This document shows, in pieces, positions 1 through 42,031 of a stretch of DNA of 42,031 nucleotides. The notes under the pieces were generated by a model. That model searched no databases, was not told the origin of the DNA, and was given only the letters and a program-made list of their open reading frames with translations. Where the stretch lies: contig JARGFH010000034.1 in the NCBI GenBank assembly GCA_029210695.1, positions 1 through 42,031 on the forward strand, given 5' to 3'. The translations under genes and the position numbers were made by a program. The first letter of the stretch is position 1; each line of letters opens with the position of its first letter. Source of the DNA: Acidimicrobiia bacterium (GTDB lineage Bacteria > Actinomycetota > Acidimicrobiia > Spongiisociales > JAHEDJ01).

Positions 1-27
1 CTCGACACGACCGACAGGGTGATCAAA

Positions 28-72
28 CGCCAACGATGTCCTGAGCCTTTCCGCCAACGATGTCCTGAGCCT
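28..72. mobile_element. Probable IS481-family end (subterminal direct repeats)
   Basis: CGCCAACGATGTCCTGAGCCT at 28-48 and 52-72 (24-nt period). The CGATGTCCTGAG core resembles actinobacterial IS481 ends as I recall them. It lies at the window edge and no transposase is visible. Confidence 0.5.
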
Positions 73-134
73 CTCCCAGTAGGCAGTAGGCAGCTCATAG
101 CCTACGGCCTATGGCTCGGCCTACGGCCTGGTCT

Positions 135-1085
135 CTAGCCCCCGCTGCCGGTCTCCCCAGCCGGAGGCTCGGTCGGAGCATCGGAGGGGGCCTCTGCGGG
201 GACGATCAAGCCGCAGGCGATGAGCGTCTCCTCGGCCGGCGCTCCTCCGAAGCGGATTCGTTCGAAGGCGGTGACGGCGCGGAGTTCTTCATCGCTGAGG
301 TCGGCTTCGAAGCCCGGCATACCACCCTGGACGGGTTTTGCCTCGGCGCCGTACGTGCTGCCGACGGCAACGCTCCAACCGTCCGAGCCGAGGGTGATCC
401 ACTTGATGTGGTCGTCACAAGTCGGCCAGGTGACGATCACTGCCCCGCCCGCCATGGCCGGGCCGGTGCCGCCCTGGCCGTTGGCGCCGTGACACGATGC
501 ACACTGCGCTCCGGCGGTGTACACCTCCTGGCCGAGGGCGAGCAAGGATGCAGCTTCCGCGCCGCCGCCCCCGCGGCCCTCGAAGGGAGTGCCATCACAG
601 TTCACGAGGGAACCATCAAACGCCACCTCGAGGCGGCCGCCGTCACCGCAGGCGACTCCGTTGGAGTTCACGACCAGGTAGAGCAATCCGAAGAGTGGGA
701 TCACCAGGAAGGCGGCCACCATCCAGGGGGAGAAGGCCGAGCGGCGCCCGACCGTCTCAGCCATGACGTGGGCAGCGGTGGGCGTGATGGGCGGCGCCTC
801 TTCAGCGGACTGCTGTGCAATCGCTGCGGTTGGTGGTTGCTCCTCCAACTTCGGGGGAGCTTCGTCCGGGCGGGATTCCTCGGGAGACGGAGCTCGAGAC
901 GGCTGAATACTCTCCGCCGGCTCAGTTGCAGCAGGCTGCGGCGGAGGTGCTCCACCGGTCCAGGCAGCCAGGATCTCTTCGGGTGACGATCCGGTCGCGG
1001 CGGCGCGAGCCTCCGCCGACCTGCGGATGAGCGCTTCGGATGCTCCATATTGCCCGGCGAGAGTGGTGATGTGTTCGTTGCTCAC
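135..1085 (-). CDS. Membrane-anchored monohaem cytochrome c with N-terminal helical module and Pro/Ala linker
   Basis: GTG at 1085 overlaps the upstream stop (GTGA). One TM helix (WMVAAFLVIPLFGLLYLVV), CASCH haem motif and GGMPGF distal Met. Confidence 0.85.
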   Translation of the reverse strand: MSNEHITTLAGQYGASEALIRRSAEARAAATGSSPEEILAAWTGGAPPPQPAATEPAESIQPSRAPSPEESRPDEAPPKLEEQPPTAAIAQQSAEEAPPITPTAAHVMAETVGRRSAFSPWMVAAFLVIPLFGLLYLVVNSNGVACGDGGRLEVAFDGSLVNCDGTPFEGRGGGGAEAASLLALGQEVYTAGAQCASCHGANGQGGTGPAMAGGAVIVTWPTCDDHIKWITLGSDGWSVAVGSTYGAEAKPVQGGMPGFEADLSDEELRAVTAFERIRFGGAPAEETLIACGLIVPAEAPSDAPTEPPAGETGSGG

Positions 1086-1897
1086 TTGGATTCCAGGAGA
1101 TAGTCGACGAGGTCCTCGATATCGCCGGCGGACAGGTATCCGAACGAGGCATGTTTGCTCCCGGCCCTGAGGGCCTCCGGATCCTCGAGATAACCGGTCA
1201 GCCAGACAGGATCGTCGGTCGGCGGGCGGGATCCGATGTGGGTGAGATCTGGTCCGTTGCGCCGGAGACCGGGGACCAGCGGACTCCCAGACAGCGTGAC
1301 GATCCCGAGGTCGGCGTCGGTGACCACCGGCCGGACCTGCTGGGTGTGGCAGAACGCACAACCCTGAGCCAGATAGACATCCCGGCCGTGTTCGGCGCCG
1401 GCCGACAGAACGATCGGATCCACCGCATCGAGCACCTGGGCATTGCCGGCCGAGGCGGGAGCGATGACCGCGGCAAAGAACATGATGGCGAAGAGGGCTA
1501 TGGCGCCGAGGAGCAGCGAGCTGAGTGTCCCGCCCGGCATCGGCGCTGGCTCATCCATCGCGACCGGCGCAGAGAGAACGGCTGCCGCAAGCGGGGTGGG
1601 TGCCGGTGGAGCTTCGGCCGGGACGGCTTCCGGTTCCGGTCGCACTACGGCCTCTTCGGACTCTGGCTGATCAGTCGCCTCGACCTCGACGGGTTCGGGA
1701 GTGATCGCCATCGATTCGGGCGCTTCGACGACGGCCGGGGTCGAGGCTGCCGGCGGTGGACTGCCGCCGGCCCAGGCGTTCAGCACAGCCTCGGTAGCGG
1801 CTCCCTGGGCGGAGGCACGCGCCGCCGCCGAGCGCTGAATCAGGGCGGCAGAAGCACCGAAGCGCTCGGCGAGGACGTCGACGACTTCCTTACTCAC
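1082..1897 (-). CDS. cbb3-type oxidase subunit II-like (CcoO/FixO-like) monohaem cytochrome c
   Basis: GTG at 1897 overlaps the upstream stop. TM helix followed by GRDVYLAQGCAFCHTQQVRP...RRNGPDLTHIGSR, which matches CcoO motifs. Confidence 0.85.
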   Translation of the reverse strand: MSKEVVDVLAERFGASAALIQRSAAARASAQGAATEAVLNAWAGGSPPPAASTPAVVEAPESMAITPEPVEVEATDQPESEEAVVRPEPEAVPAEAPPAPTPLAAAVLSAPVAMDEPAPMPGGTLSSLLLGAIALFAIMFFAAVIAPASAGNAQVLDAVDPIVLSAGAEHGRDVYLAQGCAFCHTQQVRPVVTDADLGIVTLSGSPLVPGLRRNGPDLTHIGSRPPTDDPVWLTGYLEDPEALRAGSKHASFGYLSAGDIEDLVDYLLESK

Positions 1898-3317
1898 CTT
1901 CGGCCTCCGCGGGAATGAGGACCTCGTGGGCGATCGGCGTTCCAGAGGTAATGGTCCTGTAGATGACGTAGCCGTGCACGAGTTGACCGACGAAGGTGAT
2001 GAGAACACCGACCAGTGCGAGGGATCGCAGGAGGGAGATGGCGTCGAGAGTCTGGGTGAAACCGTCTCCGGTGTTGACGTATGCGCCGCTGTACGTTGCG
2101 CCCGTCCAGGTGAACCCGGCAACCAGACCGGTCAACCAGAGGAACACCGAGGTCGACGTCACTCCGATCATGGTGAGACGGAGGTGCCATTCGGCCAGGC
2201 GGTCATCGTAGAGATCCCGGCCGAGCATCCGCGGCAGTGCGGCATAGATGAATGCGGCGGCAATCCAGCCTCCGATTCCGAACAAGAGGAAGAACGACGT
2301 TCCGTCCCACCATGCGGTGAGTCCGACTATCGAGGCGACCGACCGGAACCCGGCGAGGGCCGAGAGCGCGATCGGAACCGGTAGCAGAGCGGTGGCGGCC
2401 AGCACGAAACGCAAGGGCACCGACGATCGCACCAGGTCCCACCGGCCGCGCACAGTGGCGGTGGCGTTGACGAACGCCGTGATGGCTACCACGACGAGTA
2501 CGAGACCCAACACGATCGCTGAGGTTTCGAGCCAGTCAGGTGCAGGACCGTGGGTGAATCTGGAGTATCCGGATGCCCCTCCTGCGAGGGCGAGTGTCCA
2601 GAAGCCGATGCGGGCGATCTGTTCGCTGAACAGCGGTCCCTCCGTCAGCTTTGGAATGAGGTAGAGCGCGATGCCCAGCGCGGCGCCGACGATCCAGAGA
2701 TAGTGGAAGGCTGCCGTAGTGAATGAAGACAGTAGAGAGACACCTACCGGGTTGAGACCGGGGAGATTGGACACGCCGGCAATGACGGGCAGCCAGACAA
2801 TTGCTGCGGCCGTGTACAGCAGAGATGCGGGCGGGGTAATTCTCGATCTGGATCTGAGCGTTGCGGTGACGACGAACGCCGGGACTACGAGCCCCGCCAG
2901 CAGGAGAAAGTCCGCCCACTGTGGGAACTCGAACAACTCGAAGCCATCACCCGCGCCAAGGCCTATGGCTCCCGTGCCCAGGAGGACGACACCGGCCAGG
3001 TACCAGACGTTCAAGCCGGCGAGTCTTCTGTAACGGAGCGGGGAACCACCGAGTCGAGGAACGAGGTAGTAGGCAGCACCGATCAGTGTCGGAGTGAGCC
3101 ACCCGAACATCGTGACGGCAGCGGCCATTGGACGAAGTCGTCCGTACGTCCAGAACCCCAACCCATCCAGGAACGCCGGGAAGACGCCCTTGATGAATTG
3201 CACCAACGTGAGGAATCCTGCCAGGAGAAGGAAGGCTGTCCCTAACAACAGGTGTCGTCGAGCGACCGGGTCGCTGTCGATCGAAGAGGCTGAGTTGTGG
3301 TGCGTCTCAGCGACCAA
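1890..3317 (-). CDS. cbb3-type oxidase subunit I-like (CcoN-like) protein lacking the His ligands
   Basis: TTG at 3317 after GAAGGGA. About 12 TM helices. Retains YGRLRP, YYLVPRL, YLIPK, PDW and LPRMLGRDLY..LAEWH, but the canonical ligand histidines are absent. Confidence 0.8.
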   Translation of the reverse strand: MVAETHHNSASSIDSDPVARRHLLLGTAFLLLAGFLTLVQFIKGVFPAFLDGLGFWTYGRLRPMAAAVTMFGWLTPTLIGAAYYLVPRLGGSPLRYRRLAGLNVWYLAGVVLLGTGAIGLGAGDGFELFEFPQWADFLLLAGLVVPAFVVTATLRSRSRITPPASLLYTAAAIVWLPVIAGVSNLPGLNPVGVSLLSSFTTAAFHYLWIVGAALGIALYLIPKLTEGPLFSEQIARIGFWTLALAGGASGYSRFTHGPAPDWLETSAIVLGLVLVVVAITAFVNATATVRGRWDLVRSSVPLRFVLAATALLPVPIALSALAGFRSVASIVGLTAWWDGTSFFLLFGIGGWIAAAFIYAALPRMLGRDLYDDRLAEWHLRLTMIGVTSTSVFLWLTGLVAGFTWTGATYSGAYVNTGDGFTQTLDAISLLRSLALVGVLITFVGQLVHGYVIYRTITSGTPIAHEVLIPAEAEGE

Positions 3318-3425
3318 CGCGGGTCCCTTCAGGTCGTTGTGGCGACCAGAGACTAATGGATGGTCGGGGTAGGTGCCGCTCAGGGGACGCGCGACGCGAT
3401 CGTCACATGTGTTGAACCGTCGGCA

Positions 3426-3448
3426 GCAATTGGCAATTGGCAATTGGC
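3426..3448. repeat. Heptamer tandem repeat (GCAATTG)x3
   Basis: Read directly in the divergent intergenic region. Confidence 0.9.
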
Positions 3449-3587
3449 TCAGGCGACGACCGAATCCGTGACGAGCAGGCGGATCACGGTCTGGCTGTGA
3501 GGCGACTAAAGTCCCGCTGCCGGAAGGAAGTGCTCGGCTAGGGTCGACCTGCCCCGGCACCGAAGCGAGTTTGAGGGCGATATCGCA

Positions 3588-4214
3588 GTGCACCGTCTTA
3601 GTCAGCTCGACGACATGCAGAGGAGGCGGCTGGGTTCCGCTCTGTTCTCGGTTGGGCTCTTCCTCCTCGCCTTCGGCGTTCTGTTCGCCCATTACTCCGG
3701 GTTTCCGGAAGGGGAGCGCGTTGACTATTTCGGTTGGTTCCCGCGCGGCTGCATGCTCGGCTCCGAGCGCTGTGTTCCCTGGTCCACCGGCGGCCAGCTC
3801 ATCGCGGCGGCCGGTTCGCAGCTCGCCATCGCCGGCGCTCTCCTCCTGTGGGTCGCCAATCAGAGGATGACCTGGGCGAGGGCCGGGTTTGCCGCGCTGC
3901 TGACGTGGCTCGAATTCGTGATCATCTTCGGCATCGTTCCGTCGGAGTGGCTCAATCTCAGCCAGGGACCGCTGGAGCTGACCAGACAACGAATCGCTCT
4001 CACCATTCCCTCCTGGCTGGTCCTTGGCAACGATGTATCGATCAGTTGGGCTGCCGTGAAGGATGCCATCTCCGGTGGGTACAACCTGGGGGTGCTCGGT
4101 GCTGCAATCGTCTTCGCGTTCAAGATCCAGGATTGGGGCAAAGCGAAACCCAAGGCCGTAATTGTCGAGAAGACTTCACTGTACGGCCGGCCTCTCACGA
4201 GGGGAGAGCGCTGA
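3588..4214 (+). CDS. Hypothetical membrane protein (about 4 TM), first gene of the Rieske/cytochrome b operon
   Basis: Hydrophobic helices. Its stop overlaps the ferredoxin ATG (TGATG). Confidence 0.75.
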   Translation: MHRLSQLDDMQRRRLGSALFSVGLFLLAFGVLFAHYSGFPEGERVDYFGWFPRGCMLGSERCVPWSTGGQLIAAAGSQLAIAGALLLWVANQRMTWARAGFAALLTWLEFVIIFGIVPSEWLNLSQGPLELTRQRIALTIPSWLVLGNDVSISWAAVKDAISGGYNLGVLGAAIVFAFKIQDWGKAKPKAVIVEKTSLYGRPLTRGER

Positions 4215-4666
4215 TGGCCCGCACGGACGCCTGGATCGAAGCGCCTCCATTTCGCGACGATTATCAGTTGACGCTCGTGGACACCGACACCGTTCAGAAG
4301 GCCGTCCGCCCCAAGCAGTTCCTCCATATCGACCAGGCCGAGTGCATTCTCTGCGAGGGATGCGTTGACATCTGCCCGTGGAAGTGCATTCACTACCTCT
4401 CGCTCGATGCTATCGACGAGGCGTTCGGAGTCGAGGATCCGTCAGAGGAAGAGGGCGCCTTCGGGTTCTTCGTGGTTGATGAGGAGGCATGCACCCGTTG
4501 CGCACTGTGTATCGATCGGTGTCCAACGAACGTGATCACCCTCGGCAAGTTCGCGGGATCGGTTTCAGACAGTGCGCGAGAAGCGGGCGTCCTGGAGGCG
4601 CCCTGGAAAGTCGACACAGGGCAGCGGGATTTCAAGAACGGGTACGCCTACGGCGTCCGCTGGTAA
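4214..4666 (+). CDS. 2x[4Fe-4S] dicluster ferredoxin
   Basis: [12 protein letters not shown] and [12 protein letters not shown] motifs. No signal peptide. ATG at 4214. Confidence 0.92.
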
Positions 4667-4682
4667 CGGGAAGGTACGGAAC

Positions 4683-5471
4683 GTGGCGAACGGGAACGGC
4701 AAGACTGGATTGCTGAACACGGTGCAGGAGAAGGCGACGGAACTCGGCGACCGCGTAACGAGCAGTCAGGCCTGGGACTCGGTGTTCCGGCCCGGATCAC
4801 CATTCAAGAAGGGCCACACAGATAGTCCCAGGAACCGGTCGTACGTGGTGATGAACAACGTGCTGTATCACTTGCACCCGGTGAAGGTGAAGCGCCACGG
4901 CGTCCGTCTCTCTTATACGCTCTGTTTGGGCGGCCTGAGCTTCTTTCTGTTCATTCTGCTCACGATTACCGGCATCTTCCTCATGTTCTACTACCGCCCG
5001 ACCGCCGAGGCCGCCTACGTCGATGTGGCCGCCCTCTCGACCAGCGTCGCCTTCGGGTCGCTGGTCAGGAACATGCACCGGTGGGGGGCTCACCTCATGG
5101 TTCTCACCGTGTTCCTGCATATGAGCCGCGTGTTCTATCACGGCGCCTACAAGCCCCCTCGCGAGTTCAACTGGGTGATCGGCGTTGTGCTGTTGCTCCT
5201 AACTTTGTTGCTGTCGTTCACCGGGTATCTCCTTCCGTGGGATCAGCTCGCCCGCTGGGCAGTGACGGTCGGCACCAACATGGCCGGGTTCGTTCCGATC
5301 TTCGGCGACCAAGTGCGATTCGCATTACTGGGGGCGGCCGATGTCTCGGCCGACACATTGCTGCGCTGGTATGTCCTCCACGTGCTCTTCCTGCCCTTCA
5401 TCATCGTTGTGTTCATGGCCGTACATTTCTGGCGAGTCCGCAAAGACGGCGGCATCTCAGGCCCGCTGTAA
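4683..5471 (+). CDS. Cytochrome b6-like (split cytochrome b, N-terminal part)
   Basis: YTLCLGG (haem ci Cys), [36 protein letters not shown] and C-terminal GISGPL. GTG at 4683 follows GGAAGG. Confidence 0.93.
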
Positions 5472-5480
5472 GGAGCTCCA

Positions 5481-7178
5481 TTGGTCGATATCCCAGAAGA
5501 ACTCCTCCGGCGATCTGCCGCAGCACGAGCTGCCGCCACGGGCGTACCCGTCGATGAGGTGCTGGCCGAGATGCGAGCTGCGGTAGGGAGCACCGCCTCG
5601 GCGCCACGGGTCGAGGACGCTCCTACCGACGGCGAACCAGAACATCCGACGACGCTGTCCGACGATCTCCTCACTCGCGAGGCGGCGGCCCGGGCCAGGG
5701 TCCTGGGCGTCCCGGAAGCTGATGCCGTGGCGGAGTTGAAGGGCGAGAAGGAACTCGTCATACCGCCGTCCGCCAAGAAGCAGGAGGAGAAGGCGCCGGC
5801 GGAATCGCAGGCTCCGGTAGAAGCACTGGTCGAGAATGAACCGCCGAGCGCTCCTGTGGCAGATACACCGGCAGTGCCCTTGCTCGGGGCCGGAGGCGAG
5901 ATCGATTACGCAGCGGCGGCGCTGGCAGTGGGTATGCCCGAGGCGCTGCTCAAGCGAAGCGTAGAAGCCAAAGCAAAGGCCAGGGGTCTCGATCCGGTTG
6001 CCGTCCTTGCTGAGATGACCGGCGGGAGCGTCGAAACCGTGGTGGAACCCGTTGCAGTTGCGATGGAGCCGGCTTCAGAGGCTGCCCCCCCTACACCCGC
6101 CCCAACCGTGGCAGGTCCTGCCGGCGAACTCGATTGGGCGGCGGCTGCGAGTGCGGCCGGTATGCCGGAGAAGTTGTTCAGGCGGAGTGTGGAGGCGAAG
6201 GCGAANNNNNNNNNNNNNNNNNNNNNNNNNNNNNNNNNNNNNNNNNNNNNNNNNNNNNNNNNNNNNNNNNNNNNNNNNNNNNNNNNNNNNNNNNNNNNNN
6301 CGGCGGTGGTGCTGGCCGAGATGACCGGGCAATCGGTGCCTGCTGCTCCGGCGGTGGCGGCGGCTGCACCGGTGGCACCGGCAGTCTCTGCAGCTGCGGC
6401 GGTGAGTGCCGGTGAACTCGATTGGGCGGCGGCTGCGAGTGCGGCCGGTATGCCGGAGAAGTTGTTCAGGCGGAGTGTGGAGGCGAAGGCGAAGGCGAAG
6501 GGGGTTGATCCGGCGGTGGTGCTGGCCGAGATGACCGGGCAATCGGTGCCTGCTGCTCCGGCGGTGGCGGCGGCTGCACCGGTGGCACCTGCAGTCTCTG
6601 CAGCTGCGGCGCCGTCTGCTGCCCCTGCTGCGGCCACGGCCACGATCCCCAAGGATGTCCGGCCCCAGCGCTTGCTCACCGTGGTCAAGGCCAGGGCAAT
6701 CCAGCAGGTCAAGGCTGAGCCGAGCGACAAGGTCAGCACTTGGCCGCACTTGCTCCTCATCGAGTTTGTTGCCCTGCTGGCGGTAACGGCACTGCTAATC
6801 GTCATGTCGGTTGTGATTCAGGCGCCATTGCTGGAGGCGGCCAACGCCAACGTCACGCCCAATCCATCTAAAGCACCCTGGTATTTCCTCGGACTCCAGG
6901 AACTGTTGACCTACTTCGATCCCCAGATCGCCGGTGTGACCGTGCCGACGATCATCGGTTTGTTCGGCTTCATGGCTATCCCTTACCTCGACCGCAACCC
7001 GTCGAACAAGCCGGCGGATCGCAAGTTCGCCATCTTCATGTATACGTTCTTCATCATGGGCGCAGCAACACTGACGATCATCGGCACGTTGTTCCGCGGA
7101 AGGGGCTTCAACTTCACCTACCCGTGGACCGACGGCATCTTCTTCGATGACCTCAAAGACTGGATCAACTTCGAATGA
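5481..7178 (+). CDS. Cytochrome b subunit IV-like (PetD-like) protein with a long N-terminal repeat region; spans the N-gap
   Basis: TTG after AGGAG. C-terminal TWPHLL...APLLEAANANVTPNPSKAPWYFLGLQELL...IPYLDRNP with 3 TM helices. About 390 aa of N-terminal repeats. Confidence 0.88.
   Translation: MVDIPEELLRRSAAARAAATGVPVDEVLAEMRAAVGSTASAPRVEDAPTDGEPEHPTTLSDDLLTREAAARARVLGVPEADAVAELKGEKELVIPPSAKKQEEKAPAESQAPVEALVENEPPSAPVADTPAVPLLGAGGEIDYAAAALAVGMPEALLKRSVEAKAKARGLDPVAVLAEMTGGSVETVVEPVAVAMEPASEAAPPTPAPTVAGPAGELDWAAAASAAGMPEKLFRRSVEAKAXXXXXXXXXXXXXXXXXXXXXXXXXXXXXXXXXAVVLAEMTGQSVPAAPAVAAAAPVAPAVSAAAAVSAGELDWAAAASAAGMPEKLFRRSVEAKAKAKGVDPAVVLAEMTGQSVPAAPAVAAAAPVAPAVSAAAAPSAAPAAATATIPKDVRPQRLLTVVKARAIQQVKAEPSDKVSTWPHLLLIEFVALLAVTALLIVMSVVIQAPLLEAANANVTPNPSKAPWYFLGLQELLTYFDPQIAGVTVPTIIGLFGFMAIPYLDRNPSNKPADRKFAIFMYTFFIMGAATLTIIGTLFRGRGFNFTYPWTDGIFFDDLKDWINFE
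6118..6611 (+). repeat. Near-identical 210-nt (70-aa) intragenic tandem repeat containing the assembly gap
   Basis: CGGCGGTGGTGCTGGCCGAG recurs at 6301 and 6511. GAACTCGATTGGGCG recurs at 6126 and 6414. Ns occupy 6206-6300. Confidence 0.9.
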
Positions 7179-8029
7179 CGGCTACCCAGATTGTCCTGGT
7201 CGCGATCATCGCTGTGGCGGTGCTGGCCGCGTTGGCGGCCTTTTCGATCGCCTCTCGAAAGGCCGGTCCTGATTGGAGAGCGGGGATGGACGGGCGCGCT
7301 CTCCGGGAGGATCGATCCAGGGTGTTGGTGGCTGCCGCCCCAGCCGTGGTGGAGGCTGACGAGGAAGAAGCCAGGGCCGAAGTCGAGGCACCCGTCGAGC
7401 CGGCCGGCGTCCGCCCGGTTGAGGTGGCCCGAATCGAAGAAGTCTCGGCAGATGAGGCCGGCGTGACGAGGCGGCAGTTCTTCAACAGGGCGACTCTGGC
7501 ACTCTTCGGAACGTTCTCGGTAGCAATGGGTGGCAGCATGCTTGCGTTCATTTGGCCCAACCTGAAAGGCGGATTCGGATCGGACATCGATGCCGGCCCC
7601 ATCGACGAGATCCGCACCCAGGTCTTCCAGGCGGACGGTTCCATTACGCCGCTATTTCGGCCGGATGCACGGGCCTACATCGTTCCCATCACCGACGAGG
7701 AGCTGGCAGGCTCACAATTCGTCGACAAGAGCCTGGCGGCCGGTGGCTTCATGGCGTTGTTCCAACGTTGCGTGCATCTGGGGTGCCGGGTCCCCTGGTG
7801 CAACACATCGCAAGGTTTCGAATGCCCGTGCCATGGTTCGAAATACAACTACACCGGGGAGTACGAGGCTGGACCGGCGCCCCGCAACCTCGATCGCTTC
7901 GTGGTCGAACTGCAGAACGATCGGTTCATCATCAAGACCGGGCAGATCATCGAGTCGCCGCGGGCACCGGAGAAGTCGGTGTCGTATCCGCAGGGGCCTT
8001 CCTGCATCGCCATCGAGAGCGCGGGGTAG
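7175..8029 (+). CDS. Rieske [2Fe-2S] protein of a menaquinol:cytochrome c reductase
   Basis: Internal Tat motif TRRQFF, CVHLGC, CPCHGSKY and GPAPRNL. There is an extra N-terminal TM helix. Confidence 0.95.
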   Translation: MTATQIVLVAIIAVAVLAALAAFSIASRKAGPDWRAGMDGRALREDRSRVLVAAAPAVVEADEEEARAEVEAPVEPAGVRPVEVARIEEVSADEAGVTRRQFFNRATLALFGTFSVAMGGSMLAFIWPNLKGGFGSDIDAGPIDEIRTQVFQADGSITPLFRPDARAYIVPITDEELAGSQFVDKSLAAGGFMALFQRCVHLGCRVPWCNTSQGFECPCHGSKYNYTGEYEAGPAPRNLDRFVVELQNDRFIIKTGQIIESPRAPEKSVSYPQGPSCIAIESAG

Positions 8030-8032
8030 CAC

Positions 8033-9478
8033 GTGTCGGGAAGCCTCATCATTGCCATCGTTTCGGCAGCCGTGATCTCATGGCTTGCCTACATCTTGTC
8101 GGTGACAATGAAGAAGCAAGAGAATCCCGACCCCGGTCCCAACCGCCGCCGGCCGCTCTCGGATGAGAATCTGGAGACGCGGCGACTCGACCGCTGGCTG
8201 GCAGCCGCGGTTGTCTTCTCGGGGTTCCTGGCCGTCTCACTCCCGTTCTACTTTCTCACCGAGCAGAACCGCCAGGAGAGCTTCGTCGACGCTTTCGACG
8301 AAGAAGCGGTCGCCCGCGGCTCGCACCTCGTTGCCGAGTTCGCCTGCGAGAGCTGCCACGGCCCCGGGTTCGTAGGTGGAGCAGCCTCCTACGTCGAGAA
8401 GCGGAGCGACATCTCCGTGAGCTGGGCGGCTCCCGCCCTCGATGACATCTTTTACCGTTACGAGGCCGATGAAGTGCGATTCTGGCTCGTATACGGCAGG
8501 GCCAATAGCCCGATGCCTGCCTGGGGCCTGGCGGGGAATGGCCCGATGAACGATCAGCAGATCGACGATCTCATCGCCTATCTCGCCTCAATCGAGATCA
8601 GCCAGGAAGAAGCTCTCTCCAAGGCAGACACCGGAGTCACCGTGGCATTGAATCGTCTCGCCAACGCCGAAACGACCGTCGAACAGTCGGTGGCCGAGCA
8701 GGAGACGCTGATCGCGGAAATCGAGGCCGCGCCCGAGTTGTTGACGGTGGCGGAGAGTTTCGAGCAGCGCGCAGTTGCTGCCCTCGAATCCGCCGACACG
8801 GGCCGCGATACCGATGGTGACGGTATTTCCGATGTCGCGGAGACCGAGATCGCGGCGGTCACCGTCGCGGCGGCCGAGGCAGGCCTGTCTTTCGGCGGCT
8901 CGACGGTCGCTCCGGTTCTGCTGGACCCGGGCAACCCGGAGTCGACCCTCGGTGTGCCCGACCTACAGGCTGCTCGCACTGCGGTCTCCTCCCTCTCCTC
9001 GTTGGCTACCAACCTCCGCACAACGGCCGAGAATCAAGGCCCGCTCCTGACCAGGGCGCAATCCGGCCTCGACTTCCTCGTCGCTGCCCGGGACAACCAG
9101 CTGTGGGCCGTCGATGTCGAGCAGATCGCCGCGGTTACCTTCGGTGGCAACCGCGACGATGCAGAGCGCGCCGTCGGTTTGTTCAACTCCTACTGTGCCC
9201 GCTGCCACACGGCCGGGTATTCCGCCGGGGTCGCCTACACGGAGGAGTCCGGATCGGGCGCGTTGGGCCCGGCGCTCTGGAACGGTCGGGCGAACGTGCA
9301 GTTCGAGTCGGCGGACGACATGGTCGATTTCATCGCCAACGGATCCGAACTCGGCAAGGCGTACGGTGTCAACGGAGTCGGCAGGGGATACATGCCTGGA
9401 TTCGGGAAGGTCCTCACCCAGAGAGACCTCGAGCTGGTGGTTGAGTACCTGCGCGGCGAAACGCTACGGGGGTTCTGA
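8033..9478 (+). CDS. Membrane-anchored dihaem cytochrome c
   Basis: Two N-terminal TM helices, CESCH...MPAWG and CARCH...MPGFG, separated by a long helical spacer. Confidence 0.9.
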   Translation: MSGSLIIAIVSAAVISWLAYILSVTMKKQENPDPGPNRRRPLSDENLETRRLDRWLAAAVVFSGFLAVSLPFYFLTEQNRQESFVDAFDEEAVARGSHLVAEFACESCHGPGFVGGAASYVEKRSDISVSWAAPALDDIFYRYEADEVRFWLVYGRANSPMPAWGLAGNGPMNDQQIDDLIAYLASIEISQEEALSKADTGVTVALNRLANAETTVEQSVAEQETLIAEIEAAPELLTVAESFEQRAVAALESADTGRDTDGDGISDVAETEIAAVTVAAAEAGLSFGGSTVAPVLLDPGNPESTLGVPDLQAARTAVSSLSSLATNLRTTAENQGPLLTRAQSGLDFLVAARDNQLWAVDVEQIAAVTFGGNRDDAERAVGLFNSYCARCHTAGYSAGVAYTEESGSGALGPALWNGRANVQFESADDMVDFIANGSELGKAYGVNGVGRGYMPGFGKVLTQRDLELVVEYLRGETLRGF

Positions 9479-9479
9479 G

Positions 9480-9845
9480 ATGCGCGAACTGTTTCGCTCG
9501 ATCCTGTCGGCCAACCTGACCTTCACGGGGATCGTTCTGACCGCCGCCTCGTTTGCGGTGTTCTTCGGCAGCGGGTACCTGCTTCTCTACACGAATCTTG
9601 GCAAACGTCTCGGGTTCCTGATCGCCGGCTCCGGTGTGTTTGGGTGGGCGACGATCAACAGCCTGCTATTCGTGCTCTATGCGCCCAGGGGGCCGCGACC
9701 TGCCGACTTCGAGGGCCTCAACGCCTGGGAGATCCGGTTGATCCCGATGACCTGGATGGTCGTATCGGCGATCCTGTTCGCCGGGTTCCTGGTGACGCTC
9801 AATCGACTCGAAGACGACGACGAGAACGTCGCGAGTAGCCCCTAG
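9480..9845 (+). CDS. Small hypothetical membrane protein (3 TM)
   Basis: ATG immediately after the cytochrome c stop. Hydrophobic sequence starting MRELFRSIL. Confidence 0.75.
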   Translation: MRELFRSILSANLTFTGIVLTAASFAVFFGSGYLLLYTNLGKRLGFLIAGSGVFGWATINSLLFVLYAPRGPRPADFEGLNAWEIRLIPMTWMVVSAILFAGFLVTLNRLEDDDENVASSP

Positions 9846-9946
9846 CGGGTTGCGCTGAGTTCGGTACCACCAACGCCCGGATTCACTGCTGTCCGGGTTC
9901 AGGTGTACTCGTCATCTGTCTGGCGAGCGCAACGGTGTAATCCGGA

Positions 9947-9985
9947 GCCAATTGCCAATTGCCAATTGCCAATTGCCAATAGCCA
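9947..9985. repeat. Heptamer tandem repeat (GCCAATT)x4-5
   Basis: Read directly. It is the reverse complement of the unit at 3426-3448. Confidence 0.9.
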
Positions 9986-9994
9986 GCAGGCTCG

Positions 9995-10624
9995 CTACCC
10001 CCGGTCGTTGCGCACGTAGTAGCCCAGGATCTGCAGTTCGGTCGACAAATCGACCCGGCGCACGGCGGCGTTGTCCAGGTGGAGCACCGTCTGCGCGAAG
10101 TTCAAGATCGACCGGATGCCACAGTCCTCGAGTTGCTGTGCGACTTCCTGGGCAACCGCAGTCGGAGTAGTGATGATGCCGATCTCGACGTCATGCTCGG
10201 CGACGTCGGCTGCGAGGTGGCGGAGGTGGCGAACCTCGAGGTCGCCGATCCTGGTCCCGACTTTCTCGGGGTTTGTGTCGTAAAGCCCGACGATGTGGAA
10301 CCGGGCTGCGCCGAAGTTGTCGTAGCTGGCCAGCGCAGCACCGAGATTGCCGATGCCGACGATCACGACACCGAAGTCCCGGGTGAGGCCTAGCGCCTCC
10401 CGGATCTGCTGACCCAGCACCGCGCTGTCGTATCCAACCCCCCGTACCCCGTGGGTGCCCAGGAACGACAGATCCTTTCGGACCTTGGCGGCGTTGACGT
10501 TGACTCGACTGGCCAGGATCTCAGATGAGATCGTTCCCATCCCTTCAGACTGGAGGGTCTCGAGTGCGTAGAGATAGAGGGGGAGTCGGGCGACCGATGC
10601 CGGCGGGATTGTGACTGACTTCAC
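9995..10624 (-). CDS. rex: Redox-sensing transcriptional repressor Rex
   Basis: IPPASVARLPLY, VRKDLSFLG, GVRGVGY, VGIGNLG and ILNFA motifs. Confidence 0.96.
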   Translation of the reverse strand: MKSVTIPPASVARLPLYLYALETLQSEGMGTISSEILASRVNVNAAKVRKDLSFLGTHGVRGVGYDSAVLGQQIREALGLTRDFGVVIVGIGNLGAALASYDNFGAARFHIVGLYDTNPEKVGTRIGDLEVRHLRHLAADVAEHDVEIGIITTPTAVAQEVAQQLEDCGIRSILNFAQTVLHLDNAAVRRVDLSTELQILGYYVRNDRG

Positions 10625-10636
10625 AAATCGAATTTA
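10609..10636 (-). promoter_or_regulatory. Rex operator overlapping the rex start codon, with a candidate -10 box
   Basis: TTGTGACTGACTTCACAA (10609-10626) is one mismatch from TTGTGAA-N4-TTCACAA. TAAATT on the minus strand (10636-10631) lies 6 nt before the GTG. Confidence 0.8.
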
Positions 10637-10701
10637 CCCGCCTGAGGGCCAGATCCCGCAATTCACGGTCCCTCCGGGGGGCGGGTAGGCTCCCGCCCCT
10701 G

Positions 10702-11940
10702 ATGACAGCTCCCGATGTGGTGGTCGTCGGCGGAGGGCCTGCTGGCTCTGCCGCCGCATTCTGGCTGGCGAGTGCCGGCCATTCTGTGACGCTGGTCGAG
10801 AAGAAGGCCTACCCCCGGGAGAAGACCTGCGGAGACGGGCTCACCCCGCGAGCGATCCTCCAGTTGCAGGAGCTCGGGTTCGATTTCGATGTTCCACAGT
10901 TCCACCGGGTTCACGGCTTGCGGTCGTATGCAGGAGACAATCTCAAACTCGAAATGGAATGGCCCGACCATTCGATCTATCCGAATTGGGGTGGGGTGAT
11001 TCGCCGGGCCGATCTCGATCAACAGGTGGCGCTGCTGGTCGAGAAGCAGGGAGCGACGATCCGGCAGCAGGTCGAAGCTACGCCTGTGATCGAAGACGGC
11101 CGCCTGACCGGGGTGGAGCTCAATCACAACGGCGAGACCGAGGTGCTCAACCCGAAGGTGGTCGTAGTCGCCGACGGATCGTTGAGCCGGTTCGGGTGGA
11201 GCCTCGGGACGAGCCGGCGGCGCGACTACCCGCTCGGCCTGGCTGCCCGTGGCTACTTCTCGTCTCCTCGTTCGGACGATGGCTTCCTCGAGAGTCAGCT
11301 CGACATTCGGGATGAAACCGGGGCTGCAATGCCGGGGTACGGGTGGGTGTTTCCGCTCGGAGACGGCACCGTCAACGTCGGTGTTGGGCTGTTGTCGACC
11401 TTCAAACGCTGGAAGCATGTCAACACGAACGACATGATGGCGGCCTACGTTCGTTCGGCTCCCGACTACTGGGAGCTCTCGGAGGCGTCTCAGCTCACCA
11501 AGCCGCGGGGCGGCAAGCTGACGATGGCCCTCTCCGTTGGGCCACTGGCAGGGCCCAACTGGCTCGTCGCCGGCGACGCAGCCGGGGCCATCAACCCGTG
11601 GAACGGGGAAGGCATCTCCTATGCCTACGAGACGGGCCGGATCGCCGCCGACCACATTTCGGCTGCCCTGGCCGGCGACGACCTCTCCCTGCTGCAACGC
11701 TATCCGCAGTTTCTGCAGGACACCTACGGCGACTACTACAAGATGGCCCGAATCTTTGTGAAGGCGATCGGGCAGCCTTTGGTGATGCGGACGTTGACCC
11801 ATACGGGATTGCGGTCCAAGCCTCTGATGGAATGGGTGCTCAAGGTGATGGCCAACTTGCTGGAGCCCGAGGAGAAATCGATCGGCGACCAGGCGTACCG
11901 CCTGCTCGAAGGAATCGTCAGGGCCGCCCCCCGCATTTGA
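10702..11940 (+). CDS. Geranylgeranyl reductase family protein, probable menaquinone reductase (MenJ-like)
   Basis: VVGGGPAG, YPREKTCGDGLTPRA, PGYGWVFP and GDAAGAINPWNGEGI. Lies just upstream of the nuo region. Confidence 0.88.
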   Translation: MTAPDVVVVGGGPAGSAAAFWLASAGHSVTLVEKKAYPREKTCGDGLTPRAILQLQELGFDFDVPQFHRVHGLRSYAGDNLKLEMEWPDHSIYPNWGGVIRRADLDQQVALLVEKQGATIRQQVEATPVIEDGRLTGVELNHNGETEVLNPKVVVVADGSLSRFGWSLGTSRRRDYPLGLAARGYFSSPRSDDGFLESQLDIRDETGAAMPGYGWVFPLGDGTVNVGVGLLSTFKRWKHVNTNDMMAAYVRSAPDYWELSEASQLTKPRGGKLTMALSVGPLAGPNWLVAGDAAGAINPWNGEGISYAYETGRIAADHISAALAGDDLSLLQRYPQFLQDTYGDYYKMARIFVKAIGQPLVMRTLTHTGLRSKPLMEWVLKVMANLLEPEEKSIGDQAYRLLEGIVRAAPRI

Positions 11941-11999
11941 AACGGTTTTCGGGCGACGGTGTTGTCATAGAGCGCAAATGCGGCGCGATCGATTGTGAA

Positions 12000-12914
12000 T
12001 CAGGTGCGCTCGGCGCGACTCACCAGGTAGGCGCCTCCGATGGTGACTACGACACCTATCAGCTGGATCGGCTCGACGCGCTCTGCCAGCACCAGGAAGC
12101 CCAGGACCAGAGCGACGATCGGTACGAGGTATGCGACCACCGACCCGCGCGAGGCGCCGACGCGTCCGGCTAGGGCGAGCTGCGTCGCCCTAGCAACGCC
12201 GGTCCCTACGACGCCGAGGATGACTACTGCCAGCACGGGCACCCATTCGAATGATGAACGAGCGAGCCCGGTGAATCCGATCGGGATGAGCGCCACGGAG
12301 GCGACGGAAAGGGTGCGAAGCGTCACGGCCATCGCCCCGTAGCGTTGCTGGAGGGGCACTAGGAGGTTGTTGGCGACGCCGTAGCAAACGACTGCCGTCA
12401 GCACGTAGGCGATCCCAAGTGCCGAACCCACCTCGCCTCCGAGTGTCGGAATCGATAGGAGAACGATCCCGGAGAAGCCGACTGCCAGGCCGATGCGTTG
12501 GCGCATCCCCGGGAGCCTGCGCATCAACAGCGCAGCAACCGTGGCGGTGGCGATGGGGATGCCGCTGACCAGCATCCCGGCGACGGCCGAGGCGATCCGC
12601 TCTTCGGCCGCCGCGAACAGCCATGCCGGCGCCGCCTGTCCGACGACGCCGAGGAAGGCGATTCGACTCCAGTCGCCCCGGGCGACGGGGGAGCGGGACC
12701 TGGCGAACAGGGCCAGCGCGCCGGCACCCAGTGCGACTCTCCCGAAGGCGATCACCCCCGGCGTGAGCGATCGGAGTCCGAGGGCCATCCAGAGAAAGGC
12801 AGACCCGAAGACCAGACCGTTGAACGCCACCAGTGCCCAGTGCGAAGGAGTGAACGCCTCCCGATGGGTGCCCTCGGAGGTCGTGAAGATGGCGATTCGG
12901 GGCGGCTGCGTCAT
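12000..12914 (-). CDS. DMT/EamA family transporter
   Basis: About 10 TM helices in two EamA-like halves. Motif YLVPIVALVLGFLVLAE. Confidence 0.9.
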   Translation of the reverse strand: MTQPPRIAIFTTSEGTHREAFTPSHWALVAFNGLVFGSAFLWMALGLRSLTPGVIAFGRVALGAGALALFARSRSPVARGDWSRIAFLGVVGQAAPAWLFAAAEERIASAVAGMLVSGIPIATATVAALLMRRLPGMRQRIGLAVGFSGIVLLSIPTLGGEVGSALGIAYVLTAVVCYGVANNLLVPLQQRYGAMAVTLRTLSVASVALIPIGFTGLARSSFEWVPVLAVVILGVVGTGVARATQLALAGRVGASRGSVVAYLVPIVALVLGFLVLAERVEPIQLIGVVVTIGGAYLVSRAERT

Positions 12915-12922
12915 GATGAACC

Positions 12923-12972
12923 GTTTTCGCGCGGGGATCGCACCCTATACGGTTCGATTCCCGCGCGAGAAC
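12923..12972. repeat. About 50-bp palindromic REP-like element, copy 1
   Basis: GTTTTCGCGCGGGGATC...CACCCTATA...GATTCCCGCGCGAGAAC. A second copy lies at 36561-36612. Confidence 0.8.
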
Positions 12973-13094
12973 AGTTGCCGGGAGGGCCGACTCGTGACAG
13001 GCGACCCACCGGTAAGCGACTTACGGCCCCGTCTTTGGTTTTTGTGGTGCTACCCGAACCTCTAGTCTTGCGGCGGGAAAGAAGAGGAGCTCCG

Positions 13095-13511
13095 TTGGAT
13101 CTGGCCGCATACGTGCCCGTGGCTTTCATGTTCCTGCTCGTGATGGCATTCGCCGCCGTCACCCTCGTTCTCTCTCGTCTCGTCTCTCCGAATCGCCCGA
13201 CTCCCGAGAAGCTTGCCCCCTACGAGTGCGGCATCGTTCCAGAGGTTGAGCCGGTCCAGCGCTTTCCCGTCAAGTTCTATCTCGTTGCGATGCTCTTCGT
13301 CATCTTCGATATCGAGATCATCTTCCTCTTCGCCTGGGCTGTGAACTTCCGTGAGCTCGGCTGGTTCGGTGTCGCCTCCGTGGGGATTTTCACGCTGCTC
13401 GTCCTCGAGACCCTCGGCTACGTATGGAAACGCGGCGCGCTCGACTGGAACGTGCCCCGCCGCGCCCGCCAGGTATCCGTCGGGACCGTCGTCGACGAGG
13501 AAGCCGCCTGA
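13095..13511 (+). CDS. nuoA: NADH-quinone oxidoreductase subunit A
   Basis: TTG after AGGAG. PYECG and [14 protein letters not shown] motifs. Confidence 0.95.
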
Positions 13512-13981
13512 TGGCTCACCCGGCCAACCCACCCGGCTTCCTGCTCGCCAACCTCGACAAGGTGAGGCACTGGGCCCAGACCCGGTCGATGTTCACCGTC
13601 ACCTTCGGTCTAGCCTGCTGCGCCATCGAGATGATGGCCACCGGGGCCGGCCACTACGATCTTGCCCGCTTCGGTATGGAGGTCTTCAGGGCGTCGCCAC
13701 GACAGGCGGACCTCATGATCGTGGCCGGCCGGGTCTCACAGAAGATGGCGCCCGTACTTCGCCAGGTCTACGACCAGATGCCGGAGCCCAAATGGGTGAT
13801 CTCGATGGGTGCGTGCGCCTCCACCGGCGGAATGTTCAACAACTACGCACTCGTGCAGGGCGTTGATCAGATAGTGCCAGTTGACATCTACATCCCCGGC
13901 TGCCCTCCCGGGCCGCAGTCGCTGATGCACGGGATTCTGACCTTGCACGACAAGATCATGAGCGGGGAGATCGCTCACTAA
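13511..13981 (+). CDS. nuoB: NADH-quinone oxidoreductase subunit B
   Basis: [20 protein letters not shown] and PGCPP motifs. Confidence 0.97.
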
Positions 13982-14514
13982 TGACAGATGATCAGGCAAT
14001 CGACGTGCAAGAAGAGAAAACTCCTTCCCGCACACTGCCCGACCAGGCGGTCCTACGGGCGATCGCCGAGCAGTTCGATGACATCGAATGGACCCTGTCG
14101 ACCGGCCAGGATGTGTTCATGGTTCCCAAGGACCGGGTGCTGGACATCGTCCAGGCGGCGAAGGATGCCGGATTCGAGTTGCTGGCAGATCTGACGGTGA
14201 CCGACTACTTCCGAGGCAGATCCCCCCGGTTCGAACTGGTCATCAACTTGTTGTCGATGCAGCACCAACTCCGACTCCGCCTCCGTGCCCCGGTCCCGGT
14301 CGAAAACGTGCATGTGCCATCGGTGGTTGGTGTATACCCGGGAGCGAACTTCTACGAACGTGAAGCATTCGATCTGTTCGGTCTGGTATTCGACGGCCAT
14401 CCAGACCTGACCCGCATCCTGATGCCGGACGAGTGGGAGGGACATCCGTTGCGCAAGGACTTCGGGATGGGGTCCGTACCGGTGCAGTTCAAAGACTCTC
14501 ATCAGGTGCAATGA
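13981..14514 (+). CDS. nuoC: NADH-quinone oxidoreductase subunit C
   Basis: EREAFDLFG, GHPDLTRIL and GHPLRKDF motifs. Confidence 0.96.
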   Translation: MTDDQAIDVQEEKTPSRTLPDQAVLRAIAEQFDDIEWTLSTGQDVFMVPKDRVLDIVQAAKDAGFELLADLTVTDYFRGRSPRFELVINLLSMQHQLRLRLRAPVPVENVHVPSVVGVYPGANFYEREAFDLFGLVFDGHPDLTRILMPDEWEGHPLRKDFGMGSVPVQFKDSHQVQ

Positions 14515-14515
14515 C

Positions 14516-15877
14516 ATGACCGACCAAAAACGCAGAGACAAGCGCCACGTCGACGTCTGGTTGACCGGCACCGAAGAGCCCGATTGGCTCGTCGACTCAA
14601 CCGACGAGGGTGCCCAGAAGATGGCGGCTCACGAGACCGCGGCTCGACTCCTCGATCAAGAGGGCCTGGTTGTAGGCGATGACCGGGTCCTGGACGAGGA
14701 TGTTGCCCCCGAAGACGAGTTGATGATCATCAACATGGGCCCCCAGCATCCCTCGACGCACGGCGTGCTGCGCCTCAACATCGAACTCGAGGGCGAGATC
14801 ATCCGTCGTTCCAAGCCGATCATCGGCTACCTGCACACCGGCATGGAGAAGACCGGCGAGGAGCTCACCTGGCTCCAGGGACCCACCAACGTCACCCGGA
14901 TGGACTACCTCGCACCCTTCCACAACGAACTCGTCTTCTCGCTGGCCGTTGAGAAGTTGCTCGGGATCGACATCCCACCTCGCGCTCTGGCCATCCGTGT
15001 TCTGATGACCGAACTGAACCGGGTGTCGAGCCACCTGGTCGCTCTGGCGACCAACGGCATGGATATCGGGGCACTTTCGATGATGTTGTACGGGTTCAGG
15101 GACCGTGAGCGCATTCTCGCCTTCTTCGAGAAAACGACCGGCTTGCGCATGAACCACAACTACATCCGGCCGGGAGGCGTCGCCGCCGACCTTCCGCCCG
15201 ACTGGCAGGAAGACATCGAGTTCATCCTCGACAAAGTCCCACCCCGGATGCTGGAGTACGAAGATCTCCTCAAAGCCAACCCGATCTGGATGGGGCGCAC
15301 CATCGGTGTCGGAGTCATCACGCTCGAGGAGTGCCTCGCTTACTCCGTGACCGGTCCGACCCTCCGGGCCGCCGGGAGCGATTGGGATCTGCGCAAGGCT
15401 TTCCCCTATTCCGGTATCGAGAACTATCACTTCGAGGTACCGGTCGGCGAGCGAGGAGACGTCTACGACCGCTATCGGGTCCGGGTCGAGGAGATCTGGC
15501 AGTCGCTCTCGATCGTCAAGCAGGCGGCGGAATCAATGCCGGAAGGCGACTACAAGACCGACGATCGCAAGGTGGCGCCGCCACCGCGAGCTCGCATCGA
15601 CGAGTCGATGGAAGCCCTGATTCACCATTTCAAGATCTACACCGAGGGATTCCAGGTTCCCGAGGGTGAGGCGTACGTGGCGATCGAGTCACCCCGGGGA
15701 GAACTCGGTGCCTACCTCGTCTCTGATGGTGGATCCCGGCCCCTACGGATGCATATGCGGACACCATCGTTCGCCAATCTGCAAGGCCTTCCGGTGATGA
15801 TGGCCGATTCGCTCATCGCCGACACCGTTGCCACGATCGCCTCGCTCGATCCCGTCCTGGGAGATGTGGACCGGTGA
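14516..15877 (+). CDS. nuoD: NADH-quinone oxidoreductase subunit D
   Basis: NMGPQHPSTHGVLRL, GYLHTGMEK and terminal GDVDR. Confidence 0.97.
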   Translation: MTDQKRRDKRHVDVWLTGTEEPDWLVDSTDEGAQKMAAHETAARLLDQEGLVVGDDRVLDEDVAPEDELMIINMGPQHPSTHGVLRLNIELEGEIIRRSKPIIGYLHTGMEKTGEELTWLQGPTNVTRMDYLAPFHNELVFSLAVEKLLGIDIPPRALAIRVLMTELNRVSSHLVALATNGMDIGALSMMLYGFRDRERILAFFEKTTGLRMNHNYIRPGGVAADLPPDWQEDIEFILDKVPPRMLEYEDLLKANPIWMGRTIGVGVITLEECLAYSVTGPTLRAAGSDWDLRKAFPYSGIENYHFEVPVGERGDVYDRYRVRVEEIWQSLSIVKQAAESMPEGDYKTDDRKVAPPPRARIDESMEALIHHFKIYTEGFQVPEGEAYVAIESPRGELGAYLVSDGGSRPLRMHMRTPSFANLQGLPVMMADSLIADTVATIASLDPVLGDVDR

Positions 15878-15932
15878 AGACTTCTCGCTTCGCTCGCAGC
15901 CGTGAATTGACCTCCGTTCCTGAGAGGGTCTC

Positions 15933-16610
15933 ATGAGCTGGCCGGCCGAGACCATCGCCCGGGCAAACGACATCATTGCTCGCTATCCGGAGAAGCGGTC
16001 GGCCGTCATGCCGCTGCTGTACATAGCAATGAGAGAAGAAGGCCGGCTCACCGATGAGGGAATGCGCCATGTGGCCGAGCTGACCGGTTTGACTCCCGCC
16101 CAGGTTCAGTCCGTCGCCTCCTTTTACGTCATGTACAAGACGGAGTCGCAGGGAAAGTACCTGGTCTCAGTCTGCAGTTCTATCTCGTGCTTCCTACTCG
16201 GCGCCGATGAGGTTCTGCACGCCGTCGAGGAAGCAGCCGGAATTCCGGCCGGCGAGGCCGACGACGAAATCGGCGTCGAGCACGCCGAGTGCATCGGTGC
16301 TTGCGGTGGCGCTCCCGCCTGTCTCGTCAACTATGAACTGGTCGAAGGGGTCACGCCGGCAAAGGCCAAAGAGATGATCGAATGGCTCCGCAATGCCAAG
16401 CCGGAGGTCATCAACGCCGATGAGCTGCAGACCCTGTTCGGCGGCAGGCGCAGCTTTGACTGGGCGATCAAGGAAGACAACGGAGCGATCGGCCCATATC
16501 CGGCGTTCCCCCCGTTTGGCACTGCAGCTCATAACACGCCGGCCCTGGAGCCGGGACGACTCGCACCGAGTGGCTCGCGACCTGCCACCTCCGAAGGGGG
16601 CGCTTCGTGA
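15933..16610 (+). CDS. nuoE: NADH-quinone oxidoreductase subunit E
   Basis: RSAVMPLL, CSSISC and CIGAC ([2Fe-2S] ligands). Confidence 0.95.
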   Translation: MSWPAETIARANDIIARYPEKRSAVMPLLYIAMREEGRLTDEGMRHVAELTGLTPAQVQSVASFYVMYKTESQGKYLVSVCSSISCFLLGADEVLHAVEEAAGIPAGEADDEIGVEHAECIGACGGAPACLVNYELVEGVTPAKAKEMIEWLRNAKPEVINADELQTLFGGRRSFDWAIKEDNGAIGPYPAFPPFGTAAHNTPALEPGRLAPSGSRPATSEGGAS

Positions 16611-17923
16611 ACCAGACCCTCGTTCTGTTCAAGCGCATGACCGAGCACCCGGCCGATTCACACACGATCGACCGCTACCTGGAGACGGGTGGGTACGAGC
16701 AAGCCCGGGTCGCCCTCGGCCGGACCCGCGACGAGCTCGTCGAACTGGTCAAGAGCTCCGGGCTGATTGGACGCGGTGGTGCCGGGTTCTCCGCCGGAAT
16801 GAAGTGGTCGTTCCTTGCTCCTGCTCGTCCTGCGTATCTAGTGGTCAACGGTGATGAGTCCGAGCCGGGCACGTTCAAGGACCGTCAGCTGCTCGAGCGT
16901 GACCCGCACCAGATGGTCGAAGGCATGATCATCGCGGCGGTTGCCAACGAGGTGCACGAAGCGTTCGTCTACATCCGGGGTGAGTACCCCAAGCCGGCTC
17001 GCCGTGTCCAGCAAGCCGTAGCCGACGCCTACGAACGCGGGTTCCTGGGCCGGGATGTCATGGGCACCGGCTATCACCTCGACATAACCGTCCACCTCGG
17101 GGCCGGCGCCTACATCTGTGGCGAAGAGACGGCGTTACTCAACAGCCTCGAGGGCCGCCGCGGTGAACCACGACTGAAGCCACCGTTCTTCCCGGCCGCC
17201 AAGGGTCTCTACATGCTGCCGACGATCGTCAACAACGTCGAGACGATCTCGAATCTCCCCCACATCGTGGAGCGAGGGATCGATTGGTATCGCGGGCTAG
17301 GACACGATGTCGACACCGGGACTTTCCTCTTCTCGGTCTCCGGTCACGTGCAGAAGCCCGGCAACTACGAGTTGCCGCACGGGATGACCTGGCGAAAGCT
17401 GATCTACGACGTCGCCGGCGGGATCCGGAACGACAACGAGCTCAAAGCCTGGGTTCCCGGCGGTGCTTCGGCTCCGTGGTTTGTTCCCTCCGAACATCTC
17501 GATCTCGAGATCACGAAGTCGGTCACCGATTCGAGCGGGTCCATGCTCGGCTCCGGTGCGGTCATTGTGATGGACGAAACCACGGATATGGTGGCGGCGG
17601 CCGAGCGCCTCGTGCGGTTTTTCGCTGAGGAGTCCTGCGGCCAGTGCACTCCGTGCCGCGAGGGCACCACCTGGCTCGACATGATCCTCCGGCGCATGCT
17701 CGACGGGGGCGGCCGGGCCGTCGATCTCGATCTGCTGTACGACGTATCGGACAATATCTCGGTCGGCGTCGGCTGGCCCCCCAAGCAGACGACCATTTGC
17801 CCGCTTGGCCCTTCGGCCGTCAGCGCCGTCAAGTCTCTGCTCGAGTACTTCCGTCCCGAAGCCGAAGCGCACATCGCCAGAGCGAACCGTGTTCCGGTCA
17901 CGATCAAGGGGTTCGGGCAATGA
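16607..17923 (+). CDS. nuoF: NADH-quinone oxidoreductase subunit F
   Basis: GRGGAGF, DESEPGTFKDR, YICGEETAL and ESCGQCTPCREG motifs. Confidence 0.97.
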   Translation: MNQTLVLFKRMTEHPADSHTIDRYLETGGYEQARVALGRTRDELVELVKSSGLIGRGGAGFSAGMKWSFLAPARPAYLVVNGDESEPGTFKDRQLLERDPHQMVEGMIIAAVANEVHEAFVYIRGEYPKPARRVQQAVADAYERGFLGRDVMGTGYHLDITVHLGAGAYICGEETALLNSLEGRRGEPRLKPPFFPAAKGLYMLPTIVNNVETISNLPHIVERGIDWYRGLGHDVDTGTFLFSVSGHVQKPGNYELPHGMTWRKLIYDVAGGIRNDNELKAWVPGGASAPWFVPSEHLDLEITKSVTDSSGSMLGSGAVIVMDETTDMVAAAERLVRFFAEESCGQCTPCREGTTWLDMILRRMLDGGGRAVDLDLLYDVSDNISVGVGWPPKQTTICPLGPSAVSAVKSLLEYFRPEAEAHIARANRVPVTIKGFGQ

Positions 17924-20451
17924 CCGAAATGGTCACGATCAATGTCGACGGCGAGGACCGCCGGGTCCCGGCCGGGGAGACGCTCATACAGGCGTGTCTC
18001 GACACGGGCTCGTACGTGCCGCATTTCTGTTACCACCCCCGGATGGAACCGGTTGGCATGTGCCGCCAGTGCATGGTCGAAGTGGAAACCCCGCGCGGAA
18101 CCATGCTGGTGCCGTCGTGCACGATGTCGGTCAACGATGGCTTGGTGGTCCACACCAAGTCGGAGACGGTCAAGAAAGTGCAGGAGGGCATGCTCGAGTT
18201 CCTCCTCATCAATCATCCGCTCGATTGTCCCGTCTGTGACCGCGGCGGCGAATGCCCACTCCAGGACCAGACCATGGCCTGCGGTCCAGGGGAGAGTCGG
18301 TTCGTCGAGGAGAAGCGTCACTACGAGAAGCCCATCCCGATCTCCGATCTCGTCTTCCTGGACCGGGAGCGCTGCATTCTCTGTGCCAGGTGCGTGCGGT
18401 TCAGCGAAGAGATTTCGGGTGATCCGCTCATCGAGTTCATGGATCGAGGCGCCAACAATCAGATTCAGACGTTCCCGGACGAACCTTTCTCCTCGTACTT
18501 CTCCGGCAACACCGTGCAGATCTGCCCGGTCGGAGCGCTAACGGCAGCCCCCTACCGCTTCCGGGCGCGTCCTTGGGACCTCCAGAAAGCAGCCAGTACG
18601 TGCACGCACTGCACCACCGGTTGTGACATCTCGGTCGACTCCTCACAGAATCAGGTACTTCGCTTCAACGGGGTCGACAACGACTTCACCAATCACGGTT
18701 GGCTGAGCGACAAGTGCCGCTTCGGGTTCGAGTTCCTCGGCTCTGATCGGCGGGTTACCACCCCGCTCATCAAGGGCGAAGATGGTGAGCATCGGGTCGC
18801 GTCCTGGAGCGAGGCACTCGATCTCGTCGCAGGGCGCCTCTCGGCCATCATCGAACGCGACGGCGGAGGATCAGTGGCCGCTCTCGGGGGCGCCCGTGGC
18901 ACGAATGAGGACGCGTATGCCCTCTCGAAGTTCATGCGAACCGCGGTCGGTTCCAACCATGTCGACGCCCAGATGGACGACGGCCTCGATCCACAGTTCC
19001 TAGCCGCCGTGGCCGGGCGCGGCCGGATCAACGATCTGGAATCTGCCAAGGCGATCTTGCTCTGGGGCCCCGACCTCAAGGAGGAGAACGGTACGTTGTA
19101 CCTTCGCGTGCGGCGGGCCGCCCAGACGCTCGGAGCAAGGCTGATCGTGGTCCACCCTCGACGCACCGGCCTCGACGACCGGGCCGCCTTCAAGTTCACC
19201 TACCGGCCCGGTGCGGGAGCGGAAACCTTGCGCAAGCTCGTGGCGGGTGAGGGCGAGTTCGCGGCGGCGCGAGAAGCGCTCAATGAGGGACCGGTCGTGG
19301 CTCTGGTCGGTCGGACCGGATACACAGAAGATCCGCGTCTCGCCGAAGCGGTGGCGGCCTTCGCCCGCGATCTCCCGGATTCGTCCGTGCTGGTGCTGGC
19401 CAGGCGATCAAACGTGTTCGGGGCCCTCGACATGGGTCTGGCGCCGACGCTGTTGCCGGGACGCGTCTCGGCAGACGACGAATCCGGACGGGCGTTGCTG
19501 GCTTCGGTATGGGGCGAGTTGCCGGATGCGGTGGGCCGTCGGGCGAAGGGCATTCTGCAGGGGGTTCGCGATGGAGCCATTAAGGCCCTCCTGTTGATGG
19601 GCGCCGACCCCGTTCGCGATGTTCCCGACGGTGCACTTGCCTCGGCCGCACTCGGCGAGGCGGAGTTCATCGTTGCCATCGATCTGTTCGTCACAGATTC
19701 CTCAGCCCTCGCCGATGTGATCCTTCCGGCTGCCGCCTTCACCGAGAAGGACGGCTCCGTCACCAACCTCGAAGGCCGGGTGCAGAAGGTCAATCAGGTC
19801 GTCGCACCCCCAGGACAAGCGCGGGCAGATTGGTCGATCCTCGACGACCTGGCCCGCCGGTTGGGCAAACCGCTCGGGTTCGGCTCGGTGGAGATCGTCG
19901 CCAAGGAAATGGCGGCGGCCGCTCCTGCCTATGCGGGCGTCGAGTGGGATGACCTCGAGACCGAAGCCGGCGTCGTGGTGCCTACCGGCGATGCAACACA
20001 GCCGCTCCACTACGTGCCGGTCGCCGGCTGGTCCGCCGGTGGCGGGGACAGCTCCACCGCCGAAGCCAGGGGTAGCGGGGCAAACGCGTTCGCGCTCCAC
20101 TACGCCCGGACCCTCTACGACGATGGCGTATTGATGCGTAGAGGTCTATCGCTCCACAAGCTAGCCCCGGGTGGCTTCGCAGCCATCACCTCCGGTGACG
20201 CCCGACGCCTCGGTGTTGATGAAGGCGACATGGTGACGGTCAACGAAGTGCCTCTACCGCTGCGCATCGACGACTCGCTGCTCGACGGGGTGGTGTACGT
20301 TCCGTTCAACCAGCCCGGTATTGCTCCGCTGGGGGATTCGCCGGAGGTCTCGGTGTTGCCGTTCACCCAAGCGGAGGGGGGCTCTGTCGCTCCCCCTCTT
20401 GGGGGGAGTACCGGCGGAGACGAAGGGTCCGACGGGGAGGGGGGCTCCTAG
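17920..20451 (+). CDS. nuoG: NADH-quinone oxidoreductase subunit G
   Basis: ATG at 17920 overlaps the nuoF stop. PHFCYH, CRQC, HPLDCPVCDRGGECPLQ, CILCARCVRF and CPVGAL motifs. Confidence 0.96.
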   Translation: MTEMVTINVDGEDRRVPAGETLIQACLDTGSYVPHFCYHPRMEPVGMCRQCMVEVETPRGTMLVPSCTMSVNDGLVVHTKSETVKKVQEGMLEFLLINHPLDCPVCDRGGECPLQDQTMACGPGESRFVEEKRHYEKPIPISDLVFLDRERCILCARCVRFSEEISGDPLIEFMDRGANNQIQTFPDEPFSSYFSGNTVQICPVGALTAAPYRFRARPWDLQKAASTCTHCTTGCDISVDSSQNQVLRFNGVDNDFTNHGWLSDKCRFGFEFLGSDRRVTTPLIKGEDGEHRVASWSEALDLVAGRLSAIIERDGGGSVAALGGARGTNEDAYALSKFMRTAVGSNHVDAQMDDGLDPQFLAAVAGRGRINDLESAKAILLWGPDLKEENGTLYLRVRRAAQTLGARLIVVHPRRTGLDDRAAFKFTYRPGAGAETLRKLVAGEGEFAAAREALNEGPVVALVGRTGYTEDPRLAEAVAAFARDLPDSSVLVLARRSNVFGALDMGLAPTLLPGRVSADDESGRALLASVWGELPDAVGRRAKGILQGVRDGAIKALLLMGADPVRDVPDGALASAALGEAEFIVAIDLFVTDSSALADVILPAAAFTEKDGSVTNLEGRVQKVNQVVAPPGQARADWSILDDLARRLGKPLGFGSVEIVAKEMAAAAPAYAGVEWDDLETEAGVVVPTGDATQPLHYVPVAGWSAGGGDSSTAEARGSGANAFALHYARTLYDDGVLMRRGLSLHKLAPGGFAAITSGDARRLGVDEGDMVTVNEVPLPLRIDDSLLDGVVYVPFNQPGIAPLGDSPEVSVLPFTQAEGGSVAPPLGGSTGGDEGSDGEGGS
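20387..20445 (+). repeat. GC-rich palindromic element translated in the NuoG tail
   Basis: TCGCTCCCCCTCTTGGGGGGAGTACCGGCGG...GGGGAGGGGGGC, homologous to the copies in nuoI. Confidence 0.85.
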
Positions 20452-21591
20452 ATGGACTTCTGGGATTACGCCATCATCGCCGTCCGGGTGATCCTCGCCT
20501 TTGCCATTCCGCTGGTGGCGGTCGTCTTCCTGGTGTGGGGAGAACGCAAGATCAACGCCGACATGACCAACCGAATTGGCCCGGACCGGGCCGGTCCGTG
20601 GGGGATTCTCCAGACGGTGGCGGACGGGTTGAAGCTGTTCTTCAAAGAACAGGTCACGCCTCGCAAGGTCGAGTTCCTCATGTATGCGGCGGCTCCCGTC
20701 ATCGCCCTCGTCCCTGCCTTCATGACTTTCCTCATCATCCCGTGGGGTCAGGGATTCACCTTCGAGATCGGTGGAAAGGTACGCGAATTCGCCTTCGTCG
20801 GAGCCGACCTCAACGTGGGGGTCCTGTTCTTCCTCGCCATGTCCTCGGTAGCCGTCTATGCGGTAATCCTGGCCGGATGGTCGTCCGGCTCGAAATACCC
20901 GCTGCTGGGTGGTGTCCGTGGCACGGCGCAGGCCATCTCCTATGAAGCCGCCATGGGACTCGCCATGGTGGCGGTTGTGTTGTTTGCATCCACGACGTCG
21001 AGCGAGGGTGGCACGTTGTCTCTCGTCGAACTCGTCGAGCGACAGCGAGGGACCTGGGACGAAGTCGTGACCCTCCCCGGCGGACTCGCCTGGTTCGAGA
21101 ACGTCCTGGGGTTGATCCCCCGGTGGAACATCCTGCCGCAGTTCATTGCGTTCGTGATCTTCATGATTGCCGCGGTTGCTGAGACCAATCGGGCTCCCTT
21201 CGACCTGGTCGAGGCCGAGCAGGAACTGGTCGGTGGGTTCCACACGGAGTACTCGGGGTTCCGCTTCGCGATGTTCTTCCTGGCCGAGTACACGAACATG
21301 TTCAACATGTCGGCGATAGCCGTTGTGCTGTTCTTTGGTGGTTGGGACGGGCCGACGTTCGATAGATGGCTGCCGGGCTTCTTCGTGACGATGCTGCCGC
21401 TGTTCTGGTTTCTGCTGAAAACGGCGGCGGTCTTGTTCGTCTATATCTGGATCCGGGCGACCTGGCCGCGGTTGCGGTACGACCAGTTGATGACGCTCGG
21501 CTGGAAGCGATTGATCCCGGCGGCGCTCGTCTGGCTCATCGCGTCCACAATCGTGGTATCGATTCGCCAGTTCGGCTGGCCATGGGCTTGA
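20452..21591 (+). CDS. nuoH: NADH-quinone oxidoreductase subunit H
   Basis: ERK, ADGLKLFFKE, AETNRAPFDLVEAEQELVGGFHTEYSG and PRLRYDQL motifs. Confidence 0.97.
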   Translation: MDFWDYAIIAVRVILAFAIPLVAVVFLVWGERKINADMTNRIGPDRAGPWGILQTVADGLKLFFKEQVTPRKVEFLMYAAAPVIALVPAFMTFLIIPWGQGFTFEIGGKVREFAFVGADLNVGVLFFLAMSSVAVYAVILAGWSSGSKYPLLGGVRGTAQAISYEAAMGLAMVAVVLFASTTSSEGGTLSLVELVERQRGTWDEVVTLPGGLAWFENVLGLIPRWNILPQFIAFVIFMIAAVAETNRAPFDLVEAEQELVGGFHTEYSGFRFAMFFLAEYTNMFNMSAIAVVLFFGGWDGPTFDRWLPGFFVTMLPLFWFLLKTAAVLFVYIWIRATWPRLRYDQLMTLGWKRLIPAALVWLIASTIVVSIRQFGWPWA

Positions 21592-21604
21592 GAGGAGGTG
21601 ACCG

Positions 21605-22393
21605 ATGGGAATCCTGAATGACTTTGCCAAGGGCCTCAGGGTCACCTTGCGCCAGATCTGGGGCGAACGGGTCACTGCTGAGTATCCGAAGGACATGCGT
21701 GAGAAGCCCCAGCGTTTCCACGGGCGGCACGTGCTGAACCGCTATCCGGACGGCATGGAGAAATGCATCGGCTGCGAACTGTGTGCAGGCGCCTGTCCTG
21801 CCCACTGCATCTATGTGCGCGGAGCCGACAACCCGATCGAGGCGCCCGTATCTCCCGGGGAGCGGTTCGGGTTCGTGTACGAGATCAACATGCTCCGTTG
21901 CATCTTCTGCGCCTTGTGCGTCGAAGCCTGCCCTACCGAGGCCATCACGATGACGCATCTGTTCGAGATGTCGACCACCAATCGCGAGGATGCCATCTAC
22001 ACCAAGCGGGAACTGCTGGTGGAACCCGACGGCACGCCCAACCACATGTTCCCGGACGACCCGCTCGCAGACGTCGAAGAACTTCGCAAAGCGGACGGCT
22101 GGATGCGGGCGGTGGCTCCCGGCGGTCGCGCTGCCTATGAAGGTCTCACGCCCTGGAGTGAATCAGCGGGGGTCGGTGTTCGCCCCTCCGAACCGGGCCA
22201 GGACCCTCTGCGGCCGATCGCGGCGGACCTGCCTGATTTCCTGGCGATCGCTCCCCCCGATGGGGGGAGTACCGACGGGCCCGAAGGGTCCGGCGGGGAG
22301 GGGGGCACGATCGCTCCCCCCGATGGGGGGAGTACCGACGGGCCCGAAGGGTCCGGCGGGGAGGGGGGCTTCTTGCCGGAGGAGGAGTCCTGA
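21605..22393 (+). CDS. nuoI: NADH-quinone oxidoreductase subunit I
   Basis: [12 protein letters not shown] and [12 protein letters not shown] motifs. The tail is repeat-derived. Confidence 0.96.
22245..22369 (+). repeat. Two tandem identical 62-bp palindromic elements (63-nt period) in the nuoI tail
   Basis: 22245-22306 is identical to 22308-22369. They encode [20 protein letters not shown] twice. Confidence 0.92.
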
Positions 22394-22923
22394 TGGTGGA
22401 GTTGATCCTCTTTGTCATCCTGGGGGCGGTTGCCATTTTCGGCGCTCTGTCGGTCGTCTTCGCCAAGAACCCGGTTTACGGGGCGATGGGTCTGATGCTG
22501 ACGCTGTTTTCACTGGCCGTGTTCTACGTGATGCACCTGGCGCACCTCGTTGCCGCGGTGCAGATAATCGTCTACGCAGGTGCGGTGATGACGCTCTTCC
22601 TCTTCGTCATCATGCTGATCGGGGTCGACAGGGACGAGGATACGAGCGAGAAACTGCCGATGCAGCGGCAACTCGTATCTGGACTGGGCCTGGTTGTCGT
22701 TCTGATCGCAGGCGTAGCGGTCGTCGGCGGTCGGTTCGACTGGGTGCGGCCGGCCACCTCCACAATCGAGGTCAACGGGACCGTGCAAGAGGCCGGCCTG
22801 GCACTGTTCACCGATTGGATATTGCCGTTTGAGGCGACCTCGCTGCTATTGATCATCGCCGCCGCCGGGGCCATCGCGCTGGCCTACTACGGGCCGCGCC
22901 GCCGCGATCGAGAGGATGCGTGA
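22393..22923 (+). CDS. nuoJ: NADH-quinone oxidoreductase subunit J
   Basis: [19 protein letters not shown] and PFE motifs. Confidence 0.95.
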
Positions 22924-23228
22924 TGGAAGTCACTGCCGGCTGGTATATGTCGCTTGCGGCCCTCTTGTTCATCATCGGGGCAGGCGGCATGCTGATCAGG
23001 CGCAATGCGCTGATGATGTTCATGTCCATCGAGTTGATGCTGAACTCGGTCAACCTCACGTTCGTGGCTGCAGGGAAGGAACTCGGTTCCCTCGACGGAC
23101 AGCTGGCCGTATTCTTCGTCCTGGTCGTGGCGGCCGCCGAAGTCGTAGTAGGCCTGGCGATCATCGTCTCGGTGTTCCAGCACCGGTCGAGCGCCTCTGC
23201 CGATGAACTCTCGGATCTGAGGGGATAG
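22920..23228 (+). CDS. nuoK: NADH-quinone oxidoreductase subunit K
   Basis: RRNAL, IELMLN and [11 protein letters not shown] motifs. Confidence 0.96.
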
Positions 23229-23301
23229 CAATGGGCCGCTTCGCTTCGCTCTCGATTACCAGATACCGGGTACCGGGTACCAAGTATTCGGCAGGTGCCG
23301 A

Positions 23302-25197
23302 ATGACCGATTTCATCTGGCTCATTCTCGCCTTGCCGGCCGCCGGGGCCGTACTACTGCACTTCTTTGGGAAACGGCTCGGTGAGCCTGCGGCCGGTTGG
23401 ATCGCTTCGCTGTTCGTGTCGGCCGCGTTCGTCTATGCAGTCGTGGCCGCCGTGCCGTTCTTTCAGGGAACCGGCCACCCCGAATCGGTGGTGCTGTGGT
23501 CGTGGATGCCGGCCATCGGCGCCGAGTTCGCCATCCGGTGGGATCCGCTCTCATCCCTGATGACCTTGGTGGTTACAGGAGTCGGAGCGCTCATTCATTT
23601 CTACGCCATCGGCTACATGCACGGCGACCCGCGTTTCTCCCGGTTCTTCACCTATATGAACCTGTTCGCCACCGGGATGCTCACCCTCGTTCTGGCAGAC
23701 AACTTCGCCATGCTGTTCCTCGGTTGGGAAGCCGTCGGACTCTGCTCGTACCTGTTGATCTCGTTCTGGTACACCAAGCCGTCGGCGGCCGCAGCCGGCA
23801 AGAAGGCGTTCATCGTCAACCGCATCGGTGACTTCGGCTTCATGATCGCGCTCATGATCATCCTCACGCAGTTCGGGACGCTCTCGTTTGATGTCCTCGA
23901 CGACCCGCACCTCGGACTGACGACGGGTCTGGCTACGGCAGTTGGCCTGTTGATGCTGGTCGGTGCCGCAGGGAAATCGGCGCAGATTCCTCTCTATGTG
24001 TGGCTCCCTGACGCGATGGAAGGCCCGACCCCCGTTTCTGCACTCATCCATGCCGCCACGATGGTCACCGCCGGCGTGTACCTCGTGGCCCGCAACGCGG
24101 CGATCTACGAGATGGCACCGATCGCGGCCACGACCGTCGCCACGGTCGGGGCGCTGACCGCCCTGTGGGCGGCGACGATTGCCATCGCCCAGAAAGACAT
24201 CAAAGCGGTCCTTGCCTATTCGACCGTCTCACAGCTCGGCTACATGTTCATCGGTGTCGGGAGCACCGCCTACGTGGCAGGCATGTTCCATTTCATGACC
24301 CACGCTTTCTTCAAGGCATTGCTCTTCCTCGGTGCCGGATCGGTGATCCACGCCATGTCCGACGAACAGAACATGGACAAGATGGGCGGTCTCGCCAAGC
24401 ACATGCCGGTCACCGCCACCACGATGGGCATCGCCACATTGGCGATCGCAGGGGTTCCGCCGCTGGCCGGCTTCTGGTCGAAGGATGAGATCCTCGGTTC
24501 GGCCTTCAACCAGGGCGGCTGGATGGTGGTGCTGTGGGGGATCGGACTGCTGACCGCCGGCATCACCGCCTTCTACATGACCCGTCAGTTCGTGATGGTC
24601 TTCCTGGGCAAGCCGCGGTGGGACGATGGAGTCCGTCCGCACGAGTCTCCGAAGACGATGACGGTCCCGCTGATGGCGCTGGCCGCACTGACCGTGGGCG
24701 GCGGATTCCTCAACACTCCTTTCCGGACCGGTCTGGAGCGCTACCTCGAGCCGAGTTTCGAAACTGTGGAAGGCGCCATTCACATGGCCCACCCTGCCGA
24801 GGGATCAACAGCCTGGATTCTGGCCGGGGTGGCCGTGCTGGCCGGGTTGGTGGGGATCTTCCTCGCCTACCGGCTCTATGCCGGTCCCGAAGAGCGGCGG
24901 GAGCGAGTGTTGCAGCGGTTCGCCCGCCCGATCTTCACCTGGGAGAACGCCTACTGGGTCGACCGCTTCTACGGCAAGACGATCGTGCTGCCCGGCAAGG
25001 CGGTAGCCGGGTGGGCTGCGTTCAAGTTCGATCTCGGCTTCATCGACGGGATGGTCAACGGGGTCGCCGGTCTGGTCAAGCGGTTCGGCACGATCGTCCG
25101 TCCACTGCAGACCGGCTTCGTTCGCAACTATGGCGTCATGCTCGCCGCCGGTTCGGTCGGCCTACTCGTCTGGTTCTTGAGTAGGGGCGGGTTGTGA
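23302..25197 (+). CDS. nuoL: NADH-quinone oxidoreductase subunit L
   Basis: GKSAQIPLYVWLPDAMEGPTPVSALIHAATMV and HAFFKALLFL motifs. Confidence 0.97.
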   Translation: MTDFIWLILALPAAGAVLLHFFGKRLGEPAAGWIASLFVSAAFVYAVVAAVPFFQGTGHPESVVLWSWMPAIGAEFAIRWDPLSSLMTLVVTGVGALIHFYAIGYMHGDPRFSRFFTYMNLFATGMLTLVLADNFAMLFLGWEAVGLCSYLLISFWYTKPSAAAAGKKAFIVNRIGDFGFMIALMIILTQFGTLSFDVLDDPHLGLTTGLATAVGLLMLVGAAGKSAQIPLYVWLPDAMEGPTPVSALIHAATMVTAGVYLVARNAAIYEMAPIAATTVATVGALTALWAATIAIAQKDIKAVLAYSTVSQLGYMFIGVGSTAYVAGMFHFMTHAFFKALLFLGAGSVIHAMSDEQNMDKMGGLAKHMPVTATTMGIATLAIAGVPPLAGFWSKDEILGSAFNQGGWMVVLWGIGLLTAGITAFYMTRQFVMVFLGKPRWDDGVRPHESPKTMTVPLMALAALTVGGGFLNTPFRTGLERYLEPSFETVEGAIHMAHPAEGSTAWILAGVAVLAGLVGIFLAYRLYAGPEERRERVLQRFARPIFTWENAYWVDRFYGKTIVLPGKAVAGWAAFKFDLGFIDGMVNGVAGLVKRFGTIVRPLQTGFVRNYGVMLAAGSVGLLVWFLSRGGL

Positions 25198-25255
25198 TGG
25201 TTCTCGACCAGTCGCGAGTCGCGCGTCCGGCTATTCGCGCAGGGAGGTGCAACTG

Positions 25256-26800
25256 ATGACCTTCCCCATCCTCGCCTCCCTCATCCTCACTCCGGTGGCT
25301 GCCGCGCTGGTGGTGGCGCTGGTTCCCAACCGCCGGTCGGAACTGCACCTTCCGCTGGGAATCACGCTCTCGATGATCCCGCTTGCCCTGGCCGGGTGGC
25401 TGTTCTTCGCCTTCGAAAAGGGTGTGGCCGGCTATCAGTACACCCAGCAGGCCTGGTGGTACGAGCCGTGGGGGATGTCGTGGCATGTTGGCGTGGACGG
25501 CATTTCGCTGGCCCTGGTGGCTTTGACCGCCCTGCTGGTGCCGATCTCACTGACCGCTTCCACCTCCATCGTCGACCGCACGAAGCTGTTCGTGGTCTTC
25601 ATGCTGATATTGGAGGCGGGCCTGATCGGAGTGTTCCTGGCGCTCGACATGATCCTCTTCTTCCTGTTCTTCGAGGTCGTGCTGGTTCCGATGTACTTCA
25701 TCATCGGCGTCTGGGGTGGCGAGCGACGCATCTACGCCGCCTACAAGTTCTTCTTGTACACCGCCCTCGGGTCTGCACTGATGCTGGCCGGGATCATCGC
25801 ACTGGCCTTCTTCCATCGAGATCAAGCCGGGCTGCTCAGTTTTGACTACCAGGAACTGCTGAACCTCCAACTCAGCGACAACGCTCAGTTGTGGCTCTTC
25901 GGCGCGTTCGGCCTGGCGTTTGCCATCAAGGTGCCCATCTTCCCGCTGCATACGTGGCTTCCTGATGCCCACGTCGAAGCGCCGACCGCCGGCTCGGTCA
26001 TGCTGGCCGGCGTTCTGCTGAAACTCGGCACCTACGGTTTCATCCGGTTCAATCTGGGGCTGTTTCCGCAAGCCACAGTTGACCTGGTGCCCGTCATGGC
26101 AACACTGGCGGTCATCGGCATCCTGTACGGCGCCTATGTCGCCATCGTCCAGCCGGATCTGAAGAAACTGGTTGCGTATTCGTCGGTCAGCCACCTCGGG
26201 TTCATCGTGCTCGGCACGTTCGCGCTGACGCAGGCGGCCGTCGAGGGAGCCGTCATCCAGATGGTCAACCACGGCATCACCACCGGCGTTCTGTTCCTCA
26301 TGGTCGGCATGATCTACGAGCGGCGCCATACGAAGAAGATCGAGGACTTCGGTGGGATCTGGCAGGTCGCCCCGTGGTTCTCGGGTGTCTTCCTCTTCAC
26401 GGCCTTCGCCTCGATCGGACTGCCCGGGCTCAACGGCTTCGTGGGTGAGTTCATGGTGCTGATGGGCAGTTATGCAACGCTTCCCGTAGCCGCCATCCTC
26501 GGTGCCTTCGGGGTGGTGCTGGCCGCCATCTACTTGCTGTGGGCCTATGAACGGGTGTTCACCGGTCCGATCACGATCGAGGAAAATCGTGAGGTGGCAG
26601 ACCTCAACGTCCGCGAGGTGAGCTTGCTGGCCCCGCTCGTTGCCCTCATGCTGGTCCTCGGGCTCTACCCGAACATCATCCTGGACAGGGTGTCCCCGTC
26701 TGTCGAAGCAGTGCTCGACCGGATAGAAGCGACGACGACCTACGTGGTCCCCGAACCCGGACCGCTGTTCGAGGTGCTGGGAGGAGGCCAGGGTGAGTGA
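25256..26800 (+). CDS. nuoM: NADH-quinone oxidoreductase subunit M
   Basis: ATG at 25256 after GGAGGTG. PLHTWLPDAHVEAPT and KKLVAYSSVSH motifs. Confidence 0.97.
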   Translation: MTFPILASLILTPVAAALVVALVPNRRSELHLPLGITLSMIPLALAGWLFFAFEKGVAGYQYTQQAWWYEPWGMSWHVGVDGISLALVALTALLVPISLTASTSIVDRTKLFVVFMLILEAGLIGVFLALDMILFFLFFEVVLVPMYFIIGVWGGERRIYAAYKFFLYTALGSALMLAGIIALAFFHRDQAGLLSFDYQELLNLQLSDNAQLWLFGAFGLAFAIKVPIFPLHTWLPDAHVEAPTAGSVMLAGVLLKLGTYGFIRFNLGLFPQATVDLVPVMATLAVIGILYGAYVAIVQPDLKKLVAYSSVSHLGFIVLGTFALTQAAVEGAVIQMVNHGITTGVLFLMVGMIYERRHTKKIEDFGGIWQVAPWFSGVFLFTAFASIGLPGLNGFVGEFMVLMGSYATLPVAAILGAFGVVLAAIYLLWAYERVFTGPITIEENREVADLNVREVSLLAPLVALMLVLGLYPNIILDRVSPSVEAVLDRIEATTTYVVPEPGPLFEVLGGGQGE

Positions 26801-28277
26801 GTTCTTCCCGATCATCGCGCAGATCGATTCGACCGCGTTCAACATCTCGTATCTGGCGATCGCACCCGAGCTGATTCTGGCTGCAGGGGCGGCGCTCATC
26901 CTCATGATCGACGTGTTCTACAAGCCACGTTCGGCCGTGCATGCCGGTCTCGTGTTCTCGACGCTGATCCTGGCGACTGCTTCTGCGATTCTGCTGTACG
27001 ACCGCGTGCAGGACGGTGCGACCACCCACTTCTCGGGAATGATCGTTGCAGACGAGTTCGCCGTGCTCGGCATCTTCATCCTGCTGGCGGTGACTGCTCT
27101 GGGACTGCTCGTCGCCTGGCCGATGGTGGAGGAACTCGGGCGGCGCGGCTCCGAAACCGTGGCGCTGGTTCTACTGTCGGCAGCCGGGTTCATGTTCATG
27201 GTGTCCGGTGCCCACCTGATGATGATCTTCCTCGGGTTGGAGATCGGATCGATCTCGCTCTACATCCTGGCCGGGATCACCCGCGACAGCATTCGATCCG
27301 ATGAAGCAGCCCTCAAGTACTTCCTGCTGGGATCTTTCGCCTCGGCGATCTTCGTCTACGGCGTCGCCCTTGCTTTTGCAGGGACGGGGGAGTTGTCGTT
27401 GAGCGGCATAGCCGAGCAGTTGCCCGCCACCGCGGTCGTGCTGAGGCCGGGTGTGGTGCTGGCCGCGATCGCGCTGATCATCACGGGACTGCTGTTCAAG
27501 GTGACCGCCGCCCCGTTCCATTCGTGGGCGCCGGACGTGTATCAAGGTTCACCGGCCGGAATCGTCGGTTACATGGCGACTGCCGCCAAGGTTGCCGGCT
27601 TCGGAGCGTTGGTGAGAATCCTGTATGTGAGCTTCGCGTCGTTCTCTGATGACTGGGGTCCTGCCCTGGCGGCGGTGGCCGCTGTCTCGATCGTGCTCGG
27701 CACGGTGATGGCGATCATGCAGACGGATATGCGCCGCCTGCTGGCCTACTCAGGTGTCGCTCATGCCGGATTCATCATCACCGGCATTGTTGGCGGGAAT
27801 CTCCAGGCCGTCTGGTTCTATCTGGCTGTGTACGTGATCCAGTTGATTGCTGCCTTCGCCGTGGTGTCGGTGATGGCAGGACCGACCGGCTCCGTGTCTC
27901 CACTGGACGACTACAAGGGTCTCGGCAGACGCTCGCCTTATCTGGCCGGTGCTTTGACGGTGATGCTGCTGGCGTTGTCCGGGATGCCGGCGACGTCCGG
28001 TTTCATCGGCAAACTCGGTGTCTTCACTTCGGCGTGGAGCGGCGGCTACGAGTGGCTGGTCATCACCGCCCTCGTGGCCTCGGTGGCCGGGTTCTTCTTC
28101 TACATCCGGATCATGGTGCTCATGTATATGGAGGAGCCGGTTCTTGCCGAAGCTCCGGGGGCCGACGTGGCGAAGCCGGTTGTTTCCCCGAATGTTGAGG
28201 TGGTCCTGGCCATCGCGATCGCCATCACCATCTTCTTGGGTGTGTATCCGACCCCGCTGCTGAACTTCCTCGGGTAG
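26793..28277 (+). CDS. nuoN: NADH-quinone oxidoreductase subunit N
   Basis: EAALKYFLLG, FKVTAAPFHSWAPDVYQGSP and RRLLAYS motifs. Confidence 0.97.
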   Translation: MSEFFPIIAQIDSTAFNISYLAIAPELILAAGAALILMIDVFYKPRSAVHAGLVFSTLILATASAILLYDRVQDGATTHFSGMIVADEFAVLGIFILLAVTALGLLVAWPMVEELGRRGSETVALVLLSAAGFMFMVSGAHLMMIFLGLEIGSISLYILAGITRDSIRSDEAALKYFLLGSFASAIFVYGVALAFAGTGELSLSGIAEQLPATAVVLRPGVVLAAIALIITGLLFKVTAAPFHSWAPDVYQGSPAGIVGYMATAAKVAGFGALVRILYVSFASFSDDWGPALAAVAAVSIVLGTVMAIMQTDMRRLLAYSGVAHAGFIITGIVGGNLQAVWFYLAVYVIQLIAAFAVVSVMAGPTGSVSPLDDYKGLGRRSPYLAGALTVMLLALSGMPATSGFIGKLGVFTSAWSGGYEWLVITALVASVAGFFFYIRIMVLMYMEEPVLAEAPGADVAKPVVSPNVEVVLAIAIAITIFLGVYPTPLLNFLG

Positions 28278-28317
28278 GCAGGAACCCTTCCCGGACTCGT
28301 GGTAGACCGGTGCCGAT

Positions 28318-29127
28318 CTAGGCAGCGAGCGTCCAGCCAGTTTCGAGCCGGTAGAGGTACCGATCGGTCAGGTGGTTCAGCACCCGGCGGGCCGAACGAA
28401 AACGGGCGGCGATATCGCCGACCACCGGCAGCGAACCACTATCCAAGGCGGCGGCGTTGTACCAGTCGGAACCCAACGACTCCATGGCCTCCAGACCGTA
28501 CGACATGACGCTTCGATCGCACAGCGCCAGCATTTCGTCTGAGGCCTTGCCGACGGTTCGCCCGAGTTGTACGGCATCGACCGGTCGCAGCGGGTTGGTG
28601 CCGGTGTGGTCTGGGAATACACCCGTGCGGAAAAGGCTCAGATCACCCAGGCGGCGCAAGAGGACCGTCCGATCGTCCGGGAGCGCCTCCTCGAGCCAGA
28701 GAGCCATACCCAGCAAGTCGAAGGGACCGGCCGGTACCGGGGGCGATTCCGGCAGCGCGAACGAGGACAGCAGTGCAGCGAGGTAGGACGTCCGTCCGGG
28801 GTCCTGGACGAACTCGAGCAGCGGCGCAACGTCGAAGACCGGCATCCTCGATCCCGGCCCTATCCATTCATCGACATAGGTTGCTTCCCGAAGATCGTCG
28901 GCCGTTTTGTGGATCAGAACCGAGAACAGCAGGAACGGCGAAACGACGTCGGCCGGATGAGCGTGACGGTCGAGGACCTTCTCGAACACGTCCGGACGGG
29001 CCAACAGCTCGTGGATCTGCCACGGCCGGCGGCGCAGCTCGGTGGCGAGGTCGCCGGGATCCGTTCCGACGATGGCGGCCAGCGTTCCTAGATCTCGCTC
29101 GGTCAGATCATCCAGATATGAGGTCAT
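28318..29127 (-). CDS. Conserved hypothetical protein
   Basis: Protein-like ORF convergent with nuoN, preceded by GGAG. Contains LRRLGDLSLFRTGVFPD. Function not recognised. Confidence 0.75.
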   Translation of the reverse strand: MTSYLDDLTERDLGTLAAIVGTDPGDLATELRRRPWQIHELLARPDVFEKVLDRHAHPADVVSPFLLFSVLIHKTADDLREATYVDEWIGPGSRMPVFDVAPLLEFVQDPGRTSYLAALLSSFALPESPPVPAGPFDLLGMALWLEEALPDDRTVLLRRLGDLSLFRTGVFPDHTGTNPLRPVDAVQLGRTVGKASDEMLALCDRSVMSYGLEAMESLGSDWYNAAALDSGSLPVVGDIAARFRSARRVLNHLTDRYLYRLETGWTLAA

Positions 29128-29332
29128 TCTCGTCTCCGGGCGTTGTCCTCTGGGGTTGATGCCGACGTGGTTTCAGTTTCACCTTCTACTCGTTGTCTAT
29201 CGGCATCGAAGTGGAGCGGGTTGAATGGTTGTCAACCGATGCAGGGGCAGGCGAAGTCCTTCGGAGAACCTGATCGTGGATGACTCTGTCTCAACGGATC
29301 GGTCAACCGGGGGTGCCCACTAGCCTCGGCTC

Positions 29333-30514
29333 GTGCAAACCATGCGGTGGACTATCTCCATTCTCCTCACGGGGTTCTTCCTGACCGGATCGGCGGCGCC
29401 GGCGCTGGCCGCTGATCGAGCCACTGCCGACTTCGTCGTGGTCGGTGTCGACGAGGTCATCGAGGAAGATCTCTACGCAGTCGGCAACTCCGTCGACGTG
29501 CGAGGCACTATCGACGGCGACCTCATCGCCTTCTCGGGCAGCGAGGTCCGCATCGGAGGCGTCGTCACCGGCGACGTCATCGCAGTAACCGGCCGGGTCG
29601 TCATCGATGGGACGGTCGAGGGCTCGGTGCGGGCCACCGCCGGCTCGGTCTTTGTCGGCGGTGTGGTGAAACGCGACGTTGTCGTCGTGGCAGGCCAGAC
29701 GGAAGTGACGGGACGGGTGGGTCGAGATCTGCTCGTGTGGGGTTGGTCGCTCAACCTCGCCGGGTCGGTGGATGGCGTCGTCTTGGGGCAGACCCTGGGG
29801 ACCACCCGGATCTCGGGCGACGTCGGCAAGAACGTCGAGATGACCGTAGGAAGTCTCGAGGTCATGGCGGGAGCGTCGGTGGCAGGTGATCTCGGCTACC
29901 GGTCGCCCGACCCGGCGAGCATTGACGAAGACGCTGAGGTGGGCGGTCAGTTCATCCAGCGTGAACCGACCAGGCAGAACGTCCGACTGCGAGCCGTCGT
30001 GCTGGTCGGGGCGATTCTCAGCGTCCTCATCTTCATCGTCGGTGGACTGGCGCTGTTCTGGCTGGCACCACGCTCACTCGAGCAGGCGGCCGGTTCGGTC
30101 CGATCGAACCCGGTGGCCGCCACGGTGACCGGAACCCTGCTTCTGCCGATCCCGGTATTGATTCCCGCCGTCGTCGCAACGATCGCGGCAACCGCTCAAC
30201 CCGACGTCGCCTTGCCTCTGGCGCTTGCGCTGATACCCGTCGCTATCGGTGTCCTCTGCCTGTTCGCCCTTGCATCGGTGGCGGCACCGGTGCCCGTCCT
30301 GACCGCGGTGGGTCGGTTGATAGCTCCGAACCGCAGTGCCTTCTTCGGGTTTCTCCTGGGTGCCGGGATCTTCTTTGGTGCCGTACTCATACCCGTCGTC
30401 CGGTGGATCGTGATTCCCGCGGTCGTCGTACTCGGTCTCGGCTCTTGGGTGATGGGCGCCATGCAAGCGCGTGGGAGCGGCGACTGGGAGATACCCGTAG
30501 ATATTGACGCATAG
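29333..30514 (+). CDS. Secreted beta-helix (polymer-forming cytoskeletal/bactofilin-like) domain fused to a multi-TM C-terminus
   Basis: Signal peptide (APALA/A), repeated V-x-G-x-V-x-G-D-L units and about 5 C-terminal TM helices. TAGCCT lies 6 nt before the GTG. Confidence 0.82.
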   Translation: MQTMRWTISILLTGFFLTGSAAPALAADRATADFVVVGVDEVIEEDLYAVGNSVDVRGTIDGDLIAFSGSEVRIGGVVTGDVIAVTGRVVIDGTVEGSVRATAGSVFVGGVVKRDVVVVAGQTEVTGRVGRDLLVWGWSLNLAGSVDGVVLGQTLGTTRISGDVGKNVEMTVGSLEVMAGASVAGDLGYRSPDPASIDEDAEVGGQFIQREPTRQNVRLRAVVLVGAILSVLIFIVGGLALFWLAPRSLEQAAGSVRSNPVAATVTGTLLLPIPVLIPAVVATIAATAQPDVALPLALALIPVAIGVLCLFALASVAAPVPVLTAVGRLIAPNRSAFFGFLLGAGIFFGAVLIPVVRWIVIPAVVVLGLGSWVMGAMQARGSGDWEIPVDIDA

Positions 30515-30562
30515 CATGCGATAGCGATAGTCTGAGATCTCCACTGAGCAGCAGGAGCGGCT

Positions 30563-31504
30563 GTGGGTGACCTCCGACTGATCAATCAAACCGGGTTATA
30601 CCGGGTGGCGTCGCGGTTGGACGAAGCCACCGGCGAGCTTCAATCCAGTGCGCGTGCGCTGATGACGGTCCTCGAGACGGTCCCGGCCGTGCTCGATCAC
30701 ACGACGGCGCTTCATTCTGTGGCTGCCGCGCTCGAGGCGGCGGCCGCGGATTTGCGAAGGCGTCGCCTCGAGGAGCCACCGACGGGGCCTTTCTGCGAAG
30801 CCCCAACCATCCAGATTGACCAGCGACCGGTCGGGATGGTCGGCTTCGAAGGCTCCTCCGAGGCCTGGGGCGTCGATGCCGTCGATGACCGCGGCCGATG
30901 GTTGCGGGACTCCGTGATTCGAGGGGAGTGGAGCGGCCGGGTTGCGGCTCGACACACCGACATCCACGGGCCGCTCGGCACGTTCTCGGCTTCCGCATTG
31001 ACCGCCGAGAGCCGGGCGGAGGGGTGGATCGGGTTTGACGACTGGGCACTCGAGCTCGGTGGTGGAGCCGAGGTCGCGCTTCAGCTGGCGCAGGTCGAGT
31101 ACGGCCTCGACACGGCGTATGTCGACGTATCGAGCGAGGCATTCGTCGGCGGCGAGGCGTCGGCCTTCGGCTACCTCGACCTGGGGTTCGTCGATGGTGA
31201 CGCCGGTTTCGAGGGCGGAGTGGACGCCTTCGTCGGGATGGCCGCGACGGCAGAGCTCGGAATGGGAACCGATACGGTGGGGCTGATTGCCGGCGGAGAG
31301 GTAGGTATCGGCTTCGGAGTCGATGCCGACCTGGCGGTCGGGTACGACGATGGCGTTGCCAGCTTCGATTTCGGTGCGTCGGCGTTCCTGGGCCTAGGTG
31401 GTGGAGTCGACATGAGCTTCGATGTCGATTTAGCCGCCATCGGCAAGGTCACAGTCGACGTGATCGAGGGAGCTTCCACCTGGATCGGGTCACTGTGGCC
31501 ATGA
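30563..31504 (+). CDS. Hypothetical protein with a WXG100-like helical N-terminus and a Gly/Ala-rich beta C-terminus
   Basis: Helical LYRVASRLDEATGEL...ALEAAAADLRRR, then repeats such as EAFVGGEA, VDAFVG and GEVGIGFG. Confidence 0.6.
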   Translation: MGDLRLINQTGLYRVASRLDEATGELQSSARALMTVLETVPAVLDHTTALHSVAAALEAAAADLRRRRLEEPPTGPFCEAPTIQIDQRPVGMVGFEGSSEAWGVDAVDDRGRWLRDSVIRGEWSGRVAARHTDIHGPLGTFSASALTAESRAEGWIGFDDWALELGGGAEVALQLAQVEYGLDTAYVDVSSEAFVGGEASAFGYLDLGFVDGDAGFEGGVDAFVGMAATAELGMGTDTVGLIAGGEVGIGFGVDADLAVGYDDGVASFDFGASAFLGLGGGVDMSFDVDLAAIGKVTVDVIEGASTWIGSLWP

Positions 31505-31947
31505 TCACCTATGCCGGCAACGGATTCAGATTGGCAGTGCCTCGCGATTGGTCGCGATTGGCAAACGAGCAGCACATCGCCGCCTTTCTCGGCCGGTCCG
31601 TCGACGGCGTTAGGTCGTCGATGACGATCAGCCGCTACCGGGGATCTGCCATCGATGCCGCCGGGAGAGCCCGAGAAGACCATGTCGATCGATTCGACGG
31701 TCATGAGGTTCTCCACGAATCGTCAGGATGTGACTCCTTCTACCGGCGCTATGCGTGGGCGGGCCCGGACGGACTCCGCATCATCCAACACCAGTTGTTC
31801 GCTGCCGGGCTGGTGCTCACCTGTTCACGGGTCGATTCAGCGTCGACGGAAGGTGACGAGAAGATGTTCGTGGCCGCCATTCGGAGCCTCCGTGTTGGGA
31901 GCGGCCAACAGACGAGCTCGGAGCGGGAACAACTTCGGCCCGGGTAG
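31501..31947 (+). CDS. DcrB/DUF1795 (PsbP/Mog1-like) protein
   Basis: ATGA overlap with the previous gene. Pattern FRLAVPRDW...IIQHQ...LVLTC...FVAAIRSLR. Confidence 0.6.
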   Translation: MITYAGNGFRLAVPRDWSRLANEQHIAAFLGRSVDGVRSSMTISRYRGSAIDAAGRAREDHVDRFDGHEVLHESSGCDSFYRRYAWAGPDGLRIIQHQLFAAGLVLTCSRVDSASTEGDEKMFVAAIRSLRVGSGQQTSSEREQLRPG

Positions 31948-32000
31948 TTCTATCAGCGCCCGGCCCAGAGAAGCGGAACCGCACGGAGCGGCGGCGGACG

Positions 32001-32309
32001 TCAGCCTTCTTCGGCCATCCTGGCGATGGCGACCACCCCGCCGGCGAGGTTGGCCGCCCGAAAGCCGTTGGTTTCGAGCCAGGCCGCGGCATGCTGAGAA
32101 CGGTTGCCGGTACGGCAAACCACCAGGATCGGGGTATCGGGAGACAGTTGATCGAGGGAGGAGGGGAGTTCACCCATGCTGATGAGCTTGGCGTCCGGTA
32201 GGACGCCGGTCTGGGCCCACTCGAAGGGCTCGCGGATGTCGAGCAGCAAGGCATCATGCTCCTCGACCCACTGTTTCCAGGCGTCGGCACCCACCTGTTC
32301 GATGTCCAT
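32001..32309 (-). CDS. Single-domain rhodanese
   Basis: LLDIREPFEW, VCRTGNRS and NLAGG motifs. Confidence 0.92.
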   Translation of the reverse strand: MDIEQVGADAWKQWVEEHDALLLDIREPFEWAQTGVLPDAKLISMGELPSSLDQLSPDTPILVVCRTGNRSQHAAAWLETNGFRAANLAGGVVAIARMAEEG

Positions 32310-32331
32310 GGCCCCTCCGGCGACTCAACGA

Positions 32332-32400
32332 ATACCCAGAAGAGTGTATCGAGCCTGCCATCTATCTCGATTGCTGCGGATACGGTACCCTACAGGGTAC
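32332..32400. promoter_or_regulatory. CsoR/CstR-type operators in the divergent promoter
   Basis: GTACCCTACAGGGTAC (32385-32400) and a weaker ATACCC-N6-GTGTAT (32332-32349). Confidence 0.7.
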
Positions 32401-32421
32401 AGGTACCACCGAAAGGCGGAT

Positions 32422-32691
32422 ATGCAGTTCGAGTCCAGCACCGTCGAAGAATCCATTCGGCGCCTCAGGCGGATAGAGGGCCAGATCGGTGGCGTGATCC
32501 GCATGATGGAAGACAACCGCGAATGCCGCGAGGTGTTCCAGCAGGTGGCGGCTGCCACGAAGGCGCTCGAGCGGGTTGGCTTCAAGCTCCTCGCCTCGCA
32601 ACTCCGCGAGTGTGTCGTTGATGAGGAGAGCGCCGCCAGAGAGGGATACACCCCTCAGGAACTGGAACGTCTCTTCATGAGTCTTTCCTAG
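32422..32691 (+). CDS. CsoR/RcnR family regulator, CstR-like
   Basis: RRLRRIEGQIGGVIRMMEDNREC...LASQLRECV. Two Cys, with Gln at the copper-ligand His position. Confidence 0.88.
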   Translation: MQFESSTVEESIRRLRRIEGQIGGVIRMMEDNRECREVFQQVAAATKALERVGFKLLASQLRECVVDEESAAREGYTPQELERLFMSLS

Positions 32692-32713
32692 ATTGCGCTA
32701 GCGTCCGTATCTC

Positions 32714-33718
32714 ATGCTGAGGGATACCCGGGAACGGGCGCTCAAGGACCTGCGCATTTCGGTAACCGACCGATGCAATTTTCGGTGCCGTTATTGCATG
32801 CCGAAGGAGATCTTCTCGCGCGAGTATGAGTTTCTCGAGAGGGAACTCTTGCTGTCATTCGAGGAGATCACCCGTCTCGTCAACATCTCCATCGGCCTCG
32901 GCGTTGAGAAGGTGCGGATAACGGGAGGTGAGCCGCTCCTTCGCAAGGATCTCGAGCATCTGATCGAGCAGATGTCTACCCTCGACGGGTTGCGCGATGT
33001 CACGTTGACCACAAACGGAGTGCTGCTGGAACGCAAGGCCGCGGTTCTGGCGAAGGCCGGTCTGCGGCGGGTCACGGTGAGTCTCGACTCGCTCGACGAC
33101 GAGGTCTTCATGAAGATGAACGACGTCGGGTTTCCAGTGGCGAAGGTCCTTGACGGCATAGAAGCGGCGGCGAAGGCCGGACTGACCCCCATCAAGGTCA
33201 ACATGGTGGTCAAGCGCGGTGTCAACGATGAATCGATCGTCGACATGGCCGGGCACTTCCGAGGGACCGGCCACATCGTCCGGTTCATCGAGTACATGGA
33301 TGTGGGCACCACGAATGGGTGGCGCCTCGATGACGTCGTTCCGGCAGTGGAGATCCTCGAGCGGATCGGCAAACGATTCCCGATTGAACCGCTCGGCGCC
33401 AACTACCCGGGTGAAGTGGCTAGAAGGTGGCGGTACGCGGATGGGGAGGGAGAGATCGGGGTGATCACGTCGGTGACCCGTCCCTTCTGCTCGACCTGCA
33501 CGAGGGCGCGTATCTCAGCAGACGGCCGGCTGTACACGTGTCTCTTTGCCGCCTGGGGACGTGACCTGCGCGGTCTGCTGCGCTCTGGAGCCACCGATGA
33601 GGAGATCAGAGCGGTCCTCGTTGATGTTTGGACGAAGCGCGACGACAACTATTCGGAACGCCGATCGTCGGCGACGACGGGTCTTGGCAAGGTCGAGATG
33701 AGCTACATCGGAGGCTGA
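32714..33718 (+). CDS. moaA: GTP 3',8-cyclase MoaA
   Basis: [29 protein letters not shown]...YTCLF and terminal MSYIGG. Confidence 0.97.
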
Positions 33719-33881
33719 GAAGAGGTTCTAGTGGTCCGTCGCGGATTTGGTGACTTGGTCTCCTGCCGGACGATCCCCGCTGTGGCAGGGTTCGTGGCAC
33801 TGCCTACCCCGGTCATCAAATAGCAGACAGACCACTAGGTTCTAGGTTTTGGGTCCTGGTCCTGATGGCCGGTCCCCACCC

Positions 33882-34307
33882 TCACTGCGTGATGTTGAAT
33901 CCGCTGCTGTACCAGGCCTGAATGCCGCCATCGAGGTCGTAGACGTCGACAAAACCGAGATCCCGCATCGTTCCCATCGCAGTGCCGGAGCGGTTGCCGG
34001 AGTTGCAGTAGACGAAATAGGTCTTGTCTTTGTCGAGCTGGTCGAGTTGATCGGCGAAGTTCGACTCGTAGAAGTCGATGTTGACCGACTCGGCGATGTG
34101 GCCCGCGTTGAATTCCTCTGGGGTCCGGATGTCGAGGATGACGAAGTCCCCGGAGGCGGCATTGTCGGCGACCAACTGGTTGGCGTCGGCCGCGTTGATC
34201 AGTTGAATCGATTGCGTGGCTGGTGCGTCGACGGTGGCCGTTCCGGAGCCGCACGCTCCGAGCAGGACAACTGCAGAGAGGCCGGCGGCGATGATTCGGG
34301 TCTTCAT
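33882..34307 (-). CDS. Rhodanese-domain lipoprotein
   Basis: Lipobox LGAC, ILDIRTPEEF..GHI and YCNSGNRS. RBS GAGGTG. Confidence 0.9.
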   Translation of the reverse strand: MKTRIIAAGLSAVVLLGACGSGTATVDAPATQSIQLINAADANQLVADNAASGDFVILDIRTPEEFNAGHIAESVNIDFYESNFADQLDQLDKDKTYFVYCNSGNRSGTAMGTMRDLGFVDVYDLDGGIQAWYSSGFNITQ

Positions 34308-34484
34308 GGTGTCACCTCGTTGTTTCAATTGAGAAGCGGCCCCAGCGTAGGAGCCGCCGTCTATGACCTGGTGTCCGCGGCGCCGGCCTGCATCCGGAGA
34401 GGGGAGAAGTCGGCGGGAGACTTCAATGGGCCGGAATCGGGGAGAAACCAGCCGGCACCTGTCGGACACCAGATACATCATACC

Positions 34485-34500
34485 ATACAGGGTGGGGTAT
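34485..34500. promoter_or_regulatory. Candidate CsoR/CstR-type operator upstream of the rhodanese lipoprotein
   Basis: ATACAGGGTGGGGTAT (ATAC, G tract, GTAT). Confidence 0.55.
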
Positions 34501-34515
34501 GCAGGCTCTCATTCA

Positions 34516-34567
34516 TTTTCTCGGCAATGCTATGTATCGTTTTTCGACCATTGCATTGCGGAGAAAA
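34516..34567. repeat. 52-bp inverted repeat (REP-like element or terminator)
   Basis: TTTTCTCGGCAATGC / GCATTGCGGAGAAAA, 14 of 15 paired, just past the stop of the kinase-like gene. Confidence 0.65.
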
Positions 34568-34574
34568 CGGGAGT

Positions 34575-35111
34575 TCAGCCGAACTGGGCCATCCAGGCAG
34601 CAGCTTCCCTGGGTGATCGAAGGTGCACCGTCTTCAGGTGGCTGGTTTGGGGAGCTTCGAGTAACACTGCGTATTTTCGCCGGTTCTTCCGGTAGGTGGT
34701 TAGAGCCCACCAGATGATGGAATCGCGAGAGAACACAGCGCTGAATCGTTCCCGGTTCCCAGACCAAAGCTCCTCTCTCGTGGCAATTCGTCGCGCCGTC
34801 CGAGTCGTCACTTGCCACATCACCCGCGCCAGTCGGTAGTCGAGCCAAACGAGTGTGTCTGCTTTCGGCCAGATGAGATCGCGAACTGCCGAGTAGTTCC
34901 CATCCACCACCCATTGGTCGGCGCTGAGCGCCGACTCGACCCGACGGCGTAATACCTCAGGGTGCGCCTCGGTCCAGCCCGGTTCCCAGTGCAGAGAGTC
35001 GAGTTCGACGTGCGGCACGCCCAACATGGCGGCCAGTCGGCCGGAGACGGTGGTCTTCCCAGAGCCGCTTGTTCCTACCACCGCGACGCGCTGCACGACG
35101 ACCCTCGTCAC
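34575..35111 (-). CDS. Adenylate kinase-like P-loop protein (FlaR/topology modulation family)
   Basis: VVGTSGSGKTT, ELDSLHW and WVVDGNY motifs. Confidence 0.88.
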   Translation of the reverse strand: MTRVVVQRVAVVGTSGSGKTTVSGRLAAMLGVPHVELDSLHWEPGWTEAHPEVLRRRVESALSADQWVVDGNYSAVRDLIWPKADTLVWLDYRLARVMWQVTTRTARRIATREELWSGNRERFSAVFSRDSIIWWALTTYRKNRRKYAVLLEAPQTSHLKTVHLRSPREAAAWMAQFG

Positions 35112-36538
35112 CCGGCCGATGCGGCGGCTTGGACGATCAGGTCCCAGGCGTGGTGGACGTGGCGGTCTTCTGTGTAGGTCTGACCGATGGCCATTCGCAG
35201 GGTCAGCTGGCCGTCGAGCTTGGTATGCGTGAAGAATGCCTCACCCGACGCATTGACCGTGTCCAGGATGTGCTGGTTCACGGCGTCTCCGCCACGATGG
35301 CGGAAGCAGACCAGATTGACCGGGACCGGGGCCGCCAGGTCGAAGTCGGGATGCTCTCGAACCCGGTCGGCGACCTCCTTGGCCATCCGCAAATGCCCGG
35401 CGACATGGTGCCGGAGCCCTTCCACCCCGTAGTGCCGGACCACGAACCACAACTTCAAAGCCCGGAAACGGCGGCCAAGTCCTATCTGCCAATCCCGGTA
35501 GTCGATCACTGCGCCGGACTCTGTTGCGGCGTTGCGGAGGTATTCGGGCAGCACCGAGAGCGTGTTGATCAAAGCCGACCGGTCGGCGACGTAGAGAGCT
35601 GAGAAATCCAGGTTGGTGAACAGCCACTTGTGTGGGTTGACGACGTAGCTGTCTGCCAGTTCAACGCCTTCGTGGAGCCACCGCATCTCCGGCAGCACCG
35701 TCGCCGACCCCGCCAGGGCCGCATCGACGTGAAACCATGCGCCGTGCCTCCTGGCGATCTCTCCGATCCTTCGCACGGGATCGATCGCCGTCGACGATGT
35801 CGTTCCTACAGTTGCGATCACAACGGCAGGCGTCTTGCCGGCCGCCACATCCTCCAGCAGCAAGCGTTCGAGGTGTTCGGGCTCCATGGCATAGTCCGCG
35901 TCGACATCGACGAGATGCAAGTTTGCCGATCCGATGCCGGCGATGCGTACAGCCTTCTCGACCGACGAGTGAGCCTGGGTCGACGTATAGGCGGTGAGGT
36001 GGCCGAGGTCGCCCGTTGCATTGGTAGTGAACCCGGTGGCCCGTTCGCGAGCGGCGAGGATGGCCACCAGCGTCGACGAAGAAGCGGTGTCCTGGATCAC
36101 CCCGCCCCCCAGCCCAGTCGACAGGAAGGCGTCCGGCAACCCGAGCAGCTCGACCAGCCAGTCCATGACATGCGTCTCCAGCTCGGTGGCGGCCGGGCTG
36201 GTCGCCCACAGCATGCCCTGGGTCCCGAGGCCGGCCGAGATCAGCTCTCCGAGAATTGAGGGGGCGGACGCGTTTCCGTTGAAGTACGCGAAGAAGTTCG
36301 GCGATTGCCAGTGAGTGATGCCCGGCATGATGATGGAATCGAGATCGTTCAGCATCGCTTCGAACGATTCGCCGGATTCAGGCGGATGAGTCGGAAGCCG
36401 GGCGCGGATGTCGCCGGGTTGGACTTGCGACAGCACCGGGTAGTTCTCGACGTCCTCGAGGTAGCCGGCCACCCATTCAATTGCGGCGTGACCGGCCACC
36501 CGGAACTCATCAGGCGTCATATGGAAGCTCTTGCGCAT
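35108..36538 (-). CDS. PLP-dependent aromatic-L-amino-acid decarboxylase family protein (group II)
   Basis: PGITHWQSPNFFAYF, SPAATELE, AHSSVEKA, HVDAA, NPHKW and GRRFRALKLW motifs. Confidence 0.93.
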   Translation of the reverse strand: MRKSFHMTPDEFRVAGHAAIEWVAGYLEDVENYPVLSQVQPGDIRARLPTHPPESGESFEAMLNDLDSIIMPGITHWQSPNFFAYFNGNASAPSILGELISAGLGTQGMLWATSPAATELETHVMDWLVELLGLPDAFLSTGLGGGVIQDTASSSTLVAILAARERATGFTTNATGDLGHLTAYTSTQAHSSVEKAVRIAGIGSANLHLVDVDADYAMEPEHLERLLLEDVAAGKTPAVVIATVGTTSSTAIDPVRRIGEIARRHGAWFHVDAALAGSATVLPEMRWLHEGVELADSYVVNPHKWLFTNLDFSALYVADRSALINTLSVLPEYLRNAATESGAVIDYRDWQIGLGRRFRALKLWFVVRHYGVEGLRHHVAGHLRMAKEVADRVREHPDFDLAAPVPVNLVCFRHRGGDAVNQHILDTVNASGEAFFTHTKLDGQLTLRMAIGQTYTEDRHVHHAWDLIVQAAASAG

Positions 36539-36560
36539 GAACGGCACGTTACCCAAATCC

Positions 36561-36612
36561 CGTTTTCGCGCGGGAATTCCACCCTATAGGGGCAGATCCC
36601 CGCGCGAGAACG
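36561..36612. repeat. About 50-bp palindromic REP-like element, copy 2
   Basis: CGTTTTCGCGCGGGAAT...CACCCTATA...ATCCCCGCGCGAGAACG. Confidence 0.8.
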
Positions 36613-36615
36613 TTG

Positions 36616-37932
36616 TTAGTCCTCGTAGTACTCGGAGCCGAGGTGGGTGATCAACTCCTCACCCATCCAATGGCGGAGGGTGTTCTTCAGCTTGATTTGC
36701 TGAATGAACAGGTCGTGCTCCGGGTAGAGGCCTTCCGCCACCTGAGGGCTCTTGTAGTAGAAGCTGAGCCATTCCTGGATTCCCGCCTTGCCTGCCCGCC
36801 TGGCCAGGTCCATATAGAGCGCCAGGTCGAGCACCAGGGGAGCGGCGAGGATCGAGTCACGGCACAGGAAATTCACCTTGATCTGCATGGGATAACCCAT
36901 CCACCCGAAGATGTCGATGTTGTCCCAGCCCTCTTTGTTGTCTCCGCGGGGCGGGTAATAGTTGATGCGAACCTTGTGGTAGAGGTCGCCGTAGAGGTCC
37001 GGGTACTGGTCGGGTTGGAAGATGTGCTCCAGTGCGCCCAGTTTTGAGACTTCCTTGCTGCGGAAGCTGCCGGGGTCGTCGAGGACCTCTCCGTCGCGAT
37101 TTCCGAGGATGTTGGTCGAGAACCAGCCGTCCACACCCAGCATGCGTGCCTTGAGGCCCGGCGCCAGGATCGTCTTGATCAGCGTCTGGCCGGTCTTGTA
37201 GTCCTTGCCGCTCACCGGCAATCCCTCGCGCAGCGCCAGTTCCAACAACGCAGGCGTGTCGACGGTGATGTTCGGCGCCCCGTTGGCATACGGCACACCC
37301 ATCGAGAGGGCTGCATATGCGTAGATCTGACTTGGAGCGATCTCCGGATCGTTCGTCTTCAAACCGTGTTCGAACGCTTCGAGGCTCTGATGAACGGCAC
37401 CCGGCTCGCGGTAGACCTCGGTGCTCCCGCACCACACCATCACCAACCGGTCGCAGGCGTTTTCGGTACGGAACCGGTCGATGTCGTCCATCAACTGCTG
37501 AGCCAGGTCGAGCTTGGTCTCGCCTTGCTTGACGTGCGTCCCGTCGAGCAGCCGCACGTACTCCCTGTCGAAGACGGCGGTCATCGGCTCGATCGCCTCG
37601 AGTTCGGCTCTGATCGGTTCGAGTTGACGGTCGTCCAGCACCCCGGCGGTGAGAGCGGCTTGATAGGCGTTTTCGGGGATCGGGTCCCAGCCGCCGAAGA
37701 CCAGGTCATCGAGGCCGGCCAGCGGGACGAAGTCCTTGATCAGCGGGTTGCGTTGCTCGGTGCGCTTGCCGAGTCGGATGCGTCCCGACTGCGTGAGTGA
37801 GCCGTGCAGCTGGGTGAGCTCCCTGCGGCCGGCCAACACTCCGGCGATGAAGGTGGTGGCCACTGCCCCCATTCCGGGGAGGAGGACGCCGAGCCTGCCT
37901 TCGGCCGGCTTGATTTCGAGTGGTGTGCTCAT
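36616..37932 (-). CDS. ino1: myo-Inositol-1-phosphate synthase
   Basis: GMGAVATT, WCGSTE, NGAPN, GKDYKTGQT, NILGNRDG and RDSILAAPLVLDL motifs. Confidence 0.95.
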   Translation of the reverse strand: MSTPLEIKPAEGRLGVLLPGMGAVATTFIAGVLAGRRELTQLHGSLTQSGRIRLGKRTEQRNPLIKDFVPLAGLDDLVFGGWDPIPENAYQAALTAGVLDDRQLEPIRAELEAIEPMTAVFDREYVRLLDGTHVKQGETKLDLAQQLMDDIDRFRTENACDRLVMVWCGSTEVYREPGAVHQSLEAFEHGLKTNDPEIAPSQIYAYAALSMGVPYANGAPNITVDTPALLELALREGLPVSGKDYKTGQTLIKTILAPGLKARMLGVDGWFSTNILGNRDGEVLDDPGSFRSKEVSKLGALEHIFQPDQYPDLYGDLYHKVRINYYPPRGDNKEGWDNIDIFGWMGYPMQIKVNFLCRDSILAAPLVLDLALYMDLARRAGKAGIQEWLSFYYKSPQVAEGLYPEHDLFIQQIKLKNTLRHWMGEELITHLGSEYYED

Positions 37933-38019
37933 GACGAGTGGATCCCTTGGGTTGAGATGGTCTCGTCAGCATATGGGTCAACCTGATCAGCGGACAAGTC
38001 AATGAAACCATTCAGACAC

Positions 38020-38034
38020 ATAAGGAATTCCTAT
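38020..38034. promoter_or_regulatory. LysR-type T-N11-A box
   Basis: Imperfect palindrome ATAAGGAATTCCTAT immediately before the LysR start. Confidence 0.6.
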
Positions 38035-38037
38035 ACA

Positions 38038-38910
38038 ATGACCGACATGGACGTCACCGCTCCTGAACTCAACATTCAGCTACGCCAGCTCGCCTATCTG
38101 GCCGAAGTCGCACGAGGTACCAGCTGGACCGATGCCGCCGATCGGCTCGGTATCAGTCAGCCGGCCCTGTCCCAGTCCATGCACGAGCTGGAACGCCGGC
38201 TCGGTGTCCGGCTGTTCGAGGCCGTTGGGCGGCGGCGGGTGCTCACCGCCGAAGGCAGACAGGCGGTGGCGTATGCCCGTGACGTCCTCAATACCACCGG
38301 GGATCTGCGGTCCGAACTCCACGCCACCGGAACGACGTTGCATGGTCGGCTCAGGGTCGGCATGATCGATGCCGCCAGCCTCTACGTGCTCCCCGACGCC
38401 ATCCATGCCTTCCGGAGCAGACACCCGGACGTGGACCTCGAGCTCACCGTCGCCCCCTCGACCCCACTTCTCGATGGACTTCGCATTCTCGAGCACGACG
38501 TTGTCTTCGTCACCGGGCCGGTGGATGAACAGGGACTCAGCTCAGAGGTGATCCGCCATGAGCCGCTCTATCTCTACGGACCGGATGACGGTGATCCCGC
38601 CACCGGTGACTGGGTGATGTATCCAAGGAGCAGCCGGACCAGGGGCGTCATCGATCGCTTCTTCGCCGACGCCGGGTGGACGCCGCACATCATTCTCGAA
38701 AGTGCCAATCCGGCAGTGCTTACTCAGATGGTCGGCCTCGGGTTCGGATGGGCCGTCCTTCCCGAGGCAGTGGCTGAAGGGGGAATCACTCCCCTCGAGA
38801 AATCCCGGCCCGGACCGGTCGCCCGGCGCCTGCTGGCCGCCGTCTGGCGAGCATCCGCCGCCGGCAACCCTCGCCTGGCGGCCTTCCTGGCGGTGGCGAC
38901 CGGAGCGTGA
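38038..38910 (+). CDS. LysR family transcriptional regulator
   Basis: LRQLAY...AADRLGISQPALSQSMHELERRLGVRLF and GRLRVG. The start could be 38038 or 38047. Confidence 0.93.
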   Translation: MTDMDVTAPELNIQLRQLAYLAEVARGTSWTDAADRLGISQPALSQSMHELERRLGVRLFEAVGRRRVLTAEGRQAVAYARDVLNTTGDLRSELHATGTTLHGRLRVGMIDAASLYVLPDAIHAFRSRHPDVDLELTVAPSTPLLDGLRILEHDVVFVTGPVDEQGLSSEVIRHEPLYLYGPDDGDPATGDWVMYPRSSRTRGVIDRFFADAGWTPHIILESANPAVLTQMVGLGFGWAVLPEAVAEGGITPLEKSRPGPVARRLLAAVWRASAAGNPRLAAFLAVATGA

Positions 38911-38928
38911 GGGCTGGTGCGGGGTCGG

Positions 38929-40491
38929 TCAGCCCGCATTCCGGATCAGCCCGAGAATCAATCCGTCGGTCAGCGCCTCCCACGAGGCTTCGATGACGTT
39001 CTCGTGCACTCCGATGGTTCCCCACAACGTCGTGTGATCGGACGTCTCCAAGAGGACGCGCACCGACGCCTCGGTGCCGTCTGATGAGTCGAGCACCCGG
39101 ACCCGGTAGTCCGTCAGCCGCAAGTCGGACACCTGCGGAAACCGTTCTCGCAGTGCGCTGCGGAGGGCCTGATCGAGCGCATGCACCGGCCCAACTCCCT
39201 CCCCGGTCGTCACGACCCGCTCACCATCCACGATCACCTTGACGGTGGCCTCCGCCACCACCTCTTCGTCGGCCCTGCGCTCGGTGAACACCCGGAATGA
39301 CTCCAGTTCGAAGTACTTCTGTTCCCAACCAGCCAGTTTTCTGACCAGTAGTTCGAATGATCCGTCGGCCGCCTCATAGTGGTAGCCCTGATGTTCCCGT
39401 TCCTTGACGACTTCGATCACCCGGGCGGCGAGCTCATCGTCCATTTCGAGGCCCAGTTCGGCTGCCTTCGAGGCGATCGAGGCCCTACCGGCCAGTTCCG
39501 AGACGACCATGCGACTGGCGTTACCCACCAGAGACGGGTTGATGTGCTCGTAGGCATCGGGCCGTCGGGCGAGGGCCGACGTGTGGAGCCCCGCTTTGTG
39601 AGTGAACGCCGATGTCCCGACGTACGGACGGTGGGGGTCGAGGGTGATGTTGACGACTTCGGCCACGTGATGGGAGATCGGACCGAGCATTTCGAGGCGG
39701 CCCTCCGGCAAGACCGCCATCCCTTCCTTGAGGATCAGATCGGGGATGAGCGTCGACAGGTCGGTGTTGCCGGTCCGTTCTCCGTATCCGTTGATGCAAC
39801 CCTGCACTTGCCTCACTCCGGCCCGGATGGCCGCCAGCGAAGACGCCACCGCAGTGCCGGCATCGTTGTGGAAGTGAACGCCGAGCTGAGCGTCCGGGAA
39901 GACCTGCTGAACGGCTGCAACGGTCTCGAGGATCTCGTGCGGCAGCGTTCCCCCGTTCGTGTCGCACAGCACCAGTCGTTCGGCGCCGGCGTCGAGCGCC
40001 ACCCGGAGGGTCGTGAGGGCAAAGTCCGGGTTGCCGTGGAACCCGTCGAAGAAGTGCTCGGCGTCGAAGAACACCCGGCGGTCGTGGTCACGCAGAAAGG
40101 CGACCGACTCCGCCACCATCCGGGCGCCTTCGTCGAGGTCGGTCCGGAGCGCCTCTCGAACGTGGTAGTCCCAGGACTTGCCGACGATGCAGATTGCTTC
40201 GGTTTCGGCGGCGAGCAAGGCGGCAAGCTGGGCGTCGTCCTCAACCGATCCGCGCGGGCGTCTGGTCGAACCAAAGGCCACGAGGGTCGCGGTTGTGAAG
40301 TTCAGCTCCGAACGGGCCCGTCGGAAGAACTCGTCGTCCTTCGGGTTGGCGCCCGGCCAGCCGCCTTCGACGTACTGCACCCCGAGATTGTCGAGCAGGC
40401 CGGCAATGCGCAGCTTGTCGCCGACGGTCAGCGAGATGCCCTCCTGCTGTGAACCGTCCCGCAGCGTCGTGTCGTAGATCTCGAGTGTCAT
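38929..40491 (-). CDS. cimA: Citramalate synthase
   Basis: YDTTLRDGSQQEG, EGGWPGANPKD, FDAEHFFDG, HFHND and GYGERTGN, plus the C-terminal regulatory domain. Confidence 0.93.
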   Translation of the reverse strand: MTLEIYDTTLRDGSQQEGISLTVGDKLRIAGLLDNLGVQYVEGGWPGANPKDDEFFRRARSELNFTTATLVAFGSTRRPRGSVEDDAQLAALLAAETEAICIVGKSWDYHVREALRTDLDEGARMVAESVAFLRDHDRRVFFDAEHFFDGFHGNPDFALTTLRVALDAGAERLVLCDTNGGTLPHEILETVAAVQQVFPDAQLGVHFHNDAGTAVASSLAAIRAGVRQVQGCINGYGERTGNTDLSTLIPDLILKEGMAVLPEGRLEMLGPISHHVAEVVNITLDPHRPYVGTSAFTHKAGLHTSALARRPDAYEHINPSLVGNASRMVVSELAGRASIASKAAELGLEMDDELAARVIEVVKEREHQGYHYEAADGSFELLVRKLAGWEQKYFELESFRVFTERRADEEVVAEATVKVIVDGERVVTTGEGVGPVHALDQALRSALRERFPQVSDLRLTDYRVRVLDSSDGTEASVRVLLETSDHTTLWGTIGVHENVIEASWEALTDGLILGLIRNAG

Positions 40492-40502
40492 GTTGGCTCC
40501 CA

Positions 40503-40534
40503 AATGAAAAACCCCTCGCGCTGGGCGAAGGGTT
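40503..40534 (-). terminator. Attenuator terminator hairpin upstream of cimA
   Basis: Minus strand AACCCTTCGC-CCAGC-GCGAGGGGTT followed by TTTCATTT. Confidence 0.8.
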
Positions 40535-40564
40535 GGTGGCGCATACCGATAGCAGGGTATGCGC

Positions 40565-40600
40565 TCAGTCGATAATGATGAAGGTGGCTGCAGCGGACAT
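40565..40600 (-). CDS. Ile-rich leader peptide MSAAATFIIID
   Basis: ATG TCC GCT GCA GCC ACC TTC ATC ATT ATC GAC TGA, located between the promoter and the hairpins upstream of cimA. Confidence 0.8.
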   Translation of the reverse strand: MSAAATFIIID

Positions 40601-40609
40601 GTGGTGGGC

Positions 40610-40638
40610 AGTATGACTGATGCCCGACGTGGAGTCAA
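40610..40638 (-). promoter_or_regulatory. Sigma70-type promoter for the cimA leader
   Basis: TTGACT-N17-CATACT on the minus strand. Confidence 0.7.
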
Positions 40639-41081
40639 TGCAATAGGGGATATCGGGGTCGCCCGAACGCGGACAGCCGGGACCCGCCGACGTCCGCATG
40701 GCAGCCAATCTGTCTCGTCCGACTGAATCTGTGCCTGTGGGATTTGTGCCTCAAGCGGTTGTGAGGGGTTGTCCTGCGCTGGATCGGTTCGGAGCAGACC
40801 GGAGAAGGCCTACCGACCCTCAGGCCGCCTTCATACTCATCGGATCGTCGAGGTGGAGAGCCCCGCTGCTTGGCTCGCCTACGCCGACATGTCCTGAAGG
40901 TCAGGGAAGCGTTGGGCTGAATGCACCGACGAACCCAGTACTCGAACCACTTGGGGGCCATCATCTGCTCGCCAAGCCGTTCGACGAGCTCTGCGACGGT
41001 TCGCGTCGGCGCTCGGCAGCCCCCGCCAGAACGGCGCGAATGCGCTCGGTAGTTCAGTTGACCATTGAGGTTGTAGCGTTG

Positions 41082-41103
41082 TTGTGGCATGATTGTGGCA
41101 TGA
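41082..41103 (+). promoter_or_regulatory. Tandem 11-bp direct repeat over the toxin-antitoxin promoter and start
   Basis: TTGTGGCATGA twice. It includes an extended -10-like TGgCATGAT 6 nt before the ATG. Confidence 0.55.
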
Positions 41104-41336
41104 CCAGAGTGAGAGTGAGTACCACGGTGGACGAGAGATTGCTCGAAGAGGCAAGACGCCTTCGAGCTGACGTCAACGACGCAGGGCTGATCGACGAAGC
41201 GCTCGCAGCGCTACTTGCACAACACAGGGCCGTCGAGATCGATGTGGCCTATAGCGCCTATGACGCTCAGCCGCTCGACCAACCCGACGAATGGGGTGAC
41301 CTGGCGTCTTTCCGTGAGGCCGCTGGGTCATCATGA
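41100..41336 (+). CDS. mazE: Type II antitoxin (MazE-like, mycobacterial MazE5 style)
   Basis: [15 protein letters not shown]...[13 protein letters not shown] overlap with the toxin. Confidence 0.8.
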
Positions 41337-41662
41337 AGGATCTGCCAAGTCGCGGAGACGTTTGGTGGTGCGAACTACCTCAGATCTCCCGCCGACCCGT
41401 CGTTGTCCTGTCGCGTGACGTAGCAATACCGCGGCTCCGCCGAACGGTGATCGCTCCGTGTACGACCAACATCAGGGGCCTCCCCAGCGAGGTCGTGCTC
41501 GAACCAGAAGGCGATCCGATCCCTCGAACGTCGGCGGTGAATCTGGATTCGATCGAGAGCGTCTCGGTCGGAACGCTCACCGAGCGGCTGGGACGCCTGA
41601 GCGATGAGCGAATGCGCCAGGTATGCGAAGCGCTCAACGTCGCCGTCAATTGCTGCCCCTGA
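41333..41662 (+). CDS. mazF: PemK/MazF family toxin
   Basis: [19 protein letters not shown] and ERLGRLS motifs. Confidence 0.92.
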
Positions 41663-41954
41663 ACGTTGTCGAATCCTCACGAGATCACCAAACCCTGGAC
41701 AAGAACGAGCACTTGGCGGAGCAACCCCGATCGGCACTTCAAAGGGCGGGTTCTCGGTTCTCGCGAGGTCTACTTGGTGATCGAATTGGACAGGGCTTCC
41801 AGTGGTGGTGGTGGTGGTCTCATCCCCGCGTCGGATCATTGAGCAGTAGCCCGATGAGAGTCCGGTGGCTTTCATCCTGGTGTTGAAATGCTGTTGGGTG
41901 TGCCATCGTTGGGAGCACATACACGAGGCAAGCCGGACTCAGTCGCTGTCCCGT

Positions 41955-42031
41955 TGTCAAGGGCCATCTTGATGTCCTCGCTGGTGGCCATCGGCGGTCC
42001 TCGCTGGTGGCCAAGAAAGGTCCTTGTGTTT
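41955..42031. mobile_element. IS21-family terminal region, truncated by the window edge
   Basis: Begins TGTCAAGGGCCA, followed by GTCCTCGCTGGTGGCCA at 41974-41990 and 41997-42013 (23-nt period). Multiple subterminal repeats are typical of IS21 ends. Confidence 0.65.

Follow-up and report, generated by a model that had tools for sequence, protein, structure and literature searches.

A previously uncatalogued helical module on respiratory subunits of Acidimicrobiia as a putative cytoplasmic docking domain

A module of about 45 residues is located at the N-terminus of a mono-haem cytochrome c and of a FixO/CcoO-like protein and recurs five times in a PetD-like subunit IV, all encoded in the window, i.e., the entire 42,031-nt stretch of DNA from an Acidimicrobiia bacterium analysed here. 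Judged from sequence comparison, the module is a previously uncatalogued domain. At a probability of about 0.5, it is interpreted as a putative cytoplasmic, tethered docking domain, which probably links its carriers with one another or with a shared partner; both the binding and the ligand are what we infer.

The gene for the mono-haem cytochrome c (135–1085, −; 316 aa; Pfam Cytochrome_CBB3/Cytochrom_C) codes for the module (residues 1–45; 951–1085), a Pro/Ala/Glu-rich linker of 72 aa with a net charge of −6 (735–950), a single putative membrane helix assigned from a hydrophobic stretch (669–734) and a periplasmic haem c domain with its CxxCH at 489–503. Its start codon, a GTG at 1085, shares the sequence GTGA with the stop codon of ccoO. 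The FixO/CcoO-like mono-haem subunit (1082–1897, −; 271 aa), with GGAGG about 7 nt upstream of its GTG start, likewise consists of module (residues 1–45; 1763–1897), linker, membrane helix (1457–1525) and a part containing CxxCH (1346–1360). Both module copies are of type B, ending in W-x-G-G, and are detected by the module HMM at E 1.6e-21 (cytochrome c) and E 1.6e-17 (FixO-like protein, 66.6 bits). The FixO profile (PF02433) matches with 44.8 bits (cut-off 29.6), covering only profile positions 47–143 of 219, and NCBIfam models of the ccoO type score far below their cut-offs. The two proteins are regarded as subunits of a cbb3-like oxidase. Subunit I, a divergent member of the haem-copper oxidases (CcoN-like; 1890–3989, −, as maximal ORF), contains no module; its Pfam COX1 match (115.8 bits) begins at ORF residue 243, and TIGR00780 (ccoN) yields 123 bits against a cut-off of 583.

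The Rieske/cytochrome b operon is located on the forward strand. Its first gene (3588–4214, +), found at the same place in 7/7 relatives examined, codes for a membrane protein for which the Pfam and NCBIfam searches returned no family. It is followed by genes for a 2x[4Fe-4S] ferredoxin-like subunit (4181–4666, +; 161 aa; Pfam Fer4 families), a candidate partner of the module, and for a cytochrome b6-type subunit (maximal ORF 4572–5471, +, true start probably later; Pfam Cytochrome_B 163 bits; NCBIfam ExtP 305 bits, cut-off 290). Subunit IV (5481–7178, +; 565 codons including 33 X; Pfam Cytochrom_B_C) has a TTG start 5 nt after AGGAG and comprises at least five modules on linkers, followed by a membrane domain, which matches PetD (PF00032) at residues 454–537 with 32.3 bits (gathering 20.7). 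Next are a Rieske iron-sulfur subunit (7175–8029, +; Pfam Rieske), a di-haem cytochrome c without module (8033–9478, +; two cytochrome c stretches in Pfam) and a small membrane ORF (9528–9845, +; tblastn to the C-terminal domains of P0001 and P0010, E 2e-20 and 6e-27), homologues of which bear seven and three modules in two metagenomic proteins.

Against the module HMM, subunit IV scores E 2.5e-76 with six partial or complete domains. Copy 1 (5481–5582, +; 56.6 bits), termed type A, is a two-helix form without helix 1, copy 2 (5637–5750, +; 53.3 bits) is diverged, and copies 3 (5895–6029, +; 74.3 bits) and 5 (6411–6542, +; 77.1 bits) are of the three-helix form. Copy 4 (6123–6205, +; 41.9 bits over profile positions 1–26) is represented by its first 27 residues; it is cut short by a run of 95 N (6206–6300), an assembly gap within a near-identical tandem repeat, and its tail picks up at about 6303. 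Since copies 4 and 5 share 99% DNA identity and the gap lies inside the repeat, with tandem spacings of 288 and 210 nt in this gene, the copy count is given as five or more; in a genome of the same genus, an ungapped ORF of 543 aa also contains five. The linker after each copy consists of 54–63% Pro+Ala+Glu with a net charge of −6 to −13, and every copy precedes the first membrane helix of its carrier (669–734, −; 1457–1525, −; 6741–6818, +). The earlier note had placed the motif at the start of the cytochrome c and the CcoO-like protein and at least five times in subunit IV, each time ahead of a Pro/Ala/Glu-rich linker and the first membrane helix, and all of these copies were recovered in place. 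The modules themselves have a net charge of about −1 to −3 (medians −1 for 30 type A and −3 for 24 type B copies). Many copies lack helix 1, helices 2–3 forming the conserved part.

Within the genome the module is specific. An HMM from six copies, searched against all 56,933 ORFs (40 aa or longer) of the six-frame translation, matched just four, the next best having an E-value of 0.97. The fourth carrier, C94_4398_5594(−), was absent from the model-building set and matched at E 6.9e-11; it is a membrane protein without Pfam family that adjoins the caa3 oxidase operon and has one module copy, with 13 of 31 invariant columns within its first 43 residues. In cross-validation, a model from subunit IV only detected the cytochrome c (5.6e-7) and the C94 protein (6.4e-6), and weakly, at rank 4, the FixO-like protein (0.15; next 1.7); a model from the two cytochromes only detected the C94 protein (1.2e-11) and subunit IV (4.2e-8; next 0.21). 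On this sequence evidence the repeated stretch is a domain and not low complexity. The earlier note had named a restriction to respiratory subunits as support for its idea; the four carriers of this genome all belong to complexes III and IV or adjoin them, and no scatter across random Ala-rich proteins was observed.

The AF2 model of the cytochrome c copy (pLDDT 90.9, pTM 0.70) has helices at residues 3–13, 17–31 and 35–42, and the module is accordingly predicted to fold autonomously as a three-helix bundle. The full-length fourth carrier is modelled with the same three helices, followed by a linker predicted to be disordered (pLDDT <50 at residues 47–98). Searches of Pfam, NCBIfam and PDB sequences returned no match on the module. 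Thus the small helical domain on flexible tethers, not recognised as a named family, that had been proposed from the sequence is upheld, as is its cytoplasmic placement: modules and tethers are placed at the cytoplasmic face, because in the cytochrome they precede a lone membrane helix with a haem c domain behind it, form the N-terminus of PetD and are fused to a soluble cytoplasmic enzyme in relatives. Fold matches are weak (Z <6 throughout, below the caution line of the tool for helical bundles and in the range that it labels as a common arrangement) and are best with ANTAR domains (4akk, 6wsh, 1sd5, 1qo0; Z 5.1–5.7, rmsd 1.7–2.2 Å over 45–46 residues) and an archaeal RPA N-terminal domain (Z 5.8), followed by homeodomains on residues 1–33 (Z 3.3–3.4). 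The nearest folds are hence nucleic-acid-binding three-helix domains, though by weak matches, which counts against docking.

Two named alternatives were not supported. Like the module, the peripheral-subunit-binding domain (PSBD; E3_binding, PF02817) is small and helical and has flexible linkers rich in Ala and Pro on either side, a trait found here from AF2, composition and pLDDT. Its profile, however, matched no window protein at E <=0.1 and hit the genome only at C117 and C33, none of them a module locus; when the module was compared by hhalign with 13 aligned PSBDs of this genome and relatives, the probability was 3.2%, and no carrier is an E2 acyltransferase chain with lipoyl and catalytic domains. 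A Tat signal is characterized by an N-terminal RR motif, an uncharged hydrophobic core, a cleavage site and export. In the module, Arg-Arg-Ser is followed by Glu, Lys or Arg without a hydrophobic core. Copies also occur inside proteins and in tandem, a cytoplasmic enzyme is among the carriers, and the N-termini remain in the cytoplasm.

The module is confined to a single order of Acidimicrobiia together with a few neighbouring families (41/41 relatives; 77/151 genomes of the class). Outside the class no convincing match was obtained: the search of 301 phylum genomes gave three weak ones, of which the one inspected proved spurious. A search of 1.84 billion library representatives yields 410 proteins at E <=1e-3. 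Genomes of 33–36% as well as 59–72% GC have kept the module, with invariant positions across hundreds of sequences over this twofold GC range, and it is retained in streamlined genomes of ~1 Mb. The kinds of carrier are few everywhere: PetD-like subunit IV, cytochrome c, FixO-like protein, the caa3-adjacent membrane protein (<=5 kb from the caa3 operon in 4/4 relatives), a small membrane subunit of the same operon as subunit IV, and 2-oxoacid:ferredoxin oxidoreductase. The soluble alpha subunit of the latter bears the module in 10/10 low-GC ~1-Mb genomes checked, N-terminally, C-terminally or at both ends, with long acidic linkers, and this architecture occurs in nine of the best 120 proteins. 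Copy number per protein ranges from one to seven, and the array-bearing carrier differs by lineage. The 5' ends of the ccoO and cytochrome c genes are 91–99.6% identical over 228–303 nt in three genomes, which indicates that the copies are at times interchangeable; in four others, including that of the window, identity is 64–69%. In one family, modules are confined to subunit IV, the operon of which is without the 2x[4Fe-4S] subunit; a fixed pairing of subunit IV and oxidase copies is therefore not general. In a neighbouring family, subunit IV and cytochrome c begin with only a single-helix remnant, which is as compatible with a short recognition peptide as with a domain.

By the docking interpretation, module copies would attach either to one another or to a single shared partner in the cytoplasm, and would thereby keep the carriers close together at the inner membrane face; the ferredoxin-reducing 2-oxoacid oxidoreductase of some relatives would be held near them as well. 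Tandem copies would add avidity. By analogy, variable copy number and shifting arrays are behaviour typical of multivalent tethered modules, and the net charge of the module fits protein binding better than binding of DNA or anionic lipid. Subunit IV with its array may, as suggested in the earlier note, serve as scaffold of a supercomplex. No partner emerged from the partner search, in which the Fer4 subunit and the product of the first operon gene were class-wide or too diverged to be informative.

Among the candidate ligands are soluble ferredoxin and the 2x[4Fe-4S] subunit of the operon; by binding them, the module would keep ferredoxin that the 2-oxoacid oxidoreductase has reduced beside the Rieske/cytochrome b complex, which would thus gain an entry of electrons on its cytoplasmic side. 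The Rieske/cytochrome b operon does encode a Fer4 subunit, and the fusion to oxidoreductase alpha in the ~1-Mb genomes provides an indirect link. In addition, the present genome has a KorA homologue and no match to 2-oxoglutarate dehydrogenase E1, wherefore its TCA cycle should generate reduced ferredoxin; E1 was found in 18/77 module-bearing versus 64/74 module-less genomes of the class, a comparison in which related genomes are not independent. Ferredoxin docking sites are usually basic; the module is not, and oxidase subunits without obvious use for ferredoxin bear it as well. Moreover, 13 module-bearing genomes of the window's own order possess the dehydrogenase. The simple link to ferredoxin raised in the earlier note is not supported by co-variation, since the Fer4 subunit occurs in 137/151 class genomes, module-less families among them, and is missing from the operon of the one module-keeping family mentioned above. 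Capture of ferredoxin is considered unlikely; in its favour, the same loss of 2-oxoglutarate dehydrogenase is described for UBA5794 and Actinomarina in excerpts of PMC12008989 and bioRxiv 10.64898/2026.04.03.716425. About equally improbable is that the module, or its central helix, serves as recognition site for a factor of assembly, cofactor insertion or membrane targeting, or fixes the N-terminus in the cytoplasm, acting only while the proteins are made. Its position at the extreme N-terminus of most carriers and the lone N-terminal helix kept by the neighbouring family are in accord with such a role, and the membrane carriers would all need N-in topology and assembly of haem and complex. 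Internal tandem copies, up to seven, are nevertheless out of place in a targeting signal, as is a C-terminal copy on a soluble enzyme; the exclusion of a Tat signal and the folded bundle, rather than a peptide, in the AF2 model point in the same direction.

Two further interpretations are less probable still. Binding of nucleic acids by an HTH- or ANTAR-type domain, tying respiratory complexes to DNA or RNA or forming a membrane-tethered regulator, is suggested by the fold matches above and by faint Pfam matches of module arrays to Xre-like HTH and HTH_23 families, no single stretch of which passes; among them, PF20432 reaches 39.5 bits summed over the P0003 repeats. The classic helix-turn-helix spacing has the pattern helix, Gly, helix, which helix 1-Gly-helix 2 of the module follows as read from the sequence. 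This proposal is rated as very doubtful, since the Z values stay below the caution line, many copies lack helix 1, and the net charge is negative in place of a basic DNA-binding surface. With a threshold of E <=0.1, the window proteins matched no ANTAR or HTH family (Xre-like and HTH_23 profiles included); the ANTAR profile PF03861 was absent from the three window carriers at this threshold and from the C94 carrier at E <=0.01. Arrays on cytochromes and a metabolic enzyme would also be unlike the build of known regulators. A module without specific ligand, constituting with its acidic linkers a bulky cytoplasmic brush (spacer, solubility aid or crowding control) or a selfish gene-converting repeat that is tolerated at protein ends, would explain why carrier and copy number vary freely, why gene conversion spreads the module between adjacent genes and why the linkers are variable and highly charged. 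The invariant positions, the survival in streamlined genomes and the mere handful of functionally related carriers make this similarly hard to accept, and docking remains the preferred interpretation.

The C-terminal parts of two carriers belong to the families of canonical PetD and CcoO/FixO; the Pfam models PF00032 and PF02433 cover residues 454–537 of 565 and 240–333 of the 346-aa ORF, respectively, and leave module and linker outside. The closest known counterpart in design is the PSBD of 2-oxoacid dehydrogenase E2 (PF02817), a tiny helical domain of 35–45 residues between long Ala/Pro-rich flexible linkers that docks other enzymes of a multi-enzyme system. In both, the main helix starts alike, with Pro and then a basic helix ending in Gly. 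Homology is nevertheless not detectable. The module has a third helix and no Gly-rich loop, and its carriers are membrane cytochromes instead of E2 chains. ANTAR domains (AmiR, NasR, EutV, Rv1626), likewise three helices of this size, are the best structural matches, with the weak Z values given above, but there is no match to the sequence family; they follow a coiled coil at the C-terminal end of response regulators and are not carried by cytochromes. Linker proteins of carboxysomes and pyrenoids with their Rubisco-binding repeats and the ribosomal L7/L12 stalk have several copies of small modules on flexible linkers that recruit by avidity; folds, partners and cellular context are unrelated, and the analogy is one of principle only. 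Polyketide synthase and NRPS docking domains are, according to excerpts of PMC9113145, short helical N- or C-terminal elements by which subunits find each other. They form matched N/C pairs on soluble megasynthases, whereas here one putative docking module is present on several membrane proteins, mostly N-terminally and often in tandem.

The source genome is a 3.9-Mb metagenome-assembled genome with ~63 % GC, of which the window represents one complete 42,031-bp contig with two divergent respiratory gene sets at its left end. The first set encodes a cbb3-like oxidase and consists of a divergent haem-copper subunit I (ORF 1890–3989, reverse strand; Pfam COX1 with 116 bits from ORF residue 243), a FixO/CcoO-like mono-haem subunit (1082–1897, reverse) and a mono-haem cytochrome c (135–1085, reverse). 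Subunit I is very divergent, scoring 123 bits against the cut-off of 583 for TIGR00780 (ccoN). The second set, a Rieske/cytochrome b operon on the forward strand, comprises genes for a membrane protein without family (3588–4214), a 2x[4Fe-4S] ferredoxin-like subunit (4181–4666; Fer4 subunit), cytochrome b6 (4572–5471), a PetD-like subunit IV (5481–7178), a Rieske protein (7175–8029) and a di-haem cytochrome c (8033–9478). It is followed by a small membrane ORF without family (9528–9845, forward), probably coding for a further subunit of this complex. A gene for a Rex-type redox repressor (9995–10624, reverse; CoA_binding and Put_DNA-bind_N) is located between this operon and that for complex I (13424–28277, forward; NuoB through antiporter-like subunits). 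Cytochrome b6 scores 305 bits (cut-off 290) with the NCBIfam model "ExtP, selenite/tellurite reduction operon b-type cytochrome", and subunit IV matches "ExtQ" below cut-off; this naming model seems to capture the class-wide Fer4-b6-subunit IV operon type, and automatic annotation may mislabel such operons through it. Among sequencing runs, no RNA run is listed for the window, and DNA runs contain only 5–7 % of the words.

A common module had been proposed in the earlier note for three subunits of these two gene sets, and a sequence of ~45 residues was indeed found at all of the claimed places. It opens cytochrome c (951–1085, reverse), the gene of which starts within a GTGA stop-start overlap, as well as the FixO-like protein (1763–1897, reverse), starting with GTG preceded by GGAGG. 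Subunit IV, starting with TTG and AGGAG 5 nt upstream, harbours five copies (5481–5582, 5637–5750, 5895–6029, 6123–6205 and 6411–6542, forward). As had been described, the copies are followed by Pro/Ala/Glu-rich linkers and precede the first hydrophobic helix of their carrier; Pro, Ala and Glu make up 54–63 % of the linkers, which carry a net negative charge. The fourth copy of subunit IV is interrupted by a run of 95 N (6206–6300) falling within a repeat with 99 % identical units; from the repeat spacings (288 vs 210 nt) the true gap is calculated to be ~17 nt, in frame either way. The previously suggested "at least five" copies therefore stand as five or more, a lower bound given the assembly gap; the ungapped ORF of a genome from the same genus contains five. 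Tandem Repeats Finder reported no array in region 5400–6800, because the repeats have diverged too far or contain interruptions; a repeat search of the same DNA did reveal repeats.

With all filters off, a profile of six copies was used to screen the complete set of 56,933 six-frame ORFs. Only four ORFs matched, one of which was not part of the model, and the next best hit reached only E 0.97. With a profile built from subunit IV only, the first three foreign matches were cytochrome c, the fourth protein and the FixO-like protein, in this order, and a profile of the two cytochromes recovered the fourth protein and subunit IV. Judged by these sequence comparisons, the module is neither chance nor low complexity. 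All four carriers of the source genome locate in or beside complexes III and IV, the fourth by virtue of adjoining a caa3 oxidase operon; all complex I subunits (13424–28277) lack the module.

The fourth carrier is a protein of 367 amino acids encoded on another contig of the same genome (C94; locus L001, 4395–5498, reverse), with an N-terminal module, a linker of ~55 residues and a multi-helix membrane domain. It is convergent to the end of the caa3-type operon (COX2-cytochrome c, COX1, COX3, COX4), and in 4 of 4 relatives examined such an operon lies at most 5 kb from the homologue. No family was assigned to the protein by Pfam or NCBIfam, its membrane part yielded an uninformative best score of 0.81 in the ESM Atlas, and its homologues, from Acidimicrobiia metagenome-assembled genomes, bear only the public name "hypothetical protein". 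Directly upstream on the same strand resides a family-less ORF of 239 amino acids (L001, 5591–6310, reverse), which is not found beside the fourth carrier in the four relatives examined.

The earlier note had recognised no named family, and searches with Pfam (E ≤ 0.1) and NCBIfam (E ≤ 0.01) were blank on the module; among PDB sequences, nothing better than E 0.7 was obtained with the module profile. The peripheral-subunit-binding domain (PSBD) of E2 chains resembles the module in size, Ala/Pro linkers and helix start, but was rejected: its Pfam model matches two other loci of the genome and no module locus, and when its profile, built from 13 such domains of the genome and its relatives, was aligned with that of the module, the probability was 3.2 %. 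Full-text literature searches retrieved no description of the module; supplements may list the genes under other names. The module is rated as a new domain family, missing from family libraries, that would work like a known kind of device. In public annotations its carriers appear as "hypothetical protein" or "ArfA"; two subunit IV proteins with module arrays (P0174 and P0190) are named "stalled ribosome alternative rescue factor ArfA" by one source, a probably spurious name set off by the Lys/Arg/Ala-rich helix.

An alignment of 44 copies (including two rows from the unpublished genomes G010 and G021) was modelled by AlphaFold2 as a confident three-helix bundle (pLDDT 90.9, pTM 0.70; helices 3–13, 17–31 and 35–42). 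In the model of the entire fourth carrier these three helices recur, followed by a stretch with pLDDT below 50 (residues 47–98) and a membrane domain predicted with moderate confidence (mean pLDDT 72.7). Foldseek searches of the PDB with the module and fourth-carrier models returned nothing at E ≤ 0.001. The invariant residues (one Leu, Arg-Ser, two Ala, one Gly) reside mainly in the central helix, which suggests helix-packing positions and one exposed Arg. The copies occur in two flavours. Type A (alignment A3, 30 copies; median net charge −1) is found on subunit IV and on an oxidoreductase, ends with Ala-Glu-Met-x-Gly and lacks the first helix when placed at the extreme N-terminus. Type B (alignment A4, 24 copies; median net charge −3) is found on cytochrome c, the FixO-like protein and the fourth carrier, starts with Met-Ser, always possesses the first helix and has an invariant Trp-x-Gly-Gly end.

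In seven relatives the carriers were the same four as in the source genome, and operon order was unchanged. The module was present in all 41 nearest relatives, which represent 12 families and 27 genera of the window's order, and in 39 of 39 if the two unpublished genomes are excluded, usually with 2–5 matches per genome. An even sample of the class revealed it in 77 of 151 genomes, comprising nearly all genomes of the window's order, 35 of 35 in a family of ~1-Mb genomes and one further, weakly positive family; three other families were devoid of it (0 of 8, 0 of 17 and 0 of 7 genomes). Across the phylum, 10 of 301 genomes had matches, only three of them outside the class, weak and partial. 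A phylum-level match in family f51 (one match inspected) was dismissed as spurious, since a soluble 545-aa ORF, sugar kinase-like by eye, was matched by the last third of the profile only. A library of 1.84 billion representatives contained 410 matches at E ≤ 1e-3, candidates scored in a 90 %-cluster collection included 3,247 matches of type A and 350 of type B, and, with each species represented by one genome, 403 encoding stretches were detected, mostly titled "Acidimicrobiia bacterium" metagenome-assembled genomes next to a few bins labelled otherwise. The loci compared have a GC content of 33–36 % in the ~1-Mb genomes versus 59–72 % in other Acidimicrobiia; the Ala-rich module has therefore been kept against compositional drift. 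By size and GC, these two groups would fit Ca. Actinomarinales and the sister order UBA5794 as described in PMC12008989.

BLAST of the 150 best representatives against the window domains assigned 24 to cytochrome c, 19 to subunit IV, 10 to the FixO-like protein and 4 to the fourth carrier; only 17 of the 93 without match measure at least 200 amino acids. Pfam, applied to 86 of these 150, detected PetD (6), cytochrome c (17), FixO (10), a spurious family (1) or nothing (52). Two metagenomic proteins (P0001 and P0010) carry 7 and 3 modules, respectively, before a membrane domain homologous to ORF 9528–9845. Carriers bear between 1 and 7 copies, with arrays located on subunit IV in the window's genus and on cytochrome c (3–4 copies) in many other lineages. 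One relative (G029) seemed to have a subunit IV without module, which actually contains two degenerate sub-threshold copies; its cytochrome c has four strong ones. Subunit IV and cytochrome c of a neighbouring family retain just the central helix, in N-terminal position. Another family (f6) bears modules exclusively on subunit IV, the operon of which contains no Fer4 gene; this weakens the idea that subunit IV copies pair in a fixed manner with those of the oxidase. The 5′ ends of the FixO-like and cytochrome c genes (module plus linker) are 91–99.6 % identical over 228–303 nt in three relatives (L029, 10242–10470 vs 11267–11495; also L032 and L022), as compared to 64–69 % in four other genomes, one of which is that of the window (64 %). 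This points to recent, episodic gene conversion of module and linker, by which the copies of the two genes could replace each other.

A further carrier occurs in ~1-Mb genomes, where the alpha/gamma subunit of 2-oxoacid:ferredoxin oxidoreductase (OFOR; Pfam POR, POR_N and PFOR_II) has the module fused to its N-terminus, after its C-terminus or both, via long Glu/Pro/Val linkers. This architecture was present in all 10 large-ORF matches checked and in 9 of the best 120 type A proteins, and was missing in three other genomes of the ~1-Mb family; the KorA homologue of the source genome (contig C137, 70585–72408, reverse) has no module. A soluble cytoplasmic enzyme with tethered module confirms the cytoplasmic location of the latter, and the fusion is the strongest hint that the module may recruit rather than catalyse. 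We consider the module a candidate tethered docking domain, with a probability of about one half, because it is strongly conserved, slightly acidic and, according to the models, independently folding, because the tethers appear disordered and copies are often several, and because it is confined to cytoplasmic ends of proteins with related functions. Co-occurrence did not reveal a partner: neither the Fer4 subunit nor the first operon gene (3588–4214) singles out module-bearing lineages, as they occur throughout the class or are just more divergent beyond the order.

A form of the docking reading in which the module captures ferredoxin draws on the OFOR fusion, on the lack of a match to 2-oxoglutarate dehydrogenase E1 in the source genome (E ≤ 1e-30) and on dehydrogenase loss as published for UBA5794 and Actinomarina (PMC12008989 and bioRxiv 10.64898/2026.04.03.716425). 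Across the class sample, the genomes of which are related and not independent, E1 is encoded in 64 of 74 module-less versus 18 of 77 module-bearing genomes, a link that is suggestive only, being confounded by kinship. However, E1 has been kept by 13 genomes of the window's order that bear the module, and the Fer4 subunit occurs class-wide; ferredoxin capture is regarded as unlikely. Similarly doubtful is a role as biogenesis handle of the carriers. An exhaustive structural aligner ranked an archaeal RPA N-terminal domain and four ANTAR RNA-binding domains highest (Z 5.1–5.8, rmsd 1.7–2.3 Å over 45–47 residues), matches which for helical bundles may reflect a common arrangement only, and homeodomains matched the first two helices at Z 3.3–3.4; that the module is a nucleic-acid-binding three-helix domain appears improbable. 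Equally improbable is an inert brush or selfish repeat, a reading favoured by the gene conversion but opposed by the conservation across the GC range.

Within the docking reading, a rather speculative extension would regard the module as glue of a cytoplasm-side "tethered respirasome". Its copies would bind each other or one hub protein and thereby join the Rieske/cytochrome b complex, the cbb3-like oxidase, the caa3-associated membrane protein and, in Actinomarina-like cells, also a ferredoxin-reducing 2-oxoglutarate oxidoreductase, such that the Fer4 subunit of the first-named complex would be the site of direct oxidation of TCA-cycle ferredoxin. The module is of real, yet unproven, interest for bioenergetics: subunits of complex III and of two terminal-oxidase systems are marked by one conserved domain, as is OFOR in the ~1-Mb genomes of abundant marine lineages, and the module bears on how the cytoplasmic side gathers respiratory complexes as well as on ferredoxin re-oxidation in aerobes using 2-oxoglutarate:ferredoxin oxidoreductase instead of the dehydrogenase. 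With 45 residues it also provides a concrete handle for cloning, expression and structure determination as well as a bait for partners; if it were only a lineage-specific accessory, it would still constitute a new domain family. Its proposed working principle would be shared with PSBDs, the docking domains of polyketide synthases and multivalent linker proteins, and the entry from ferredoxin to quinone into an aerobic chain, if true, would find its analogue in the cyclic flow of cytochrome b6f.

Follow-up and report, generated by a model that had tools for sequence, protein, structure and literature searches.

A cbb3 oxidase subunit I homologue lacking all six histidine ligands is conserved beside b6-type Rieske/cytochrome b genes and is probably a membrane scaffold

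Results

A divergent cluster of c-type cytochrome and complex III genes

The window (the whole stretch of DNA analysed, 42,031 nucleotides) contains a divergent cluster of nine genes, whose coordinates are collected in Table 1. Genes for a cytochrome c, a CcoO-like protein and a CcoN-like protein lie, in that order, on one side of the divergent intergenic region; on the other side lie those for an unknown membrane protein, a ferredoxin, a cytochrome b6, a subunit IV, a Rieske protein and a dihaem cytochrome c, i.e. the complex III operon. The cluster is kept in all 16 regions fetched, one of which ends at a contig edge. The remaining neighbourhood in the window consists of Rex and complex I.

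Table 1. Coordinates of the cluster genes and of the divergent intergenic region in the window
Feature	Position	Strand	Description
Second membrane-anchored monohaem cytochrome c	135..1361	minus	CcoP-type Cytochrome_CBB3 domain, CASCH
CcoO-like membrane-anchored monohaem cytochrome c	1082..1897	minus	FixO domain with CAFCH
CcoN-like protein gene	1890..3317	minus	475 aa, haem-copper oxidase subunit I fold, 0/6 ligand His
Divergent intergenic region	3318..3587		270 bp separating the CcoN-like and complex III operons
Four-helix membrane protein, 208 aa	3588..4214	plus	First gene of the complex III operon; no known family
2x[4Fe-4S] ferredoxin-like protein	4211..4666	plus	Pfam
Cytochrome b6-type (short, N-terminal) cytochrome b	4572..5471	plus	Pfam match from ORF residue 112
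Subunit IV-type protein (C-terminal part of cytochrome b)	5481..7178	plus	Long N-terminal extension
Rieske [2Fe-2S] protein	7175..8029	plus	Pfam
Membrane-anchored dihaem cytochrome c	8033..9478	plus	CESCH, CARCH

The CcoN-like open reading frame is translated over its 475 residues without a stop, so that the gene is intact, as it had been described in an earlier note made from the letters of the sequence. It begins with a tentative TTG start at 3317 and ends with TAA (1892-1890). The true start codon is uncertain: the public gene call comprises 600 residues and would extend into the divergent neighbour gene, and homologues align to the 475-residue form from about residue 1-16.

The CcoO-like protein is composed of an N-terminal motif of ~45 residues, an Ala/Pro-rich linker, a transmembrane helix and the CAFCH-bearing FixO domain, which is recognized with a score of 44.8 bits (cut-off, 29.6). 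Its gene possibly starts with the GTG at 1897, which overlaps the stop codon of the CcoN-like gene as GTGAGTAA and has a GGAGG 11 nt upstream. The two genes had been said to be translationally coupled; the overlap of stop and start is seen, and coupling itself would be its likely consequence. The second cytochrome c carries the same N-terminal motif as the CcoO-like protein and a Cytochrome_CBB3 domain (37.9 bits; cut-off, 27). Its coordinates are those of the longest ORF, and its true start is probably located downstream. As in a cbb3 operon, the subunit I-like gene is thus adjoined by a gene for a FixO monohaem subunit and accompanied by a further c-type cytochrome, both of which score far under the NCBIfam ccoO and ccoP cut-offs. 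The CxxCH motif is retained in 16/16 CcoO-like genes and in 16/16 genes of the second cytochrome c.

Three tandem CAATTG-containing heptamers are found in the divergent intergenic region, at 3427-3447. The tandem heptamer occurs in none of 16 intergenic regions of relatives, and a scan of 3200-3700 for sigma-70 consensus promoters and terminators gave no match. The first gene of the complex III operon encodes a protein with an invariant C-terminal YGRP motif, for which neither a Pfam or NCBIfam family nor a Foldseek match in the PDB at E<=0.001 was found (mean pLDDT of the model, 75). Because the Pfam match of the cytochrome b6 ORF does not begin at its first residue (Table 1), the real start of this gene is probably downstream of 4572. 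The N-terminal extension of subunit IV contains at least four copies of the ~45-residue motif, with an assembly gap (a run of N) at 6206-6300. In the whole genome, this motif is carried by four ORFs only: those of the CcoO-like protein, the second cytochrome c, subunit IV of complex III and a membrane protein beside ctaCDE.

The CcoN-like protein retains the fold of subunit I

The family of the CcoN-like protein is annotated at NCBI and JGI as 'cbb3-type cytochrome c oxidase subunit I'. The protein is a full-length homologue of haem-copper oxidase subunit I: it matches Pfam COX1 (PF00115) with 116.9 bits (cut-off, 34.8), residues 19-428 corresponding to positions 3-424 of the 436 of the profile, and phmmer aligns it with solved CcoN chains (9g83_t, E 5e-24; 3mk7_A, E 2e-22). 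Its AlphaFold2 model (mean pLDDT 87.4, pTM 0.89) displays twelve long helices, in line with the count of about 12 transmembrane helices made beforehand, and the best Foldseek matches to this model are the CcoN chains 9g83_t, 3mk7_A, 6xkw_n and 8smr_E (TM 0.86-0.89 over ~460 columns). Both the Pfam score and the 12-helix core fold place the protein among the subunits I of the haem-copper oxidase superfamily. It also matches the NCBIfam ccoN model TIGR00780 (E 2.9e-36), with a score, 125.4 bits, that lies far below the equivalog cut-off of 583.15; by this measure, it is not an equivalog of the C-family CcoN.

Histidine is absent from all six ligand columns

The haem-copper oxidase superfamily is defined by six histidines. 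The corresponding columns were placed in three ways, by HMMER against 3mk7_A, by MAFFT with seven canonical CcoN sequences and by hmmalign, all of which agree: the columns hold A65, A202, S252, R253, T340 and F342. More precisely, A65 and F342 occupy the columns of P. stutzeri H60 and H347, the ligands of low-spin haem b; T340 occupies that of H345, the haem b3 ligand; and A202, S252 and R253 occupy those of H207, H257 and H258, which ligate CuB. Likewise, Gly246 stands in the column of Y251, the helix-7 Tyr that is cross-linked to a CuB His. As the three alignment methods are concordant, we rejected the idea that the ligand loss is an artefact of alignment. The replacement of all six His announced in the earlier note is therefore real, and so are the motif changes that it listed (RPLHT to RPMAA, WWYGHNAVG to SFTTAAFHY, GPHHL to GYSRF and IGHVH to DGTSF).

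The protein contains eight His in total, at positions 6, 7, 22, 205, 256, 378, 448 and 464, none of them in a ligand column. Two of them, H205 and H256, are close to positions once held by ligands; they are conserved within the genus only. H205 is three residues off a CuB column and corresponds to the single His that had been seen at this spacing, out of register. The protein also lacks the six His and the FeB site of a NOR NorB, since the columns concerned are the same six. With all canonical ligands of haem b, haem b3 and CuB gone together with the helix-7 Tyr, reduction of O2 or NO by the known mechanism is ruled out, as had been anticipated.

The gene is under purifying selection

Compared with its same-genus orthologue in genome G001, the CcoN-like gene has a dN/dS (NG86) of 0.142 (dS 0.40); values of 0.13-0.20 were obtained with three further congeners, for which dS is >1 and saturated. 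The Rieske (0.10) and dihaem cytochrome c (0.125) genes give similar values, and the strongly conserved 208-residue membrane protein a value of 0.03. The dN/dS values of the CcoO-like and second cytochrome c genes are 0.33 and 0.40, and are raised in part by low-complexity linkers. Matches to the CcoN-like protein at E<=1e-20 were found in 36 of the 41 genomes of the order (26 of the 31 high-quality genomes), which are related and not independent samples, and no stop interrupts any of these matches. Ligand His are absent from all 19 order-level loci, two of which (L016 and L017) are partial, save for one His of the HH pair in L023. The orthologues thus lack the histidines as this copy does, and the gene is maintained.

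The loss of every catalytic residue could nevertheless be that of a decaying or functionless relic awaiting deletion, the more so as the gene changes faster than the neighbouring core genes: the identity of the CcoN-like protein across the order is 25-39%, versus 74-86% for cytochrome b6, and its dN/dS is 0.14, versus 0.03 in the complex III core comparison. We rejected such a pseudogene on the basis of the dN/dS values, low in all four comparisons, and of the stop-free matches in 36 genomes. Moreover, synteny is maintained (16/16) despite the divergence in sequence, and the model is confident over its full length. Provided that the orthologues are transcribed, the data on selection and conservation already refute a relic, to which we leave next to no probability. 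A search for sequencing runs covering 1082-4214 listed none, RNA included. The fast evolution of the CcoN-like protein suits a loosely constrained accessory better than a tightly packed core subunit.

In the five genomes where no CcoN-like match was found, an orthologous cytochrome b6 is missing as well: the best matches that they contain (45-57% identity) are at the level of a paralogue (56% in the window's genome). Several Rieske/cytochrome b paralogues are present in the latter genome, and the CcoN-like module accompanies one only.

The genome contains no six-histidine CcoN

The window's genome, which is 97.85% complete, encodes neither a six-His CcoN nor a bd oxidase. Its only two other COX1 genes, on other contigs, belong to an A-family caa3 oxidase (CtaD, 691.6 bits for a cut-off of 670.75; CtaC bears a fused cytochrome c, with CSTCH) and to a B-family ba3 oxidase, whose subunit I matches 3eh3_A at E 5e-149 and has its His. 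The idea that the CcoN-like protein is the partner of a catalytic paralogue was consequently rejected, as the search for a His-complete ccoN elsewhere in this genome found none. Pfam FixS and FixH were searched in the same genome and not found; FixS and FixH are cbb3 biogenesis proteins. Within the window, a competent oxidase was found neither among the 29 large ORFs scanned with Pfam from 9.9 to 42 kb nor among the cluster genes, in agreement with the earlier note.

Ligand-less relatives are numerous and linked to b6-type complex III genes

A search with the single CcoN-like protein returned three related loci, in MAGs titled Acidimicrobiia bacterium, Actinomycetes bacterium and uncultured bacterium. 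The ligand-less relatives form a large metagenomic group, also present in other actinobacterial families near b6-type complex III genes. In the tree, the CcoN-like protein falls among 105 representatives, 95 with no His and 10 with one His at the six columns. A branch with a support of 1.0 separates these 105 from a 92-member group holding 75 six-His proteins; the node that joins all 105 ligand-poor representatives has a support of 0.23 only. To judge from these sequences, the gene appears to be a member of a large, old, ligand-less clade and not a single oddity. Some related clades retain one or two ligand His.

Of nine ligand-less loci from two further families of the phylum, eight have genes for ferredoxin, cytochrome b6, subunit IV and Rieske at a distance of at most ~7 kb, versus none of the three canonical six-His actinobacterial loci, nor the one two-His locus. 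The CcoN-like and complex III clusters of families f24 and f26 are non-adjacent, ~6 kb apart, and in the one locus checked, cytochrome c maturation genes occupy the interval. A CxxCH motif is present in 59 of the 62 ligand-poor proteins of at least 590 residues, the majority of which are CcoN-CcoO fusions; such fusions indicate that both parts act as one unit.

These arrangements bear on the possibility that the protein assists in assembling, maturing or stabilising c-type cytochromes or complex III, e.g. as a membrane chaperone for apo- or holo-cytochromes, and stays outside the mature complex. The CcoN-like/CcoO-like pair of family f24 adjoins a CcmABCEF cytochrome c maturation cluster, and fast evolution relative to the complex III core would be compatible with such a function. 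However, no Ccm genes intervene in the window's order, and the in-frame fusion to a CcoO-like cytochrome in many relatives implies a stoichiometric and permanent partnership. We consider an assembly factor unlikely.

The former catalytic positions are relaxed throughout the clade

The six ligand columns are 95-100% conserved in 98 canonical proteins. By contrast, the commonest residues in the 105 clade members (Ala, Ala, Ala, Arg, Thr and Tyr) reach frequencies of 0.17-0.62, and no conserved Met, Cys, Lys, Tyr or Asp/Glu was found at these columns. The relaxation extends to the columns of P. stutzeri Y251 (Tyr, 0.99 in the canonical proteins, versus Trp, 0.35, as the commonest residue in the ligand-less clade) and Y317 (Tyr, 1.00, versus Phe, 0.34), which we take to be part of the canonical CcoN proton path. 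Conservation within the clade concerns mainly Gly, Pro and aromatic residues, in addition to R60, R88 and R325.

If the protein still bound haem or metal via non-His ligands and catalysed a new redox reaction, the proximity of H205 and H256 to former ligand positions in the window's genus and the one or two His kept in some related clades would find an explanation. Yet both H205 and H256 disappear outside the genus, the residues now present at the ligand columns vary and include no conserved substitute ligand, and FixS and FixH were not detected by the Pfam search of the genome, all of which make a new catalytic site very improbable.

The same data argue against the re-use of the emptied core as an ion or proton conductor, driven conformationally or electrostatically by the redox changes of the attached c-cytochromes or of complex III. 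The cofactor-less antiporter-like subunits of complex I and NrfD-like subunits are thought to work by such redox-driven ion conduction. Purifying selection on the gene and the predicted 12-helix fold, fully retained and modelled with high confidence, would be in keeping with conduction, and cofactor-less ion-translocating membrane subunits are an accepted theme (PMC8076601). But the proton-path columns are relaxed, and no conserved buried acidic, Lys or His residue was found that could replace them; we give this alternative little weight.

Discussion

A proposed non-catalytic scaffold for two c-type cytochromes

In view of the intact c-cytochromes, the strict link with a b6-type Rieske/cytochrome b operon and the absence of any new conserved polar site, the 'structural platform' evoked in the earlier note is, of the roles that it offered, the interpretation that best fits the evidence. 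On balance, we lean towards a non-catalytic scaffold that would keep two c-cytochromes, themselves membrane-anchored, in place on the Rieske/cytochrome b6 complex or next to it; the protein probably serves as a membrane scaffold, and not as the oxidase of its database label.

According to this proposal, the CcoN-like protein would be a cofactor-less descendant of a C-family (cbb3) CcoN that has kept the 12-helix fold and, binding neither haem b, haem b3 nor CuB, would reduce neither O2 nor NO. It would persist as the core, within the membrane, of a module derived from CcoN/CcoO/CcoP that comprises two membrane-anchored c-type cytochromes, and this module would cooperate with, and probably sit on, the divergently encoded b6-type Rieske/cytochrome b complex. 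The likely electron path would then run from menaquinol to Rieske/cytochrome b6 and to the dihaem cytochrome c, possibly through the two scaffold-held c haems, and on to caa3/ba3.

Several observations weigh against such a scaffold, namely the fast evolution of the CcoN-like protein, the higher dN/dS of the two c-cytochromes and the non-adjacent clusters of families f24 and f26. One feature of the CcoO-like protein also has to be considered in this respect. The sixth ligand of its haem, usually a Met, is His in the window's genus and Gln in two other genomes. His in place of Met as the sixth ligand of a haem would lower its potential. Because this ligand varies between Met, His and Gln, the site does not appear to be under uniform constraint, which would be awkward for a simple relay from complex III to a high-potential oxidase. 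The variation suggests non-standard, lineage-specific potentials, such as could be found in a separate device for electron entry or exit, in which two c-haems on an inert anchor would join a periplasmic or extracellular partner to the quinone/complex III pool, with no bridge to terminal oxidases; the pairing of the module with only one of several Rieske/cytochrome b paralogues might be read in the same way. However, the cluster contains no conserved gene for a possible partner enzyme, the neighbourhood being otherwise made of Rex and complex I, and the cluster occurs nearly throughout the order, which speaks for a housekeeping role. A separate device of this kind seems improbable to us.

The scaffold reading can be extended, tentatively and at a level that falls short of probable, to the proposal that stripped cbb3 oxidases are widespread and overlooked respiratory subunits, which would have lost all redox centres at least twice independently and been exapted into a structural hub on which quinol:cytochrome c oxidoreductases assemble as obligate supercomplexes; in Actinomycetota, this partner would be the b6-type Rieske/cytochrome b complex. 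Such a hub would tie together complex III, the two c-cytochromes and caa3/ba3, perhaps via the shared ~45-residue cytoplasmic motif. A precedent for the scaffold reading itself is found in P. aeruginosa, where the canonical cbb3 oxidase docks onto bc1 via CcoN, CcoO and CcoP (PMC10556555).

Implications

A ligand-less family that is under selection, with a kept fold and cytochrome c partners, would mean that the oxidase scaffold has a second, non-catalytic life. Genome surveys count cbb3 labels as a capacity for microaerobic respiration; if stripped cbb3 oxidases are indeed structural hubs, many 'cbb3 oxidase' calls in metagenomes from these phyla would be false evidence for high-affinity O2 respiration. 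For instance, cbb3-type oxidases, which may or may not belong to the ligand-less family, figure among the respiratory genes given for the MAGs of a study that reports Acidimicrobiales MAGs (PMC8357290). If the CcoN-like protein is integral to a b6-type complex III supercomplex, it would provide a testable case of a terminal oxidase turned structural subunit, and would point to a type of actinobacterial complex III that has not been described, enlarged by a ferredoxin and an unknown 4-TM subunit. In the literature covered, which lies mostly outside subscription journals so that a prior description is possible, we found no description of a haem-copper oxidase subunit I devoid of its ligands; the available parts of PMC11214002 (new NOR families) and PMC5600118 (bc complex evolution) make no mention of one.

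Comparison with known systems

The closest known system is the cbb3 oxidase CcoNOP (3MK7, 8SMR, 6XKW, 9G83), with which the CcoN-like protein shares full-length homology and the 12-helix subunit I fold (TM values as above), and whose operon has its counterpart in the overlapping FixO-type monohaem gene and the cytochrome c with a CcoP-type domain. The differences are that the six His and the helix-7 Tyr are missing and the canonically invariant positions relaxed, that the CcoN-like proteins are always linked to b6-type Rieske/cytochrome b genes, which is the case of 0/3 canonical actinobacterial loci, that the genome yielded neither FixS nor FixH, and that the second cytochrome of the cluster is monohaem. 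The canonical CcoP is dihaem. The next-best fold match is the cNOR NorBC (3O0R, 4XYD; TM 0.77-0.81), in which a subunit I is likewise paired with a monohaem cytochrome c. According to PMC11214002, the six His are kept in NORs. NorB has all six, unlike the CcoN-like protein, which has none.

Enzyme or transporter folds that persist within respiratory complexes, having lost or never possessed redox cofactors, are known from NrfD-like subunits, the antiporter-like subunits of complex I and the inactive, peptidase-like bc1 core proteins of mitochondria. They illustrate the same principle, but there is no homology and the comparison is one of analogy only; within the literature reached, we found no haem-copper oxidase subunit I among such cases.

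Finally, the actinobacterial bcc-aa3 supercomplex (7QHM, 6ADQ, 6HWH) comes from the same phylum, and CtaD is a weaker Foldseek match. In bcc-aa3, the membrane-bound dihaem cytochrome c of complex III itself feeds the oxidase, without a soluble carrier. By contrast with the cluster described here, its oxidase is a working A-family enzyme and its cytochrome b is of the long QcrB type; the CcoN-like cluster combines a split cytochrome b (b6 and subunit IV), an extra ferredoxin and 4-TM protein, and an empty 'oxidase'.

Retention of the subunit I fold and loss of the metal ligands

The product of the CcoN-like gene (P0001, the query; see table) is homologous to haem-copper oxidase subunit I along its full length. 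Its Pfam COX1 match (116.9 bits) covers residues 19–428, the NCBIfam ccoN model matches it at E 2.9e-36 with 125 bits, not reaching the cut-off of 583, and phmmer aligns it over nearly its whole length with solved CcoN chains (9g83_t, E 5e-24; 3mk7_A, E 2e-22). The AlphaFold2 model, built with 33 relatives as input, has twelve long helices (mean pLDDT 87.4, pTM 0.89); its top PDB fold matches are CcoN chains (TM 0.86–0.89 over about 460 columns), followed by NorB and then by A- and B-family subunits I.

According to PMC10556555, CcoN carries a haem b and a haem b3–CuB centre. The six columns that hold the ligand histidines in canonical CcoN are occupied here by A65, A202, S252, R253, T340 and F342, as read concordantly from three alignments (HMMER against 3mk7_A, MAFFT with seven canonical CcoN sequences, and hmmalign of the 263 proteins collected). 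We take the metal bound at each column to be that seen in the P. stutzeri CcoN structure. The helix-7 tyrosine column holds Gly246. The earlier note, which had described all six ligands as replaced, was thus right in every detail; the remaining histidine that it placed three residues off register is H205, three residues from the CuB column and conserved within the genus only. Catalysis has been lost.

Features of the window and of other contigs and loci discussed in the text
Feature	Position	Strand	Remarks
Second cytochrome c gene	135-1361	-	after the CcoO-like gene; monohaem, CcoP-type domain, CASCH; N-terminal motif
CcoO-like gene	1082-1897	-	FixO-type monohaem cytochrome c, CAFCH; N-terminal motif
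CcoN-like gene	1890-3317	-	475 codons, no stop inside; TTG start, TAA 1892-1890
Tandem heptamers	3427-3447		three, CAATTG palindrome; divergent intergenic region
208-aa four-helix membrane protein	3588-4214	+	first gene of the complex III operon
Subunit IV-type gene	5481-7178	+	N-terminal motif
Run of 95 N	6206-6300		assembly gap in the repeated N-terminal extension of the subunit IV-type gene
Rex-type redox-sensing repressor	9995-10621	-
Complex I subunits	12498-28274		span of Pfam matches
Fourth ORF with motif	C94:4398-5594	-	own-genome contig
Two cytochrome b paralogues	C94:43446-49257		56% and 42% identity; contig also has caa3
Cytochrome b-like match	C115:62644-62967		own-genome contig; weak; just downstream of the ba3 subunit I gene
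Ccm genes	L073:2807-9278		f24 locus, genome G091

Maintenance of the gene in the order

The CcoN-like gene is neither alone nor decaying. It was matched at E<=1e-20 in 36 of the 41 genomes that represent its order in the collection (26 of the 31 of high quality), tallies that take in the unpublished G010 and G021, and none of the matches has internal stops. Close orthologues that kept their histidines, together with relaxed selection on this copy, would have marked it as a decaying gene in the terms of the earlier note; instead, all 19 order loci retrieved, two of them partial, lack the ligand set, one histidine of the HH pair being left in a single locus (L023). Compared with its closest congener (dS 0.40), the gene has a Nei–Gojobori dN/dS of 0.142; three other congeners, for which dS is saturated, give 0.13–0.20. 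Values for comparison are 0.027 for cytochrome b6, 0.10 for the Rieske protein, 0.125 for the dihaem cytochrome c and, for the two monohaem cytochromes, 0.33 (CcoO-like) and 0.40 (second cytochrome c). Purifying selection thus acts on the CcoN-like gene, though less stringently than on the complex III core, and a functionless relic is scarcely credible.

The note had also proposed a partner for a catalytic paralogue, and this is not supported: the assembly (97.85% complete) encodes no six-His CcoN, and therefore none for the protein to partner. A search of the same genome found no cytochrome bd, FixS or FixH. It has two COX1 genes besides the CcoN-like one, belonging to a caa3-type A-family oxidase (CtaD 691.6 bits, cut-off 670.75; cytochrome c fused to CtaC, CSTCH) and a ba3-type B-family oxidase (subunit I against 3eh3_A, E 5e-149; ligand histidines seen in the alignment), so that the organism is aerobic through enzymes other than the CcoN-like protein. 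Two further cytochrome b paralogues on one contig and a weak cytochrome b-like match on another (see table) indicate several Rieske/cytochrome b-type systems.

Linkage to a b6-type complex III operon

The CcoO-like gene lies downstream, its start overlapping the CcoN-like stop as GTGAGTAA, with GGAGG 11 nt upstream. On the other side, 270 bp away, a divergent operon encodes six products: the 208-aa four-helix protein, a 2x[4Fe-4S] ferredoxin, a b6-type cytochrome b, a subunit IV-type protein, a Rieske protein and a dihaem cytochrome c. This nine-gene arrangement is conserved in all 16 order regions compared (12.5–20 kb each, one ending at a contig end), in which identity outside the genus is 25–39% for the CcoN-like protein as against 74–86% for cytochrome b6. 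Moreover, in each of the five genomes that have no CcoN-like match an orthologue of the window's cytochrome b6 is missing too, the best match being a paralogue (45–57% identical; the copy in the query's own genome, 56%). Because a single family accounts for four of the five, this co-absence represents at most two events, and in the fifth genome it may reflect an assembly gap.

The 208-aa protein gave no match in Pfam, NCBIfam and PDB fold searches and is very conserved (dN/dS 0.03 against G001, a relative's genome; present in 16 of 16 regions, with an invariant C-terminal YGRP). The tandem heptamers between the divergent genes have no tandem copy in the intergenic regions of the 16 relatives. 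The wider neighbourhood is respiratory, with the Rex-type repressor, an FAD-dependent oxidoreductase and complex I genes.

An N-terminal motif of about 45 residues (consensus roughly L-L/I-x-R-S-x-x-A-R/K-A-x-A-x-G ... L-A-x-W/M-T-G-G) occurs in the CcoO-like protein and the second cytochrome c, and also in the subunit IV-type protein, where it is repeated at least four times, a number made uncertain by the 95-N gap. Among 45,898 six-frame ORFs of the genome, hmmsearch found it in just one further ORF, a polytopic membrane protein adjoining the caa3 genes ctaCDE. The motif may serve respiratory membrane proteins as a shared docking element on the cytoplasmic side.

Ligand-less relatives beyond the order

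A word-based search returned 115 proteins, of which 41 (two partial) have no or one histidine at the six columns, 73 have all six and one partial sequence has five. A profile of 33 ligand-less sequences, searched over 1.84 billion cluster representatives, matched 5633 proteins at E<=1e-3, 611 of them with E<=1e-30. Of the 150 highest-ranking matches, histidine is missing from all six columns in 74 full-length and 16 partial proteins, 25 have the complete set and the others are intermediate. In a FastTree of 241 proteins spanning 80% or more of the CcoN columns (22 shorter sequences and the duplicate P0002 being left out), the query falls among 105 proteins (95 without histidine, 10 with one), separated by a branch of support 1.0 from a 92-member group that includes 75 six-His proteins, although the node joining the 105 is poorly supported (0.23). 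Since another 14 ligand-poor proteins form a clade that branches within six-His sequences (support 0.98), the tree, drawn from a sample skewed towards similarity to ligand-less queries, suggests that the ligands were lost at least twice independently.

Among 201 genomes sampled from the phylum (G120 being unpublished), the profile matched 28, and five loci encode canonical six-His CcoN. Most members of one other actinobacterial family (f24) retain the last histidine alone, and those of another (f26) none. In eight of the nine ligand-less loci of these families that were fetched with flanks, genes for a ferredoxin, cytochrome b6, subunit IV and a Rieske protein lie no more than about 7 kb away, the ninth locus being interrupted by a contig end; these genes are absent near the three canonical loci and the two-His locus whose flanks were fetched. 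The latter (G043, L067/L079) retains exactly the two histidines of the haem b columns and has lost the binuclear-centre ligands. Other intermediates (P0189, P0206, P0219, P0222, P0236) are metagenomic, with patterns such as HQAKEH, HEAPHH and HHQNHH. These forms may carry electrons by haem b alone or may represent steps in the loss.

In the one f24 locus annotated, a system I cluster for cytochrome c maturation (genes of the CcmA, B, C, E and F types) occupies the 6 kb that separate the complex III genes from the ligand-less CcoN-like/CcoO-like pair. We consider it improbable that the CcoN-like protein is itself an assembly factor.

Conserved and relaxed features, and proposed role

Columns kept at 95–100% among 98 canonical proteins show little conservation in the 105 ligand-less ones, where the commonest residue at the six ligand columns reaches just 0.17–0.62; the relaxed columns include the six histidines, Y251, Y317, E122, R57 and R437, and the residues conserved in the clade are mainly glycine, proline and aromatic, with R60, R88 and R325 (output positions run 2 below P0001 numbering). 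Such a pattern is expected of a fold retained for packing and partner binding and not of a new active site; a new cofactor site accordingly seems quite improbable to us, and an ion-conducting module unlikely. The haem-c attachment motif is present in all 16 CcoO-like and all 16 second cytochrome c genes, and in 59 of 62 ligand-poor proteins of at least 590 aa, mostly CcoN–CcoO fusions.

We propose that the CcoN-like protein is an inert membrane core left from a former cbb3 oxidase, which would hold the two membrane-anchored c-type cytochromes on or beside the b6-type complex III, with electrons probably ending at caa3 or ba3. A simple relay is opposed by the faster evolution of the three genes and by the variable sixth ligand of the CcoO-like haem: near the C-terminus, S-K-H-A-S-F stands where FixO usually has S-x-M-P-x-Y, and the position is taken by His throughout the genus and in certain other genomes, by Gln in two genomes and by Met in many, which implies, from sequence, bis-His or other ligation and a shifted potential. 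That the module is instead a separate device for electron entry seems to us as unlikely as the assembly and ion-conducting roles.

Our literature search, which covered few subscription journals, returned no description of a ligand-less haem-copper oxidase subunit I; NCBIfam release 20 holds no model for the family, and sources name its members cbb3-type oxidase subunit I. Canonical cbb3 docks on bc1 through CcoN, CcoO and CcoP (PMC10556555), and a supercomplex ancestor for the CcoN-like module is therefore plausible.
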